Source of the DNA: a virus
Direction: 5' to 3' (one strand)
Virus record (IMG/VR): IMGVR_UViG_3300045988_173544
Length of the DNA stretch: 64,000 nt
Part shown: piece by piece, positions 1 through 64,000 of the stretch
Layout: every line of letters starts with the position of its first letter
How positions within the stretch are numbered: position 1 is the first letter of the stretch
Position numbers and translations under genes: made by a program
Notes under the pieces: model-generated
What the model saw: only the letters and a program-made list of their open reading frames with translations
Databases searched by the model: none
What the model was told of the DNA's origin: nothing

Positions 1-272
1 TTCCCCTGTTATCTTCATTTTCGACATCTTCGTCCACACCTATCTTCTCTGCTATTTCTGCCAGTAATTCGCTGTTCATTTCTAAATTACATTTCGTACA
101 CGCAAGGAATGTTTCAAGGCTTGTGTTATCATCACCTATATGACCTTCCTTTATACCATTTTGTTTAAGGTAATATATATGATACTCTTATACACTTCCT
201 GTTGACCCAAAAGGTAGGCATACAGCATTTCCGGATTGTCTTTATGAGTACACATGAAGCAATCGCAGGACA

Positions 273-857
273 TTATAATTCCTCCGAATAGTCAAGAGCT
301 TCATTAATAGCTTCTTTCACCTTAGATACAGCGTCGTGGTTGAAAGGATATTCTTCAAGAATACTCCAAATACTTTCTTTACACTCCTGAATAGTACTTG
401 TTACAACATTTTTAGCATTCTCCATATCATCTAACACTTCTCTTATCTCCTTTTCTATACTTTTACAGTAATTATCTATCATAGTTAAGTCTTGCGCAGA
501 TAACCTATTAATTATATCTTCATCAAGCCCATAACGTGTTCCGTACAATTCTGAAAGAGTTAAACCATTTATTCCAAGGAAGTCTACACCATAATCTCCA
601 CCCTTATTATAAGGAAGGAATGAAAATCTGATGAAATCCTGCGCACGACTTCCAAGATTAAATGTTTCAAATATTAATGAATGCGTGTTCATTCTGTAAC
701 TGTTGATACGAACAACGTCATAAATTCGGTGATTAACTGTGTCGAAAATAAAGCGACATTCATAGTCTTGAGAATTTTTTGCTACCCTCACTGAGTGAAT
801 ATACCAAATTTTCTTCTCTTTCGTACTTATAGGTTCTCTATCTGTTATTACCGCCAC
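273..857 (-). CDS. hypothetical protein (194 aa; GTG start probable)
   Basis: ORF on - strand; TTGACA/TATACT promoter at ~880-925 upstream. Confidence 0.45.
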   Translation of the reverse strand: MAVITDREPISTKEKKIWYIHSVRVAKNSQDYECRFIFDTVNHRIYDVVRINSYRMNTHSLIFETFNLGSRAQDFIRFSFLPYNKGGDYGVDFLGINGLTLSELYGTRYGLDEDIINRLSAQDLTMIDNYCKSIEKEIREVLDDMENAKNVVTSTIQECKESIWSILEEYPFNHDAVSKVKEAINEALDYSEEL

Positions 858-921
858 AATTCATTGCCTATTATTATACCTGCAATTACAGTATAGCATA
901 TTATAAAGGATTTGTCAACTT

Positions 922-1128
922 TTAGTCGTCCTCTACTTCCATCTCAATCCCTATGAGATAGTACCGTGGAGTCATTCTGATACGTGTACCGCAATTTTCA
1001 CAAGTGAAGGTGGATAAATCCTCCTCATCATTCCATGGTATTTCGTAAACTTCTTTAAAAATACTAAAACCGCATTCAGGGCATTCGCCGGAATAGGTAT
1101 CCGAGTCTAGTTTCTTCATGTACGTCAT
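922..1128 (-). CDS. small zinc-ribbon protein (CPECG...CENCG)
   Basis: ORF; GGAGAG RBS before ATG at 1128; consensus promoter at ~1150-1185. Confidence 0.55.
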   Translation of the reverse strand: MTYMKKLDSDTYSGECPECGFSIFKEVYEIPWNDEEDLSTFTCENCGTRIRMTPRYYLIGIEMEVEDD

Positions 1129-1273
1129 CTTACACTCTCCTGCAATCAATTATAGTACAATCAATCAAAATTGTCAACTTAGCAATCAATATAAAAGAAA
1201 AGGCTAAGTGTTATCCTAGCCGACTTTTGCAGTTAATCAATAAAAGAGTATAAGTATAGATAATATATGTAAT

Positions 1274-1573
1274 TTATTTGTAGAAATAATATCTTACGTG
1301 ACTACAATCAATAAATTCCTCGCAAAGTTCTTTTGTGGGAGGATTTTTCCTAAGATACCTGCCGATTTCAAGATACCGCTGGAAAGTTCTGATTGTATCG
1401 GAGTCCACAGCTAAAAAGACATAATCAATAACGTTATAGGAATTGTATATCTTCTTATAAAATGCTCCATTCGGGATAGCCATTCGATAACGTCTTACTT
1501 TACGGGCGGAAGCTCTCTTCCCTCCTCTTATACGAAGCTTATACCCTGGGTGTTTCCTGTAGGAACGGGACAT
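1274..1573 (-). CDS. hypothetical basic protein (99 aa)
   Basis: ORF on - strand. Confidence 0.45.
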   Translation of the reverse strand: MSRSYRKHPGYKLRIRGGKRASARKVRRYRMAIPNGAFYKKIYNSYNVIDYVFLAVDSDTIRTFQRYLEIGRYLRKNPPTKELCEEFIDCSHVRYYFYK

Positions 1574-1635
1574 TTTATAACTCCACCTAATAATGTAAGT
1601 TAAATGTTAACTTTTGCGAAAAATATAATCAATTT

Positions 1636-2448
1636 TTACTTATTTTCGTTAATTTCTTTCAAAATTTCGTCAACTTCTTCAGAAGAAAGACTAAAAGATT
1701 GAGCAACACTCATGATAGCCATTTTGAATGCGTCCATATCTTCAATGTTATCTCTGTGCATGATTGTACCTATCGCACGTTGAAGAACTCTCTTACGTTC
1801 GTCCATTGAACCGGAGTTAATCACACATATCTCTAAGTCTTTCATTTTCTTGATATACTTCTCAAGTTCATACTTTATGTATTTCAAGGTGTTTTCATCA
1901 TGGCTGTACATGGCAACCACATGGTTATAATCAGTAGAGATAATAGGACGATGAGTTTCAAATTCAACATCGTCAACTTCAACTCCATCACCTTTCTCTG
2001 TGTGGGTTGTTTTAATCCATAGCTCTTCTGTATGCTCAACCATACCGCCAAAAGTATCTAGTAGCCAGTCCACAACACGTGGAAAATCTCTAAGAACATT
2101 ACATACTGCTAAACAAGGAGAATGTACCGCCTGATTTTCACCTATTGTGATAGTCGCAGGTAATTTCTCAACAGTAGTTTTGTTTGCACGAATTACTTTG
2201 TGTATCTTAGTTATTTCGTTAATTCCTGTTTGTGTTTCTGCCATTGTCTGTAACATACCTTGAGTTTTTGTAGGTCTTACAACGTTCATATTAACGCTGT
2301 TCACATATCTATTATAACACAAGTTTTTATTATTGTCAACCCTTTTGAAAGGATTTCCTACAACTCTTTCAAATATTTCACCTAAACGTGCTAGAAAGCC
2401 CGTAGATGAGTTTTCTGTTCTCTTGTTGTACTTCATTCTTCTCTTCAT
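1636..2448 (-). CDS. hypothetical protein (270 aa)
   Basis: long ORF on - strand, RBS-like GAGGAG upstream. Confidence 0.6.
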   Translation of the reverse strand: MKRRMKYNKRTENSSTGFLARLGEIFERVVGNPFKRVDNNKNLCYNRYVNSVNMNVVRPTKTQGMLQTMAETQTGINEITKIHKVIRANKTTVEKLPATITIGENQAVHSPCLAVCNVLRDFPRVVDWLLDTFGGMVEHTEELWIKTTHTEKGDGVEVDDVEFETHRPIISTDYNHVVAMYSHDENTLKYIKYELEKYIKKMKDLEICVINSGSMDERKRVLQRAIGTIMHRDNIEDMDAFKMAIMSVAQSFSLSSEEVDEILKEINENK

Positions 2449-2500
2449 AATCTCCTCTTGTTTGACCTATTAGAAGGCTCTCCTTAAAGATTTAATCACA

Positions 2501-2767
2501 CTACTGCTTGTAACCTTCCAATTGCTCTAATTCTTGTCCATTAAATGTATTTAATTTATTCCAGATTTCAGTAACTTTCTTCAAAGCTTCGTAACGTGTT
2601 TCTTCTCCGTAAACCTCGTAGCTTCCAAAGCTATCGTAGGTTGTTTTACAGCCTTCACCGCAATCCTGACATCTTGCGTAGCCTATATATCCACTACTCA
2701 TAAGGATTGCACTTGTTTTAATATTTGTGCTTCCGCACTTTTTACATGGTGTAAGTTTCTTAGGCAT
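2501..2767 (-). CDS. hypothetical Cys-rich (CxxC x2) protein, TAG stop
   Basis: ORF; metal-binding Cys pairs. Confidence 0.5.
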   Translation of the reverse strand: MPKKLTPCKKCGSTNIKTSAILMSSGYIGYARCQDCGEGCKTTYDSFGSYEVYGEETRYEALKKVTEIWNKLNTFNGQELEQLEGYKQ

Positions 2768-3158
2768 GTGTTCTCCTATCTAAAACTACGGTTTCCTTTT
2801 TCAGGAGTGGAGCGTCTTTATCACCTTTTAAGTATGAGTGGATATAGGTTTTACCCACAACATCTTCTCCGGAGATACCTTTTCCAATACTTTCAGGGTT
2901 ATGTAGATTTCTCCAGTGTCCTCTAACTATCCAAGAGAAAGAATATTCTATCTTACGTCCTGAATTAGTAATCCTTTGTACCTTTTTAGAGAGTTCATTA
3001 TCATTCCTTAATATTATGAACAGTGATTTAAAAGGGTATTTACTAACTTCTTTAGTTTTAGGATTTCGCATGTGTAGATATTTGTTACCTTTCGGTTTTT
3101 CAGAGTAACAGTTAAACATACGTTTTTTCCTGATTTTCCAAACAATTGAACACATCAA
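2760..3158 (-). CDS. hypothetical protein (start uncertain)
   Basis: ORF overlapping upstream gene end. Confidence 0.35.
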   Translation of the reverse strand: MMCSIVWKIRKKRMFNCYSEKPKGNKYLHMRNPKTKEVSKYPFKSLFIILRNDNELSKKVQRITNSGRKIEYSFSWIVRGHWRNLHNPESIGKGISGEDVVGKTYIHSYLKGDKDAPLLKKETVVLDRRTHA

Positions 3159-3786
3159 GAACTGAACCTACAGAAGTAGCTACATGTAATAAGTATGCGT
3201 ATTTGTTACTTTCCTCTATACTTTCTGCGGATGAATTGAAATCGGGGATTACGGAAGGTGATAATTTAGGGGTTAATTTTGTAATCCCCTCTAACTCATC
3301 ACACTCTACCTGTATAGCTAGCACATCTTTCATTTGAAAATTCGTCATAACTATACCTTGAATAATTATAGCTCTGTTTGAAAACGGTAGCACGAGAACA
3401 AATTCTGCTAATCCTCCACTTCTTTTTAACATTTTCGTATCCCTGTTTACTGTAACTATTACAAATACGGGGTGGTCAACACTCAGCACCTTATTGTCCT
3501 CTATTACCCATGATATTTCCTGTGTATTTAATGAACGTACTAATTTAGTAGGTTTGTTATTAAATGCTGTTGTGAAAACATTATTCAGGCGTATATTATT
3601 GTCGTTTAACTTCTGCGAAATACTAACTACCCTGTCTTTATGGCAATCAGCAATATTGTATATCCTAGCAGACATAAGATATTCCATAATATTATCATGA
3701 GAAATACCTTTTGTGTAAGACTTGATATTTTTCAAATAATATTTAACAAACTCGTTGAATATCTTATTACTAAGTTCTACGGACAT
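3112..3786 (-). CDS. hypothetical protein (224 aa)
   Basis: ORF; promoter 3823..3851 and AGGAGG RBS upstream. Confidence 0.6.
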   Translation of the reverse strand: MSVELSNKIFNEFVKYYLKNIKSYTKGISHDNIMEYLMSARIYNIADCHKDRVVSISQKLNDNNIRLNNVFTTAFNNKPTKLVRSLNTQEISWVIEDNKVLSVDHPVFVIVTVNRDTKMLKRSGGLAEFVLVLPFSNRAIIIQGIVMTNFQMKDVLAIQVECDELEGITKLTPKLSPSVIPDFNSSAESIEESNKYAYLLHVATSVGSVLDVFNCLENQEKTYV

Positions 3787-3822
3787 GTTCCGCCTCCTAT
3801 AGAATTAACTGCTTACATATCC

Positions 3823-3851
3823 ATTATAACACAAGTTATTAAGTTTGTCAA
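3823..3851 (-). promoter_or_regulatory. consensus sigma70 promoter (TTGACA-17-TATAAT) of the repeated early-promoter family
   Basis: on - strand: TTGACA (3846-3851) 17-nt spacer TATAAT (3823-3828). Confidence 0.7.
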
Positions 3852-4033
3852 CTTTTTTGAGGATACTCTGATTTACGTAACTTAATAAGATTGTCGTAAG
3901 ACTTCATTATAAGGTCTTTGAACTCTTTGTGCATATTAAGAACTTGTAATTCTTCTATGTAAAGTTGCAGGTAATTACCGTCCTCAAATAAAGACACCCC
4001 ATATTGTTGTTTAATTAATTTCTTCGTGGTCAT
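3848..4033 (-). CDS. hypothetical small protein (61 aa)
   Basis: ORF. Confidence 0.4.
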   Translation of the reverse strand: MTTKKLIKQQYGVSLFEDGNYLQLYIEELQVLNMHKEFKDLIMKSYDNLIKLRKSEYPQKS

Positions 4034-4436
4034 GCTCTGTATCCTCTATAGCACGCAGGAACACTTTGGTGCTTATAAAATAAGTATCTCCGTGAGAGGA
4101 TTTAAGTAATATAGGGGTAATTCTGCTTCCTACATTTAACCCTGTAACTTTAAATAACTCCCCATTAATAGTTAAACTCATGCCCCAGTGTTCTTTTTTT
4201 AATCCGTAATTAGCGCAGTATTTTTCCCACACTGCTTTACGTTCTTCTTGTATCTTGTCTTGAACAATAGGATTATTAATAATTGCCTGAATAGTGAAAG
4301 CCATTGAAACATTATTAAACTTAATCTTTCCTATCTTGAATTTTAGTCCGGCATTCGCACCTATTTGTTCTAATATATTCTCTAACTGATTTAAAAGCTG
4401 TTTTACGTTCGTATCATTAAACTTACTGTATATCAT
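4011..4436 (-). CDS. hypothetical protein (141 aa)
   Basis: ORF; promoter motif at ~4480. Confidence 0.55.
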   Translation of the reverse strand: MIYSKFNDTNVKQLLNQLENILEQIGANAGLKFKIGKIKFNNVSMAFTIQAIINNPIVQDKIQEERKAVWEKYCANYGLKKEHWGMSLTINGELFKVTGLNVGSRITPILLKSSHGDTYFISTKVFLRAIEDTEHDHEEIN

Positions 4437-4688
4437 AACTTTCCCTTCTCCTTTATTCCAGTATATAATAAAATAGAAAGTTTGTCAACTTTCATGCGCT
4501 TTTAAGGGCAACAAAAAACCACCGCTACTCTACTATGACTAAATAATTAAAGTATTTATTGCGATGGTTTCCTGTTGTTTGATAGATAAACACGGAAGGA
4601 CATTCCATGTTTTGTAAGCTTGAGATACGAACTTCTTACTTACATCTCTATTGTAACATATAAGTAGATTTTTGTCAACTGTTCTGTC

Positions 4689-4988
4689 TTATTTGTTGAA
4701 TTTCTGAACCGCAGACTCTCTGATAGCACGGAAATTTTCGATAAGCTCCTTGTTATCTTTTACGTATTCAGAGATTGCACGTTCAACGATTTCGTATTGA
4801 GGTCTGCCGAACAAATCTGAAAGAGTTTTTACACCTTCAATCTTGTCTTTAGAAATCTCCAATACAACACGAGTTCTACCTTCTGTTACTGCTGAACCTT
4901 TAGTTTTAGTAGCTTCTGCCGTTGAGGTGAGTTCTACTGTTTCTTCCACTGTTTTAGCTGTTTTAGCTGTTTTGCTTGCTTTTGTCAT
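4689..4988 (-). CDS. hypothetical protein; Lys/Thr-rich N-terminal tail plus C-terminal helix, possible RHH/ParG-like DNA binder
   Basis: ORF; AAAGGAGAAACAG RBS before ATG at 4988; promoter at ~5040. Confidence 0.5.
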   Translation of the reverse strand: MTKASKTAKTAKTVEETVELTSTAEATKTKGSAVTEGRTRVVLEISKDKIEGVKTLSDLFGRPQYEIVERAISEYVKDNKELIENFRAIRESAVQKFNK

Positions 4989-5200
4989 GTCTGTTTCTCC
5001 TTTAATTAAGTACATATTTATTATAGCACATTAACATGTTTTTGTCAACTGTTTTAAGTCATATATGTTAAGGAGTATTAAGATTTATTACTATTAGAAA
5101 GATATTTTAACCCAGATATAAGAAAAAGGCTATATTCAATGGGGAACTGAATAAAGCCTATTAAGAACGATTTTAGTTAAAAAATATTAGTTTTGGGAGT

Positions 5201-5416
5201 TTAGTTGTTGTTTAATAACTTTCTTGACTCTCCGAGCATTCTACGCACCTCTGTGTCAGAGAACTTCTGCATTGTAACTTTCCATGCTTCGTATTCTTTT
5301 AATCCTATACCTTCTGCTACTAACTTTTTCATGTTGTTATATAGCTCTCTTAACATATCATCTCTTGTCATGTGTTCGCTAACCTCTTTGTTTCGTTTGC
5401 TAAATAAGTATAACAT
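5201..5416 (-). CDS. hypothetical small protein (71 aa)
   Basis: ORF; promoter motif at ~5430. Confidence 0.5.
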   Translation of the reverse strand: MLYLFSKRNKEVSEHMTRDDMLRELYNNMKKLVAEGIGLKEYEAWKVTMQKFSDTEVRRMLGESRKLLNNN

Positions 5417-5443
5417 GAAAAATTCTGTTTGTCAACTTTACAA

Positions 5444-6115
5444 TCAATTTTTTGCTAAGATGTCGTCTATATCTGATTTTGAGAGTAAATCTGTCTTATA
5501 TTTATCTTTCAAATCAATATTATTTCGGACAAAATCTTCCATGCTCTTTGAAAAATATACAGGTAAATCATTCTTTAATGTTTCCGTAGCTTCTTCAAGA
5601 GCAAACTTAACCTCTTTTATCCAACAGATATACCATGTATTTTTGAACACTTGGTCAAAATCTTCATTGTTATCTATAACAAGAGATGTTTCTACTTCCA
5701 GAATTTTATCATCTGAATACAGGTAGTTAGAGCTTGTTTGAAAAAGTAATTCTTCCGGATTATCTAAATCTTCCTCGAAAAATTCTTTAGTCTTGTACAA
5801 AACAACTCTTATAGAAGATTTTGAGAGTAAGTGTATTCGTAGGCAATAGGATTTCTTCGTGATAGGAGCTTCCCAACTTATATAGAACTCCGGTTTTCTC
5901 TTATCAACCATTCTGGTCAACTCATCACCTACAGCCACGTATTCCCATGCGTCCCAGTTAAGCTTCAAGAGTTTTTTCGAGAACTTTAGAGCTTTGTCGT
6001 AAACTTCTTCACTGGTATATTTCTTGTACTTTGGAGTAGTTTCCATGTATTGAAAATCTCTATTAAGTACAAGGTTTATTGATTTCAAGTTACTTTTAGG
6101 GACTTCTAAAGTCAT
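5444..6115 (-). CDS. hypothetical protein (223 aa)
   Basis: ORF; conserved UTR AGGAGATACGAACA-ATG; promoter 6156..6184. Confidence 0.6.
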   Translation of the reverse strand: MTLEVPKSNLKSINLVLNRDFQYMETTPKYKKYTSEEVYDKALKFSKKLLKLNWDAWEYVAVGDELTRMVDKRKPEFYISWEAPITKKSYCLRIHLLSKSSIRVVLYKTKEFFEEDLDNPEELLFQTSSNYLYSDDKILEVETSLVIDNNEDFDQVFKNTWYICWIKEVKFALEEATETLKNDLPVYFSKSMEDFVRNNIDLKDKYKTDLLSKSDIDDILAKN

Positions 6116-6155
6116 TGTTCGTATCTCCTGTCTATCTTTAACTGCTTACATATTT

Positions 6156-6184
6156 ATTATAACACATGATAATAATTTTGTCAA
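6156..6184 (-). promoter_or_regulatory. consensus sigma70 promoter, early family
   Basis: TTGACA (6179-6184 on -) 17 nt TATAAT (6156-6161). Confidence 0.7.
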
Positions 6185-6880
6185 CTATTTTGAAGGCTTT
6201 TTAATTTTCTCCTGATAGGACGGTGTTTTCTTCACTGCTTCGTAATAGTTTTCTCTGTATTCTTTGTCGTTGTTTCGTCTTTCCTTACGTCTTTCCTTAC
6301 GTCTTGCTTCAATCTGCTTACGGAGTTCTTTATACCTATCAGTATTTTTATACTTCTCGTAATATTTCTTACGTGAACGTATCTTATTCTCCTCACGGCA
6401 TTCATCACAGCAAAAATATGTCCTAATTGCGGATTTAAACTTTTTACCGCACGCTTTACAAGTGTATTCCCTAGGCTCGCCAACAAGCTTTTTAGCTTTT
6501 TCAGCCCTCTTTGCTTTAGTAACCGTTTCATAATATTCTTTCTGGTACTCCTTCTTAGTTTTCTTAGGAGCTTTTTCCGGTTTTGGTTGAACCGGCGGTT
6601 TCCTATTAAAGATTATATCATTAAATCCGTCATATACAGGGTTGTCGTTTCGGAATGTTACGCTTACAAATCCGGTATCAACTGCTTTCCGTGCAACTGC
6701 TTCAAAATTCACCTCTATTTCATTATCTACCTGAACCGTTGATACTACTTTGTATTGTTTCCGATTAAACCTGAAAACATCTTTTCCTTCGTCATACTTC
6801 AAACCTTTAACATGGAATAGTAATAACGGTAATACTTTAGAAATATCTTGTGTTTCTGTTACTGTTGCCATTTGTTTCAC
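6185..6880 (-). CDS. hypothetical protein with extremely Lys/Arg-rich C-terminal half and Cys cluster (nucleic-acid binding likely)
   Basis: ORF composition. Confidence 0.55.
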   Translation of the reverse strand: MKQMATVTETQDISKVLPLLLFHVKGLKYDEGKDVFRFNRKQYKVVSTVQVDNEIEVNFEAVARKAVDTGFVSVTFRNDNPVYDGFNDIIFNRKPPVQPKPEKAPKKTKKEYQKEYYETVTKAKRAEKAKKLVGEPREYTCKACGKKFKSAIRTYFCCDECREENKIRSRKKYYEKYKNTDRYKELRKQIEARRKERRKERRNNDKEYRENYYEAVKKTPSYQEKIKKPSK

Positions 6881-6894
6881 CTCTTGTTTAACTG

Positions 6895-7869
6895 TTAGTC
6901 TTTTTCGTAATATATTACATGAGTGCTATCTAAGGCTAGGTAATAATGTCCATTTCCGCACCCAACGTATTCCTCTGAATACCACGCTTTATTTTTCTCT
7001 GCGTCATATTCAAAGCTTACATCATAGCCATTTGACCCTTTACATTGGTAGCTAGTCTTATTCTTCAATGCTTCTGCTATGTTTTGTCTGATATGTTCAG
7101 TTTTAGCATTATCCCAACGACTTTTATGAAAAATCATGGTTTTAATCTTAGCTTTATTTATCCACTCAAAATCTCTCGTAAAGCTGTCTACAGAAAATAC
7201 GGGGGTATTGTAAAAAGCTGTAGATACTTTTATATCTGCTTGAAGGTATCTTAAGGCGTTATCATCTACACGTACATAGAAGAACTCTTTAAGAAATTCG
7301 ATTGTTTCCTTGTCAACACCCTTTTCTTCAAGAATTTTAACTATTTCAGAGTAAACTTCAAGATTTTCTTCAATATCTTTATCTATATCTTTGCCCCCTC
7401 TACCAAAGGCAAAGTTATCATATAATTTTTTGACGTAGTCATATCCGAGAGCTTTATAGATAGTAACCTCTTTGTTGACATTATCCCATAATCCGCTTTC
7501 GTTAAGGTATTTAAGGATTTTCTCACAATCTTTATCAAAAACCACATTTTCAGGTATGCTCTTGGTAGTTAGAAGTTTTACACCTACAACTCTCTGGTTG
7601 TAGTCATTTAAAGGAAAACCCCTTCTACAACTTCCTTTTTTAAATCTGCAAGGAGTTCCATTAAGACTTACAAAAAGTCTGTATTGAGCAGTTTTATTAA
7701 CAACCTGCGCACCTATTTTGTTCGCCAGAATTACCTCATAGTAAAGGTTTCTGTCAGACTTGTATTCTTCTTTAGTTGCTGTAATAAAGTCTGCAAGAGC
7801 TTTATCCAACTTACTAATATCCTCTTTGAAAACATCTTTCGTTTCTGGTATGAAAATAACGTCTGTCAT
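6895..7869 (-). CDS. hypothetical protein (324 aa)
   Basis: ORF; promoter 7908..7936. Confidence 0.6.
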   Translation of the reverse strand: MTDVIFIPETKDVFKEDISKLDKALADFITATKEEYKSDRNLYYEVILANKIGAQVVNKTAQYRLFVSLNGTPCRFKKGSCRRGFPLNDYNQRVVGVKLLTTKSIPENVVFDKDCEKILKYLNESGLWDNVNKEVTIYKALGYDYVKKLYDNFAFGRGGKDIDKDIEENLEVYSEIVKILEEKGVDKETIEFLKEFFYVRVDDNALRYLQADIKVSTAFYNTPVFSVDSFTRDFEWINKAKIKTMIFHKSRWDNAKTEHIRQNIAEALKNKTSYQCKGSNGYDVSFEYDAEKNKAWYSEEYVGCGNGHYYLALDSTHVIYYEKD

Positions 7870-7907
7870 TGTTCGTATCTCCTGTTATGTTATCTATCTA
7901 TATCTCT

Positions 7908-7936
7908 ATTATAACACATGATAAGAAAAATGTCAA
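7908..7936 (-). promoter_or_regulatory. consensus sigma70 promoter whose -35 lies inside a 9-bp-arm inverted repeat (7929-7953)
   Basis: TTGACA/TATAAT 17-nt spacing; the IR followed by a T-run doubles as terminator of the upstream gene. Confidence 0.65.
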
Positions 7937-7965
7937 CTATTTTAGTTGACATTTAGTTACAAAAG

Positions 7966-8568
7966 TTAACAATATTGGAGAGTTTTTCGGGGTTTTAAAA
8001 CTTGGTTTAGCTTAGATTTCTTAGCTTTTCTAACATATTGTAAGAACTCATATCTAAGCTCTTTTTCATTACTGTATAAAACTCTTGTAGGTAATATGTA
8101 TTTACGTTCCAGAAGGATTTTATCACCTTTAGAGATTACACATGTAGCTTCATCTCTTGCCTGTTTGAATGTGGTTTTAATTGTAACAAGCTTGTTGTAG
8201 TATTTGAAGGAAAATTCATACTTTGGCAATAATTGCTTAAACTGCTCTATTGTCAGGTCGAGGAGAATTGTTCTTCCGAACTTCTTACCTTCTTCATCTC
8301 TGAATAATACTCCGGCTCTTTTCGGTCTGCCGTCCTGCAAATCAATCTCATACAAATCAATTCTATATCTACCAATCATTTCACTTGATGAGATGTATTT
8401 ATTATTCAGTTCGATATATCTATCCAATCCCATTATAGGGCAATATTTACGAAAATTAAGTTCATACTTCTCTAAAGAGGTCATGAAATTTTCGAGAGTG
8501 AGGAGAAGATTTAACTCCTCCCCTCGTTCCCTATATGGGAGATACGTCTTGTAAGATTTTATAGTCAT
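7966..8568 (-). CDS. hypothetical protein (200 aa)
   Basis: ORF. Confidence 0.55.
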   Translation of the reverse strand: MTIKSYKTYLPYRERGEELNLLLTLENFMTSLEKYELNFRKYCPIMGLDRYIELNNKYISSSEMIGRYRIDLYEIDLQDGRPKRAGVLFRDEEGKKFGRTILLDLTIEQFKQLLPKYEFSFKYYNKLVTIKTTFKQARDEATCVISKGDKILLERKYILPTRVLYSNEKELRYEFLQYVRKAKKSKLNQVLKPRKTLQYC

Positions 8569-8576
8569 TTGTGTTA

Positions 8577-9065
8577 TTATCCTTCAAGTTTATTGATAAG
8601 TTCTACAAGGTCAGGTCTTAGGATTAAATCCCATTCTGCGTTAGCGTTGAAACATCTTCTGCCACTTCCGCATTCAAAGTCTACATAATCTTCACCTTTC
8701 ACACCCATGATTTCTTCGATTTTTTCACGGTCATCGTCTGAAAGAGCTTCGTATAATTCGTTTGTTTCGTATCTGTAACTGTCATCGTCGTATGGATAAT
8801 ACAGGTTGTTCATCTCGGCTTCGTCGCATGCGTCCTCCCACCAGTCGTCCAAACCAAGGGTAGTAGAACCGCTTGCAACTGCCCCCTTCCATAATTCTTC
8901 ATCTGCTTCTTTTTGACTGTCAATTTGTTCTTGTGTCAAAGTACGCATAGTGTGTCCAACAGCACCTTTAAAATTTTCACTATCCTCGAAAGTGTATTCA
9001 AGGATTGCTAATTCTCCGTCGATAACTCCGACGATTGCATTGTGCTTTGTTTCATTGTCTGCCAT
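8577..9065 (-). CDS. hypothetical acidic protein (162 aa)
   Basis: ORF; conserved UTR/RBS; promoter ~9125. Confidence 0.6.
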   Translation of the reverse strand: MADNETKHNAIVGVIDGELAILEYTFEDSENFKGAVGHTMRTLTQEQIDSQKEADEELWKGAVASGSTTLGLDDWWEDACDEAEMNNLYYPYDDDSYRYETNELYEALSDDDREKIEEIMGVKGEDYVDFECGSGRRCFNANAEWDLILRPDLVELINKLEG

Positions 9066-9247
9066 ATTCGTATCTCCTATATTATTTAACTGCTTACATA
9101 TTCATTATAACACATGAAAGAAAAAATGTCAACTGTTTTAGTCGACATTTTCTTAATATTTCTTAACACTTTTTTATGCTTCTAATATCTGCTCTAATTC
9201 TGCATTTACGCTTTTATATATTTCTTGTTCTTGTTTCTGCATGAACT

Positions 9248-10033
9248 CTATATCTTCCATGCGTATTTCAAAAGCATTAAGCCCTTTTTCCTTAACTTCT
9301 TCAAGGCTTTTAAGTGTTTTTTCATCAGGGTTAAAACAACCACCAATAGGGATAATTCCGTCCCCTCAAAAGAGCCTAAAAATACTCCTATAATGCCAAA
9401 AGGGTTATCGTTCAAGAATTTTCGTCTTTCCGCCGGTGTCTGTAATTTCTCAAATTCATCTAATTTATCCTCTGGAAAATTATCGTCTATAAACTTGAAT
9501 ACATCTTCTTGATTATCATGCTCTTTAATGATATTGTAATCCCCGAAAAATTTACTAAGAATTACAATCCCTTCAAAGAGTTCATCTAAATTAAGTATGT
9601 CTTGGTTAAAAGACATAGCTATCATCTGTTTGAAAAGAATTTTATACATGGAGCGTTTATTATGTACTCCGTCTGTAAACCCTTGGTTAATCATGGCGCA
9701 TACAGTTAAAGTTTGTGCTACTTCTCTAGGTAGTTCAAGAGTATTAGAAAATTCTCCTACTACGCCGTCAAACGCTATTATAGGAATTTCAATCATACGT
9801 CCAGATAGAGCATATTCACCACGTATTTTATAATATTCTCTTAACTTATCTGGAAAACTTTGTGTGTTCTTAATTGTTTCAGATGATAGCATATCCACTG
9901 CGCTTGCAAAAAGACTATCTCTTGCGCTTACACATCTTGCTACGAGGTCATTTTGCCCATTTGTTTCCGCTTTCCTGCGTTCTTTATCCGCCATAAGAGC
10001 GTCCGTAACTAAAAACACGCACTTTTTACACAC
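9248..10033 (-). CDS. hypothetical protein (261 aa)
   Basis: ORF. Confidence 0.5.
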   Translation of the reverse strand: MCKKCVFLVTDALMADKERRKAETNGQNDLVARCVSARDSLFASAVDMLSSETIKNTQSFPDKLREYYKIRGEYALSGRMIEIPIIAFDGVVGEFSNTLELPREVAQTLTVCAMINQGFTDGVHNKRSMYKILFKQMIAMSFNQDILNLDELFEGIVILSKFFGDYNIIKEHDNQEDVFKFIDDNFPEDKLDEFEKLQTPAERRKFLNDNPFGIIGVFLGSFEGTELSLLVVVLTLMKKHLKALKKLRKKGLMLLKYAWKI

Positions 10034-10218
10034 TCTTCAAAGCCATACCTAAATATTGATATAGGTATATCAACTGTTCCAAAAGGGTACTGTCTATCCA
10101 AATCGTACATTGTGTTAGGTTGTTCACTAAAATATCTCATGATTAAGTCAGTGCATAAAGGTACATACGGTGTTTCTATAAGTACCCCTTGTTGATTTTG
10201 TTGTTCATTTAAGTTCAT
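10009..10218 (-). CDS. hypothetical small protein
   Basis: ORF. Confidence 0.4.
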   Translation of the reverse strand: MNLNEQQNQQGVLIETPYVPLCTDLIMRYFSEQPNTMYDLDRQYPFGTVDIPISIFRYGFEECVKSACF

Positions 10219-10256
10219 CTAATTACCTCTTTATTGTTTATTATTCCCACACGTAT

Positions 10257-10631
10257 TTATAGGTTATATACACCTAGAGTTCTTAAACCGTCCTCTAACA
10301 TAGCTAAGTTATTTTTAGAGCCTGTTAGACTTATTGTCGCTGTTCTTTCACCTTTGTTTATAAAATGCAATAAATATTCACCCTTGGTTTTTGCCGGCTC
10401 TATAGACATTTCATCAACATTGTGTAGTATTACACTGTCAGTAAGGACATAGCATATATGACCGTCAACATTACCTGTAAGAGAGCGTGGATATTGGCAA
10501 ATAACTGCAATTCTATTGTAGTAGTAAAAATCATCTTTATCTACTTTAAAACCCTTGCGGTAATGTTTTTTAGCATATATTGTTAAACTTTTCGTCCCTT
10601 TATCGGAACGTTTTTCTGTATAGAAAGCCAT
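10257..10631 (-). CDS. hypothetical protein (124 aa)
   Basis: ORF. Confidence 0.5.
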   Translation of the reverse strand: MAFYTEKRSDKGTKSLTIYAKKHYRKGFKVDKDDFYYYNRIAVICQYPRSLTGNVDGHICYVLTDSVILHNVDEMSIEPAKTKGEYLLHFINKGERTATISLTGSKNNLAMLEDGLRTLGVYNL

Positions 10632-10716
10632 TTTTTCCCCTATAACCTCTTTGTTATCTGTACATTTTCAAACTGCGCAACAAAAGTTTTGTTGAGCTTC
10701 CAATTATTTATAAATC

Positions 10717-11136
10717 TCAATTCGCATGAATTATTATAAAGCTGTGTGAGTTCGGACATGTTATGAATTTCATAACCAATTTCAAGAGCTTTTTAACATC
10801 TTCCGTATCTTCCAGTATGTAAGTTTTATGGCAACCGTCATAAGCTACGGCAAGCCCTTTAATAACTTCGGTAGTACCATTTTCTCTTTTAACATGATAC
10901 TCTAAGCTGTCATCTACAAGGATATTGTTTCCGTTAGGGTCTTTTACAGTTTCAAATTCTGTGAACTCTTCCAGACCTTCTTCCCAGTCAGACTCGTCGT
11001 AATCTTCCCATTCTTCACTACGGTCGCTATTGACTTCATTTAATATTTGTTGAACATCCCATAATTTCACGTCCTGACTATCGGAATATTCATTTTTCTT
11101 ACGTATTTCTTCCCAGTATCTGATTAAGTATTTCAC
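10717..11136 (-). CDS. hypothetical acidic protein (139 aa)
   Basis: ORF; conserved UTR; promoter ~11200. Confidence 0.55.
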   Translation of the reverse strand: MKYLIRYWEEIRKKNEYSDSQDVKLWDVQQILNEVNSDRSEEWEDYDESDWEEGLEEFTEFETVKDPNGNNILVDDSLEYHVKRENGTTEVIKGLAVAYDGCHKTYILEDTEDVKKLLKLVMKFITCPNSHSFIIIHAN

Positions 11137-11211
11137 TGCCGCTGTTCGTATCTCCTATTGTTTAACTGCTTGCATGATTATTATACCACAATATTTTCTG
11201 TTTGTCAACTA

Positions 11212-11490
11212 TTAAACTGGAAATATAGACAAAAGGGTATAAGTTTCTTCATTGATTTCACGTACATCTACAGGTGTAGCTTCCGGATTATCGTTATCTA
11301 TCAGAAAAGCTTTATAAATATATTCAGGTGTTCTCAACCCCTCATTATTTACTTTTAGCATGAAAGCTTGAAGAGAATACACTTCACCTTCTTGCTCCGC
11401 TATTTCTATCCATTTCTCATTATCTGTAGTTGCTTCTGTGAAACGTAGTCCATAGAATACTAATTCTTTGCTTCCTAAAATTCTTGCCAT
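11212..11490 (-). CDS. hypothetical protein (92 aa)
   Basis: ORF; conserved UTR. Confidence 0.55.
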   Translation of the reverse strand: MARILGSKELVFYGLRFTEATTDNEKWIEIAEQEGEVYSLQAFMLKVNNEGLRTPEYIYKAFLIDNDNPEATPVDVREINEETYTLLSIFPV

Positions 11491-11664
11491 TGTTCGTATC
11501 TCCTATATTGTTACTGCTTTAAAAAGTGTAACCAGTTCCGAACTACCAGCTCCTTGTGCTGTTTCTCTACCGTATCCTTTAGGTTGGGCGGTGAACTGGT
11601 TACATGATTATTATAACACATTAAAATAATTTTGTCAACTCTTTAAGGAGATATGTTACATTTC

Positions 11665-12099
11665 TTAATAATTGCTTCTTTTCCGCTTATACTTAGTCTT
11701 AGTATGTCTGCCATTAGCGTAATCTTCATTTTGGAGCTTTAATACGTCCGTAATCCCATTTCTAAGGATTTTATAAGTATTTGCTTCCATAAGTACAGGA
11801 CGTGATGTATAAGGCTTAGAGAATATTACCTGAATAAGCGGATTTTCAAACTCTCTAGTGTACGCTATAGAGTACACTGTAGTTAGAAATAGCACTAAAT
11901 CACCAACTCTTAAGTTATATGTGAAATCCTTGTCGGATAATTCAACCCCTACAGTATGCGGTAATTTTATAAGTTTACCGTCATCATCTCTCATGTGGTC
12001 GGATTTACCCAGATATACCTCTGAATAGCCTTTATCTCTTATATCTCTTGCTACTGTTCGTAGGAGCTTCTGTGTATTAATCTCTATGGTCATCAGCAA
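11665..12099 (-). CDS. hypothetical protein (144 aa)
   Basis: ORF. Confidence 0.5.
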   Translation of the reverse strand: MLMTIEINTQKLLRTVARDIRDKGYSEVYLGKSDHMRDDDGKLIKLPHTVGVELSDKDFTYNLRVGDLVLFLTTVYSIAYTREFENPLIQVIFSKPYTSRPVLMEANTYKILRNGITDVLKLQNEDYANGRHTKTKYKRKRSNY

Positions 12100-12605
12100 G
12101 GATATTCCCTATGAACTACTACCTCTACAGGTAACGTCATTTGCTTCGGTGCAACTTCTGCAAACTGTTTAGTGTGTTTCAGCTTCTGCAACACTATTCT
12201 AATATTTTTAGTGAAAGTATAGAAGTGTGTATATCTGAAATGATTGCCGGTGTAATGTACACCTGAATATTCAAGTAGGAGCAACTGTAAGTCCTGTAGA
12301 TTGAATTTGAAGAGAGTTTTAAGGAAAAGTACCGTATCTATGTTAAAAGTGCTTAGAAAAGCCTTGTACGCTTTCTTATCTTCGTTTTCTAAGTTTCTTA
12401 ATAATTCAGCCGTCTTAGATTTCAGTAAAGACTTACTCCAGTATGAAAGAGGGGCATGCCCTTTACGATAGGCATTATAACCACCGCTTGTTTGTCTGTG
12501 TCCTCTGTCGTAGCCTTTATCCTGCTGACTATTGTCGCTACTAAATTCAGGGCTTCTCCTGAACATTGACGGATAAAGAGTTTTCTTAGTTGTTGTCTGT
12601 GTCAT
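12093..12605 (-). CDS. hypothetical protein (start at GAGGAG-preceded ATG 12605)
   Basis: ORF; RBS. Confidence 0.5.
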   Translation of the reverse strand: MTQTTTKKTLYPSMFRRSPEFSSDNSQQDKGYDRGHRQTSGGYNAYRKGHAPLSYWSKSLLKSKTAELLRNLENEDKKAYKAFLSTFNIDTVLFLKTLFKFNLQDLQLLLLEYSGVHYTGNHFRYTHFYTFTKNIRIVLQKLKHTKQFAEVAPKQMTLPVEVVVHREYPC

Positions 12606-12921
12606 AATAGATACGCTCCTCATGCCCTTGCGCAAGTATTTTATCTTTAATATCCATAATTGAGATATAAGGAACATTAAGAAAATACTTTTCAAGATAT
12701 TTGTACTTACACCCCAACGCTTTAAGCAACCGCCAATAAGTATTTTGAATGTTACGATACTTCTTTTTAAGCTCTTTGTAACGTATATCTTTGGCTAAGC
12801 ATGAATGCTCTAGCTGTGTAATACGTTTACGCATGTAGGGTAGGTCAGACCGGCTCATACAAGGTAGAGTGTCCTTGTTATAGTATGATTGATGTTCTTT
12901 GTCGTACTGATTTTTACCCAT
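12586..12921 (-). CDS. hypothetical protein (111 aa)
   Basis: ORF; promoter ~12955. Confidence 0.5.
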   Translation of the reverse strand: MGKNQYDKEHQSYYNKDTLPCMSRSDLPYMRKRITQLEHSCLAKDIRYKELKKKYRNIQNTYWRLLKALGCKYKYLEKYFLNVPYISIMDIKDKILAQGHEERIYYDTDNN

Positions 12922-12967
12922 TGTCTTGCTTTAATTATAACACATTATTGAGAATTTGTCAACTGTT

Positions 12968-13201
12968 TTAACGTGATATGACAAAGTATTCTCCACAAGT
13001 TAAACAATCCGCTACGGCTTCGTAATATTCCTTAATTTCCTGCGGTGCTTCCTTATGCTCGTTTACTATATTGAAGAGGTCTGTTAATTCATCATCTCTA
13101 AGGGCATATTCCGCTAAAGAGGATATAATCTCCGTAGGTAGTGCTTGTACGCTGTCTAAAGTTTGCGCTTCATGTTCTTTTTCTATGATAAATACTGTCA
13201 T
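12968..13201 (-). CDS. hypothetical small acidic protein
   Basis: ORF. Confidence 0.45.
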   Translation of the reverse strand: MTVFIIEKEHEAQTLDSVQALPTEIISSLAEYALRDDELTDLFNIVNEHKEAPQEIKEYYEAVADCLTCGEYFVISR

Positions 13202-13491
13202 ATTATACTCTCCTCTGGTATTTTAATAAATCCTTTTCTTAAGCAAAAGCGCATTTTCTGTGAAAATTCCTCTACGTCTTTTTCAATAGCTTCGCTTTCC
13301 CTATTCAATTCTTCCTCTAATGACGGTATTGAATATGCTTCAAGAAAATATTTACTATTTGCAAACTTGTTTACGATAAGCGCACGATATTCTGTACGCT
13401 CACCCTTACTACTGGTTATTTTCACTTGAAAAATTCTTATTACTTTAAGAAACATATTTTCATAGTTTTCTAATGCTTCAAATTTATTCAT
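13198..13491 (-). CDS. hypothetical protein (97 aa)
   Basis: ORF. Confidence 0.5.
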   Translation of the reverse strand: MNKFEALENYENMFLKVIRIFQVKITSSKGERTEYRALIVNKFANSKYFLEAYSIPSLEEELNRESEAIEKDVEEFSQKMRFCLRKGFIKIPEESII

Positions 13492-13500
13492 GATACTCTC

Positions 13501-13923
13501 CTATAATAACCTGTAGTAATACTCTGTTCCATTAAGAGGAGTGTAATAAGACCATGTTTTACCTAACTCATAATCATTAAGTTGCTCATCATCTCGTAAG
13601 AAATCACGGTCGTTGCGTTCTGCTACCTCTGCTGTAACAACTTCAATGGATATGGAGTTATTATTACTGTCTACGATATAAAACTCATCATTTGCGCTCG
13701 CTGTATCACACTCAATAGACTTAATGTTGTCTAGGTCAGTATTATAGCATTGAATGTCATCATTTTTCAATACATTGTAGTTATCTGCAAGATATTGCAT
13801 TGTAACTAAGATATTGTCAACCTCATCAGAGTTCAGTGAATAAGAACTGCCGGAGTTATCTACGACAAGGTTAATTCCGCCGTACTCTATCGATAGCTTC
13901 TTTGTAGGTAATAATTCTTTCAT
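13501..13923 (-). CDS. hypothetical protein (140 aa)
   Basis: ORF; conserved UTR. Confidence 0.55.
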   Translation of the reverse strand: MKELLPTKKLSIEYGGINLVVDNSGSSYSLNSDEVDNILVTMQYLADNYNVLKNDDIQCYNTDLDNIKSIECDTASANDEFYIVDSNNNSISIEVVTAEVAERNDRDFLRDDEQLNDYELGKTWSYYTPLNGTEYYYRLL

Positions 13924-13963
13924 TGTTCGTATCTCCTGTATCTGCTACTTACTCAACATTTCT

Positions 13964-14293
13964 TTAGAAAGAAATTCTCACTTGAAAAATTCTGTCAGTT
14001 TCCGGAGTTAGATTTTCCTGTTTAATAAACTCTTCTAAATCGGCAATACTGTTATCTCTGTCGCCGTATTCGTCAACATCAGACAAATTTTCCTTCAACT
14101 CGTATAAAAAGTCGAAGATTTCACTAGCAAGGATTTCAACATCTTGACCGCTTTCAGGATAATGGTCTATGATTAATTGTGCAAGGTTGCTTGCATTACC
14201 TACTGTGTAGAGAGTGGTTACAGTCCAACAAGACTGCCCTTTGTCATTTACTCTTTCATCTGTTGCTTCTTTAATAAAAACTTGTGTACTCAT
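13964..14293 (-). CDS. hypothetical protein (109 aa)
   Basis: ORF; conserved UTR; promoter ~14350. Confidence 0.55.
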   Translation of the reverse strand: MSTQVFIKEATDERVNDKGQSCWTVTTLYTVGNASNLAQLIIDHYPESGQDVEILASEIFDFLYELKENLSDVDEYGDRDNSIADLEEFIKQENLTPETDRIFQVRISF

Positions 14294-14381
14294 TGTTCGT
14301 ATCTCCTATATTGTTATCTACTCTTTTATTATAACACATGAAAATATTTTTGTCAACTGTTTTGTTAAACTTTTCTTAACA

Positions 14382-14819
14382 TTACTTAATATCGCTTAGT
14401 TCATTGACAAACTTACGATTAAGATTTCTAATAAGGTCGAAATCAGCTTCTGTGAAATCAGGGTCAAATACCGTGATTGCAAAGTTACAATAATTCGGCT
14501 CTTCCTGCTGTACATTCCAGTAGTCGTATCCGCTTACATCATAGGAAATGGATACTGCAAACTTACCATAATCCTTATTGTACTCTTCTCTTTCGCAAAT
14601 TTCCTCAAACTTACCGTATTGCTTACGGTTAAGTTCCAAGGTATCCACGTTTCCGTCCTGCATATCCAAAAAATCCACGAAAGCGTTTAAGTGTCCTTTT
14701 TCATCACGTTCCATGTATTTGTTGTATAATCCGCTGTCGGAGTTATAAATACAGTCGTGGTCTATCTTTTCAATAAGTTCGTTAAAAACTTCTTCTGTAA
14801 AATTCTTTTGTTTAGTCAT
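14382..14819 (-). CDS. hypothetical protein (145 aa)
   Basis: ORF; conserved UTR; promoter ~14860. Confidence 0.55.
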   Translation of the reverse strand: MTKQKNFTEEVFNELIEKIDHDCIYNSDSGLYNKYMERDEKGHLNAFVDFLDMQDGNVDTLELNRKQYGKFEEICEREEYNKDYGKFAVSISYDVSGYDYWNVQQEEPNYCNFAITVFDPDFTEADFDLIRNLNRKFVNELSDIK

Positions 14820-14878
14820 TGTTCGTATCTCCTATATTGTTATTATAACACATGATAATATTTTTGTCAAGTGTTTTA

Positions 14879-15301
14879 TTAAAATAGTTCAATTCCTTCG
14901 CTGTAGTCCTTTTTGTCCTGTGCAAATACTGTAAATTCTCCGCTTTCTACTTCCATATTGTACTCGTATCTGTCCGGTGAAAAAGCTAAATTAACTGTTA
15001 TATCAGTATCATGCGTAATTTTAACAGTGAAAGTCAGACATGCGGAATTGCTTATCATTGATAGGTATGTCCCATGGTCTTTATATTTCGACTTTGCTTC
15101 TATTTCTGTAAAAAGCAACAACCGCTTAAAAAGCCCTTCAATATCTACATTATGTATGTCATCAGATAAGGCTCTGACAGAGGTTAAGATATTATTAAGT
15201 AGAAATACGGAGTGTTTTAACTCCTTCTTAACTGCTTCAATTACTAAGAAGGATAAAATCCCCTGCTTTTCTGCATTTACCAAAACTTCATTAACTTTCA
15301 T
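14879..15301 (-). CDS. hypothetical protein (140 aa)
   Basis: ORF; conserved UTR. Confidence 0.55.
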   Translation of the reverse strand: MKVNEVLVNAEKQGILSFLVIEAVKKELKHSVFLLNNILTSVRALSDDIHNVDIEGLFKRLLLFTEIEAKSKYKDHGTYLSMISNSACLTFTVKITHDTDITVNLAFSPDRYEYNMEVESGEFTVFAQDKKDYSEGIELF

Positions 15302-15419
15302 AGTGTTCGTATCTCCTATATTGTTATCTATCTATACTTTTATTATAACACATGAAAAAGGAAATGTCAACTCTTTTATCGACATTTCCTTTACATTTCG
15401 TAACAAATAGAAGATAGAT

Positions 15420-15773
15420 TTATTTAATAATGTTTTCTACATACTCTCTAGGGTATGTTTCACATTCTTCCTCGTCATCATCTACATGTGTCCAAGCCAT
15501 ATTCCAGAGGATATACTGTTCCTGTTCTTCTCTGGTGAAAGTTCTACCTTGCTCCTCTATTCCAATATCTTTAAAGGCTTTTTCGATAATTTCATCAGAG
15601 TATTGTTCAAACTGCTTTTTAATAATAGGGTCTTTTGATACTTCCTCTACTGCAAGGTCGTTCTCCCCTATTGTTGCTATACTTTCAACTTGCTCCAAGG
15701 TCATGAATAGTTCTACATAACCGCTTCCGTAGCTAATACATACAAATTCATTCTGTTTATCTATTGCTGTCAT
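15420..15773 (-). CDS. hypothetical acidic protein (117 aa)
   Basis: ORF; conserved UTR; promoter ~15830. Confidence 0.55.
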   Translation of the reverse strand: MTAIDKQNEFVCISYGSGYVELFMTLEQVESIATIGENDLAVEEVSKDPIIKKQFEQYSDEIIEKAFKDIGIEEQGRTFTREEQEQYILWNMAWTHVDDDEEECETYPREYVENIIK

Positions 15774-15839
15774 TGTTCGTATCTCCTGTGTTGTCTACTC
15801 TTTTATTATAACACATGATAATAATTTTGTCAACTGTTT

Positions 15840-16136
15840 TTAGTTGATAGGGTCAAATCCACCTGAAACAATAGTCTTATTCCTATGGTCTACTGGTATA
15901 TAACAGTGTGTATCAGGGTCAAAAGTCTGAAAATCTGTGTTCGTATTCATCAACCTAACCATGTCAAACAAGGAATATTCACCCCTAGCAAGTTTTACAG
16001 CTTCCCTATAAGTTAAGTCGTTTTCCGACAATATCTTGTGTTCTTTCATGTACTCTGTAAACTCATCTAAGTTTAAGACTAGGACTGTTACATAGTTTCT
16101 GTCTATTTCAGGTTCATTTTCTTTTAAATCTACCAT
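15840..16136 (-). CDS. hypothetical protein (98 aa)
   Basis: ORF; conserved UTR; promoter ~16200. Confidence 0.55.
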   Translation of the reverse strand: MVDLKENEPEIDRNYVTVLVLNLDEFTEYMKEHKILSENDLTYREAVKLARGEYSLFDMVRLMNTNTDFQTFDPDTHCYIPVDHRNKTIVSGGFDPIN

Positions 16137-16239
16137 TGTTCATATCTCCTATATTGTTTAACTGCTTACATGATTATTATAACACATGATAATATTTTTG
16201 TCAACTATTTTATTCCGGCTAGTGTAACATACCTTAACA

Positions 16240-16479
16240 TTAATATTCCCAAGAGTCTATAAACTCTATGTCGCCAATATTTTCGTCTACATAATCCTCT
16301 AGTTCATGATATTTGAACTCTTCGGGGTCTACGGAAATATCCAGTTCATACTTAAAATCTTCCGCATACACGCAAACGACATCTTCTATACCATTTACGT
16401 TATCCGTGATTTCATCTACGATTTCGTCAAAGTCTTCACCTTGCGCTTTTACAATTACTCTGTTGATTACTTTTGCCAT
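16240..16479 (-). CDS. hypothetical acidic protein (79 aa)
   Basis: ORF; conserved UTR; promoter ~16545. Confidence 0.55.
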   Translation of the reverse strand: MAKVINRVIVKAQGEDFDEIVDEITDNVNGIEDVVCVYAEDFKYELDISVDPEEFKYHELEDYVDENIGDIEFIDSWEY

Positions 16480-16573
16480 TGTTCACATCTCCTATATTGT
16501 TTGCTTACATGATTATTATAACACATGATAATAATTTTGTCAACTCTTCTATTAAAGAGTATGTTAATATTTC

Positions 16574-17179
16574 TTAACATTCCCCCGCTATTTTTCTCTT
16601 TAGAGAAGAGTTAGAAAATATTACTTCTCTAGCTTCTTCCCTGTCTTTATTTAACCCCTCATAAAAGGTATTTAATAAGGATTTCTTAAATAACTCTACT
16701 AAAGAATTAGCTAGCTCCTTATCATCAAGAATGAATGTTCCAGTAGGGAATGTAGCTTCTCCTAGCATATTCTTAACAGTAGCGGTTTTAGAAAACAGGT
16801 ATTTATAAAGCACATTACTGCTATCAGGAAATAAGCGTATATTAACCTCTACAAGCTCATTGTTATTAAAGAGAGGGTGTGTATGAGAAGGTGCATTCTC
16901 TCCGAAAAGTATTTCTAAACTTCCTTTAAGTTCAGTATTATAGTACATTCCAGAATAAGTTATTCTTATAACATTCTTATAATATCCATAAGGATTATAA
17001 GTATTATCTACCTTAGTTCCTTGTACAGTTCCGTTTATAAGTCTGACTGTATAAGCTGTATCACAAGATAATTCAGCTTCAAGAGAGTTATATACTTCTT
17101 CTGCTAATTTACTGATTTCATAAGGATTGCACCCATTCTTATCAGTTTTTAAAAATTCATTTCCATTACTGTCTTTCAT
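16574..17179 (-). CDS. hypothetical protein (201 aa)
   Basis: ORF; conserved UTR; promoter ~17265. Confidence 0.55.
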   Translation of the reverse strand: MKDSNGNEFLKTDKNGCNPYEISKLAEEVYNSLEAELSCDTAYTVRLINGTVQGTKVDNTYNPYGYYKNVIRITYSGMYYNTELKGSLEILFGENAPSHTHPLFNNNELVEVNIRLFPDSSNVLYKYLFSKTATVKNMLGEATFPTGTFILDDKELANSLVELFKKSLLNTFYEGLNKDREEAREVIFSNSSLKRKIAGEC

Positions 17180-17271
17180 AATGTTCGTATCTCCTATATT
17201 TATTGTGTTACTGCTTTCCTTAACTGCTTACATATTAATTATAACACAAGTTATTAAGTTTGTCAAGTGTT

Positions 17272-17601
17272 TTAGTTAAGAAATCCTTGAGCTGTTAAAC
17301 ATTCGATATGGTACTTCCTTAATGTCTTAGAACGTACAAGTCTGTATGTACTGGATTGTGAGTTTCTGTATGTTTCCTTAAAGGTAAATACTTTTCTAGG
17401 ATTGAAAGTATCGTTTATATAGGCTTTTATAGTATCGGGATGTATAAGAGCAAAATCGTCTAATAAACAACCTTCCTTAACCTTAATAGGAATGTATCCT
17501 TTAGCTTTTAGTTTCTCAACACATTCCTTAACTGGTTCTGTGTAATAAACTTCATTACAATAGTCTTGTATAGCTTTCATAGCTTCGTTGCTTGCTGTCA
17601 T
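17272..17601 (-). CDS. hypothetical protein (109 aa)
   Basis: ORF; promoter ~17670. Confidence 0.55.
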   Translation of the reverse strand: MTASNEAMKAIQDYCNEVYYTEPVKECVEKLKAKGYIPIKVKEGCLLDDFALIHPDTIKAYINDTFNPRKVFTFKETYRNSQSSTYRLVRSKTLRKYHIECLTAQGFLN

Positions 17602-18188
17602 AATTTCACTGTCTCCTATTTGTTATTATTTGTTACTTACATATTTATTATAACACATGAAAGAGAGTTTGTCAACCCTCTTTCACTTCTTTTCGTAACA
17701 TTTCTTAATAATTATAAGGACTATAACACAAGATAAAGGGAATGTGAGAAATGAGGGAATAAGTACAGGAGCTTATATTATACTAAGGAGAGTATATACC
17801 TTTAGAGCATAAGTAAGAGGTAAGAGGTAAGTATAGAAAATAGGCATTGATAGGGTTATTTTCTAGTAGTGGAAATGTATATCTATTTCCACTGCGAAAA
17901 ATTAGAGGTAAAATTTCCCTGAAATCCAGTCGTAGAGCGGGTTTCGGGGATTTTAGTTTTGGGGGATTTTTACTACTACCTAGAGGTAGTAATAGGTGAG
18001 GGATAAGGGATAAGGGATAGTGGATAAGGGATAGTTGAGTAGTTGAGTAGTTGTTCAACTAATATACTTTGTGAGGTATAGGTGAAAGTGAATAATGCTT
18101 GTGAGGTATATGTATATGTATATGTATATGTTTGTGAGGTATAGGTAGGGTGAAGAATGCCTTTGAGTAATACCTGATGAGCATAGGT

Positions 18189-18360
18189 GAGTGTGGAGAA
18201 AAAAAGATAGACAGGGGTAGGAATATGGGGATATGGGGATATGAGAAAAAGTGAGTGTGGAGAAAAAAAGATAGACAGGGGTAGGAATATGGGGATATGA
18301 GAGTGTGGAGAAAAAAAGATAGACAGGGGTAGGAATATGGGGATATGAGAAAAAGTGAGT
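18189..18360. repeat. three tandem ~58-bp direct repeats (gagtgtggagaaaaaaagatagacaggggtaggaatatggggatatg...)
   Basis: read directly. Confidence 0.85.
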
Positions 18361-18408
18361 ATGGGTGAGATAGAGTTGAGGGTCGTTTAGACACAGACCC
18401 CCACTTCT

Positions 18409-18500
18409 CCCCAGATTTTTTATCTCCCTTACACTTCCCATGCTTCCTATACTCCCCAGATTTTTTATCTCCCTTACACTTCCCATGCTTCCTATACTCC
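18409..18500. repeat. two tandem ~46-bp direct repeats (ccccagattttttatctcccttacacttcccatgcttcctatact)
   Basis: read directly. Confidence 0.85.
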
Positions 18501-18734
18501 CCATACTTCCCGTGCTTCCTATATTCCCTATATTCCCTATACTACACCTACATACACCTCATACCTTTTAAGCATACCTAATCCCTTATTATACATTTCA
18601 GGTATATTTCCTTTTCCTCTCCCTTTATTTTCCTCTGTAAAATACCGGAGGAAAAATTTTCTGTTTAGATTTTCTAGCAGGATATATCCTGCTAGAAACT
18701 TTTTAAGAACCGCTAAAATTTCTTTACAAAAAGA

Positions 18735-18763
18735 TTGACAAATTCACCGGCATGTGGTAAAAT
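18735..18763 (+). promoter_or_regulatory. + strand promoter of the TTGACAA...TGnTAAAATAGTATC family (copy 1 of 7)
   Basis: TTGACA 17 nt TAAAAT with TG extension; copies at 18816, 20893, 22063, 23503, 23963, 25136. Confidence 0.6.
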
Positions 18764-19243
18764 AGTATCTTATTCTCATATATTAAGTAATGTTACAATA
18801 AGGGGGAAAGGGTTGACAAACAGGGGAGTATGTGGTAAAATAGTATCCTTTCTCCTAGTTGCAATCATTCTTCCAATCATTATTTTTCAATTCCGCATAT
18901 ACATAGGTGCGGGCTCAATCCCCGATAAAGGTACATCTCCAATCAAAGCAATCATTCTATACCTTCCCATACATATATGGAGAGAAGGTATAAATCATTA
19001 AGTATATGTACAATCAAATCAATCGAGGTATGCTTCTTAGGTATGCCTTGTAAGTATATATATACAATCAAATCAATCATTCATTCATGAGGGGTAGGGT
19101 TGCTCAATCCTTTTAGAGTACGTGAAAATGCTCAAAAATTTTTCCGGAAATTTACAAAACTTTAATGTGGAAAGAATATGCTCAATCCCTGTAGTAGAGC
19201 GGGTTTCGGGCGGTTTCGGGGCTTGTATTTTCTTAATATCAAT

Positions 19244-19480
19244 TTATCCCTCAAGCCCACCCTTCTGTTCCTTACTTAATTCAATTAATCCTTTTGTTGC
19301 AACCTTTAAAAGATACAGGTAATAACTCATCTTATCATTCCCTATCTTCTTTTTATGCGCAAGTGCTTCCTCTAATAAGTTATTTATTATTACACTCAAC
19401 TTATCATCTTCTCCTAACATACCCTTTATCTCTTCAAGGATATTACTATCAATCGATAATGATACTGTTACTTTACTCAT
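19244..19480 (-). CDS. ribbon-helix-helix (CopG/Arc-like) transcriptional regulator
   Basis: N-terminal MSKVTVSLSIDSNILEEIK beta-strand/helix pattern; AGGAGA RBS. Confidence 0.5.
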   Translation of the reverse strand: MSKVTVSLSIDSNILEEIKGMLGEDDKLSVIINNLLEEALAHKKKIGNDKMSYYLYLLKVATKGLIELSKEQKGGLEG

Positions 19481-19496
19481 ACGTGTTTCTCCTATT

Positions 19497-19558
19497 CCTA
19501 ATAGTTTTCTCATGTTAGTTTTCTCATGTTAGTTTTCTCATGTTAGAAAACTATTAGG
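19497..19558. promoter_or_regulatory. operator-like element: 3 x 14-bp direct repeats (ttttctcatgttag) flanked by a perfect 14-bp inverted repeat (cctaatagttttct / agaaaactattagg)
   Basis: directly upstream of the RHH regulator start. Confidence 0.55.
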
Positions 19559-19564
19559 AATTAT

Positions 19565-20059
19565 TTAAAAAGGATTAATCAATCCTAACATTACAGTTTT
19601 GCTCAATTTCTCATCAGGGTCATAAGAAAATAGTATGCTTTCAATCATACTTATAACATCTTCCCCTATCCCCTCATACTCTCTGTCATCACCTTCAATA
19701 ATTCCGCCATTACTATCATATATAGTATGTATTAACGTCTTATTCCCTAACCTTACAATCACATCATAATTATCCGTCCTATAATCCGCCAAGGATACAT
19801 CTACTATATAATCCTTTGTACAATCATTTTTCTTATTATAAACAATCAATTTTATAACTGCTCTATCTAATATATCCCCCTCTTCTACTCTTTCATCTTC
19901 CCTATACTCCTGTAAAAGGAGTTTTGCTTCAAGTACAAGGTCATCTGTTACCCATGTTTTCAATCCCCCTGCTTCCAAAGTTCTTAAAACTGTTAAATCA
20001 TTCCCATTAATATTAAGTTTCTTTACTGTGCTTACTGCATAAGTATTTCTTACTGTCAT
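19565..20059 (-). CDS. hypothetical protein (164 aa)
   Basis: ORF; conserved UTR. Confidence 0.55.
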   Translation of the reverse strand: MTVRNTYAVSTVKKLNINGNDLTVLRTLEAGGLKTWVTDDLVLEAKLLLQEYREDERVEEGDILDRAVIKLIVYNKKNDCTKDYIVDVSLADYRTDNYDVIVRLGNKTLIHTIYDSNGGIIEGDDREYEGIGEDVISMIESILFSYDPDEKLSKTVMLGLINPF

Positions 20060-20139
20060 GTGTTCGTATCTCCCATATTACTATTTGTTACAATCAAATT
20101 AAATCATTATTATTAACGCACCAGAAAAGGTGAGGGTAA

Positions 20140-20811
20140 TTAATACCCCCACTCAATCAATAACTCTGACAGCTTTTGAAGTTCATCAGGAATTAAAACT
20201 CTGTTGAAATACTGTTGTGTTCTCTTACATTCCCTGTATGCTCTCTGTGCTTTTCTTAAGTCTTTAATTTCATACCCGAACATCTCGCAGAACTCTTGCA
20301 AATCTTCAACTTCATCTGCGCTTTCTTTATCCCTTAAAAAACATGCCAGTATTTCAACATCTGCTGAACGTGTGCCATTCACATAATTCCAGATACTGTC
20401 ATGAAATACTGCTTTATAGTCCACTCCGTTAATTCTTAAGCGTACATTATACTTATTATAATTGCCATGTTCTGTCGGTGTTACTGTGTCCTGCTCTACT
20501 TCCATTTCCTGAATAGGGAATAATTCTGTTAATATTTCCCACTGTTCGTTTTTATCTGTGTTTTCTGCATATTCAAGGAATTTCAAGCGGTCATTTAATA
20601 ATGCTACATTATCGCAACTGCTGTATCTAGGGCATTTTTCGCATTCATCAAGTAATGCTTCAAACTCTTCCCTTGTTCCGCCGTTAAATACTGCGTTGTT
20701 TAATCTGCTTGTGTCCTTGCCTTCTTCAATGTCGCAAGGTCTTAAAATTTCGTTGTTAGTGTTTGTCATGTTTCTGTTTCCTTTCGTTTTATCTATCAAC
20801 TTATCTATCAA
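20140..20811 (-). CDS. hypothetical Cys-containing protein (223 aa)
   Basis: ORF; promoter ~20855. Confidence 0.55.
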   Translation of the reverse strand: MIDKLIDKTKGNRNMTNTNNEILRPCDIEEGKDTSRLNNAVFNGGTREEFEALLDECEKCPRYSSCDNVALLNDRLKFLEYAENTDKNEQWEILTELFPIQEMEVEQDTVTPTEHGNYNKYNVRLRINGVDYKAVFHDSIWNYVNGTRSADVEILACFLRDKESADEVEDLQEFCEMFGYEIKDLRKAQRAYRECKRTQQYFNRVLIPDELQKLSELLIEWGY

Positions 20812-20926
20812 CTTATCATACCTTTATTATAACACATGAAAAAATTCTTGTCAACTGTTTGAAAGAATATTTTACAAAACTTAACAAAAGGGTTGACAAA
20901 TAAGCTGGCATGTGTTAAAATAGTAT

Positions 20927-20982
20927 CCCTCATATACTAGCAAGGGCATGGAGTTCTTATACTTCCCATGCCCTGCATTTAT
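20927..20982 (+). ncRNA. candidate ~56-nt sRNA: + strand promoter (20893-20920) followed at once by a GC hairpin plus T-tract
   Basis: promoter-to-terminator unit; hairpin agggcatgg...ccatgccct then gcatttatt. Confidence 0.4.
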
Positions 20983-21007
20983 TATTGATAGATTAGAAAG
21001 GAATTAT

Positions 21008-21493
21008 TTAATCTGCCTTTGTTAAGCCCTGCACTATGTCTATGGCTTGCAAGAATTTCATGCCTGCTTTTACTGCTTCCAGTTGCTCTTCTGATTGTAT
21101 AAGAGGGGTTTTTGTTCTGACAATTTCTTTACTTGTATCTGATAGGCTGTTAAATAGCTTTTCAAATGCCTTTACTTCTTCCTCAACTTGTCTTGCGCCG
21201 TCCTCTCTGCGCTGTACAATAAGTTTGTTGTAAAGCTCGTCTTTTACTTCTTTAGGTTCCTGTAACTTTTCAATAGCTTCTATTAACACTGTTTCATACT
21301 GGAAACATTCCCATGTTCTGTTATAGTAGCATGCTTTGCTTATAGGGTTTTCACCTTGTGGGAAATATTCATCACCTCTGAAACATACATGTCTAAAGCC
21401 GTAACTTGTATCTTGTCCGAAACATGTAAAGCTAAATTTTCTACCGTCTGCAATTGCTTCAAATACTTTTCTTCCGTAAAATTTTCTTGCCAT
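21008..21493 (-). CDS. hypothetical protein (161 aa)
   Basis: ORF; promoter ~21560. Confidence 0.55.
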   Translation of the reverse strand: MARKFYGRKVFEAIADGRKFSFTCFGQDTSYGFRHVCFRGDEYFPQGENPISKACYYNRTWECFQYETVLIEAIEKLQEPKEVKDELYNKLIVQRREDGARQVEEEVKAFEKLFNSLSDTSKEIVRTKTPLIQSEEQLEAVKAGMKFLQAIDIVQGLTKAD

Positions 21494-21589
21494 AATTAAG
21501 TTATCCTTTCGTTTTATCTATCTACATTTTTATTATAACACATTAAAATATTTTTGTCAACTGTTTAATGTTATATCCTGTTACATTTC

Positions 21590-21919
21590 TTAACATGCCA
21601 TGCTGTTGCAAATATCTTCATATTCTTCAAGCTCTGCTTCTGTTAAATGCTGGCATGCATAGTCGTTAATAGCTTCCTTAAGCTGTTCCCCTGTTACTGC
21701 TAGCCCTGTATCTCTACCATTAAGGTTTTCGATATGAACATTTTCTGCTTCTCGCATAAGCTCTGCCAAATTACTTGTTATATCTTCTTTAAGCTCTTTG
21801 AGTGCTTCGTCATATTCTTGCTCTGTAACATAGGAGTAACTTTTCAAAAAGTCTTTTTTATTAAGTATTAAAAAGTCGCCTGCTTTTTCTAAGTCTGTCA
21901 AAATTTCTGTATCTGCCAT
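21590..21919 (-). CDS. hypothetical acidic protein (109 aa)
   Basis: ORF; promoter ~21980. Confidence 0.55.
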   Translation of the reverse strand: MADTEILTDLEKAGDFLILNKKDFLKSYSYVTEQEYDEALKELKEDITSNLAELMREAENVHIENLNGRDTGLAVTGEQLKEAINDYACQHLTEAELEEYEDICNSMAC

Positions 21920-22062
21920 GGTTCTGTTCCTTTCGTTTTATCTATCAACATTCTTATTATAACACATTAAAAAATTTTTGTCAACTCTTTTAAATCAATT
22001 TCTGTAACATATCTTAACATTCAATCAAATCAATCATTTGTAAAGTTATGTAACAAAAGGGT

Positions 22063-22090
22063 TGACAAATAAATAATCATGTGATAAAAT
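22063..22090 (+). promoter_or_regulatory. + strand promoter (family copy) driving a candidate ~160-nt ncRNA (22100-22260) paralogous to 24000-24180
   Basis: TTGACA/TAAAAT; shared downstream motifs gaaaattttcaggc, ttttgggggtg, ggggcttgc. Confidence 0.5.
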
Positions 22091-22232
22091 AGTATCTGTA
22101 AAGCATGCTCAATCCTTCTGAAAAATTTTCAGGCATGCTCAAAATCTTTACCCCTATAAATACCCCTCTAATACCTATAAATAGGGGCTTTGGGGGTGAA
22201 ATGGGGCTTGCCAATACCCAACCACTCCAAAC

Positions 22233-22268
22233 AAATAAAAGCCCTGTAATCAAATCAATTACAAGGCT
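22233..22268 (-). terminator. rho-independent terminator of gene 22304..22669
   Basis: 10-bp hairpin followed by TTTTATTT on - strand. Confidence 0.6.
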
Positions 22269-22303
22269 GTGATAACAAAAGAAAGTTTCATGATAAATCT
22301 TTT

Positions 22304-22669
22304 TTAATAAGCATAATTACCATCAGTTATTATTTCTGCTTCTTCATAAGGTACTGTAATGTCTGTTACTTCAAAGATAATCTGATTATCTTTAAGAAAA
22401 AGAGTTACGCTTTTGTACAAGGTTAAATCATTCCCATCAAAATACATTTCTATAAATTCAAGCTCATCAGGGTTACAAACTCCGGTATAGCTATCAATTA
22501 CCCTGCTTGCTTCGTCTGCTGTATTCTCGACACAGTAACCTATTACATGCCGGCATGCATTCTCCAATGCTTCAACGTCTTTAATGCTCTTGTCCTGCAT
22601 GAATTGTACAAACTCATTATACAATCCCTGCGCCTGTTTATATACTTCTTTTGTAACATAATCAATCAT
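22304..22669 (-). CDS. hypothetical protein (121 aa)
   Basis: ORF. Confidence 0.55.
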   Translation of the reverse strand: MIDYVTKEVYKQAQGLYNEFVQFMQDKSIKDVEALENACRHVIGYCVENTADEASRVIDSYTGVCNPDELEFIEMYFDGNDLTLYKSVTLFLKDNQIIFEVTDITVPYEEAEIITDGNYAY

Positions 22670-22681
22670 TTTTAATAATCC

Positions 22682-23008
22682 TTATATTGCGTATTTCTTA
22701 ACGTTGTGCGCATACTGCTTTAAAGTTTCATAAGCCTTTTTTACTTCCGACTTTTTAAAGTCGTATGTTTCAGGGCATAACTTGTAAATTATTTCATTTA
22801 CAATCAAATGACTTGATACCTTAGTCAATCCATGCTCTTTAATCAATTGCAAACCAAACTTACTAAAAGGCTGTTGCGCATATACAATCAAGAATGCTTT
22901 AAAAATCTTTTTGAACTGTCCTTGGTACGTGTCCAGCTTGTTTACAAATTCTTTTGCCAGTGCTTTTTGTTGCTCGCATGCTAATCCGTCTTTTATAATA
23001 TTATTCAT
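22682..23008 (-). CDS. hypothetical protein (108 aa)
   Basis: ORF. Confidence 0.55.
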   Translation of the reverse strand: MNNIIKDGLACEQQKALAKEFVNKLDTYQGQFKKIFKAFLIVYAQQPFSKFGLQLIKEHGLTKVSSHLIVNEIIYKLCPETYDFKKSEVKKAYETLKQYAHNVKKYAI

Positions 23009-23085
23009 TGTCTTATTATCCTTACTTATGTTACTACTATGAGAGAAAAGAGGCGGTGCGGTTTACACCGCCTGACAATTCCACA

Positions 23086-23385
23086 TTATATTAATTCGCT
23101 GTTGCTTCTTACCGTATCCAGATATATGGACTCTTGATTAAGTAATTGCTTTAATTCAAGGGTATATTGTCTTATTTGCTTCTTACTACCGCCGTATTTA
23201 ATAACCTCAAGGCTTGGTTCTATAACCTGTGTACCGTTAGCCATGGTATATATTCCTTTGTTACCTTGCTTAATAGTACAGTCGCCGATAACTTTTGAAA
23301 TAATTTGCTCAGCCTTGGCGGTGCTGATTTCTTGTTTTAATGTATCCTTGTCAAATAATCCGATGTTTAAAGTGTGTTTTAACAT
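23086..23385 (-). CDS. hypothetical protein (99 aa)
   Basis: ORF; conserved UTR; promoter ~23445. Confidence 0.55.
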   Translation of the reverse strand: MLKHTLNIGLFDKDTLKQEISTAKAEQIISKVIGDCTIKQGNKGIYTMANGTQVIEPSLEVIKYGGSKKQIRQYTLELKQLLNQESIYLDTVRSNSELI

Positions 23386-23619
23386 GTTCGTATCTCCTTT
23401 TGTTATCTACTCTTTTATTATAACACATGAAAAAATTTTTGTCAACTGTTTAGGATAATATTTTGTAACAAAACTTTACATTAATATTTCTTAACAAACA
23501 CTTGACAAGTCATGGATTTTGTGGTAAAATAGTATCCCTTTAATATTGGTAATAAAAAAGCATGCCTGAATATCTGGCATGCTTATGGGGTTGAGAGTGA
23601 GATTTTACTAGAAAACTTT

Positions 23620-23850
23620 TTATATGTATTGATTAACAAATGGGGCTATGTATTGCTGTGTTAACTCTTCATTAGTTAAGCCCTGTATTTTATCGCTGTT
23701 TACAAGGTTATTAATAAACTCTTTAACTTTATCTATTCCGCCGACATTCTCAACAAATATGTTAAAATCGCAATAGCATTCACCTATTACATAGGATTTT
23801 AAAGTTAAAATTACTTGCTGTTTTAAGTCTGTTGTGTTTAATGCTGTCAT
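23620..23850 (-). CDS. hypothetical protein (76 aa)
   Basis: ORF; promoter ~23915; terminator hairpin 23558-23590. Confidence 0.55.
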   Translation of the reverse strand: MTALNTTDLKQQVILTLKSYVIGECYCDFNIFVENVGGIDKVKEFINNLVNSDKIQGLTNEELTQQYIAPFVNQYI

Positions 23851-23962
23851 GTCTGTTCTTCCTTTCGTTTATTTATCAACATTCTTATTATAACACATGA
23901 AAATATTTTTGTCAACTATTTATAAGTAAAATCAATCAATTGTTACAAAACTTAACATAAGG

Positions 23963-23991
23963 TTGACAAGCTCAATCAATTGTGTTAAAAT
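23963..23991 (+). promoter_or_regulatory. + strand promoter (family copy) driving a candidate ncRNA 24000-24180
   Basis: TTGACA 17 nt TAAAAT, TG extension. Confidence 0.5.
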
Positions 23992-24175
23992 AGTATCCGA
24001 AAAATAGGCATGAAAATTTTCAGGCTACCCTGAAACTTCCCCCTTTAAAAATAAGGTTGAAACCCAGTAATAACGGGGGTTTTGGGGGTGTTCGGGGCTT
24101 GCGGGAATTAAATATAATGGGGTGGGTATAAATACCCAATTAATAATAAGGGCGGAATAACCGCCCCTGAAACTT

Positions 24176-24583
24176 TTATATAAATTCTGTCAAACATCTA
24201 TCCCCTAAAACATCCTCCAGCATACTTATATCGCCTAATTCAAGCGTTTGTTTGCGCTTTAAATCTGCTTTATCTTTCATAAGGTCTATTTCAAGCTCTT
24301 TGTCTGTTGCGGGCGCTATTCTCTCAACATCAGACTTTGAATAATTTACATATTCTCTAAAGTCTTTCAACTCTCTTTTATATCTTGCAAGCCTGTTGCG
24401 GTATATGTCAAGCTCTCTTGTATATTCCCTGACTGTTTTATCAAACTTCACACGGCGCACAACTGATTGGCTAGCATAGAAATTCAATGCGCTTTCTACG
24501 TTCTTAATATCCTGCTCCGTGTCCTGTATACCCCTTTTTATATAGGATATAGTTTTGTTGAATTCTTCCTTTGCTGTTGTCAT
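24176..24583 (-). CDS. hypothetical coiled-coil protein (135 aa)
   Basis: ORF; UTR carries a GCCC-GACA-GGGC hairpin; promoter ~24665. Confidence 0.55.
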   Translation of the reverse strand: MTTAKEEFNKTISYIKRGIQDTEQDIKNVESALNFYASQSVVRRVKFDKTVREYTRELDIYRNRLARYKRELKDFREYVNYSKSDVERIAPATDKELEIDLMKDKADLKRKQTLELGDISMLEDVLGDRCLTEFI

Positions 24584-24732
24584 TGTCTTTCGTCCTTTCT
24601 ACCCTGTTGAGGGCTGTTTATCTATCTACATCATCTATATTTACATGAAATTGCATGTTTGTCAACTAATTTATTAAGAAATATTAAGGGCTGATTTTAG
24701 ATTTTTAAGCGCATGGTAATGCGCTTAACTTT

Positions 24733-24960
24733 TTAAAAGTTGCTTGGTGCAAGCCCTATAATTAAGACTAGGAATAACCACATACCAACTGCCCCGATAA
24801 ATCCTAAAAATAGGCGGTTTAATATTTCTTTATTATCCATAACCCTGTAAACGTCCTTAGGTACTCTGTATGCTTCACCGTTCTTAATAACTGTTACATA
24901 CTTAGTATATAAGTATTCTCTGAAAATTTCTCTCTTTAATTCATTCAATAATGCTTTCAT
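24733..24960 (-). CDS. hypothetical small membrane protein (C-terminal TM)
   Basis: ORF; same UTR hairpin family. Confidence 0.5.
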   Translation of the reverse strand: MKALLNELKREIFREYLYTKYVTVIKNGEAYRVPKDVYRVMDNKEILNRLFLGFIGAVGMWLFLVLIIGLAPSNF

Positions 24961-25338
24961 TGTCTTTCGTCCTTTCTGCCCTGTCGGGCTGTTTATCTAT
25001 CAACATACTTATTATATGTTAGAATTGCATGTTTGTCAACAAATTATTTTAAAAATCATTTTAAAAATCATACTTTAGTATTAGATTAAATTTTTAAGCG
25101 CATGGTAATGCGCTTAATTTTTCTTAATAAACCACTTGACAATTAATAAATATGTGATAAAATAGTATCGGGCATGAGAGCATGCCTTAATCATTCAATC
25201 AAAATACTTATAAATGATATTATGTTGTAACATTTACAGCCCTCTAGCAAGCCCATAAATCGATTTTTCTATATCAGATGATTAATCTATCCAACAGATA
25301 CAAAAAAGCCCCTTAACGGGGCTTCTATCAATCGGATT

Positions 25339-25683
25339 TTAAATCCTATCAATAACATATCTGGAAATTTGTTCCCAATCATATCTATCATTGATTGATG
25401 TTGCATGCGGTAGGGAATTAAAATAAGTACCGTTGCCCCATGAACAATTAATCAAACATGCTGGGCTTGCCTGTGTTCTTAATCCCCATGCAAGTATAAT
25501 CATATCATTAATAGGCATATATAAGAGAGCATGAGAGCCAATCATATTAATCAAATAAACTGCGTCGCCGTCTTTATTAAACTTGATATAAGCGTCTGTT
25601 TCGCCTGCGTCAATGTCAACTACTGCCTGCTTAATGCCTGCAATCAAATTTTCTTCAACTGATTTTAATGTTCTTTTAGCCAT
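25339..25683 (-). CDS. hypothetical protein (114 aa)
   Basis: ORF; same UTR hairpin family; terminator hairpin at ~25305-25330. Confidence 0.55.
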   Translation of the reverse strand: MAKRTLKSVEENLIAGIKQAVVDIDAGETDAYIKFNKDGDAVYLINMIGSHALLYMPINDMIILAWGLRTQASPACLINCSWGNGTYFNSLPHATSINDRYDWEQISRYVIDRI

Positions 25684-25793
25684 TGTGTGCCGTCCTTTCT
25701 GCCCTGTCGGGCTGTTTATCTATCAATCTATCAATCTATCTTTATTATTACACAAGATAAAATTCTTGTCAATCCCTAGAGGGGCATGCCCCT

Positions 25794-26312
25794 CTAGTTA
25801 TATTTCAATCTTTTTTCATGTGTGCTTAATGTTTTATCTAGCTTGCTTGTCTTATAGGAATTATTGAGTACCTCTTGCGGTATGATGTCAAGCCCTGCAA
25901 CTAGAGCTAACTTGTATTTACGGGCTAATTGCTTTATTAAGTATGCTTTATTAAGCGGTAGCCATTGCAAGCGGTCATTGATAACTTGATTAACGTCATA
26001 ATCGTAAGTGTGAGCCGTACCGCAATAAGTCGGTGTATGGCATGTAAAACTAGCATGTGTCATGGTACGTACTTTTAAAATATCCGTGCCATCTGATAAA
26101 ATTAAGATGTTGCAGCCGATAACAACGACTTTTAAGTGTTTATCTTTAATAAGCTGCTTTACAAGTGATTTACTTGTAAAATTGTTGTATGCTGCAACGA
26201 TGTCAAAACCGTTTGCGGTTAGTATGCCGGCATGTTTGTTGCGTAAGATGTCAAACCCTGCATTGCCGGTGTTGTAATCGCATACATTGTAAAGGTTTGT
26301 TAAGTTTTTCAT
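25794..26312 (-). CDS. hypothetical protein (172 aa)
   Basis: ORF. Confidence 0.5.
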   Translation of the reverse strand: MKNLTNLYNVCDYNTGNAGFDILRNKHAGILTANGFDIVAAYNNFTSKSLVKQLIKDKHLKVVVIGCNILILSDGTDILKVRTMTHASFTCHTPTYCGTAHTYDYDVNQVINDRLQWLPLNKAYLIKQLARKYKLALVAGLDIIPQEVLNNSYKTSKLDKTLSTHEKRLKYN

Positions 26313-26598
26313 TGTCGTATCTCCTTTTGCTTACAATACTATTTTAAACGATACAACATGAAAAGTCAAGCCCATGAGAGCATGTTTTTGTAACAAATTT
26401 TGTAAAGATTTTTGTAAAGATATTAAGGTAGGCATGGTTATATTTGAATAAGTAAAGGGCTGAAAACCAATGATAGAGGGTGTTTTAGATTAGAATATGT
26501 GCCCTCGCTAGACACCTCACAGAAATTTTCCACTTTCCCCAAAACTTCAATGGTCCCATAACCCTTACTACACCTGCATTTTAGCCCCACCTTATCTT

Positions 26599-26643
26599 CA
26601 TATACACACACATATACACACATATACACACATATACACACAT
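26599..26643. repeat. (catatacaca)n 10-bp microsatellite, about 4.5 units
   Basis: read directly. Confidence 0.85.
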
Positions 26644-26887
26644 CCTACCCCAACCTCATTTTCATATACTCCTCTTACACAGGTGTCTGCATATACATAT
26701 CTCCATGACCTCTAGTGACCCATACAGAGTTACTATTCTCACACATCCCACCTCAATATGACTCATACACATTCACAAGGGGGTACCCTAATCTCTCATA
26801 CCCTTATTTCTCAAAACCCTCAAAATTTTTTCCGGGAATTCTGAAAACTTTAATGGTCCCATAACCCTTACTATTCTTGTGTTATAG

Positions 26888-26968
26888 CTAAAATAGGTAA
26901 AATGCAAGAATACTTAACTCAACTATAAGTAACACAGCAAGCATTAATATTGCGTCAAATAAATTCAT
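26888..26968 (-). CDS. 26-aa hydrophobic peptide MNLFDAILMLAVLLIVELSILAFYLF
   Basis: tiny ORF with GGTAGGGAAG RBS; tandem paralog of the next; lies in a ~95-bp tandem duplication. Confidence 0.35.
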   Translation of the reverse strand: MNLFDAILMLAVLLIVELSILAFYLF

Positions 26969-26984
26969 CTTCCCTACCTTACTA

Positions 26985-27068
26985 TTATAGCGAGGATAGA
27001 TAAAAATACAAGAATAAGTAAAATACGGTTAACATTAACACAGTAAGCATTAACAACATATTATTCAT
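26985..27068 (-). CDS. 27-aa hydrophobic peptide MNNMLLMLTVLMLTVFYLFLYFYLSSL
   Basis: tiny ORF with GAGAAG RBS; membrane-helix-like; possible toxin or holin-like peptide. Confidence 0.35.
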   Translation of the reverse strand: MNNMLLMLTVLMLTVFYLFLYFYLSSL

Positions 27069-27099
27069 ATCTTCTCAATCGATAAACCTTTCTCTTTTA

Positions 27100-27335
27100 A
27101 GACAGAAACCGGAAGAGTTATTTAGGCTTCCCCCGGTTTCCTTATTAAATAAATGAGATTATGTTAGGCGTGCACTAGGTCTATTCCACCCTTGCTCTTA
27201 TATTAGAGAAGGGACTTGTAAACTACTAGACTAATCGCCCCGTAAGTTCGGGAGTGTATCCCCCTACCTTTACCTCTTAATATTTTATAAGGTCTGGTTA
27301 AGATTTACCTTATTTGTAGGATTGTTTATTTTACC
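27100..27335 (-). ncRNA. candidate tracrRNA-like ncRNA: own consensus promoter, ~170-nt 5' part, 15-nt anti-repeat (27151-27165) complementary to the CRISPR repeat, then hairpin 27105-27140
   Basis: promoter 27342..27370; no ORF; on the - strand aacataatctcattt is the exact reverse complement partner of the repeat core. Confidence 0.45.
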
Positions 27336-27341
27336 GTACTT

Positions 27342-27370
27342 ATTATAGCATAAACTTTTCTGTTTGTCAA
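27342..27370 (-). promoter_or_regulatory. consensus sigma70 promoter directly downstream of the TnpB-like gene
   Basis: TTGACA (27365-27370) 17 nt TATAAT (27342-27347). Confidence 0.7.
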
Positions 27371-27384
27371 CTATTTCATTCAAA

Positions 27385-28767
27385 TTATTTCTCTGCATAA
27401 TTCTTAAGGTTAATAGCAGCATTTTCATCCCTATCCATTACCATCCCGCACTTAGGGCACTTAAATACTTCATAACCTTTTTTCATCTCTTTATTCTTAT
27501 ATCCACAGTTACTACATATTTGTGAGCTTGCAAAGAACCTATCTGCTTTTATTACATTAACACCATTTCTTTCAGCTTTATACTTCAGCCAATCAAGCCA
27601 TGTACCCATACTTGTTTTCTGTATACCTTTAGCTACCTTCTTATTTTTCTTCATATTATTTATAGCAATATTTTCTACTACAATACTTTCAGGAGCTATT
27701 CTCTTTAATAAGTGAGCTACAGACTGCTTTCTATTATCTTCCTTAATATTCTCTATTTTTATCTGTGTACTTCTTAAATATCTTTCCAGTCTTCTTAACT
27801 TATTACTCTTTCTTAATCTCTTATTACCATAAGGAGTTTCTATATAATCATTATTAAGTCTTGCATGCAGCTGTAGTGTACTTATCTTTCTCTGTAATCT
27901 CTTACACTTTCTTTCATACTTTTTAACTTTCTCAGAAGTTGCAGGATTTAATACTTTAGTACCATCTGAAAGAGTTGCCAGTTTTCTACACCCTACATCT
28001 ACTCCCAATACTCCTTCTAAGTTTTGTAAGTTCAAATCATTATCTCTATATTCTGTTTTTACTGAAACAAAGAAATCTATACCATCTGTAGAAACTGTAA
28101 TATAATCTGCTAAAGTACCTTCTAATCTTCTATCCCAACCTTTTATCTTCATACCACCTTTTATTTTAGGAAGATATAACTTTCCATCTTTTATTCTTCC
28201 TACAGTAGTATAAGAACCTTTTGAAGACCATTTATGTGGTTTAGGAAATCCTTTAGCGTCAGCAGGGAATTTTAAGCTAGCTTCTTCCCCCTTCTTACTT
28301 CTCAGTTTTCTCTGCCTTTCATAGAAATCTGCTAAAATTTCTGAAGCACCATAATTACCTTTAGCGTCTTTCTTAAAATACTTCTCATTCCAAAACTTCT
28401 TATTAGCTGTATATAAAGCTCCTATAGAAGCCGGACTTACAACACAATCCAAAGCTTTTGCGTCACATTCTCTTAACCATGCATTTTCCGGAAGTTTCTT
28501 AAACTGTGTAAACTCCTTACTTATTCTTCCAAAATTCTTAATATTCTTTACTTTAGAGCTTGCTATATCATCAATATTTATATCATAATCTTCTTCATAT
28601 AATCCTTGCAATTCTCTACAGCCCCAATTATACGTAAATCTTGCAGCTGTAATATTTTTCTGCATTGCTGCTTTTTGCGCTTTATTTACGTGGATTTCTC
28701 TCTTAAACCCAATTTTACCTACACTCTCCTCTTTATCCTCTACAGGAGCTAACAACATTTCTTCCAT
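27385..28767 (-). CDS. tnpB: TnpB/Cas12f-like RuvC nuclease (IS605 OrfB family), ~460 aa
   Basis: RuvC-I GVDVG; C-terminal CSNCG...CPKCG zinc finger and RuvC-III DRDENAAINL; N-terminal FTYNWGCRELQ block; AGAGAGG RBS; dedicated promoter 28946..28974. Confidence 0.8.
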   Translation of the reverse strand: MEEMLLAPVEDKEESVGKIGFKREIHVNKAQKAAMQKNITAARFTYNWGCRELQGLYEEDYDINIDDIASSKVKNIKNFGRISKEFTQFKKLPENAWLRECDAKALDCVVSPASIGALYTANKKFWNEKYFKKDAKGNYGASEILADFYERQRKLRSKKGEEASLKFPADAKGFPKPHKWSSKGSYTTVGRIKDGKLYLPKIKGGMKIKGWDRRLEGTLADYITVSTDGIDFFVSVKTEYRDNDLNLQNLEGVLGVDVGCRKLATLSDGTKVLNPATSEKVKKYERKCKRLQRKISTLQLHARLNNDYIETPYGNKRLRKSNKLRRLERYLRSTQIKIENIKEDNRKQSVAHLLKRIAPESIVVENIAINNMKKNKKVAKGIQKTSMGTWLDWLKYKAERNGVNVIKADRFFASSQICSNCGYKNKEMKKGYEVFKCPKCGMVMDRDENAAINLKNYAEK

Positions 28768-28945
28768 ATTACCTCTCTTAATAATTTTCAGATGTAACAA
28801 AGGGAGAAGAGTCAGAGGTAAAAATTCTCCAAGGTAAAAATATTGTAAAAACCCTTAGAGAAGAAAAATAACATTTAACACATAATAAAGTCCCAACTCT
28901 TCCCCTGTGTTACACATCTAAAATCGTTCCTATCTTTATGTATCT

Positions 28946-28974
28946 ATTATAACATGAAATTGAGAGTTTGTCAA
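28946..28974 (-). promoter_or_regulatory. consensus sigma70 promoter for the TnpB-like gene
   Basis: TTGACA (28969-28974) 17 nt TATAAT (28946-28951). Confidence 0.7.
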
Positions 28975-28983
28975 CTTTTTCTA

Positions 28984-29005
28984 AGAGATAAGAAAAACCG
29001 CTCTC
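28984..29005 (-). terminator. rho-independent terminator (ccgctc-tcac-gagcgg then T-run)
   Basis: GC hairpin followed by TTTTTC on - strand. Confidence 0.65.
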
Positions 29006-29220
29006 ACGAGCGGCGTACAATCAATTAAGAAGCATAATTATATGAAAAAGTTTTGGTTTTAAGCGTTATCTATGGTGAGTTATATTGACATTGTAAGAAA
29101 AAACTTCTCCAAGAGCCATCATTAATAGGAATGGGTGTCCTTGAAACCATTGCCACAGTACAGATACTGTTAACCCATCAAAACTAAGCGTTGATGAAAA
29201 AGCTATACATAATAATACTA

Positions 29221-29493
29221 CTAACATATTCCTCCTTTATTAGGTAATTTCCCAAATCTCACACATTCCATTAACCTTAAGCCTTCAGCAGCTCTTTCTC
29301 TAGGAACTCCCGGAAATAGCGCCATAGCCTTTACAAAGAAATCTTCTCTTAATCTCTTCCCTACAGCCTTTGCCCTATTACGGTCTCTGGAAGTTATACG
29401 GTTCATCTCAACTGAGCAAGCCGGAGAACAACAACGTCTCTTACCTCTTGCTTCAAATACAGTCCCACAAATAGGACAAACTCTCTTTGTCAT
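29221..29493 (-). CDS. zinc-ribbon protein (CPICG...CSPAC), higher GC than its neighbours
   Basis: ORF. Confidence 0.5.
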   Translation of the reverse strand: MTKRVCPICGTVFEARGKRRCCSPACSVEMNRITSRDRNRAKAVGKRLREDFFVKAMALFPGVPRERAAEGLRLMECVRFGKLPNKGGIC

Positions 29494-29534
29494 ACAAATT
29501 CCCCATATTTAAGTTAATATTTATCTTATCGTTC

Positions 29535-30362
29535 TTATTTAGTATAGAAGCTCTTTAAAGCATTCTTAGTTACTTTCCTGAGACCACTTAAAGCGTCTTT
29601 GAAAGACATTGTGTCAGAAAAAGTATTTTCTATGGACTCTGCCGGAGTTCCTAATTCTATGTTGATTGTTTCCGGAGAGCTTCCTCCATAAACTGTTTCT
29701 TTTCTTAGAGAAGGAACTTTAGCTACTGTGAAGTCTTTTAAGACATATAGAAGAACATCGTCTTCTGTATTATAAGTTGCTACTAAATCTCCTTCCACAG
29801 AATAAAGAGACAGTGGACCCCAAGAAGTTTTAGCATTCCCCCAAGGACTTAAATCATCTCTTGTAACCATTCCACGGAACCTTAAAGAAGTTCTTGTAAT
29901 AAGCGTGCTCTGGCTATCATAAGATACTTGAATAAGTTTCCATGCCTGTAATCTACATAAAGCCGTCTCAAGCATTTTTCTTGAGTTGGGGATAGTTCCA
30001 AGCATTGAAGATAACATAAATGTTATATCACCTATGGTATATGTTGTTCCCGGAGTTAATATCCCTGATAAATAACCTTCAAACGTTACATACCCAAACA
30101 TTGGTTCTGATACAGGGAAATAGTTAGGGTTATACAGCATAGGTATAAATATATTAAGTCCTTGTTCTCTAGGGTCTTCTATATCTCTGAATGCTAAATC
30201 CCATTCTTTCTGAGACTTCTTATTAATAGAATTTACGGAACCTATAGATTTCTGTAATTCAACAGCTCTGCCTGAGTGAGCTTCATTACATCTTTTGTTA
30301 AACTCATCTAGTGGCATACCATTGATATACGTAATTCCATCAATAACTTCCTTAGCCATCAA
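29535..30362 (-). CDS. hypothetical protein (275 aa)
   Basis: ORF. Confidence 0.55.
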   Translation of the reverse strand: MMAKEVIDGITYINGMPLDEFNKRCNEAHSGRAVELQKSIGSVNSINKKSQKEWDLAFRDIEDPREQGLNIFIPMLYNPNYFPVSEPMFGYVTFEGYLSGILTPGTTYTIGDITFMLSSMLGTIPNSRKMLETALCRLQAWKLIQVSYDSQSTLITRTSLRFRGMVTRDDLSPWGNAKTSWGPLSLYSVEGDLVATYNTEDDVLLYVLKDFTVAKVPSLRKETVYGGSSPETINIELGTPAESIENTFSDTMSFKDALSGLRKVTKNALKSFYTK

Positions 30363-30675
30363 GGACCTCCAAATTTTCTTCGATTAATTCGTTTCTATAA
30401 TCATTTATTTCTTCAACAGCTTCATCAAAATCCTCAATAAGCTGTGAAACTATTATCTTGTATTCTCTTTGAGCTACTACTTCTTCATTATCCTCAAAGA
30501 ATACTCTAGCAAGTGTATCACTATGAGCGTCTTTGATGAGTATTTCACATTGTTTCGTAGCTTTGTTTTGGAGGAGTACTACGCCTGCGATAGAATTTTT
30601 ATCTATTACGCAGAACTGAAATTTTTCCGGTATATTAATTATTAAGAATTCTTCGTCCATTATATTCCCCACCAT
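30352..30675 (-). CDS. hypothetical acidic protein (107 aa)
   Basis: ORF. Confidence 0.5.
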   Translation of the reverse strand: MVGNIMDEEFLIINIPEKFQFCVIDKNSIAGVVLLQNKATKQCEILIKDAHSDTLARVFFEDNEEVVAQREYKIIVSQLIEDFDEAVEEINDYRNELIEENLEVLDG

Positions 30676-31235
30676 TCAGATGTATCAGAATTATGCTCCA
30701 AGGATTGATAAATACTATCCATTATCTTAAAGAACTTTCTTACATCTCCTTGAGTCCATGAAGATACAGAATTAACCCAGGATTTAGTGCTTTGAGAAGT
30801 TCTTCTAATATTTTCAGGAATTTCTGAAGAGCAAAGTAAATCATTTAATCTCTTCCATAGATTATCTAAAGATTTATTGTAGTCTATTTTACCGGAAGAC
30901 TGGCTGTATACATCTTCGAAAGTTACTTGTTTATAAGATGTTTCTTCTGGAGTATCATCCTCGATACATATTTCATTATTAGAAGTTTCATAGCTGTTAT
31001 CTGAGCAATCTTCTACAGCGATAGGTATATCACTTAAATACTCACTTAAAGAGAAATTTGGAAGGTCTGGAATTTCTGAATAAGATGAATTATTCCAATT
31101 TATTTTAGTATCCGTAACATCCATACGGTTTACTTTAAGTCTGCGTTCTAAGTTTTCTATAGCTCCTGCCATTGCTTGGACTCCTTTGATTGCATTATTT
31201 GCTGCTTCTGTTAATTCTGAAAATGCTTCGTTCAT
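30660..31235 (-). CDS. hypothetical protein (191 aa)
   Basis: ORF; promoter ~31265. Confidence 0.55.
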   Translation of the reverse strand: MNEAFSELTEAANNAIKGVQAMAGAIENLERRLKVNRMDVTDTKINWNNSSYSEIPDLPNFSLSEYLSDIPIAVEDCSDNSYETSNNEICIEDDTPEETSYKQVTFEDVYSQSSGKIDYNKSLDNLWKRLNDLLCSSEIPENIRRTSQSTKSWVNSVSSWTQGDVRKFFKIMDSIYQSLEHNSDTSEWWGI

Positions 31236-31340
31236 ACTGTTATTATATCATGTTTTAGTAATTTTGTCAACTTTTTCATAAAGTAATCCCCTCGAATTCG
31301 AGGGGATTAAGTTCACATTGATAGTATATGGAGTATAAAA

Positions 31341-32606
31341 TTACTTATCTTTAGAGTTTGTTAACTTAGAAAGAACTCCATCAACTAACTCTTCTCCAAC
31401 AGGAGTTGATTTGAGAGCTTCTAACAAACTACCTATATTTAAGCCATTCTGAGAGCTAAATACCCCAGCTGCTTTGTTAACGCCATCAGTAACATTTCCG
31501 GCATTTGCAAATATCTTAATATCTGCTTTACCAAGATTTCTAGCTTGCTCTTTACCAACTTCAGCGAGAGCTTCAACTTTCTTCTGATTGATAAGGAATT
31601 CTTGGTACTCTTTATTTTCACCAATTTTCTGAGCAAGTTCAATCTGACCGGCAACATTCGCAACTTCAAGAAGTTTCTTAGCTTCAGCGTCAGCTTTACC
31701 TTTAAGTTCAGTACCTTTAGCATTATTTGTAGCAACTTTCAATTCAGCGTCAGCGTTAAGTTCAACTTCCTGTTTAGAAGCTTCAGCATTAAGAATTTTA
31801 ACATTCTTATCAGCTGTAGCTTTAGCAACTGCGGCTTCAGCATTAACTTCAATAACGTTTTTCTCACCTTCAGCTTTAACAACATTAGCTTGTTTTTCAA
31901 TTTCAGCTGCATTAACTTCGTTAACTCTTTTAACTTCCATCTGTTTTTCAGCTGTTAACTTAGCCTGCTCTTGAACTTTCTGTTTAGCTTCTTCTTGAGC
32001 AATACCAATTTCCTGTTCTACCTTAGCTTGTCTTAAACCAACTTCTTGACGAGCTTCTTGTTGACGAAGTTTAATATCTTTTTCTGCTGAAATTTCAGCT
32101 TCATTAGCTTGTCTCATATTTAAAGCAACTGTAGTACGACTTTCCATCTCAATCTGAGATTTCTTCTTAGCCATGATGTTTTCAACAACCTCAGAACCCT
32201 TAGCGTCACTAACATTCATTAATTCAATGTTCTTAACAACACGTACGCCCCATTCTTTAAGCTGTTCTGAAACTTCGTCTGTAAATTGTCTACCGTATTT
32301 GCTTCTTTCGCACATGATTAATTCAATATCTTCTTTAGCGAGGATAGAACGTGCGGCACCCTGAACAATACCTAACAACTGTTTTACAAGTTCATCTTGA
32401 TTAGATATACGTTGAGCTGCTAATAACGGATTGTCTACTCTGAAAAATGCTTTAATATCTACTACAAAAGGTGTTTTATCCTTGTCATAAGCTTCGTAAG
32501 TAAACAGGTCAATATCAAAAATTTTAGTTGACATCTTAGTTACTGTAACACCTAAATAAGGGACCCATTGAGGAAACTGGTAATAAGTGTTCCCTGAGCT
32601 ATTCAC
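31341..32606 (-). CDS. SPFH/band-7 (flotillin-like) domain protein with Ala/Lys/Glu-rich coiled-coil C-terminus; an in-frame upstream TM-helix ORF (32661-32744) is cut off by TAG
   Basis: SPFH-type block FVVDIKAFFRVDNPLLAAQRI plus long AEKQ-repeat coiled coil; 28-codon MSILIIGGAVLFFCIVVILSLRR ORF with strong AAGGAGA RBS is in the same frame. Confidence 0.65.
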   Translation of the reverse strand: MNSSGNTYYQFPQWVPYLGVTVTKMSTKIFDIDLFTYEAYDKDKTPFVVDIKAFFRVDNPLLAAQRISNQDELVKQLLGIVQGAARSILAKEDIELIMCERSKYGRQFTDEVSEQLKEWGVRVVKNIELMNVSDAKGSEVVENIMAKKKSQIEMESRTTVALNMRQANEAEISAEKDIKLRQQEARQEVGLRQAKVEQEIGIAQEEAKQKVQEQAKLTAEKQMEVKRVNEVNAAEIEKQANVVKAEGEKNVIEVNAEAAVAKATADKNVKILNAEASKQEVELNADAELKVATNNAKGTELKGKADAEAKKLLEVANVAGQIELAQKIGENKEYQEFLINQKKVEALAEVGKEQARNLGKADIKIFANAGNVTDGVNKAAGVFSSQNGLNIGSLLEALKSTPVGEELVDGVLSKLTNSKDK

Positions 32607-32811
32607 AATCCCATCACCGTAACATTTGGTAGTTTTTCCGGTACGTACAATATGCGCCTAGTTTGTAGGTACAATGCGGCGTAATGAGAGTATTACTACT
32701 ATGCAGAAGAATAATACCGCTCCTCCAATAATAAGTATAGACATTTGTTTTCTCCTTCTTACTTGTCTACTTCCTAACAAGATTTATAATAGCATGAAGA
32801 TTAACATTTGT

Positions 32812-32841
32812 CAACTTTTTTCGTCAAGTTGACAAACAGCC
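32812..32841. promoter_or_regulatory. divergent promoter region: perfect 10-bp inverted repeat TTTGTCAACT...AGTTGACAAA carrying a TTGACA -35 box on each strand
   Basis: between the divergent SPFH (-) and AdoMetDC-like (+) genes. Confidence 0.55.
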
Positions 32842-32924
32842 AATATCATGTTATAGTTTGACATGCTCTTAACAACTACATTTTTATATCGAGAACAAGT
32901 TTAATATAAGGAGATTTATGAATA

Positions 32925-33455
32925 ATGGAACATTATGCAGGACGACACTTAATAATTGATGGCGTGTTCCGCCCCGATAAAAAAGAATTATTATCAGACC
33001 GTACAACTATATCACAATACTTAGAAGATGTGACCAAAATAACAGGGATGACTTTAGTATTTCCGCCGATAGCAATGTCTTTCCCTTTTGCTGGAGAAAC
33101 CGATAGACTTATAGAAAAACTTGAAGCAGAAGGTAAATGTGACGATAGCGCTGTTTTCCAAGAGTTTAAGAAACATATACACCAGCGCAATACTATTGGT
33201 GGAGGAGTTTCAGCTATAGCTGTATGGGTTGAAAGTCACTGCACAGTGCATTCTTGGACTGAGAAAAATTACGTAAGTATTGATTTATTCTCATGCTCCA
33301 GTTATGAATATGAGCCGGTTGTTGATTTTACAAACAAAATATTTGGCTTGGAGAAAGCAAGTTACGTTGTCGTAGACCGCATGATGGACGGTTCCGCACC
33401 ATTAATCCAACAATTCACTCTGGATGAACTTAATAAAATATCTTGTGCGGTATAA
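32925..33455 (+). CDS. pyruvoyl-dependent S-adenosylmethionine decarboxylase-like (SpeH/SpeD class 1) proenzyme
   Basis: GRHLIIDG N-terminus and VESH..HSWTE..IDLFSC self-processing/active-site pattern. Confidence 0.55.
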   Translation: MEHYAGRHLIIDGVFRPDKKELLSDRTTISQYLEDVTKITGMTLVFPPIAMSFPFAGETDRLIEKLEAEGKCDDSAVFQEFKKHIHQRNTIGGGVSAIAVWVESHCTVHSWTEKNYVSIDLFSCSSYEYEPVVDFTNKIFGLEKASYVVVDRMMDGSAPLIQQFTLDELNKISCAV

Positions 33456-34293
33456 CAATATTATCTTGAGTAATTTCAGTCCAAGAAGTTCCGTCCCAAG
33501 AATACATCTTATTCTTTAAAGTATCAAAGTACACCTTACCTACTTCTGGTGAGGTGACTTTTTTACTAGGAAGTCCACCAACATATATGTAATTTTTGTG
33601 GTTATATCTCCCCGTTGTGTTAACGTCTATAAAATTGTCATGGAGTCGTTTGTAGAACTCAAACTGTTTCTCATAAATAGTTCCGGTGTAACTTATCTTC
33701 TGGAAGTAAACACCATAATCGAAGGCGTACATAATACTATTGGTTTGGTCATAGTATTTAATAGTTTTATCCAATGTATCTATATCGTACTCGAAATCTG
33801 TATGAGGGTCCCCTGGGATATTCATCACCCTGTCAACTATATACCAATCTCTCTCATCACTCCAAGCGTATATATCAGCATATTCAGTGGTTCCGTCAAA
33901 ATACAATGCGTCAGGGTTGAACTCAATATGTGTGTTTACAACCATTGGAGGAAGACCATCTGTTTCTATGTATGTTCCATAAGGTACATACCAAGGGTCA
34001 TCCGTATCTTTTATATCATAGAAGTATAATTCCTGATGAGCTGTATCCCAATAATATTTAGTTCTGTCTATATCTTCGTATGGAACCGCAATCCCCGGCT
34101 CATCCGGTATGTATAAAATATCGTTCTGAGTTAAATCCTTATTATAAGTATTATCATAGGCAATAATGTGAGCCAATGTATCCTGCCATGGCTTCTCACA
34201 GTTAACATCAAGATTAATATACCCTGGAGTAATAGGTATGGCGTCTATATCATTGGTAGTAAAACTATTTATTTCGAATTCGTTATAGTTCAT
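33430..34293 (-). CDS. hypothetical Tyr/Asp-rich protein (287 aa)
   Basis: ORF. Confidence 0.5.
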   Translation of the reverse strand: MNYNEFEINSFTTNDIDAIPITPGYINLDVNCEKPWQDTLAHIIAYDNTYNKDLTQNDILYIPDEPGIAVPYEDIDRTKYYWDTAHQELYFYDIKDTDDPWYVPYGTYIETDGLPPMVVNTHIEFNPDALYFDGTTEYADIYAWSDERDWYIVDRVMNIPGDPHTDFEYDIDTLDKTIKYYDQTNSIMYAFDYGVYFQKISYTGTIYEKQFEFYKRLHDNFIDVNTTGRYNHKNYIYVGGLPSKKVTSPEVGKVYFDTLKNKMYSWDGTSWTEITQDNIVIPHKIFY

Positions 34294-34386
34294 TAGCCCT
34301 GCTTACTTATAGTACAACTACCTAAAAATATACTCAAGGCAAGAAACTGTCTTGAGTAACTAAACATCGGAAAGTATAAATATAAA

Positions 34387-34461
34387 TGGTTGCGGGGGAG
34401 GGAGTTGAACCCACTACTTCTGGGTTATGAGCCCAGTGTGCAACCGGTACACTTCCCCGCT
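34387..34461 (-). tRNA. tRNA-Met (CAT), initiator-like: GGG/CCC anticodon stem, CUCAUAA loop, mismatched 1:72, CCA encoded
   Basis: manual cloverleaf fold. Confidence 0.7.
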
Positions 34462-34466
34462 ATATA

Positions 34467-34811
34467 CTAATTTAAGAATTCTTTAAAATCATACGACTTG
34501 TACATTTTTCGTTTAGAAGGTCTTGTCGGAGCTTCGATAACTCGTAAATAGTTCTGCTGAACCTTATAACAATAAGATGAATAAAGTTTCGGATTATCGT
34601 TTTTAAAACGTGTTTGGTCAAAGTACGTTCTAGGTTGTGTAATGTGATGAACTCCGTAATTCCCTACGGTCACTACATCACCGGGTTTTATATGTTCTTT
34701 TAAACGCCCTTGCAGTTCTTCGATTTCCCTCTGTAAGATACGTTCCTGTTCTTTGAGGTTTACGTAATGTTGTATGTCAATCTCAAAAGCGGTGCGTTCT
34801 CTTTCGTCCAT
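34467..34811 (-). CDS. hypothetical protein (115 aa; start at MDERERT)
   Basis: ORF trimmed so it does not overlap tRNA-Ser. Confidence 0.5.
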   Translation of the reverse strand: MDERERTAFEIDIQHYVNLKEQERILQREIEELQGRLKEHIKPGDVVTVGNYGVHHITQPRTYFDQTRFKNDNPKLYSSYCYKVQQNYLRVIEAPTRPSKRKMYKSYDFKEFLN

Positions 34812-34822
34812 AATAACCTTCC

Positions 34823-34911
34823 TGGAGGAGAGCCTGAGAGTTGAACTCAAGACACATTGTGCCCGATGGGTTTAGCAAACCCTCCTAAGGACCGCCCTAG
34901 TGGTACTCTCC
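34823..34911 (-). tRNA. tRNA-Ser (GCT), class II, CCA encoded
   Basis: acceptor GGAGAGT/GCTCTCC, anticodon loop TTGCTAA, long variable arm, T-loop TTCAACT. Confidence 0.7.
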
Positions 34912-35227
34912 TTACAGAAAAGTATATCATAGTTTTTATAAAAAGTCAACTAACTTGGTAATATTTCCCTAGTTTCCTAGAGGTAGGTATTTACTGGGTT
35001 ACTTACGCTTGTCGAACTGCCCAACCTACGGTCCCATCGCTCTATGTGTTTTGTACAAGATTTTCACTTGGAGCCAACTGCATGCAGGGGTTCTTTTAAT
35101 TCACATACTACCGGCAATCGATAGAAGGGTATGACCTCCACGGGGTGACAAAATCCCGCTTTCTCATACTATGCAGACTATTACCAAGTCAGTTAACCAA
35201 TTCTTTAAATAGATTAGTTGACCTTAA

Positions 35228-35303
35228 TTGGAAGGTCGTGTGGGATTTGCACCCACGCATAATGGTTTTGCAGACCACCTCGTTAACTACTTCGACAACG
35301 ACC
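35228..35303 (-). tRNA. tRNA-Cys (GCA), U73 discriminator, CCA encoded, T-loop TGCAAAT (G55)
   Basis: perfect 7-bp acceptor AGGTCGT/ACGACCT; anticodon stem GTGGT/ACCAT. Confidence 0.65.
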
Positions 35304-35583
35304 TAAGAGTCTCAGCATATTCCCGATTTTCTTTTCTTAATCTCTCAATAGCTAACTTCTGTAATAACTCAGCTTGTTCTCGTCTTAGTTCTTGATATTC
35401 TTGACAAGTTGCTTTATCTGACGAAATACAAGTATAACTTGAGGTTGTACCCGAACCCGTCTTAAATAAGATGGGAACAATCATGATAAGTAGAAATATC
35501 AATGCTCCAATAGGGAGTAACCATATTAAATCTACGCAACTATAATTAGGTGATTTTGTTCCATCTTTATTATCAATACTCAT
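35287..35583 (-). CDS. hypothetical small membrane protein
   Basis: ORF; hydrophobic core. Confidence 0.45.
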   Translation of the reverse strand: MSIDNKDGTKSPNYSCVDLIWLLPIGALIFLLIMIVPILFKTGSGTTSSYTCISSDKATCQEYQELRREQAELLQKLAIERLRKENREYAETLRSLSK

Positions 35584-36134
35584 TGTACTACCTCCTTTAT
35601 ATCTCCCTTAAAATCACGAGTCCAATTTTCCCACGGAATGTGACCTTCGGGAATTCTTTGTTCGGGTAGGGAAGCTTCGTTTAATTTACCTAATACGTAT
35701 TTCTTGTTATGGTCAACAGCCCGACATTCACAATTCCCTTCGTATAATTCAAGGAATGATGTTATTTTTCCACATCTTGGGCAAGTGAATACTTCCCCTG
35801 TTACTGTTAATGCGCAGCACTCTAGTAAGAAATCATTTAAAGTTTCAGGATACTTAAATCCCTCGAAAGACACCACCCGCCCGTTTGATAACCTTCTAAG
35901 AATAGTTCCGTACTCGTATGATAAATAATCCTCTTTCGAAGGGCGTGTATAAAGTCCTAAATCATCCCTAGACTCCATAAGTTTCTTTTCCCAAGGAGTA
36001 TGAACTTTAGAAAAAATAGCGTCTATGAGGTTTCTCTCGGATTGATTAAATAGACTACGTCTTTGTTGTCTTAATGTAAATAACTTATGCTCTGTTAAGT
36101 CAATCCGAGGTTGATTTGGAACTTGAACTACCAT
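35580..36134 (-). CDS. hypothetical protein with CPRCG...CEC zinc motif
   Basis: ORF. Confidence 0.55.
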   Translation of the reverse strand: MVVQVPNQPRIDLTEHKLFTLRQQRRSLFNQSERNLIDAIFSKVHTPWEKKLMESRDDLGLYTRPSKEDYLSYEYGTILRRLSNGRVVSFEGFKYPETLNDFLLECCALTVTGEVFTCPRCGKITSFLELYEGNCECRAVDHNKKYVLGKLNEASLPEQRIPEGHIPWENWTRDFKGDIKEVVQ

Positions 36135-36143
36135 TACACCCTC

Positions 36144-36917
36144 CTATATGAAAGGTTTTGCTATAGCAGTTCGCACATTTTTAATGAAACTTTTAAAGAA
36201 CCCTTGTTTCCTCGGTTTCAAAACATACTTGCTTTTCTCATCTTCAATAAGATTATTGATATATGTTCGTACTTCCTCTTCTGTTGCTTGCGGGAGTGAT
36301 ACTTCTTTTGCTACATCATCTTTACCCATTTGACCAAGTTCTTGTACAAGTTTTGTCAGAGTTAAGTCGCAGAATTCATCTTCCCAGTCAGCGATGAAAT
36401 AAAATCTGTCGTGAATATTCCAGATATTATTAGTCTTTTCTTCAAAAGCTCCAAAAACTATAGGGTCTCGCTGTCTTTCTTCTACTGCAATCTGTCGTTC
36501 TGTTTCTCCAGTATAATCAGTAAATACAACATAGAACTGGTCGAAGATTTTTAAAGACTTAAGTTCAGAAATTTTTTGAACTACTTCATCTGGAATTATT
36601 CTAGGGTATTTAGATAATTCAATAATTTTAACAACTCTACCCTTAACATTGTTCAAGTAAAAAGTAATATCTTCAGATAGGACATAAGTTGAAATCCCGT
36701 GTTTAAGAAGTTCTCTTTCTTTGGTTATAACACCATAAGTGAATGCAAGTCTTTGTACAACTGCATTTTGACCTACTGCCATAGCCTTAGTTAACTCCTT
36801 CATAATAATATTCTTGAAGGAAGTAAGAAAATCGTCAGACATGTCTAACTTATGCTCTTTAACGAAGTTAAAATATTCTTGAGGGCTTAATTCCTGCTTA
36901 ATGTTCTCATTGTCCAT
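36144..36917 (-). CDS. hypothetical protein (257 aa)
   Basis: ORF; promoter ~36965. Confidence 0.55.
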   Translation of the reverse strand: MDNENIKQELSPQEYFNFVKEHKLDMSDDFLTSFKNIIMKELTKAMAVGQNAVVQRLAFTYGVITKERELLKHGISTYVLSEDITFYLNNVKGRVVKIIELSKYPRIIPDEVVQKISELKSLKIFDQFYVVFTDYTGETERQIAVEERQRDPIVFGAFEEKTNNIWNIHDRFYFIADWEDEFCDLTLTKLVQELGQMGKDDVAKEVSLPQATEEEVRTYINNLIEDEKSKYVLKPRKQGFFKSFIKNVRTAIAKPFI

Positions 36918-37066
36918 GCTTGTTCTCCTTTATGAGAGAATTATATCACAAGAAAGGCAATTTGTCAACTTTTATGTAATAATGGTCTGGATAGCCGGCT
37001 CCGCCCCGGCGACAGAGGTCCCCAAAGCCCCTATGTTACTAAGCTACACTATATCCAGATAATTAA

Positions 37067-37158
37067 TGGAGGAGAGAGTGGGATTTGAACCCACGGAGGC
37101 TTTTAGACCCCGACAGTTTTCAAGACTGCTCCAATAAGCCAGGCTCTGGCACCTCTCC
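37067..37158 (-). tRNA. tRNA-Ser (TGA), class II, CCA encoded
   Basis: manual fold. Confidence 0.75.
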
Positions 37159-37165
37159 ATAAAAA

Positions 37166-37239
37166 TTCCCCCGCTACGACTCGAACGTAGGAAATATCGG
37201 AACCAAAATCCGACGCCTTACCAGCTTGGCTACAGGGGA
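37166..37239 (-). tRNA. tRNA-Gln (TTG), U1:A72
   Basis: manual fold. Confidence 0.7.
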
Positions 37240-37248
37240 GTATAAAAA

Positions 37249-37320
37249 TACCCGGTGCTGGATTTGAACCAACGACCTCCACTTTGTAAGAGTGGCATTC
37301 TACCGCTGAATTAACCGGGC
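37249..37320 (-). tRNA. tRNA-Val (TAC)
   Basis: manual fold. Confidence 0.7.
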
Positions 37321-37325
37321 TTGAA

Positions 37326-37400
37326 TGGAGCGAGTAGAGGGAGTCGAACCCTCGCCGTCTGTTTGGAAGACAGAAATCATAACCGTTAGACCACACTCGC
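37326..37400 (-). tRNA. tRNA-Gly (TCC), CCA encoded
   Basis: manual fold; anticodon loop CTTCCAA. Confidence 0.75.
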
Positions 37401-37405
37401 AAAAT

Positions 37406-37479
37406 CACCCTCGGCAGGACTCAAACCTGCGACGTGAGACTTAGAAGGTCCCTGTTCTATTCATCTGAACTACGAGGGT
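37406..37479 (-). tRNA. tRNA-Arg (TCT), A1:U72
   Basis: manual fold. Confidence 0.65.
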
Positions 37480-37484
37480 TTATT

Positions 37485-37557
37485 AGCCCCCTAGAGGATT
37501 TGAACCCCTGACATCCACGTCCGTAGCGTGGTGTTCTTTCCGCTGAACTAAGGAGGC
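37485..37557 (-). tRNA. tRNA-Arg (ACG)
   Basis: manual fold. Confidence 0.7.
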
Positions 37558-37755
37558 TTAGTCTGAGTAATCCCTTAACTGTTCTAAAAGAACACGTTTA
37601 CCATCAGGTTTTATAAGTACGCAACCTTGAATAGGTTTGTAATTACAAGCATACCCCAGTGCGTCTGCCTTAGCATGGCATTCCCAATTACTCATAAATA
37701 CGCCAAGTCCTAAAACCAAGAGGACTGTTATTACAATCAAATTAAACTCTGCCAT
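37558..37755 (-). CDS. small membrane protein (65 aa)
   Basis: ORF with TM helix. Confidence 0.45.
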   Translation of the reverse strand: MAEFNLIVITVLLVLGLGVFMSNWECHAKADALGYACNYKPIQGCVLIKPDGKRVLLEQLRDYSD

Positions 37756-37763
37756 AATTTACC

Positions 37764-38057
37764 TCATTTATCTTCCTGAGGTGGAAATATCCAATCGTAC
37801 ACTGTATTAACTATTTTTAAAGGTAGAAATAAGAACCCTAAAATTAGTGCAAAAGGCTGCGCAAAATTTAAGAATTCTTCCGGACTCATTCCAGTGAGTA
37901 AATAAACTTCGTGGAATAAATCCTCGTTTTTCTCTACATATTCATCTATGTTGTTGAGCTTCCTTTTCAGAAGACACCAACAAATAATCCCTGAAATTAT
38001 GTAATAGTATAGAAAATACATTAACTGAGTTCCCACAGTAGATAATTCAATACCCAT
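37764..38057 (-). CDS. small membrane protein (97 aa, 2 TM)
   Basis: ORF; promoter ~38085. Confidence 0.5.
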   Translation of the reverse strand: MGIELSTVGTQLMYFLYYYIISGIICWCLLKRKLNNIDEYVEKNEDLFHEVYLLTGMSPEEFLNFAQPFALILGFLFLPLKIVNTVYDWIFPPQEDK

Positions 38058-38106
38058 AGCTCTATGTTAGCATATTTTTGAAGATTTGTCAACTTTTTAG
38101 AAATAA

Positions 38107-38182
38107 TGCCCAAGACTGGAGTCGAACCAGCAAATGTCGCAGGGTCTAAACCTACCGCCTTTACCAATTTGGCAACTCGGGC
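38107..38182 (-). tRNA. tRNA with anticodon TAG (decodes CUA, Leu) but a class-I-like 7-nt variable region
   Basis: manual fold; canonical acceptor, D and T arms. Confidence 0.55.
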
Positions 38183-38188
38183 TTTTAT

Positions 38189-38273
38189 TAGGCATGACTG
38201 GAGTCGAACCAGCATTGTTTCTAATGTGATGGATTTTAAGTCCATTGCGTTTCACCAATTTCGCCACATGCCC
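38189..38273 (-). tRNA. tRNA-Leu (TAA), class II
   Basis: manual fold; long variable arm. Confidence 0.75.
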
Positions 38274-38461
38274 TTAAATATCATACAATAGGATTACTTG
38301 AGTACCTATATCTCTCTTCCCAGGTATATGTGCTTACCTAGGGTAGTTTTAAGAGTGTTTTCTTCTGCCCATACTGAAATCTTACCAACTACAAATCTAT
38401 TTTCCAGTAGCAACGGATATTTATGCAGACAAGTTATTCGTTAAACTATGTATGATAATGG

Positions 38462-38534
38462 TGAGTGCAGAAAGGTTTGAACTTTCACCTTGTATCTTAA
38501 AAGGATACTGCTCTACCAATTGAGCTATACACTC
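38462..38534 (-). tRNA. tRNA-Lys (TTT)
   Basis: manual fold. Confidence 0.7.
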
Positions 38535-38541
38535 ATTTTAA

Positions 38542-38618
38542 TGGTGGCTCCGGTTAGATTTGAACTAACGACGCTAGCCTCTTCAGGGCTACGCTCTACC
38601 CGACTGAGCTACAGAGCC
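38542..38618 (-). tRNA. tRNA-Phe (GAA), CCA encoded
   Basis: manual fold. Confidence 0.75.
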
Positions 38619-38939
38619 TCATAGACAACTTTTACAAGCATTTCCACCGCCGTGTTTCACGCACTCCGCATACGCATTTTGTTTTAAAATATCTTTAAAA
38701 CGGTCATAATCTTTATAACAATCATTACGATTACTGTAATAAAGACGTGAAATATCAGTACCGTATAACCTAATAAACATAGGGTCAAAAACCCCGGAAT
38801 TACCGCAATAACAAGCTGCCCCAACAATATTAGAAGTTTTAACAACTGTTATACCATCGTCATGTGCTTCAAATATAGTACTTTGCGCTAATACAGGGAC
38901 TGTATATAAAAATAACATAAGTATTAAAAATTTCTTCAT
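38619..38939 (-). CDS. secreted Cys-rich protein with signal peptide (106 aa)
   Basis: ORF; MKKFLILMLFLYTVPVLA signal-like N-terminus. Confidence 0.5.
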   Translation of the reverse strand: MKKFLILMLFLYTVPVLAQSTIFEAHDDGITVVKTSNIVGAACYCGNSGVFDPMFIRLYGTDISRLYYSNRNDCYKDYDRFKDILKQNAYAECVKHGGGNACKSCL

Positions 38940-38959
38940 TATGTAATCCTCTTTAAATA

Positions 38960-39031
38960 CGCAGGTTGCATGAATTGAACATGCGACTCGTAGTTTTGGA
39001 GACTAGAATTTTACCGCTAAACTAAACCTGC
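38960..39031 (-). tRNA. tRNA-Trp (CCA), with a C:C mismatch at 27:43
   Basis: manual fold; perfect acceptor GCAGGTT/AACCTGC and T-stem GCATG/CATGC. Confidence 0.55.
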
Positions 39032-39270
39032 ATGTTATTCTTTAATCTAGGACACCAATCCGGTATCGGTAGTTCTTTGTAAGTTAAAGCAGACCTTAAA
39101 ATTGGGTATCCCCAGTTTGTCTTAACTCCAGACTCTTTGAACTTTTGTACTTCTTCCTTTGAATACTGTTTGTAGTAGCAACAATATTTTGGTCTCCCCT
39201 GGAGCATGCCATTGTGTCTGCAATATTCACAATCATTACAATCTGTAATCTCTATAATAATTTTGTTCAT
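39022..39270 (-). CDS. Cys-rich small protein (start MNKIII)
   Basis: ORF trimmed to internal Met. Confidence 0.4.
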   Translation of the reverse strand: MNKIIIEITDCNDCEYCRHNGMLQGRPKYCCYYKQYSKEEVQKFKESGVKTNWGYPILRSALTYKELPIPDWCPRLKNNMQV

Positions 39271-39285
39271 TGTCTTCCTTGTCCT

Positions 39286-39362
39286 TGGGGTGACGGGAGG
39301 GGTTTGAACCCTCAACCGCCGGAACCACAATCCGGAGCTCTAGCCAATTGAGCTACCGCCAC
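39286..39362 (-). tRNA. tRNA-His (GTG), C73, CCA encoded, no G-1 encoded
   Basis: manual fold. Confidence 0.7.
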
Positions 39363-39394
39363 AGCTTTTATATAACCTTAGTGTAAATCCACAT

Positions 39395-39553
39395 CAGGTT
39401 ATGCGTTGTGTCCTTTAACTTCCTTAGGTTCAAAACTTCTTAACCAATATAAGTCCCCATCAGTAGGGATTTTCTCAGGCATTCCAAGTTCAATACCTAA
39501 AACTTTTTCCGGTTTCTCAGATATTTGGTCTTCTATAATAACTGTATTTGTCA
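39395..39553 (-). CDS. tiny ORF (~52 aa) with its own consensus promoter at ~39575-39605
   Basis: below the ORF-track size cutoff; promoter TTGACA-17-TATAAT. Confidence 0.35.
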
Positions 39554-39608
39554 TATACTTCATTACCCTGTAATTAATTATAACATATTATTATATATTT
39601 GTCAACTT

Positions 39609-39812
39609 TTAGAAAGTACATGTTGCTATCACTAATAGAAATGATATGATTGCAAGCACAAGCATAACTGTTTTAAATGCTTCGTATATTTTCCTCTTTA
39701 AAGTACATTTACACATTTCCTGAGGGCAAATACTCCAGTAATAGCATTGTTCGCACTTATGGGTAAAATTAAGCTCACAACGTTCAATCATTTTTATTAT
39801 CTCCAGAACCAA
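39609..39812 (-). CDS. small Cys-rich membrane protein (67 aa)
   Basis: ORF; C-terminal TM. Confidence 0.45.
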   Translation of the reverse strand: MVLEIIKMIERCELNFTHKCEQCYYWSICPQEMCKCTLKRKIYEAFKTVMLVLAIISFLLVIATCTF

Positions 39813-40038
39813 TAGAGTTACACATATACCCTACAGAACTCCTTGGGTAAATTTCACTATTTATCTTCTGCAATACTTCTTCCGGAAAATAAGAGCCTTT
39901 AAAATCTCCGCCAAAGAAGTATTTTACGTAATATCTAATTCCAGCTCTATCAATATCCATAGAGTCTACATATCCCTTAATATTTAATTCCTCTATAAAT
40001 ACCCTATCGCCTATGTCATATTTAGTATTCAGTTTCAT
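39784..40038 (-). CDS. hypothetical protein (84 aa)
   Basis: ORF. Confidence 0.45.
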   Translation of the reverse strand: MKLNTKYDIGDRVFIEELNIKGYVDSMDIDRAGIRYYVKYFFGGDFKGSYFPEEVLQKINSEIYPRSSVGYMCNSIGSGDNKND

Positions 40039-40284
40039 ATTATGTATCCTTTGTTTAAGAAATAATGGAGGGAGTTTTTTAATTGCCTTGCAGGAACCAC
40101 CTGCTACGTGCCCTCCTCACGCCGTCGAACGCCGACGGTATGTGCCTTTCGTGAGTCAGTATGCCGACTACCTTTCGTACTCTCGGATACGGAGGAATTT
40201 CTACTGCCGTCTGGTTATGTTTATTTGTTCGGGAGGTCGAAACCAGAGTAAAGGACCTCACCTGCTTTTGTGCAAGGTCTCCAA

Positions 40285-40374
40285 TGGTGGGTAAGGAAGG
40301 AGTTGCACCTCCAACGGCTTGTTAGGCAACGCTTTTACAGAGCGGTCCGACCAACTGGTATTCGGCTCTTACCC
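40285..40374 (-). tRNA. tRNA-Tyr (GTA), class II, CCA encoded, T-loop TGCAACT (G55)
   Basis: perfect acceptor GGGTAAG/CTTACCC; anticodon loop CTGTAAA. Confidence 0.65.
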
Positions 40375-40398
40375 ATAGCACCGGAAAATGCTGAAAAA

Positions 40399-40474
40399 TG
40401 GTGGAACTCGTAGGACTTGCACCCACACCCTAGGACTTATGAGGTCCCCGCTCCGCTGTTTGAGCTAGAGTTCC
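40399..40474 (-). tRNA. tRNA-Met (CAT) elongator-type, CCA encoded, T-loop TGCAAGT (G55)
   Basis: perfect acceptor GGAACTC/GAGTTCC. Confidence 0.65.
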
Positions 40475-40913
40475 AGAGTACGAGTATTTTACAACCCCTC
40501 GTCTAACTGGGCGGCGCTGGTTGATATTTTAATCTCCTTCATACAATGTTCGGGCATTGTATCGAAACTCAGTTTCCCGAAAAACTAAGCCTACGCAGAA
40601 CACGGTTTACACCGAAATGGCACATCTTTAAGGTATTGCCGAGTCGAACGGCTACCTACGTGGCTCCTAACCGTAGTTAGGCGTGGCTGTGAGCGAGTTA
40701 TGAGCCCACTCTGTGCACCGTTGCACTTTCACTTAAAGACAGGTTATATTACGGTTCTTTCACCCCGCTGTCGAATAACACTCAACGACCTGCTATATTA
40801 AAACCCCTAGCAGTGGGTATGCACCAGTATATTAACCCCTACTGGCGGGTTCCTCGGAATGAGGGTTCTTTCACTACAAGAACATTGTAGTATCGCATGG
40901 GATTGGCTACAAT

Positions 40914-40985
40914 TAGGAACGGAAGGACTCGCACCTTCAACCTCTGAATTATCGGTTCAGTGCTCTACTTTTAAGCTACGCTCCT
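40914..40985 (-). tRNA. tRNA-Ile (GAT), T-loop TGCGAGT (G55)
   Basis: manual fold. Confidence 0.6.
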
Positions 40986-41181
40986 ATAGCTGGTTAGGTG
41001 TACTTTTCGTCGAACGTCGACTTTTTTCTCGATTTTTCACCTCTTCCTCAGGAGACCAGTGACCCCTGTGTATACCGCTGTTTTTCACCTACTCTTCTAC
41101 CAGATATTATAGAAGTTTCTCTTATCCCTCAAAAAGTTATCTGCTCTCTTCCTGAGTTTAGGTATACCTCTAGTAGTTTAT

Positions 41182-41255
41182 TGGGAAGGGATGGACTTGA
41201 ACCATCTACCTTGGAGGTATGAGCTCCATGTTCTGACCAGTTGAACTACCTGCCC
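41182..41255 (-). tRNA. tRNA-Met or tRNA-Ile2 (CAT)
   Basis: manual fold; T-stem GATGG/CCATC. Confidence 0.65.
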
Positions 41256-41259
41256 ATAA

Positions 41260-41334
41260 TGGCTCCAGGAGCAGGGCTCGAACCTGCAACCTACCGGTTA
41301 ACAGCCGGGCGTTCCGCCATTGAACTATCCTGGA
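41260..41334 (-). tRNA. tRNA-Asn (GTT), CCA encoded
   Basis: manual fold. Confidence 0.7.
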
Positions 41335-41506
41335 ATATGACCCCGGTGTATCGTCCCGGAGATACGCATTCTTTCCAGCTAAGGAAACTGAAACCTTTTC
41401 CAAAACCCCGCCTATAGGAATGAAACAGACGCTTGTTATTAGAGCTCATAAACAAGAGGGACTGCAATAAAATTGCTTGGTACACCTGAGTTACACATCT
41501 TAAAAC

Positions 41507-41577
41507 TGCCTCCAGAGGGACTTGAACCCCCAAAGCGGGTTTACAAAACCCGTGTTTTACCATTGAACTATAGAGGC
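41507..41577 (-). tRNA. tRNA-Thr (TGT)
   Basis: manual fold. Confidence 0.7.
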
Positions 41578-41757
41578 AAGCGAGTATAACAGAATATGCG
41601 CAATAACTGTTATACCCTAGGTTCTTATTTCGGAATATACCTTAAAACAACCGGGGCAACGCTTTCATCTCATATAAGAGCGTAGGCTACATAAGCTCTT
41701 TCTTCCTTGTCACCTAGCGGAAATAGCCGATACTAGGTCTTAGTTACCCTAATTAAG

Positions 41758-41833
41758 TGGTGGAGACTAAGGGAATTGAACCCTTCCAGTCTGCTTGCAA
41801 AGCAGTCTCGCCAGCCTTGGTACATGAGTCCCC
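41758..41833 (-). tRNA. tRNA-Ala (TGC) with G3:U70 and CCA, but a non-canonical D-arm
   Basis: acceptor GGGGACT/AGTCTCC; anticodon hairpin CTGC-TTTGCAA-GCAG. Confidence 0.5.
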
Positions 41834-42822
41834 AAATTGGGAGCAGGTGCTTTATGTTTAAGTGTTAAACGTCAGAGCTGCTCCAGACAAACATCACTAC
41901 CTTCCTTATATCCCGCTCAATTGGCGTGGCGGTGTGTTCCTAGAGTCTTGTATAGCGCTATTCAACTCTAGCGAACACTGGTTATCCAAGATAACACCGG
42001 GTTTAAAATAAGGGAACCTGCCGAGTCGAACGGCTTACTTCCACGAATATTTAGTTAACGTAGTAGATATTATACTAATACTTAAGTGTCGTGGTAAGGT
42101 AGCGCTACTATAATCAGCAACCCTTTTCATTATTATTTACAAGAGCTCTTATAAATAACAACTAGCTGAAGGTTCCTATAATTAATCTGTTAAACAGGAG
42201 TTAACGGAATTGGACCGTCAATTCCTGTTTTATACTGACTCCGTCGTCAGCCTTCATTTAATATTATCTTCGCCCTTATAAGTCTTTTTATCTGTATTCA
42301 TGATACCTACTTAAATGGCGGTGGGTACGAAGCTCGAATTTGTTTCCTAGGAGTGACAGTCCTAAGTTTTAACCGCATAAACTAACCCACCTTATAAAAT
42401 GGCAGTTCGGGGTGCCAGCCCGCCATCCCGTCGGATGACTGGTACTTGTATCATCTCGGTATACAAGTCAACCGCTGTAACGTTTTCGACCATACAACAC
42501 ATGCTGGTTAAGGTTGTGTGGATTGTCAGGAAGTTGTAAACCAGCAAACTTCCTCCAAGTTACAGTCTGTTTTGAAACTTTGTAATGGTACCCCAGCACG
42601 GTAACGCTCCGAGTGCTCCGCTGTGAAAGAGCGGTGACTTAACTTTCTGTCCCCTGGGGCAAATATGAAACTGTCAACGTGCAATAGACAACACAATTAC
42701 ATCTATGTAATTATTACCATTGTCTGTTGTTTATCAACAGTTCCATTATATCATGGATTACATAATTTGTCAACTAATCTATTCAATTGTCAAAGTGCAA
42801 TTTTGTTCTTTTACAGAACTGA

Positions 42823-42870
42823 AACACCGCTTGTTTCTTCTATTTTCTGAGTAACAAGCGGTGTTTTAAA
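42823..42870. terminator. bidirectional rho-independent terminator (13-bp stem aacaccgcttgtt / aacaagcggtgtt plus T-run)
   Basis: perfect inverted repeat followed by TTTTAAAAAA. Confidence 0.65.
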
Positions 42871-43202
42871 AAACTTCGTAAATTAATAACTTTAAGTTAA
42901 TTAACTCTTGTTACTCCCACCAGTATTATCGTCTATAATCGCATTAAAGGACGGCAACCAGCGATAACCTTGTTCCATACAAGGTTTTACTGATGTAGTT
43001 CTTTCACTATGCAGTTTTGAATACTGATTGAGTAACATTATATCACCTTTTTATGTTTCACTGTAATAATATAACCATATAATAACATGAGTTAAAATAT
43101 TTGTCAACTGTTACCGAAAATTTTATTAAGAAATGTTAACAGGACTTTCTCATGAATAACTAAATTATATCTTGGAAGGTAAAAAAGGAATGAGAGGTAA
43201 TA

Positions 43203-43625
43203 TTGGAAATAAAGTCGGTCTCAGAAAGTGCAGTATCTTTTGGGTCATACCAGAACATACTGAAAACTCTTTATAAGAAGGGCAAAATGCCTCAAGTAAA
43301 GAGAGGTTTGTACGGGGATATTCTTACTAAAGACAACGTATCTTTGGAACATTTAAAGCCCCACAGCGAAGGAGGAAAAACAATCTTATCCAACTTAGCC
43401 CTTGCGTCTAAGCAGAAAAATAACGCAAGGGGAGCGAAGCCGCTAAGCGAAGTGTTGAATTGGGAAATGGTTAATGACTATTTATCTCAATTCAATTTTC
43501 GTATTAAGGGATTTAACGGTGAAGCTTATGCTGAAATGATTAAGAAGACTGTTGAGGAACTCGGAGTTATAAATCCGAAGGAATTGGCTAAGAAAGGTAA
43601 GAAGCATTTAGATAAAATAGTCTAG
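43203..43625 (+). CDS. HNH endonuclease (free-standing, homing-type) in the tRNA island
   Basis: SLEHLKPHSEGGKT...N...N..RG HNH motif; + strand. Confidence 0.6.
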   Translation: MEIKSVSESAVSFGSYQNILKTLYKKGKMPQVKRGLYGDILTKDNVSLEHLKPHSEGGKTILSNLALASKQKNNARGAKPLSEVLNWEMVNDYLSQFNFRIKGFNGEAYAEMIKKTVEELGVINPKELAKKGKKHLDKIV

Positions 43626-43642
43626 TCATTGCGACTAGACTA
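43618..43642. terminator. bidirectional hairpin tagtctagtc-attgc-gactagacta between HNH (+) and tmRNA (-)
   Basis: perfect 10-bp stem. Confidence 0.5.
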
Positions 43643-43651
43643 TTCTGTAAA

Positions 43652-44044
43652 TGGTGGAGGTGCGGATAATCGAAATCCGGTCCTATCCGTCCTTACAACA
43701 ACTGTTGTACAAGTTTCCTTTGGTTCATCTTTTCTGTCAAGTAAAAGGAGATTGTCAAACAAAGGTTACAAGAGTTCTCCATTGACACCGTTTGCTTTTT
43801 ACTCGTTACGTGAGCGTCTGGAACGATACAGATTACTTTACGGGACTCACCGATGGCTGTGCCTGACCTATTGTAGATTACAGCTTAGTCTACGGGTCAC
43901 TTCTTAGGCAGCGATTGCTGTTCTGTAGCCGAAGTCAGCTTTGATTACGTTGTTAGCGTTTATCTTTTTGTACGATTTAAAGAGTTCATACGTCTCTACT
44001 TGCAATTGAAGCCAGGTTGCAGACAGTCAAAACCTGTCACCCCC
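43652..44044 (-). ncRNA. ssrA: tmRNA (ssrA), ~393 nt; tag reading frame 43904-43957 encodes ANNVIKADFGYRTAIAA-stop
   Basis: 5' GGGGGTG pairs with 3' CACCTCC (G3:U70) followed by ACCA; 3' domain GGAC-CGGAT-TTCGATT-ATCCG matches the tRNA-like domain of tmRNA; the internal tag ORF ends ...AIAA then TAA. Confidence 0.7.
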
Positions 44045-44315
44045 ATGTTACATAGTGTTTAACACCATCTTTATAAAAATATAGATAGCCTTCCTTATCC
44101 GCCTTACATTGACTTAGTTGTTCCCAAGTAATAGTGGTTTGTGGACTAAATTCCTTTGTACAAGGTTCATCAGATTTTTGAAAAACATCCATGCATTCAT
44201 CAAACATGTTATCTAATGTTTTCATGCTTCTGCCTACAAGCAATATTGCGAAGAATGGAATTGACAAACCTATTAAAGCACATGCAATAAATTTCAAAAC
44301 ATTTATAAGAGTCAT
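44037..44315 (-). CDS. small membrane protein (92 aa)
   Basis: ORF with N-terminal TM. Confidence 0.45.
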   Translation of the reverse strand: MTLINVLKFIACALIGLSIPFFAILLVGRSMKTLDNMFDECMDVFQKSDEPCTKEFSPQTTITWEQLSQCKADKEGYLYFYKDGVKHYVTWG

Positions 44316-44566
44316 TAATCATGAGCCTTTCTAAGTAGTAAAGCTAAGTCACTACACATTTGTTCAGTAGCGGTACTTCCAATACGATGGTTCTTTACTT
44401 TCATATCGCAATATTTAAGCGTATATAATATAGCAGCCATCACACCATCTCTGAACCCACAATACCAACACTCATCACTATCGAAGTAATGCCCGTCTGA
44501 GCTATCAAAAGCGTTTAAGAAGGTATCATATAATTCTTTAGTTGTCCTTAATTCTGAAGTTATCAA
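44315..44566 (-). CDS. hypothetical protein (83 aa)
   Basis: ORF. Confidence 0.45.
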   Translation of the reverse strand: MITSELRTTKELYDTFLNAFDSSDGHYFDSDECWYCGFRDGVMAAILYTLKYCDMKVKNHRIGSTATEQMCSDLALLLRKAHD

Positions 44567-45065
44567 AGTTCCACCTATAATTATAAAAACACGGAGATTT
44601 CCTGCTCTCTGAGCTTTACGGTCCTCTAAGCCAGTACGAGTAAGATTTCAATTCTATGTACACTGTGAATTGATTTCCTCTGTAACATCACTACAGACAG
44701 CGCTTGGGAGAAAGCCTAACAGTTCGCAATTACTTAAATATTCTTAGGTTAATTACTCCCAGAAATATCTAAATAGTTAGGGCGCTCTTCTATCTCCATT
44801 AACCAACACCCGGGTCTTTTTGTACTAATCGCTATGCACTTATTTTATCCGTGTTAATTTGTCAAGTTACAATCTTATGAAAGTGAGTACCACCCAGTTA
44901 CTCTTCCCCCTGGAACAGCCATCTTGCTTTGTTAACGTAAGCTCATCCCGTGGCATGCTTATTCGCATATAATTCATTTGAGTTATATGGTCGTTGATTA
45001 AATGTCTGAGAAACGACTAACCAACGATAAGACCTTATATCATGGTACTCACATTAATAATTATA

Positions 45066-46490
45066 TCACGTTTCTTCGGATTTGTCAACTATTTCATTGT
45101 AAATCTCCTTCATTCTTTTTAATAATACCGGTCTTTCGTTCTCAATTTTTTCGTCTAAATACTCCTGCCATAAAGTTTTCAGGATGTCCCCGACCAATTT
45201 TCCGGAAGGAATATTTAAAGTAACCATAACATCGTGCCCGTCCACTGTTAAATCTGTAACTGACGGAATATGTTTAGGGTTGAGAAGCTTGAGACAATCT
45301 TTGTACATTCTCCAGAAATACATGAAATCAGTCTTAGTTTTCATATTAGCTCTGGAGTCGGCATATTTCATCCAAATAAAGTCTTTTAAGGAAACCCCGC
45401 CTTTACCAAGCTTAATTATGAGTTTCATTAAGGACTTTTTTCCACCAATCATAGACATGTGGTTTCCTACAAGAGTTGACACGTACTTCTGGGTATCTTT
45501 CGGAAAACCCCACTTCTTCATATCAACTTCCACGAGCTTTTTACCTGTTTTATCGTGACCTACAAAACGTACTTTACCTTCATCAGATAATTCGTGTGTT
45601 ACTTTTCCAACATCATGATATAGGGCAGCAAGCTTTAAATCAAAGCTAAGATTAACTTTATCCAAAGCTTTTAAAGCGTTTAATACGTGAGTATAAACAG
45701 TCTCGTGGTGGTAATGAGCGCCATCAACACCTCTTAAAGCAGCTACAGCTGGGAAGAAATATTCCAAGAGTTCGTACTCATCCAAATATTTCACAAACCC
45801 GTAACCGTTCCCACAAATAAGTCCTTTAATTAATTCCAGAAGTACTCTTTCTTTCGGAACTGAAGGAGACTTTACCAAATCCCTCAAAGCATGTATTTTA
45901 TAATGAAGATTATCTTCAATGATTAAGTTACTTCCGGCTGCAAAACGGAGAGCTCTTAAGATACGTATAGGGTCGTCTTTAAACTTCTGAAACATATCCC
46001 CGTGCATTCTAAGAACGCCATTGTTCAAATCTTTCCAAGTGCCTGGAATAGTAAGGATTTCCCTGTTATCTTTATTTTCGGGGTCCTGTTTGCAGGTTAA
46101 GAACATTGTATTGATAGTAAAATCCCTGCGCACAGCGTCTTTATACAAATCGTGACATACAGCAATTTCACAACCGCCATATAATAAGACTGGAAAATTT
46201 CTCCCAACAACCGGTCCCATTGATAATGCGCACCCGGTGTGTTTATGTACATCATTTATACTTTTACCAGGATGTAATTCTAATGTGCAATCAACATCTC
46301 TTGGAAGAATTCCCTGTACCATATCACGAACAGCACCTCCAACCATATACAGGGTTCCCATTTCAGAGAATACTTTAGACATTTTATCAAAGCGCTCTAA
46401 AATAGCCCTGCAACTTTTCAGGTCGGACTGCTTTTCAAATAGGGCTTCATCAATACAGTAGTGTGTCTTTACAAGTCCTTTAGTCGTCAT
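45066..46490 (-). CDS. cca: tRNA nucleotidyltransferase (CCA-adding enzyme) with HD domain
   Basis: GGAVRD...DVD polymerase-beta head motif; LAALYHDVGK HD motif. Confidence 0.8.
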   Translation of the reverse strand: MTTKGLVKTHYCIDEALFEKQSDLKSCRAILERFDKMSKVFSEMGTLYMVGGAVRDMVQGILPRDVDCTLELHPGKSINDVHKHTGCALSMGPVVGRNFPVLLYGGCEIAVCHDLYKDAVRRDFTINTMFLTCKQDPENKDNREILTIPGTWKDLNNGVLRMHGDMFQKFKDDPIRILRALRFAAGSNLIIEDNLHYKIHALRDLVKSPSVPKERVLLELIKGLICGNGYGFVKYLDEYELLEYFFPAVAALRGVDGAHYHHETVYTHVLNALKALDKVNLSFDLKLAALYHDVGKVTHELSDEGKVRFVGHDKTGKKLVEVDMKKWGFPKDTQKYVSTLVGNHMSMIGGKKSLMKLIIKLGKGGVSLKDFIWMKYADSRANMKTKTDFMYFWRMYKDCLKLLNPKHIPSVTDLTVDGHDVMVTLNIPSGKLVGDILKTLWQEYLDEKIENERPVLLKRMKEIYNEIVDKSEET

Positions 46491-46554
46491 TATCTACCTC
46501 ACATGTCAGTGCTTGCATATTTATTATAACATGTTATAGACAATTTGTCAACTT

Positions 46555-46872
46555 TTATAAGTTCAACGCACCAAATAATTCATCAGCTTTTTGAAGAAAA
46601 TCCTTTAATCCTACAATAGTTCCTGTCATTTCCTCACCATTATATAAAACAATAGTAGGAGCTGTAGACACTTGATATTTCTCAATTAAAGGTTTATTGT
46701 TATCATTCTCAGCGTCTATTAAATAGATTTTCCAACCATCGCAAGGTCTTTTAGATAAGCTATCTTTTACTCTTTTACAACCGGCGCAATGTCCAGGAAT
46801 ATGGAATAACAGCGCAGTTTTTCCAGTTGTGTCAATATCTTCAATCGAAGAAAATTCTATAAAATCTGACAT
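46555..46872 (-). CDS. thioredoxin-fold protein (CAGC active site, TAPT cis-Pro motif)
   Basis: motifs in ORF. Confidence 0.6.
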   Translation of the reverse strand: MSDFIEFSSIEDIDTTGKTALLFHIPGHCAGCKRVKDSLSKRPCDGWKIYLIDAENDNNKPLIEKYQVSTAPTIVLYNGEEMTGTIVGLKDFLQKADELFGALNL

Positions 46873-46883
46873 ATTTATCTCCT

Positions 46884-47129
46884 TTATTTAACTTCACTTA
46901 TACTGTACGTACGGTAAATACAAGTCCCCTTGTCGTTATACAACGAATATACAGAACTCTTCTTATATCTACGAATAAGAAGTTTAAAATCTTCGTTACT
47001 CACGTTTTTCAGAAGCCATATTTCTGAAACAATATCAGGGTCCCCTGTAGGTTCATCCCCTACTTTATAGTAAGTCTTCCCTTGTATTCTGTATCTTTTA
47101 TAATTACCATCATTTTTAAATTTAGTCAT
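46884..47129 (-). CDS. hypothetical protein (81 aa)
   Basis: ORF. Confidence 0.45.
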   Translation of the reverse strand: MTKFKNDGNYKRYRIQGKTYYKVGDEPTGDPDIVSEIWLLKNVSNEDFKLLIRRYKKSSVYSLYNDKGTCIYRTYSISEVK

Positions 47130-48595
47130 TACGAATATTCCTTATATAATTCATCCAAGTACGCTTCCGGAAGGTCTGTCAGAGGCTTGATTTCAAACCC
47201 TCTTTTATATGGGCACCACCCATCTATAGTATATATCTGAGGGACGAGAGATTGATAAGTCATGGTATTGAATGGTAAATATATTTCCTTCAATTTATAT
47301 AAGTGATTTAACAATATATCCGGAGACCCTAAGCTTCGTTGTATAACTTTAGAAAGTATTATTAAACTTCCATCCGCATTTACGCAGCCGTCGAAAGCAC
47401 TTTCCATATTTCTTACTTTAGGAGGTATTATGGGGAAAGTGAGGAGTGATGTACAGTTCTTAAACATGGAAGACATGGATACTAAGTTTTTATTCAGCTT
47501 AGGAGGTCTTTGTAAGCTTGTACAACCAGCAAACATAAAATCTGCAACTTCTATAGACTCCTCTAAATCCGGTACTTTTAGTAAGTGGGAACACCCTTGA
47601 AACATATTTGAAGCGTCAACTAAAGATTTACCATAATTAGGTACTCTCGTCACATTCGAGCAAGAATATGCTTTACTGGCTTGGACGACTTTATTGGGGA
47701 TGTATGACCCCGTTTTCAGGTTCTTACAATTCTGGTATATACCAGAGATGTTTAATACGTTTTTAGGTAATTTTACTCCGTAGTGCAACCCTGTTCCTTC
47801 GAAAGTAGAGTGCATTTCTATGACACCTTCCGGAATTTCCGGTACAGAAGTTAAATTGGCACAGCCCGCAAACGTGCTATTCATTCTTCGTAAGTTTTTA
47901 GGAAGTTGCGTACATTCTTTGAGAAAACAACAAACTGCGAACGTTCCCATCATTGAGTCTACAGTATCCGGAATATTCCCGGTTGATTTCAAGCGAGAAC
48001 AACCGTTGTACACTTGAGGCAGCTTCTTGATACCTTTTGGATAGTTCTTACAAGGCTCTTCTAAATTAGGACAAGCTTGGAAAGTACCAAGCATTTTTTC
48101 AGTTCGTAATCCTCCTAAATCAGGTGCTTTGTAAAGACTGGAATATGCAAATGTGAAATTTAGGAAATCATCTCCATCACCTTTCTTGAACTTACCTCTA
48201 ATACTTGTTACATCAGAATTTTCGAACATCCCCGCAGATAATTTAAGTTTCTCAGGAACCTCAAATTGTCCCATTTTTAAAGAATATTGGTATAGATAAG
48301 GAGCTCTTTCTAAGTCTTTATTAACGTTCTGTACCACTATGTGATGGAAGTTACTGTTTCCCCCTAAGTATTCATTATTTTCAAACGGAACGTTGTTAAA
48401 GTCTATAACTACCACATTTCTCCCTCTCCCTTCTAAGCGAAAATAAGAACTTATACGAGTAAGAGGATTATTAGGAACTATTATACGAGGAGCTGGTTTA
48501 CCTTTATACGCAAGGATATAGTAAAGTCCATCTCTAAACTCGTAATCCCATACTTCAGGGTCAAGATATGTATGCTTCCTGTTTCTGTGCAGCAC
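47129..48595 (-). CDS. BspA-like leucine-rich repeat (LRR_5 family) protein
   Basis: tandem ~22-aa repeats F.GC..L..P.IP..V..M...F.GC. Confidence 0.6.
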   Translation of the reverse strand: MLHRNRKHTYLDPEVWDYEFRDGLYYILAYKGKPAPRIIVPNNPLTRISSYFRLEGRGRNVVVIDFNNVPFENNEYLGGNSNFHHIVVQNVNKDLERAPYLYQYSLKMGQFEVPEKLKLSAGMFENSDVTSIRGKFKKGDGDDFLNFTFAYSSLYKAPDLGGLRTEKMLGTFQACPNLEEPCKNYPKGIKKLPQVYNGCSRLKSTGNIPDTVDSMMGTFAVCCFLKECTQLPKNLRRMNSTFAGCANLTSVPEIPEGVIEMHSTFEGTGLHYGVKLPKNVLNISGIYQNCKNLKTGSYIPNKVVQASKAYSCSNVTRVPNYGKSLVDASNMFQGCSHLLKVPDLEESIEVADFMFAGCTSLQRPPKLNKNLVSMSSMFKNCTSLLTFPIIPPKVRNMESAFDGCVNADGSLIILSKVIQRSLGSPDILLNHLYKLKEIYLPFNTMTYQSLVPQIYTIDGWCPYKRGFEIKPLTDLPEAYLDELYKEYS

Positions 48596-48659
48596 TTTTA
48601 CCTTCCATAATAATATTGCTTACAGAAGTATTATAGCACATTATTTCATATTTGTCAAC

Positions 48660-58685: not shown

Positions 58686-61367
58686 CTATGGTTCTTCACC
58701 TTCTCCAGGTTCTGTGACTTCTGGAGTTTCCCATAAATCATCATCGTTCCAAGCTTCTTGAACTAATACATCAACAGTAGTTGCGCTAGCTCCATCCATT
58801 ATAACGTCTATAATTAATTCTTCACTAGCCATAAAACAAGGTAACAAGCAAGTTTCATCCCCTGTGTGTTCTGGAGCTCTCGTACAAGTTAAATCTGCGT
58901 AGCGTAGCTTGATACCTCTTATGTAGTTATCAGCTTCACCTGCCATAGGGTCAGGTATTACGTCATTATCAAATGAGAACACAACACCGCTGTTTGGCTC
59001 ATTGTTAGCGTCATAGTAGTATGTTCCAGTTACTTCAGTTGTTGAAGCAAGACCCCAGTCAACCTTGAACTTACCTGAAACTTCCAATTCTGCTAAGCTA
59101 TTTTCAATCATATAGTTTTCGATATCAGCACAACGTACTGTTAAATCATAAGTATGTTGTTCTGTTACAGGGTTTGTGCAATTAACCGTGTATACACCAT
59201 CCTCAGCTAGAGTAAATTCTTCAGTTGAATAATATCTCGTAAACTTAGGGACACCTTGACATCTTACCCCTACGTTAGAGATTTCACAACCTTTATGCTT
59301 ACGTGCTAATTCCATAGGGAATGTTAATAGTCCTGTTTCCTCGTTGAATAAATATGTTTCATCCATTGTAAATTGGACACCATCTACGTTCATTATTATT
59401 GATACAGGCTGAGTTACCAATGTTGAGTCTCCTGTGATGGCAGTACATCTAAGAGTGAAGTAAGCAGAGAATGTGTCAACTTCAATAGCAGGTTGACAGA
59501 TACCAAGAGCATGTGCTCTCCAGCTCGACATCATATCTTCAGAGATGAACTCGATTATATAATCTTTACCTGCTTCTAATTCAGGCTCTTCGCCCAACCA
59601 GTCAATCATAGTCTCATCCCATCTAATGATAGGAGAATAATCTGTGTCATTTTTAAAGAATACTCTTATGACACTTACTATACCATCATAATCAACCAAG
59701 GTATCAATCATACCTGTGTTAATCGTTGAACCTGGAGTTATTGTGAAAGAAAACTCTAAGTCAGAACTTGCTTGCGCCATTACTTCTCCAATATCTATAG
59801 AGTAGTAAGAGCAGTTTTTCTCTACAGATACAGAAAGATTTGTAGAACCTACAATATCTCTCTTGTACTTATAGATACCGTTGGTGTCAATCGGGAAGTT
59901 ATCATCTCTGATAAACCCTGTTTCGTTTTGGAAGTCTGCAAGGTCTTCATGAACTTCAATCCAAGACATTGCTGTGTTGATTTGGTTAGTCACAACGTCA
60001 TACAAGCTATTGAAGTTTGCTGTGATGTTAGTAACTTCAGTTGCTAATTGGTTAAGAACATCCTGTCTTGTGGACTCAATATCTGAATTAATTACGGCAA
60101 CATTTTGGTCAACATAACTTAATAAAGAATTTCTGTTCGCATTAATACTATCTGTTAAAGTTGTACGAACCTCTTCCAATTCTGTTTTTGTTGCCATATC
60201 AAGAACTGTTTCTCTAACGTAATCAGCGTAGGCTATTGTGTTCTTTTCAGCTAGCTGTACGTTTTCCCACATCTTCGTACATTCTTGAGTTTGTTCTGCA
60301 ACTTGGACAGAATAGTTATAAACTTTTGTAACCCCGGCTGTGAATTGCTCAGCATTCGTATCTATGTAGTTTACAGTTTCCCTCTGAATTCTTAAAAATT
60401 CTTCATGATATTGTTCATAGTAGTAATCAAGGGCGTCTTTACATTCCTGATATTTAGCGTCGATACCGGCAATCTGCTCTTCTAAATTGAGCTTAATATC
60501 CTTCATCTGTAAATAATACCATTTACAAGATTGGTCATCTCCGCCTTCAGGGTTGTAATCGCCTATAGCATAAGTTCTACATTGAGTTACATAATTAAGC
60601 ATATCAGCTTGGGCTGTAGACTCAGCTACGTGTGTATCGATAAAATACCTAATAACGACTTCCACGCTTTCTTCAGTTTCGGGAACAACAATTGGGTACT
60701 CCAAATGTACAGTACGATTATCGTTATAAGGCATTGTATAAGTAGCTGGATTAATAAGGACACCATTTTCGTATACAAACAATACCTCCTTGCTTTGACA
60801 AATACCGTTTAACACAAACTCGTTAGTTGTTTCGTAAACAGTAAAAGTTTCAGAAAGAAGTGCTGTTGAATAAGAGTCAATTCTGTCCCATTTAAAATCT
60901 TCGGTACTTTCTTGACGTCTCATGTACATATAACCAGTAGAAATATCAATATACAGAGTACCGAAAGCTCTTACTTCCCCAGTTTCGTTAGGGTCTCCGG
61001 CTTTTTGAACAATTATTCTGTCCAAATCACTCTGGGAAATCATCTTAATCCAACCGGTTGCGCCTTCACCAATCATCTTAATATACACATCACCTGTGGT
61101 TGTGCTCTGATAAAGAGTTCCTATAGGTGCTGATACATTATCTGACGGGTCAGCATATTCACCGTTAGTTATATAAGATTTATCTTTAGCTCTGTTCGGA
61201 ATAACATAAGTATGCGCATTACCATCTACATCGTAGAACTCAAGTTGGACATCCATCGGAGTTGTATTGTAGAAAATATTGTACCAAGATTGTGCGAGAT
61301 TGCTGTAATTAAATTGCACTCTTGATAGGGCTTCTGCGACTTCGGTTATGGAAATTTCTTCTGGCAT
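58686..61367 (-). CDS. large tail/baseplate structural protein (893 aa)
   Basis: long operonic ORF. Confidence 0.55.
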   Translation of the reverse strand: MPEEISITEVAEALSRVQFNYSNLAQSWYNIFYNTTPMDVQLEFYDVDGNAHTYVIPNRAKDKSYITNGEYADPSDNVSAPIGTLYQSTTTGDVYIKMIGEGATGWIKMISQSDLDRIIVQKAGDPNETGEVRAFGTLYIDISTGYMYMRRQESTEDFKWDRIDSYSTALLSETFTVYETTNEFVLNGICQSKEVLFVYENGVLINPATYTMPYNDNRTVHLEYPIVVPETEESVEVVIRYFIDTHVAESTAQADMLNYVTQCRTYAIGDYNPEGGDDQSCKWYYLQMKDIKLNLEEQIAGIDAKYQECKDALDYYYEQYHEEFLRIQRETVNYIDTNAEQFTAGVTKVYNYSVQVAEQTQECTKMWENVQLAEKNTIAYADYVRETVLDMATKTELEEVRTTLTDSINANRNSLLSYVDQNVAVINSDIESTRQDVLNQLATEVTNITANFNSLYDVVTNQINTAMSWIEVHEDLADFQNETGFIRDDNFPIDTNGIYKYKRDIVGSTNLSVSVEKNCSYYSIDIGEVMAQASSDLEFSFTITPGSTINTGMIDTLVDYDGIVSVIRVFFKNDTDYSPIIRWDETMIDWLGEEPELEAGKDYIIEFISEDMMSSWRAHALGICQPAIEVDTFSAYFTLRCTAITGDSTLVTQPVSIIMNVDGVQFTMDETYLFNEETGLLTFPMELARKHKGCEISNVGVRCQGVPKFTRYYSTEEFTLAEDGVYTVNCTNPVTEQHTYDLTVRCADIENYMIENSLAELEVSGKFKVDWGLASTTEVTGTYYYDANNEPNSGVVFSFDNDVIPDPMAGEADNYIRGIKLRYADLTCTRAPEHTGDETCLLPCFMASEELIIDVIMDGASATTVDVLVQEAWNDDDLWETPEVTEPGEGEEP

Positions 61368-61404
61368 ATTATTAACTTCCTTGTATATTCGTTTCTTATT
61401 ATAA

Positions 61405-62022
61405 TTAAGTTGTTCTGTTCTTTCTGTTGACGTCCATCAACTGACGAGCCTTCTTCAATAAAGATTTGTTTATGATAGGCGGGGTCATTCTCTCGTAACG
61501 GTAGTCATGTAAAACATCACGCACGTGAGAGAAGTTTGTTTTCAATACATCTGCCACCTTGTGCACAGACCTGTATTGAGTGTAATATTTGAAGATTTTA
61601 CGAACCATCGGAGCTTCTACAGGGTCAATAACTATTTCTCCAGCGTCATTTAGTTTATATCCGTGAGGGATACCTCCAGCTCTTTCGTCAGCTAACTCTT
61701 GAGCTTTGTCTAATATAGCATTAACCTTGTCAATAATTTCCGAAATATTGTTGTAAATCATCGAAATGAAGTCGTCTAAGGATTTAGCGTTGTACACAAG
61801 AAAGTGATAACCTTTATTTGTGTAATATTCTTTTGCCATCGCATTTGCTTCAGTATTAACAATGAGATATATTTTAGCGTCAGATTTTACCTGAAATTTA
61901 TAAATATATCCTCCCAATCCAGGGACATTTTTAAAATACCCCTTAGCAAATTTTTTGTAGGAGTCGGCTTTTCTTAATCCAGATAAATCTTTTGCGAGTG
62001 TTTTACTGACTGTTGATGGCAT
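61405..62022 (-). CDS. hypothetical protein with a region resembling the recombinase domain of large serine recombinases (GYKLNDAGEIVIDPVEAPMVRKIF)
   Basis: weak motif similarity only. Confidence 0.4.
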   Translation of the reverse strand: MPSTVSKTLAKDLSGLRKADSYKKFAKGYFKNVPGLGGYIYKFQVKSDAKIYLIVNTEANAMAKEYYTNKGYHFLVYNAKSLDDFISMIYNNISEIIDKVNAILDKAQELADERAGGIPHGYKLNDAGEIVIDPVEAPMVRKIFKYYTQYRSVHKVADVLKTNFSHVRDVLHDYRYERMTPPIINKSLLKKARQLMDVNRKNRTT

Positions 62023-62117
62023 TCCTTAGTCCTATCTCTCACGACCTTCTCCCAATAATTTAACGCACTATTAAATTATTTCGTGTAGGTGAACAATAGA
62101 GAATATTACGAGAAAAT

Positions 62118-63620
62118 ATGGCTACAATTAATAATCAAAATAGTTTATACTGGGTGTTCACTGCTTATGGAATGCAGCGCCTCGCAACATTTAATACAGA
62201 AGACCACTTATATTTATACAAAGCTAAAATCGGTAACTATGACTGGTATACCGACGAAATGCACTATTTAGGAGAAGCAGGTTATTCCGAAACTCTTTTC
62301 AGAAGATATTTTGAAGAAGGGACCGGAACTAATCTGGGAAGTGAAATACCTAACAGCACAACCTTTATAAGTAATAAATCTCTCGATAGTACAAACAAAA
62401 TTGTTACCTTATCTGTCACTATCCCTGAAGATTTTAGTGCATGTGATATTAGGGAACTTGGATTATATGAAACTATTGGTGGTGTTGATTATCTGTTCGC
62501 TATAGTTACATTCCAACCTATCCCTAAACCAACTATAGATACAAATCATAGGATAGCAGTTCAGTTTAACATTAACCTGAAGTCTGAAACTCTTTCTAAT
62601 TACTACAATAATATTACATTAGACCCTAATAACAACTATGCTACCGTAGATGAAATTGAGCAGGTTAATGAAAATTTATTATTCGTTGAAACAAATTTAG
62701 CTGAACAAATCAGTAATAACACTAACCATATTGGTCTTAATAGACCTCAACAGCTTTATGAACGTATGGAAGAAGATAAGGAAAAATACGCAAGTTTCTC
62801 TGCTTCCACAACGTTTACAAACCTCTTAAATGCAACATCTTTGGACAAGGTTAAATCATTCTGGGTATTCCAGCACACTAACGACCTTACTCAAACTGTT
62901 TCTATTGCTGATTTAAGTATTAATGGATTAAACCTAGAAACAGACCAGTTGGTAACTTTATACGATAGAGACTATCAAGGTCTTTGTTCTTACTTAGATT
63001 TCCCCGCTCCTCATTACTACAGACTAAACAGGGTTTATGATTTCGATTTATTAGATATCGACCAAGTTATTGATAACGGTGTAGGACAAGACCCAACAAT
63101 TATTTACAAAGATAGTCCGTTCACGTTCTTCTTTGTAGGAGCTCAAAATACTAACGACCACGCTTGTACTTTCATAGCTAAGGATAATGAGTTCCCTAAA
63201 ACAATTCCGGCATTCAGAATACAGGTTACTCAGGATAGAGAATTATTGTTACGTATGTATACAGATAGAGATAATTATACAGAATACGTAACAGGTGCTA
63301 ACACTGTTCCTAAAGCTGGAGAATTTTATGTAGCTACAATATCTTATGATGGTAATATTGACTACCCACATTTCAGTGCAACTATTAACGCAGGTGTTGT
63401 TAGTGGAAGTGTTAATCGTGTAGGTACTTATACTGGTATGACTAAAGTTGATTTACACATGACTCCTTATATAACAACTTCTCATGACCATACAGATTAT
63501 GTAGACTCTAAGATATGTATAATGTCTTTAGTTAAGGACAAATTATCAGACGAGTATATAAGAGCTACATCTTATGGTCTTATGGCACTTATAGGAAAGA
63601 ACCCATGCCTAATACAGTAA
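62118..63620 (+). CDS. hypothetical structural protein (500 aa), first gene of a + strand module
   Basis: ORF; strand switch at ~62050. Confidence 0.55.
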   Translation: MATINNQNSLYWVFTAYGMQRLATFNTEDHLYLYKAKIGNYDWYTDEMHYLGEAGYSETLFRRYFEEGTGTNLGSEIPNSTTFISNKSLDSTNKIVTLSVTIPEDFSACDIRELGLYETIGGVDYLFAIVTFQPIPKPTIDTNHRIAVQFNINLKSETLSNYYNNITLDPNNNYATVDEIEQVNENLLFVETNLAEQISNNTNHIGLNRPQQLYERMEEDKEKYASFSASTTFTNLLNATSLDKVKSFWVFQHTNDLTQTVSIADLSINGLNLETDQLVTLYDRDYQGLCSYLDFPAPHYYRLNRVYDFDLLDIDQVIDNGVGQDPTIIYKDSPFTFFFVGAQNTNDHACTFIAKDNEFPKTIPAFRIQVTQDRELLLRMYTDRDNYTEYVTGANTVPKAGEFYVATISYDGNIDYPHFSATINAGVVSGSVNRVGTYTGMTKVDLHMTPYITTSHDHTDYVDSKICIMSLVKDKLSDEYIRATSYGLMALIGKNPCLIQ

Positions 63621-64000
63621 CACTATCAAATGGAACACAAACATATTCAGGTACGCTTATACTAACAGACTATGGACAAAGTAGGCTGCTAGAACGTATT
63701 AATGAAAGATACTCTGAGAATGATGAAGGTGTGATGGAAGGTGACGGTAGTTTCTCTCCCTATAACCTCAATACTATTATCTTAGGTAATAAGATTAATA
63801 ATAGTTATAATAGTAGTATTACTACTATGGGTGAGGAAGGTCAAGTATTTACTATTACTGATGAGAATATTACTGTTGTAGGGAGCACTGCTAGAATTAA
63901 TACAGAACTTGAGATTAGTAACAATATGACTATCCAAGAGATAGGTGTATTTGAGTTGGTTAATGGTAGTAGAAGACTATTTGCTTATGCTTCTGGTTTC
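63605..64000 (+). CDS. hypothetical protein, partial (continues beyond the window)
   Basis: ORF starting at ATG 63605 and overlapping the previous stop. Confidence 0.45.
   Translation, partial: MPNTVTLSNGTQTYSGTLILTDYGQSRLLERINERYSENDEGVMEGDGSFSPYNLNTIILGNKINNSYNSSITTMGEEGQVFTITDENITVVGSTARINTELEISNNMTIQEIGVFELVNGSRRLFAYASGF

What the first reader, a model, noticed from the sequence alone, without database searches (positions are those of the whole stretch)
40080..42660. GC-rich, ORF-free structured blocks interleaved with the tRNAs
The segments 40080-40284, 40480-40913, 40986-41181, 41844-42660 and also 34912-35227 and 44570-45060 have much higher GC than the surrounding genome. They carry many local hairpins, tRNA-like fragments (for example T-arm-like GCCGTTCGACTCGGC at two sites sharing the 19-mer tgccgagtcgaacggct, 40638 and 42017) and a CUCAUAA anticodon-like loop at ~40700, but I could not fold any of them into a complete tRNA. 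Candidates are degenerate or intron-containing tRNAs, or large phage ncRNAs of the GOLLD/ROOL type, which are typically found next to tRNAs in phages. A group I intron is possible given the adjacent HNH gene.
Basis: inference. Interest (0 to 1): 0.55.

Follow-up and report, generated by a model that had tools for sequence, protein, structure and literature searches.

The report
Structured small RNAs inside phage tRNA operon
The ORF-free stretches between the tRNA genes of this uncultured human-gut jumbo phage are mostly a string of separate, conserved, folded small-RNA modules, including two enlarged tRNA look-alikes and two degenerate or atypical tRNAs, none of which matches a described RNA family.

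Summary
The ORF-free blocks are real. The "GC-rich" claim holds only partly: B8 is 0.52, B7 0.47, B1 0.45, but X is 0.37 and B2 0.33, against a window mean of 0.36.

No Rfam family matches any block, even at E<=10 in searches of a few hundred bases. GOLLD, ROOL, group I/II introns and RNase P RNA are therefore not supported.

Comparison with four related phage contigs (L016, L017, L054, L059) shows separate modules whose order is shuffled between genomes:
- A decayed tRNA-Glu(UUC), 42660-42586, where two relatives carry a normal tRNA-Glu.
- X, 42177-42011. It has a tRNA-type acceptor stem, D-stem and T-arm. A hairpin is inserted in the D-loop and a long arm replaces the anticodon arm. 17 of 40 pairs show compensatory change.
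- Y, 40739-40625, inside B7. It is an initiator-tRNA-like cloverleaf with an invariant CUCAUAA loop, and its "acceptor" end is closed by an 8-bp helix.
- B4, the B8 core and B10, which are not tRNA-like but have covarying helices.
- An atypical tRNA-Ser(GCU), 34911-34823.

B1, B2 and B6 have no detectable homologue and remain unexplained.

The closest described analogue is T4 "species 1" RNA. Function is unknown. My best guess is stable RNAs released by tRNA processing, with the tRNA look-alikes acting as mimics.

The parts
42745..42773 (-). Consensus sigma-70-type promoter (TTGACA, 17 nt, TG-TATAAT) at the head of the tRNA/small-RNA operon. The next equally good promoter on this strand is 39605-39577.
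   Evidence: 12 of 12 hexamer matches with an extended -10. No well-placed intrinsic terminator was predicted on the minus strand between the two promoters; the two terminator-like hairpins there (42221-42201, 42417-42400) lack a clean U-tract. That this is one transcription unit is inferred, not shown.
42586..42660 (-). Degenerate tRNA-Glu(UUC). It has a 7-bp acceptor (G1.U72), anticodon arm CCGCU-CUUUCAC-AGCGG and an encoded ACCA. The D-loop has no GG and the T-loop is AGCGUUA.
   Evidence: Read. It aligns in position and flanks with canonical tRNA-Glu in L016 (14099-14175) and L017 (15337-15412). ARAGORN and the Rfam tRNA model both miss it, even in a 301-nt search. Glu is the only amino acid with no called tRNA in the window.
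42392..42584 (-). B1: spacer with several hairpins, GC 0.45. No detectable homologue.
   Evidence: z = -0.6. Unexplained.
42178..42315 (-). B2: AT-rich (GC 0.33) stretch with two near-perfect hairpins. No detectable homologue.
   Evidence: z = -3.5.
42011..42177 (-). X: enlarged tRNA-like RNA. Layout: acceptor AGGAACC/GGUUCCC; UU; D-stem CAGC/GCUG; a D-loop holding a 15-bp inserted hairpin followed by GAAAAGGG; a small hairpin; a long arm containing conserved GUAUUAGUA in place of the anticodon arm; T-arm AGCCG-UUCGACU-CGGCA; discriminator U; no encoded CCA.
   Evidence: Homologues are L016 16320-16505 and L017 16744-16971, with a paralogue at L017 18635-18795. 90.8% of cells are paired and 17 of 40 pairs change on both sides, against 1-5 pairs and 36-45% paired when the partner columns are slid. 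The acceptor has 5 of 7 compensatory positions. MFE z = -3.7.
41906..41933 (-). Conserved hairpin plus GAUAUAA motif upstream of tRNA-Ala, inside B3 (42010-41834).
   Evidence: Present before tRNA-Ala in the window, L016 (14459-14490) and L017 (17028-17059).
41617..41749 (-). B4 module: P1 GGGUAAC/GUUGCCC encloses hairpin P2 (conserved 15-nt loop UAUCGG..) and P3, with conserved junction strands UGACAAG and GAG.UGAAA. Hairpin P4 follows, with conserved loop ..CGAAAAUAAGA.
   Evidence: nhmmer hits L016 16624-16746 (E 9e-7) and L017 16607-16734 (E 4e-4). 93% of cells are paired and 13 of 24 pairs are compensatory, against 0-5 in slid controls.
41335..41505 (-). B5: spacer between tRNA-Thr and tRNA-Asn, partly conserved.
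   Evidence: nhmmer hits L017 16070-16208 at E 6e-4. The alignment shows conserved patches. Structure was not analysed further.
40987..41180 (-). B6: purine-rich spacer, GC 0.41. No detectable homologue.
   Evidence: Unexplained.
40475..40912 (-). B7: a 438-nt RNA block. The 5' part has tandem hairpins with the same loop, GGGGUU(UU)AAUA. The middle holds Y. The 3' part ends in a 30-nt motif conserved just before tRNA-Met.
   Evidence: nhmmer hits L059 7180-6989 (E 1.9e-17) and L054 6502-6188 (E 0.005).
40625..40739 (-). Y: embedded initiator-tRNA-like cloverleaf. Layout: closing helix P1 UCUUUAAG/CUUAAAGA; linker UGAAA; D-arm GUGC-AACGGU-GCAC; anticodon arm ending GGG-CUCAUAA-CUC; long variable hairpin; T-arm AGCCG-UUCGACU-CGGCA; linker AUAC.
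   Evidence: The MFE fold of the isolated sequence gives exactly this five-helix shape, z = -3.3. Across the window, L054 and L059, P1 has 5 of 8 compensatory positions and 23 of 24 cells paired, the anticodon stem has 3 of 5, and the loop CUCAUAA and both linkers are conserved. The D-arm resembles that of the window's own tRNA-fMet at 34461-34387.
40066..40174 (-). B8 core. Layout: hairpin AGUC-GGCAUACU-GACU; conserved GAAAGGCACA; hairpin CCGUCG-GCGUU-CGACGG; then helix GGAGGG/CCCUCC enclosing hairpin GCAGG-UGGUU-CCUGC and an A-rich strand. It lies in the GC-richest block, 40080-40284.
   Evidence: nhmmer hits L016 19472-19579 at E 1.3e-9, with a 47-nt core at 87% identity. L054 3698-3599 is also homologous. 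9 of 19 pairs are compensatory.
44567..45065 (-). B10: conserved non-coding stretch directly downstream of a perfect promoter (45088-45060) and upstream of an 83-aa ORF. GC is only 0.38.
   Evidence: nhmmer hits L016 at E 6e-15 and L017 at E 1e-12. Covarying stems include CCUAAC/GUUAGG vs CCCGGC/GCCGGG vs CCUGAC/GUCAGG. Promoter.
34823..34911 (-). Atypical class-II tRNA-Ser(GCU) with a 6-bp D-stem, preceded by its own promoter (34949-34921).
   Evidence: Acceptor GGAGAGU/GCUCUCC plus UCCA, loop UUGCUAA. It scores 37.9 bits (E 4e-6) on the Rfam tRNA-Sec model, below that model's threshold. ARAGORN misses it.

Best explanation
The flagged blocks are not one element. They are a series of separate small-RNA modules embedded in the phage's tRNA operon. 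Each module folds on its own and is kept by selection.

Shown:
- At least five modules (X, Y/B7, B4, B8 core, B10) recur in related jumbo-phage contigs whose neighbouring proteins are only 50-64% identical.
- Their helices are kept through compensatory base changes.
- Their order relative to the tRNAs differs between genomes, as expected for independent genes.
- X keeps the parts of a tRNA that processing and CCA-adding enzymes read: a 7-bp acceptor with free ends, the T-arm, and the GG of the D-loop that forms the elbow. It has no anticodon arm.
- Y keeps the D-arm, a Met/initiator-type anticodon arm and the T-arm. Its acceptor end is closed by an 8-bp helix, so the unprocessed RNA offers no free 3' end for charging.
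- One block start is a decayed tRNA-Glu.

Inferred:
- The 3.1-kb stretch from the promoter at 42773 is transcribed as one precursor.
- RNase P and RNase Z cuts at the flanking tRNAs, and at X itself, release the modules as discrete stable RNAs.
- X then receives CCA from the CCA-adding enzyme the phage encodes 3 kb upstream.

The most likely role of X and Y is tRNA mimicry: occupying or titrating a host or phage factor that reads the tRNA elbow or the CAU anticodon loop. Candidates include a tRNA-cleaving defence nuclease and a synthetase or modification enzyme. The roles of B4, B8 and B10 are unknown.
For: - All 23 called tRNAs, the tmRNA and the CCA-adding enzyme gene lie on the same (minus) strand.
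- Perfect promoters sit at 42773 and 39605, with no well-placed terminator predicted between them.
- No ORFs of note lie in the blocks.
- X: covariance model scores are 166, 206 and 200 bits in three phages, plus a paralogue at E 0.002. 17 of 40 pairs are compensatory, against 1-5 in slid controls.
- Y: the MFE fold is the cloverleaf, z = -3.3. P1 has 5 of 8 and the anticodon stem 3 of 5 compensatory positions, with an invariant CUCAUAA loop in three phages.
- B4: 13 of 24 pairs compensatory. B8: 9 of 19, with a 47-nt core at 87% identity. B10: covarying stems.
- Module order is shuffled between the window, L016, L017, L054 and L059.
- Precedent for stable non-tRNA RNAs in a phage tRNA cluster: T4 rnaC and rnaD are annotated next to tRNA-Arg, and rnaC carries a T-arm (CCGGG-UUCGAAU-CCCGG) near its 3' end.
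- Precedent for phage tRNAs countering tRNA-cleaving defence: bioRxiv 10.1101/2023.03.15.532788 (abstract seen).
Against: - There is no expression or processing data, so 'stable RNAs' and 'released by RNase P/Z' are inference.
- Covariation rests on only 2-4 distinct sequences per module, and relatedness inflates shuffle statistics.
- Several alignments needed manual register shifts (Y P1).
- B1, B2 and B6, about 525 nt together, have no detectable homologue and could be neutral spacer.
- Most blocks do not fold more stably than shuffled sequence.
- No partner protein for the proposed mimicry was identified. The ORFs scanned near the array gave nothing RNA-related beyond the CCA-adding enzyme.
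- The mimicry role is a guess from shape alone.
Confidence: 0.6

Rival explanations
1. The blocks are cis-acting parts of the pre-tRNA. They would be structured spacers that insulate neighbouring tRNAs during folding, set the order of RNase P/Z cleavage, or protect the long precursor from host RNases. On this view they are degraded after processing and have no function as free RNAs.
For: - They sit between tRNAs in what looks like one transcription unit.
- Some conserved pieces are tied to a particular tRNA. The hairpin plus GAUAUAA lies before tRNA-Ala in three phages. The 30-nt motif lies just before tRNA-Met in the window, L054 and L016.
Against: - Most modules are not tied to a particular tRNA. 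B8 follows Tyr in the window but precedes Ser in L016. B4 lies between Ala and Thr in the window, before Ile in L016, and before X in L017.
- Related arrays place the same tRNAs 4-10 nt apart without spacers. In L017, Ile and Met are 4 nt apart. L059 has many tight pairs.
- Conserved loops and junction strands, such as the B8 core at 87% and the invariant CUCAUAA of Y, point to specific recognition rather than generic insulation.
Confidence: 0.2
2. The blocks are decaying remains of duplicated tRNA genes and other debris left by rapid turnover of the array. They would have no present function, and their raised GC would be a leftover of tRNA ancestry.
For: - The Glu-like element has lost its D-loop and T-loop signatures while relatives keep a normal gene.
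- Y's D-arm and anticodon loop look derived from the initiator tRNA.
- X and Y in the window share an identical 17-nt T-arm.
- B1, B2 and B6 have no homologues.
- Arrays are clearly rearranged between relatives.
Against: - Pseudogenes do not keep helices by compensatory change. X, Y, B4 and B8 do so across phages whose proteins are only 50-64% identical.
- The inserted parts are themselves conserved: GAAAAGGG and GUAUUAGUA in X, and both linkers of Y.
- The B8 core is better conserved than most tRNAs in the array.
Confidence: 0.12
3. One reading: the blocks are a known large phage RNA (GOLLD or ROOL), a group I intron associated with the nearby HNH gene, or tRNAs interrupted by introns.
For: - GOLLD and ROOL are reported next to tRNAs in phages (abstract and term hits of PMC12286853, plus my own knowledge).
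- An HNH-like ORF lies 430 nt upstream of the array on the other strand.
Against: - No Rfam hit at any threshold tried, in the window or in relatives.
- The modules are 110-200 nt, independent and shuffled. They are not one 400-800 nt RNA.
- The HNH-like ORF is a fixed, conserved gene of the lineage.
- X's insertions are in the D-loop and replace the anticodon arm. No exon ligation restores a tRNA.
Confidence: 0.03

Closest known systems
Bacteriophage T4 'species 1' and 'species 2' stable RNAs (rnaC, rnaD) in the T4 tRNA gene cluster
   Same: - They are small (139 and 119 nt) non-tRNA RNAs encoded on the same strand immediately next to phage tRNA genes.
- rnaC carries a canonical T-arm (CCGGG-UUCGAAU-CCCGG) 9 nt from its 3' end, has pairing 5' and 3' ends, and carries long hairpins where the other arms would be. 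Its fold has z = -4.6. It is an enlarged tRNA look-alike, like X.
- Their function is still unknown after decades (my own knowledge).
   Different: - No sequence or model similarity: the X model does not hit rnaC or rnaD.
- X keeps a 4-bp D-stem and the D-loop GG, with a hairpin inserted in the D-loop.
- Here there are many more modules (at least five families), including non-tRNA-like ones, interleaved through the array rather than placed at its end.
- The host is probably a gut Firmicute, not E. coli. This is inferred from the promoter type.
Canonical tRNA (Rfam RF00005), including the initiator tRNA-fMet of this phage (34461-34387)
   Same: - X has a 7-bp acceptor, a two-nucleotide connector (UU in the window), a 4-bp D-stem, the D-loop GG and a T-arm with UUCGACU.
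- Y has a D-arm, a 7-nt CUCAUAA loop on a G-C-rich stem, a class-II-like variable hairpin and a T-arm.
   Different: - X has no anticodon arm and a hairpin of about 33 nt in the D-loop.
- Y has no free acceptor end. An 8-bp helix is joined to the core through two 4-5-nt linkers.
- Neither reaches any score on the tRNA model.
tmRNA tRNA-like domain (RF00023)
   Same: It also joins an acceptor and T-arm to a large non-tRNA insert. A genuine tmRNA is encoded 1.5 kb upstream (43652-44044, 95.5 bits).
   Different: - X has a real D-stem, no G3.U70 pair, no tag reading frame and no pseudoknot series.
- It has no similarity to the tmRNA model.
Bacterial Y-RNA-like YrlA (RF02553), a tRNA-mimicking module
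   Same: It is a non-chargeable RNA that imitates the tRNA elbow with T-arm-like and D-arm-like parts. Its genes lie near RtcB in bacteria (my own knowledge), and relatives L016 and L054 carry RtcB inside the array.
   Different: - The topology is the reverse of Y. In YrlA the ends lie where the anticodon stem would be and the acceptor is capped (my own knowledge). In Y the anticodon loop is intact.
- The only YrlA hit is a 19-bit chance match on two ordinary tRNAs.
- No Ro/Rsr gene was seen.
GOLLD and ROOL large phage RNAs
   Same: They are phage-borne, lie near tRNAs and are non-coding.
   Different: No model match. The size and architecture differ: here there are several independent modules of 110-200 nt rather than one RNA.

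Membership tests
Canonical tRNA (RF00005) | Reaches the Rfam gathering score (29 bits) or is called by ARAGORN | tested here: not met
   The Glu-like element, X and Y give no tRNA hit at E<=10, even in 300-480-nt searches. ARAGORN does not call them.
Canonical tRNA (RF00005) | 7-bp acceptor stem formed by the free 5' and 3' ends, directly stacked on the T-arm | tested here: inconclusive
   X meets it: 7 bp with 5 compensatory positions and the T-arm directly adjacent. The Glu-like element meets it. Y does not: an 8-bp closing helix is separated from the D-stem and T-stem by 4-5-nt linkers, and the RNA continues on both sides.
Canonical tRNA (RF00005) | 5-bp anticodon stem with a 7-nt loop, U33 and a purine at 37 | tested here: inconclusive
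   Y meets it (CUCAUAA, invariant in 3 phages). The Glu-like element meets it (CUUUCAC). X does not: its long irregular arm has no such loop in any register.
Canonical tRNA (RF00005) | D-loop GG and T-loop UUCRANY that form the elbow | tested here: inconclusive
   X and Y meet it: GAAAAGGG or AACGGU, plus UUCGACU. The Glu-like element does not: its D-loop is AGAAAGUUAA and its T-loop AGCGUUA.
GOLLD (Rfam) / ROOL (Rfam) | Match to the family covariance model | tested here: not met
   No hit at the gathering threshold or at E<=10 in the window, and none at E<=1 in relatives L016, L017 and L020.
Group I intron (RF00028) | Match to the intron model, and insertion in a tRNA anticodon loop with flanking exons that restore the tRNA | tested here: not met
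   No model hit. Inspecting X and the blocks by hand for exon halves gave none. The HNH-like ORF lies outside the array and is fixed in the lineage.
tmRNA (RF00023) | tRNA-like domain with G3.U70, a tag-peptide reading frame and pseudoknots | tested here: not met
   For X the 3:70 pair is G-C or A-U and there is no model hit. The real tmRNA is elsewhere, at 43652-44044.
T4 species 1 RNA (rnaC)-like: a tRNA-cluster-embedded, enlarged tRNA-like stable RNA. This is a descriptive class, not a curated family. | Encoded within a phage tRNA cluster on the tRNA strand | tested here: met
   X and Y lie between tRNAs on the minus strand. rnaC and rnaD lie next to tRNA-Arg in T4.
T4 species 1 RNA (rnaC)-like: a tRNA-cluster-embedded, enlarged tRNA-like stable RNA. 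This is a descriptive class, not a curated family. | T-arm near the 3' end with paired termini | tested here: met
   X. rnaC.
T4 species 1 RNA (rnaC)-like: a tRNA-cluster-embedded, enlarged tRNA-like stable RNA. This is a descriptive class, not a curated family. | Accumulates as a stable processed RNA in infected cells | not testable with these tools
   No expression data are available for this uncultured phage.
T4 species 1 RNA (rnaC)-like: a tRNA-cluster-embedded, enlarged tRNA-like stable RNA. This is a descriptive class, not a curated family. | Sequence or profile homology to rnaC | tested here: not met
   The X covariance model finds nothing at rnaC or rnaD. The resemblance is in design, not in demonstrable descent.
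YrlA / Y-RNA-like (RF02553) | Model match and a linked Ro (Rsr) gene | tested here: not met
   The only hit is a 19.4-bit match (E = 4) lying on ordinary tRNAs. No TROVE/Ro domain appeared among the ORFs scanned. The whole window was not scanned exhaustively.

The most novel reading that the evidence does not exclude
Y/B7 is a purpose-built, non-chargeable mimic of initiator or Met tRNA, and X is a CCA-tailed tRNA 'body' without an anticodon. The phage would express both from its tRNA operon as RNA decoys. They would absorb a host tRNA-directed weapon, such as an anticodon nuclease or another tRNA-cleaving or tRNA-sensing defence, or would hijack a tRNA-reading enzyme such as MetRS, a formyltransferase or a modification enzyme. 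This would be an RNA-only counter-defence that works by molecular mimicry of tRNA, with B4, B8 and B10 as further unknown RNA effectors in the same operon.
Probability: 0.15. Interest if true: 0.85.

Novelty: new variant of a known kind. Interest (0 to 1): 0.6.

Why it matters
Phage tRNA arrays are usually read as lists of tRNAs. In this gut jumbo-phage lineage about two thirds of the operon is other RNA, and at least five modules in it are kept by selection. None is in Rfam.

Two of them are engineered-looking variants of tRNA. One has the acceptor, elbow and T-arm without an anticodon. The other has the anticodon arm and elbow without a usable acceptor. They are natural "dissections" of tRNA that could show which tRNA surface a host or phage factor reads.

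They also offer a second example, accessible to comparison, of the long-unexplained T4 species 1 and 2 RNAs. If they prove to be decoys, they would add an RNA-mimicry branch to phage counter-defence. If not, they are still new structured RNA classes tied to tRNA biology in an abundant but uncultured group of human-gut phages.

Tried and rejected
1. Rfam on the whole window (gathering threshold), on 34000-46000 at E<=10, on relatives at E<=1, and on four single blocks at E<=10. Nothing but tRNAs, the tmRNA and one tRNA-Sec-like hit on the atypical tRNA-Ser.
2. GenBank phages by blastn: only tRNA-Asn matches. By protein, no cultured relative above 31% identity.
3. Exact and degenerate DNA patterns for the shared T-arm, X, the B8 core and Y in IMG/VR, JGI metagenomes and GTDB genomes. 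The results were chance hits in unrelated or high-GC DNA, or nothing. One IMG/VR locus (L037) shares the GCCGTTCGACTCGGCA string; ARAGORN found no tRNA there and the X model gave no hit, and it was not examined further. The families seem confined to assemblies reachable only through protein look-ups.
4. Same-phage contigs (L023-L026) are 100% identical, so they give no variation.
5. Alternative genetic codes and coding potential: no convincing ORF.
6. X as an intron-split tRNA: no exon pair restores an anticodon arm.
7. A canonical acceptor for Y: the only 7/7 partner lies 517 nt upstream across tRNA-Ile, and about 0.6 such matches are expected by chance. It was rejected in favour of the covarying 8-bp P1.
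8. Resemblance of B7 and the 34912-35227 block to 5S rRNA or RNase P RNA motifs (GUGAAAG...). This was by eye only, has no model support, and was dropped.
9. Hammerhead-like reading of the B8 core (CUGA...GAAA): no stem II, and no Rfam hit.
10. Distant jumbo phages L028 and L030 (30% CCA-enzyme identity) and the L048-L053 clade have tRNA arrays but no X hit.

Full report
**Setting.** The window is phage-like, 35.8% GC, with nearly all genes on the minus strand.
- ARAGORN finds 23 tRNAs between 34387 and 42391 and a tmRNA at 43652-44044 (Rfam agrees).
- The ORF at 45066-46490 is a CCA-adding enzyme with PolyA_pol head, RNA-binding, HD and tRNA_NucTran2_2 domains.
- A 213,670-bp human-gut metagenome scaffold (L023) is 100% identical over the region, so this is an uncultured jumbo phage.
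- No GenBank phage is close. Blastn matches only tRNA-Asn, and the helicase is at most 31% identical to anything deposited.
- Perfect sigma-70-type promoters with an extended -10 lie on the minus strand at 45088, 42773, 39605 and 36968.
- The flagged stretch 42660-40080 therefore lies in what looks like a single 3.1-kb transcription unit that starts at 42773. This is inferred from consensus matches only.

**Checking the observation.** The stretches are ORF-free in code 11 and under stop-codon reassignment.

GC is uneven:

| Stretch | GC |
|---|---|
| B8 (40080-40284) | 0.517 |
| B7 (40475-40912) | 0.468 |
| B1 | 0.451 |
| B3 | 0.435 |
| B5 | 0.421 |
| B6 | 0.407 |
| B4 | 0.402 |
| 34912-35227 | 0.389 |
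| 44570-45060 | 0.381 |
| X | 0.371 |
| B2 | 0.333 |
| tRNAs | 0.523 |
| long ORFs | 0.358 +/- 0.022 |
| 95th percentile, 200-nt windows elsewhere | 0.41 |

- The repeated T-arm-like string is an exact 17-mer at 40653-40637 and 42035-42019, with none expected by chance.
- The CUCAUAA loop is at 40704-40698.
- Folding energy alone is a weak guide. Only 41834-42315 (z = -5.0), X (-3.7), B2 (-3.5) and Y (-3.3) beat shuffles. The other blocks do not.

**Known families.** Rfam release 15 gives nothing in any block. I tried the gathering threshold, E<=10 over 12 kb, and E<=10 on single blocks of 300-480 nt. The relatives also give nothing at E<=1. GOLLD, ROOL, group I/II introns, RNase P RNA, known self-cleaving ribozymes and a second tmRNA are therefore not supported.

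**Relatives.** Nucleotide pattern scans of IMG/VR, JGI metagenomes and GTDB genomes gave essentially only chance hits. One locus, L037, shares the T-arm string; ARAGORN and the X model found nothing there and I did not examine it further. Relatives had to be reached through flanking proteins.
- The CCA enzyme gave L016 (209-kb contig, 53% identity), L017 (49%) and L020.
- The conserved HNH-like ORF at 43203-43625 gave L054/L055 (64% identity), L059/L060 (59%) and the L048-L053 clade.
- L016, L017, L054 and L059 have tRNA arrays in the same place. The first three also have long gene-free gaps.

**The start of the operon is a decayed tRNA-Glu.** Glu is the only amino acid without a called tRNA.
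- At 42660-42586 the sequence reads GCCCCAG-GG-GAC..GUC-A-CCGCU-CUUUCAC-AGCGG-..-CUGGGGU-A-CCA.
- It has a complete acceptor, a UUC anticodon arm and an encoded CCA. The D-loop lacks GG and the T-loop is AGCGUUA.
- It aligns, flanks included, with the canonical tRNA-Glu that opens the array in L016 and L017.
- It gets no score on the tRNA model. I read it as a degenerate or strongly atypical tRNA-Glu.

**X, an enlarged tRNA look-alike (42177-42011).** I searched for 7-nt partners of the sequence that follows every T-arm-like hairpin. This found perfect acceptor stems 161 and 203 nt apart in L016 and L017, and a 6/7 stem in the window. The three sequences align and share this plan:
- a 7-nt acceptor strand, then one or two nucleotides;
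- a 4-bp D-stem (CAGC/GCUG, CAAC/GUUG, CCAC/GUGG);
- UAG, then an inserted hairpin of unrelated sequence, then GAAAAGGG;
- a small hairpin, then a long arm containing GUAUUAGUA;
- a T-arm (GCCG or GACG stem, UUCGACU loop), then the acceptor 3' strand and a discriminator;
- no encoded CCA.

On the alignment, 90.8% of cells pair and 17 of 40 pairs change on both sides. With the partner columns slid by 1-3, only 36-45% pair and 1-5 pairs change. In the acceptor, 5 of 7 positions are compensatory. A covariance model built from the three finds a fourth copy at L017 18635-18795 (22.9 bits, E 0.002). No register of the conserved loop gives a proper anticodon loop, and removing the inserts does not restore an anticodon arm. 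X is tRNA-like but is not a decoding tRNA or an intron-split tRNA.

**Y, an initiator-tRNA-like cloverleaf inside B7 (40739-40625).** B7 has homologues in L059 (nhmmer E 1.9e-17) and L054/L055 (E 0.005). The shared core reads:
- closing helix P1 (UCUUUAAG/CUUAAAGA; CAUUCAUG/CGUGAAUG; AUUACAGG/CCUGUAUU);
- a conserved linker (A/G)GUGAA(A/G);
- a D-arm (GUGC-AACGGU-GCAC, or GUUC-AAUGGAU-GAAC);
- an anticodon arm with an invariant CUCAUAA loop on a G-C-rich stem;
- a long variable hairpin of unrelated sequence;
- a T-arm (AGCCG-UUCRAYU-CGGCA), then the linker AAUMY, then P1.

P1 has 5 of 8 compensatory positions with 23 of 24 cells paired. The anticodon stem has 3 of 5. The isolated window sequence folds by minimum free energy into exactly this five-helix shape, z = -3.3. 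Its D-arm and loop resemble the phage's own tRNA-fMet at 34461-34387, so Y probably arose from it. Because the acceptor end is a closed helix within a longer RNA, the unprocessed RNA offers no free 3' end for charging.

Upstream of Y, B7 has two tandem hairpins with different stems and the same loop, GGGGUU(UU)AAUA. One of these is kept in L059. B7 also has a recurring GUGAAAGAACC motif, which I cannot explain.

**Modules that are not tRNA-like.**
- B4 (41749-41617) matches L016 16624-16746 (E 9e-7) and L017 16607-16734 (E 4e-4). It forms a junction of P1, P2 and P3 plus a fourth hairpin. 93% of cells pair and 13 of 24 pairs are compensatory, against 0-5 in slid controls.
- The B8 core (40174-40066) matches L016 19472-19579 (E 1.3e-9) and L054 3698-3599. 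Its 47-nt stretch is 87% identical between the window and L016. Both hairpins and an enclosing helix change in a compensatory way, 9 of 19 pairs.
- B10 (45065-44567) starts right after the perfect promoter at 45088. It is conserved in L016 and L017 (E 6e-15 and 1e-12) and has covarying stems.
- A hairpin plus GAUAUAA precedes tRNA-Ala in all three phages.
- B5 is partly conserved with L017.
- B1, B2 and B6 have no detectable homologue.

**Modules behave as independent genes.** Their order differs between genomes:

| Contig | Order |
|---|---|
| Window | Glu* - B1 - Asp - B2 - X - B3 - Ala - B4 - Thr - B5 - Asn - Met - B6 - Ile - B7(Y) - Met - Tyr - B8 |
| L016 | ... Asn - X - atypical tRNA - B4 - Ile ... 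RtcB ... Met - B8 - Ser |
| L017 | ... B5 - Asn - B4 - X - Ala ... Met - X2 - Leu |
| L054 | ... Y - Met - Ser - RtcB - Tyr - B8 - Met |
| L059 | Met - Y - Thr |

This argues against a single large RNA. It also argues against spacers dedicated to particular tRNAs, with two local exceptions: the motif before Ala and the motif before Met.

**Interpretation.**
- Shown: conserved, independently folding RNA modules, two of them tRNA-derived designs.
- Inferred: co-transcription with the tRNAs; release by RNase P and RNase Z at the neighbouring tRNAs and at X; CCA addition to X by the phage enzyme.
- Speculative: X and Y act as tRNA mimics.

The closest described case is T4. Its annotation lists rnaC (species 1) and rnaD (species 2) next to tRNA-Arg. 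rnaC has a canonical T-arm 9 nt from its 3' end, paired termini and long hairpins, so it has the same design idea as X. The X model does not detect it. Phage tRNAs are already known to counter tRNA-cleaving defences (abstract of bioRxiv 10.1101/2023.03.15.532788), which makes a decoy role conceivable but untested.

**Limits.**
- There are only 2-4 distinct sequences per module.
- Some alignments were adjusted by hand.
- There are no expression data.
- About a quarter of the flagged sequence (B1, B2, B6) remains unexplained.

**Verdict.** This is a real feature. It is best filed as a new variant of the [quoted passage not shown] theme, with several RNA families that match nothing in Rfam.

Noticed in passing
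window 34823-34911 (-), promoter 34949-34921: An atypical class-II tRNA-Ser(GCU) with a 6-bp D-stem. ARAGORN and the Rfam tRNA model miss it, but it scores 37.9 bits on the tRNA-Sec model. It has its own promoter. Its 3' end overlaps a TTG-start ORF listed by the ORF finder (34467-34850); the real gene more likely starts at the ATG near 34811.
   Followed up: partly
window 44567-45065 (-): B10 is a roughly 480-nt conserved non-coding stretch that begins right after a perfect promoter overlapping the stop codon of the CCA-enzyme gene. It has covarying stems in three phages. It could be a long structured leader of the 83-aa ORF or a separate RNA.
   Followed up: partly
window 27385-28800 (-): A 471-aa ORF with IS605 OrfB / Cas12f-like TNB domains (TnpB-type) sits in the phage genome. 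Its guide RNA region was not examined.
   Followed up: no
window 36144-36917 (-): A 257-aa ORF matches a PHROG 'transposase' family (E 1.6e-59). It lies inside the tRNA array, between two tRNA groups.
   Followed up: no
window 43203-43625 (+): A weakly HNH-like 140-aa ORF lies on the opposite strand between the tmRNA and the tRNA operon. It is conserved at the same place in all relatives examined and has over 120 homologues in related metagenomic contigs. It is a useful marker gene for this phage lineage.
   Followed up: partly
L016 16526-16605: A tRNA-like gene found only by Rfam (42.4 bits). Its anticodon region is about 9 nt too long, and its identity is unclear.
   Followed up: no
L016 17310-18506 and 20960-; L054 4328-5527 and 394-1428; L059 1387-2418: Relatives carry RtcB and/or a T4 Rnl2-type RNA ligase inside or at the end of the tRNA array. 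These are tRNA-repair enzymes. I did not find them among the window ORFs I scanned, but the whole window was not searched for them.
   Followed up: partly
window 40321-40336 (L024 variant): One low-coverage assembly of the same phage (L024) lacks 16 nt inside tRNA-Tyr. This is either an assembly artefact or a deletion variant.
   Followed up: partly
L028 2738-2815; L030 3407-3478: More distant jumbo phages (30% CCA-enzyme identity) carry a tRNA with a CUA anticodon, which suggests amber-codon reassignment or suppression. The window itself shows no sign of recoding.
   Followed up: no
window 40758-40768, 40864-40874, ~35100; L054 ~6632: The motif GUGAA(A/G)GAACC recurs in B7, in the 34912-35227 block and in L054. 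The 5' linker of Y is always (A/G)GUGAA(A/G). It may be a shared tertiary or protein-binding motif. It remains unexplained.
   Followed up: partly
window 32925-33455 (+): An ORF resembles S-adenosylmethionine decarboxylase (PHROG E 8e-13). The same domain occurs near the arrays of relatives L019, L020 and L048.
   Followed up: no

Follow-up and report, generated by a model that had tools for sequence, protein, structure and literature searches.

The window, by which we mean the whole stretch of 64,000 nucleotides that was analysed, carries a gene for transfer-messenger RNA (tmRNA, ssrA) on its minus strand. An earlier note on this DNA had placed a tmRNA at 43652-44044 of that strand, and ARAGORN and the Rfam model RF00023 gave identical coordinates and the same tag. 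The gene lies between a CCA-adding enzyme gene and an array of tRNA genes, and a small open reading frame (ORF) on the other strand converges with it. The features are as follows (numbers marked nt are positions within the RNA).

45066..46490, minus strand: CCA-adding enzyme (tRNA nucleotidyltransferase with HD domain; phrog_2244, E 3.6e-43; Pfam PolyA_pol, HD and tRNA_NucTran2_2)
45060..45088, minus strand: perfect extended -10 sigma-70 promoter, TTGACA-17-TGnTATAAT (12/12 match)
44315-44566, minus strand: orf83 (83 aa), between promoter and tmRNA; relatives in L017 and L009
44037-44315, minus strand: orf92 (92 aa), between promoter and tmRNA; no relatives found
43652..44044, minus strand: one-piece tmRNA (ssrA) gene, 393 nt, 3′ CCA encoded (ARAGORN, Rfam RF00023 and homologue covariation)
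44038..44044, minus strand: 5′ strand of the acceptor stem, GGGGGUG, 7/7 paired with 43656-43662
43970..43997, minus strand: pseudoknot PK1, AGAG/CUCU (nt 48-51/61-64) and GUAUGA/UCGUAC (nt 54-59/70-75), both stems fully paired
43958..43964, minus strand: upstream context of the resume codon, GAUAAAC (U at -5, A at -4; sequence and relatives)
43904..43957, minus strand: tag frame GCU...GCC UAA, 17 residues, ANNVIKADFGYRTAIAA* (ARAGORN and codon variability)
43856..43899, minus strand: pseudoknot PK2, a hairpin of nt 146-150/177-181 and 152-156/168-172 whose loop GCUGU pairs with ACAGC at nt 185-189 (pairing)
43717..43850, minus strand: variable body (PK3-PK4 region; pairings drawn in the window sequence)
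43652..43679, minus strand: T arm CGGAU-UUCGAUU-AUCCG, 3′ acceptor strand CACCUCC and ACCA (sequence and stem pairing)
43612..43646, minus strand: terminator-like hairpin UAGUCUAGUC-GCAAU-GACUAGACUA, then UUUUAU (free energy)
43203..43625, plus strand: convergent HNH-like ORF, 140 aa (weak PHROG HNH match, E 6e-5 and weaker), not part of the tmRNA
34387..42391, minus strand: 23 tRNA genes for 19 amino acids, downstream of the tmRNA on the same strand (ARAGORN and Rfam)

Structure of the tmRNA and its homologues

ARAGORN called the tmRNA at 43652..44044 (-), with the tag ANNVIKADFGYRTAIAA* and a coding part at nt 88-141. The RF00023 covariance model matched the same coordinates over its full length (model positions 1-374 of 374) with 95.5 bits and an E-value of 5.9e-36, well over the gathering score of 47. 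The two checks that the earlier note had proposed, a covariance model and ARAGORN, were thus concordant. Within the RF00023 alignment, the posterior probability was low across PK2-PK4. The permuted (two-piece) model RF04321 reached 31.6 bits, less than the gathering score of 47, and its match was confined to the 5′ part. Because the permuted model stayed below threshold and the usual order of the parts is intact, the gene is a standard one-piece gene.

The RNA begins with GGGGGTGACAGG... (also given as GGGGGTGACAGGTTTTGAC...) and ends with ...GGACCGGATTTCGATTATCCGCACCTCCACCA; the 5′ GGGGGTG and the 3′ tRNA-like end described earlier could both be read in the sequence. Its ends were said to pair at all seven positions with a G3:U wobble, and they do: the acceptor stem pairs 7/7, including the wobble of G3 with U387, and the T stem pairs 5/5. 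The G3:U wobble (G3:U70) is an alanine identity element. All seven acceptor pairs, G3:U included, were unchanged in 11/11 aligned sequences. In the T stem, by comparison of the same sequences, compensatory changes were seen at 4/5 pairs and 100% of the cells of the alignment were paired, with the variants CGGAU/AUCCG, ACGAG/CUCGU, UGGGU/ACCCA, GCGAG/CUCGC, AAGAG/CUCUU, AUGAG/CUCAU and AGGAG/CUCCU.

Thirteen distinct versions of this tmRNA were found in related gut and rumen phage contigs (~165-240 kb). Five of the sources were loci anchored on the helicase, one was an IMG/VR contig and six were contigs from metagenomes. RNAalifold, applied to an alignment of 11 sequences, gave 57 consensus pairs, and at 26 of these both partners had changed in a compensatory way. 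We also scored a named structure of 58 pairs, with PK1 stem 1 and the knot of PK2 entered as pseudoknots, on the 11-sequence alignment. Standard pairs filled 96.2% of its cells, against 31-45% when the 3′ partners were slid by 1-3 columns, and 26 pairs showed changes on both sides, against 3-9 with slid partners. The covariation score was 0.381, compared with 0.134 in shuffles, and none of 500 shuffles matched any observed measure. Covariation was heavy in the long helix 2 and in the T stem. The recurrence of 13 distinct versions with heavy compensatory covariation is not due to chance. The aligned versions show that compensatory evolution has preserved the tmRNA architecture throughout a clade of divergent phages.

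Conservation differed by region. Mean pairwise identity was 0.92 for PK1 and the resume context, 0.85 for the tag frame, 0.80 for the T arm and acceptor, and 0.41 for the PK3-PK4 body.

Pseudoknots, on whose presence the earlier note had made its reading depend, were found. PK1 lies between helix 2 and the resume codon, and both of its stems were unchanged in 11/11 sequences; being invariant, they give no covariation evidence. PK2 occurs in nearly all relatives: its hairpin was in the free-energy fold of 10/13, with differing stem sequences, and the loop 5-mer was complementary to the downstream knot strand in 11/13. The PK2 hairpin stems were scored by folding each sequence separately, as the MAFFT columns misalign them. 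The knot helix was 98% paired with 2 compensatory pairs. The outer stem of PK4, UGUCAA/UUGACA (nt 258-263/305-310), covaries, with 3 compensatory pairs among the three sequences that are still alignable there, and the knot strands CCUUUG/CAAAGG in the PK3-PK4 body were also supported. The PK3 pairing as first drawn from the window alone (nt 195-199/231-235 and 219-223/238-242) was not kept in relatives and is rejected; in its place, a local hairpin covaries, GCUC...GAGU being replaced by GUCC...GGAC. All the sequence-level features of a tmRNA that were tested (model score, tRNA-like domain, resume codon and frame, tag end, and PK1) were found, with the exception of a fully resolved PK3.

In several respects, the RNA resembles the bacterial one-piece tmRNA (RF00023). 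It shares the tRNA-Ala-like domain with G3:U70, the UUCGAUU T loop and the CCA end; helix 2, PK1 just before a GCN resume codon, and U-5/A-4; and a short ORF that ends in A[I/L]AA and a stop, with further pseudoknots downstream. It differs from bacterial ssrA in being phage-encoded, in its modest score of 95.5 bits and in its highly divergent PK2-PK4 body.

Not all relatives carry the gene. In L004, L010 and L011, the tmRNA was missing at the syntenic place, and no remnant was found in the tmRNA-less relatives, where the sole nhmmer match was a tRNA-Trp. The gene is therefore dispensable. In L021, an interrupted tmRNA had been suspected from the silence of ARAGORN; Rfam found an intact one there with 108 bits.

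The tag reading frame

The sequence AAAAAGATAAAC stands directly before GCT AAC AAC ... GCT GCC TAA, and the internal frame is found as it had been claimed. The context UA[A/G]A[C/U] was constant in 13/13 relatives. Its U-5 and A-4 were invariant, so the resume-codon context, the second point that the earlier note had singled out for checking, is present in the window and kept across the relatives. U-5 and A-4 correspond to U85 and A86 of the E. coli tmRNA. In E. coli, U85 and A86 are determinants of the frame, and A86 is the main, experimentally critical one (PMC2481249).

The tags of the family can be written A[N/D]NVI[K/Y/E/S]A[D/N]FG[Y/K][R/K][T/V]A[I/L]AA. Variable sites numbered 6, 3 and 12 at codon positions 1, 2 and 3, respectively; seven tag codons varied synonymously only, and the peak of third-position variability was confined to the frame called by ARAGORN. 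By this pattern of codon change, the tag frame is shown to evolve like translated sequence. The codons for ANNVI at the N-terminus of the tag varied only synonymously, apart from one N-to-D change. While the helicases of the clade have diverged to ~52% identity, the tag family has hardly changed, and the exact tag of the window recurred in phages with helicases just 53-64% identical.

The tag ends in ...TAIAA in the window and in ...ALAA in relatives. A hydrophobic, alanine-rich A[I/L]AA end is the usual protease signal. When the earlier note called the peptide a canonical degradation tag, it was right about this C-terminus (AIAA in the window, ALAA in relatives), but the body of the tag is unusual.

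Two small hairpins lie within the tag frame, at nt 105-118 (AGCUG-ACUU-CGGCU) and nt 125-136 (CAGC-AAUC-GCUG). Both covary, synonymous sites included. For example, the synonymous third positions of codons 13 and 16 change together as a hairpin pair, and the swap of K6/Y11 to Y6/K11 amounts to an A-U to U-A exchange in the hairpin. Because these in-frame hairpins covary, part of the conservation of the tag, especially of its ADFG core, may lie at the RNA level. An RNA hairpin, rather than peptide-level selection, may account for the unchanged nucleotides of GCUGACUUCGGC, which encodes ADFG. Constraint on the peptide itself seems to act on ANNVI at the N-terminus and on A[I/L]AA at the C-terminus. 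Two covarying hairpins in the tag frame are a further difference from bacterial ssrA.

The back-translated core ANNVI-x-ADFG had no match in 185,579 GTDB species-representative bacterial and archaeal genomes, in an exact-pattern search that misses variant cores. The PK1 segment likewise had no exact match in the 185,579 GTDB species genomes, and the tag strings were absent from the searchable literature. A 17-residue tag with a core in none of the 185,579 species-representative genomes also sets the window tmRNA apart from bacterial ssrA.

These results bear on whether the gene could be a passenger without a phage function, either a host ssrA acquired not long ago or a piece of ssrA from an attachment site, left behind by integration or excision. 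ssrA often serves as an integration site for islands and temperate phages, which then carry fragments of it (PMC9004378), and elsewhere in the window there are an integrase/invertase-like PHROG match and transposases. However, no recombinase adjoins the tmRNA, which is a full-length gene spanning model positions 1-374 and not a 3′ fragment. Compensatory and codon-level constraint was seen in at least 13 divergent phage contigs, and no bacterial species representative had the tag core or the PK1 segment. The passenger explanation is already largely refuted and scarcely credible.

Transcription, processing and neighbouring genes

The 12/12 promoter sits 1016 nt upstream of G1 of the tmRNA; within 20 kb, the coding strand has six promoters with this perfect match, this one included. 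It likely drives a unit of orf83, orf92 and the tmRNA. The stop codon of orf92 lies within tmRNA nt 6-8, which implies an RNase P-type release of the 5′ end. We infer from this arrangement that the tmRNA is co-transcribed with orf83-orf92 and processed by RNase P. The arrangement varied with the relatives. L009 and L017 had a 12/12 TTGACA-17-TATAAT promoter ending ~10 nt before G1, and in L003 a weaker one (TTGACT/TAACAT) occupied this position; a tRNA stood directly ahead of the tmRNA in L015 and L018.

Directly 3′ of the ACCA is a terminator-like hairpin, common to the tmRNA and the convergent HNH-like ORF. Its free energy was -21.1 kcal/mol (z = -7.4), and none of 200 shuffles was equally stable. 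A simple scan for consensus terminators did not list this hairpin. The CCA is encoded in the window copy and not in L012, in keeping with the conserved neighbouring gene for a CCA-adding enzyme.

The order of genes in relatives was helicase, thioredoxin, CCA/HD enzyme, tmRNA and tRNA array. The tmRNA, the 23 tRNA genes and the CCA-adding enzyme form a translation module. The earlier note had described a tRNA island beside an HNH endonuclease. The island is there as an array of 23 tRNA genes, but the endonuclease is matched weakly (PHROG E ~1e-4), with no Pfam match. In the relatives that have it, the HNH-like ORF was 52-62% identical and always convergent with the tmRNA where both occur. It was also present in L004 and L010, which lack the tmRNA. 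Because it is kept in tmRNA-less relatives, it looks like a core gene and not like a homing endonuclease tied to the tmRNA.

A second plus-strand ORF, at 43629..43907, was called spurious in the earlier note, and we agree. It is antisense to a covarying RNA and not called in the source record. As a protein, it was not conserved in relatives, save for one weak match that is a by-product. An ORF that is antisense, unconserved and uncalled is best taken as spurious.

SmpB was not detected by tblastn in the window (with an approximate E. coli SmpB query), in Pfam and PHROG scans of 52 window ORFs, or among the precomputed Pfam labels of the +/-10 kb flanks. That no smpB was found nearby is another difference from bacterial ssrA. 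As SmpB was not found in these 84 kb, host SmpB and alanyl-tRNA synthetase (AlaRS) are presumably used; on the gene content seen, reliance on the host for both is the simplest assumption.

The carrier element and the role of the RNA

By an exact match of the neighbouring CCA-adding enzyme, the contig of the window is ENA ERZ28659773, ZELL14-1_SAMEA2467046_METAG-scaffold_41, of 213,670 bp. An identical tmRNA was present in a second sample, and another protein of the window occurred on 16 contigs, five of them >200 kb and the longest shown 221,412 bp. The G+C content of the window is ~35%; its genes lie almost entirely on one strand, and most of them have no known family. Family matches included a RecD2/Dda-like helicase, a tRNA nucleotidyltransferase, a BspA-type LRR protein and TnpB. 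Homologues of the helicase with 40-65% identity define a clade of ~165-240 kb contigs.

The earlier note had taken the tmRNA to be phage-encoded. The tag core occurs in three viral contigs of IMG/VR (two of which have a tmRNA by ARAGORN), weak PHROG matches to tail-fibre and virion-structural families were found in the window, and a syntenic relative had a Phage_tail_fib match; all this is in favour of the claim. Against it, no capsid, portal or terminase genes were seen by Pfam and PHROG in the 84 kb examined (the window and its 10-kb flanks). Since capsid and terminase were not found in these 84 kb, the term jumbo phage is well supported and not proven. Several further searches returned nothing: two putative structural proteins, of 893 aa and 500 aa, had no tblastn match in GenBank phages, the tmRNA and the 12 kb around it had no blastn or megablast match in 50,697 GenBank phage records, peptide patterns of the CCA enzyme did not find relatives in IMG/VR, and an exact 32-mer from the 3′ end of the tmRNA had no match there.

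The missing virion genes and the two large putative structural proteins without a GenBank-phage match could also be explained if the carrier were a megaplasmid, another large mobile element or a mis-binned bacterial contig with a tRNA/tmRNA island, and large putative plasmids with similar sets of translation genes have been noted (PMC7162821). This is very improbable. Tail-fibre and virion PHROG matches, with Phage_tail_fib in the syntenic relative, and the three viral contigs that share the tag core, of which two also have a tmRNA call, speak against it. So do the consistent size of the relatives' contigs (~195-240 kb) and the genes on one strand, the few known families and the strong consensus promoters. 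No plasmid replication or conjugation families were matched in the window ORFs scanned. The carrier is most likely a jumbo phage.

Clues to the host were few. No close relative with a taxon label was found through TnpB or the transposase of the tRNA island, and the taxon-labelled relatives of the helicase were only ~30% identical. Shine-Dalgarno cores stood ahead of 25/35 ORFs, compared with a background of 10%. These cores and the canonical extended -10 sigma-70 promoters argue for a host that uses them, and not for Bacteroidota.

Taken on its sequence features, the locus very probably encodes a functional one-piece tmRNA of an uncultured gut jumbo phage (~214-221 kb), belonging to a phage-specific tmRNA lineage. 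In the mechanism that we propose, host RNA polymerase would transcribe the tmRNA from the sigma-70-type promoter 1 kb upstream, or, in relatives, from a dedicated promoter or with the tRNA array. RNase P would cut at G1, and the hairpin after the ACCA would end transcription. Host AlaRS would add alanine and host SmpB would bind the RNA, which would then enter ribosomes stalled on truncated or non-stop mRNAs. Such substrates would become plentiful as a lytic phage breaks down the transcripts of its host, or as host nucleases act in defence. The nascent chain would gain ANNVIKADFGYRTAIAA and be released at the UAA, and its ...AIAA C-terminus would direct it to ClpXP-type proteases of the host. 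Overall, ribosomes and amino acids would stay available for the synthesis of phage proteins, with the tmRNA as one component of a translation-maintenance module that also comprises the 23 tRNAs and the CCA-adding enzyme.

The selected role of a real tmRNA might instead be phage-specific reprogramming or counter-defence rather than generic clean-up. It might replace or out-compete the host tmRNA in infection, absorb the stalling caused by host defence nucleases that cleave mRNA or tRNA, or carry a private tag that routes proteins to a particular adaptor or protease. A tag family that stays near-constant while helicases diverge to ~52% identity would fit such a role, as would the absence of the tag core and the PK1 segment from 185,579 bacterial species genomes and the synonymous-only change, one N-to-D change apart, of the ANNVI codons. 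The gene also sits in a module of tRNAs and a CCA enzyme, and such modules have been proposed to counter tRNA-targeting defences (PMC10264068). However, the sequence offers no way to tell reprogramming from ordinary trans-translation. The tag ends in A[I/L]AA, the usual protease signal, neither an adaptor nor a protease of the phage turned up in the window, the gene is missing in some members of the clade, and the ADFG core is possibly constrained at the RNA level. We therefore consider a reprogramming role unlikely and prefer ordinary trans-translation by a phage-encoded tmRNA.

tmRNAs are mentioned in many jumbo-phage genome papers. Among cultured phages, ARAGORN detected them in 402 of 18,146 isolate genomes (2.3%), and roles were proposed and not tested (PMC9004378). 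The window gene is like those, often tRNA-associated there, in being a complete ssrA in a phage of lytic type, and unlike them in having no blastn similarity to 50,697 GenBank phage records. The tmRNAs of Melnitz and the pelagiphages are two-piece (permuted), linked to a riboswitch and grouped with a bacterial lineage (PMC9004378), whereas the window tmRNA is one-piece with no bacterial counterpart detected. Genes for tmRNA and SmpB have also been described in huge phages assembled from metagenomes (Al-Shayeb et al. 2020, PMC7162821). Like them, the present phage is >200 kb, metagenome-assembled and equipped with an ARAGORN-detected tmRNA, many tRNAs and translation genes; unlike in that survey, where SmpB was reported, SmpB was not found in 84 kb here.

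Phage tmRNAs have been catalogued for two decades and, to our knowledge, their function has never been demonstrated experimentally. Phage tmRNA is an established phenomenon; the notable part of the present case appears to be a clade-conserved tag of an apparently phage-private lineage. For annotation, the analysis removes a spurious antisense ORF and brings the promoter, the tmRNA, the CCA-adding enzyme and the 23 tRNAs together as one translation module in a family of uncultured gut jumbo phages.

Thirteen divergent versions show that selection acts on a phage tmRNA in two ways, on the structured RNA and on the template that is translated. By the exact search for its core, the tag is specific to the phage clade and not borrowed from any sequenced bacterium. 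A bolder reading, to which we give a small chance, is that the lineage is ancient and private to phages and that the tag, instead of copying a host tag, is a degron or label specified by the phage. If so, a clade of gut and rumen jumbo phages would take over trans-translation during infection and would steer rescued host or phage polypeptides to a chosen fate, and the RNA might replace the host tmRNA when defences or phage nucleases break mRNAs.

Structures and genes in and around the tmRNA

Two small hairpins lie within the tag reading frame of the tmRNA gene, and both covary in the clade alignment.

43904-43957, minus strand: tag reading frame, with hairpins at tmRNA nucleotides 105-118 and 125-136

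In a tag-frame hairpin, codons 13 and 16 vary jointly at their synonymous third positions. The exchange of K6/Y11 for Y6/K11 in the tag corresponds to replacement of an A-U pair by a U-A pair.

The tmRNA gene is bordered on both sides by ORFs. The stop codon (UGA) of an upstream ORF of 92 amino acids is located within tmRNA nucleotides 6-8, resulting in an overlap of 8 nucleotides between the two (44037-44044, minus strand). No relatives of this ORF were found among the other clade members. On the other side is an HNH-like ORF.

43203-43625, plus strand: HNH-like ORF, 140 amino acids

Among the relatives that have it, the HNH-like ORF shows 52-62% identity and is convergent with the tmRNA in every case; relatives lacking a tmRNA also keep it. 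It is the only plus-strand gene of its stretch, and the hairpin terminating the tmRNA is common to both genes.

Promoters and a repeated leader

Promoters with a perfect (12/12) match to TTGACA-17-TGnTATAAT, with an extended -10 element, occurred six times in 20 kb, exclusively on the coding strand.

48658-48630, minus strand: perfect extended -10 promoter
46551-46523, minus strand: perfect extended -10 promoter
45088-45060, minus strand: perfect extended -10 promoter
42773-42745, minus strand: perfect extended -10 promoter
39605-39577, minus strand: perfect extended -10 promoter
36968-36940, minus strand: perfect extended -10 promoter

These six sequences suggest that the module of tRNA and tmRNA genes is strongly transcribed by the host polymerase and that the host uses canonical sigma-70 signals.

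At least nine small ORFs in the window, all different, have a near-identical leader, ATA(T)AGGAGATACGAAC(A), upstream of their starts (minus strand; ORF starts 6115, 7869, 9065, 13923, 14819, 15301, 17179, 20059 and 26312). The leader resembles a recurrent ribosome-binding or 5′UTR cassette.

The tRNA array and accessory ORFs

The 23 tRNA genes of the window (34387-42391, minus strand) represent 19 amino acids, and three of them have a CAU anticodon. The array lacks tRNA-Glu, whereas related phages carry a tRNA-Glu near the tmRNA. In L002, the same phage from a second sample (ERZ1689342), the tmRNA and the CCA-adding enzyme are identical to those of contig L001 and the window; its tRNA island lacks tRNA-Tyr and differs in small ORFs. 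Thus, the island is variable among strains. In the array of an IMG/VR relative (L024, 2302-2389), ARAGORN reported a 'tRNA-???' with a two-base anticodon, which may be an unusual tRNA or one that has degenerated.

Three further ORFs were annotated.

27385-28800, minus strand: TnpB (IS605/Cas12f-like) gene
32925-33455, plus strand: S-adenosylmethionine decarboxylase-like ORF (Pfam AdoMet_dc, E 3.4e-17; phrog_3125)
36144-36917, minus strand: transposase-like ORF (phrog_10081, E 1.6e-59)

The transposase-like ORF lies within the tRNA array, with tRNA-Cys on one side and tRNA-Pro on the other, and is separate from TnpB; no taxon-labelled close relatives were found for either. The decarboxylase-like ORF sits on the minority strand.

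tmRNA variants in relatives

The tmRNA of one relative (L012, 5022-5431) ends in ...CACCUCCA-UUU, with no encoded CCA, and would depend on a CCA-adding enzyme, the gene for which the clade keeps adjacent to the tmRNA. In another relative (L021, 4790-5193, minus strand), ARAGORN called no tmRNA even though the Rfam model scored an intact one at 108 bits. Surveys by ARAGORN alone would undercount the family of the window tmRNA.
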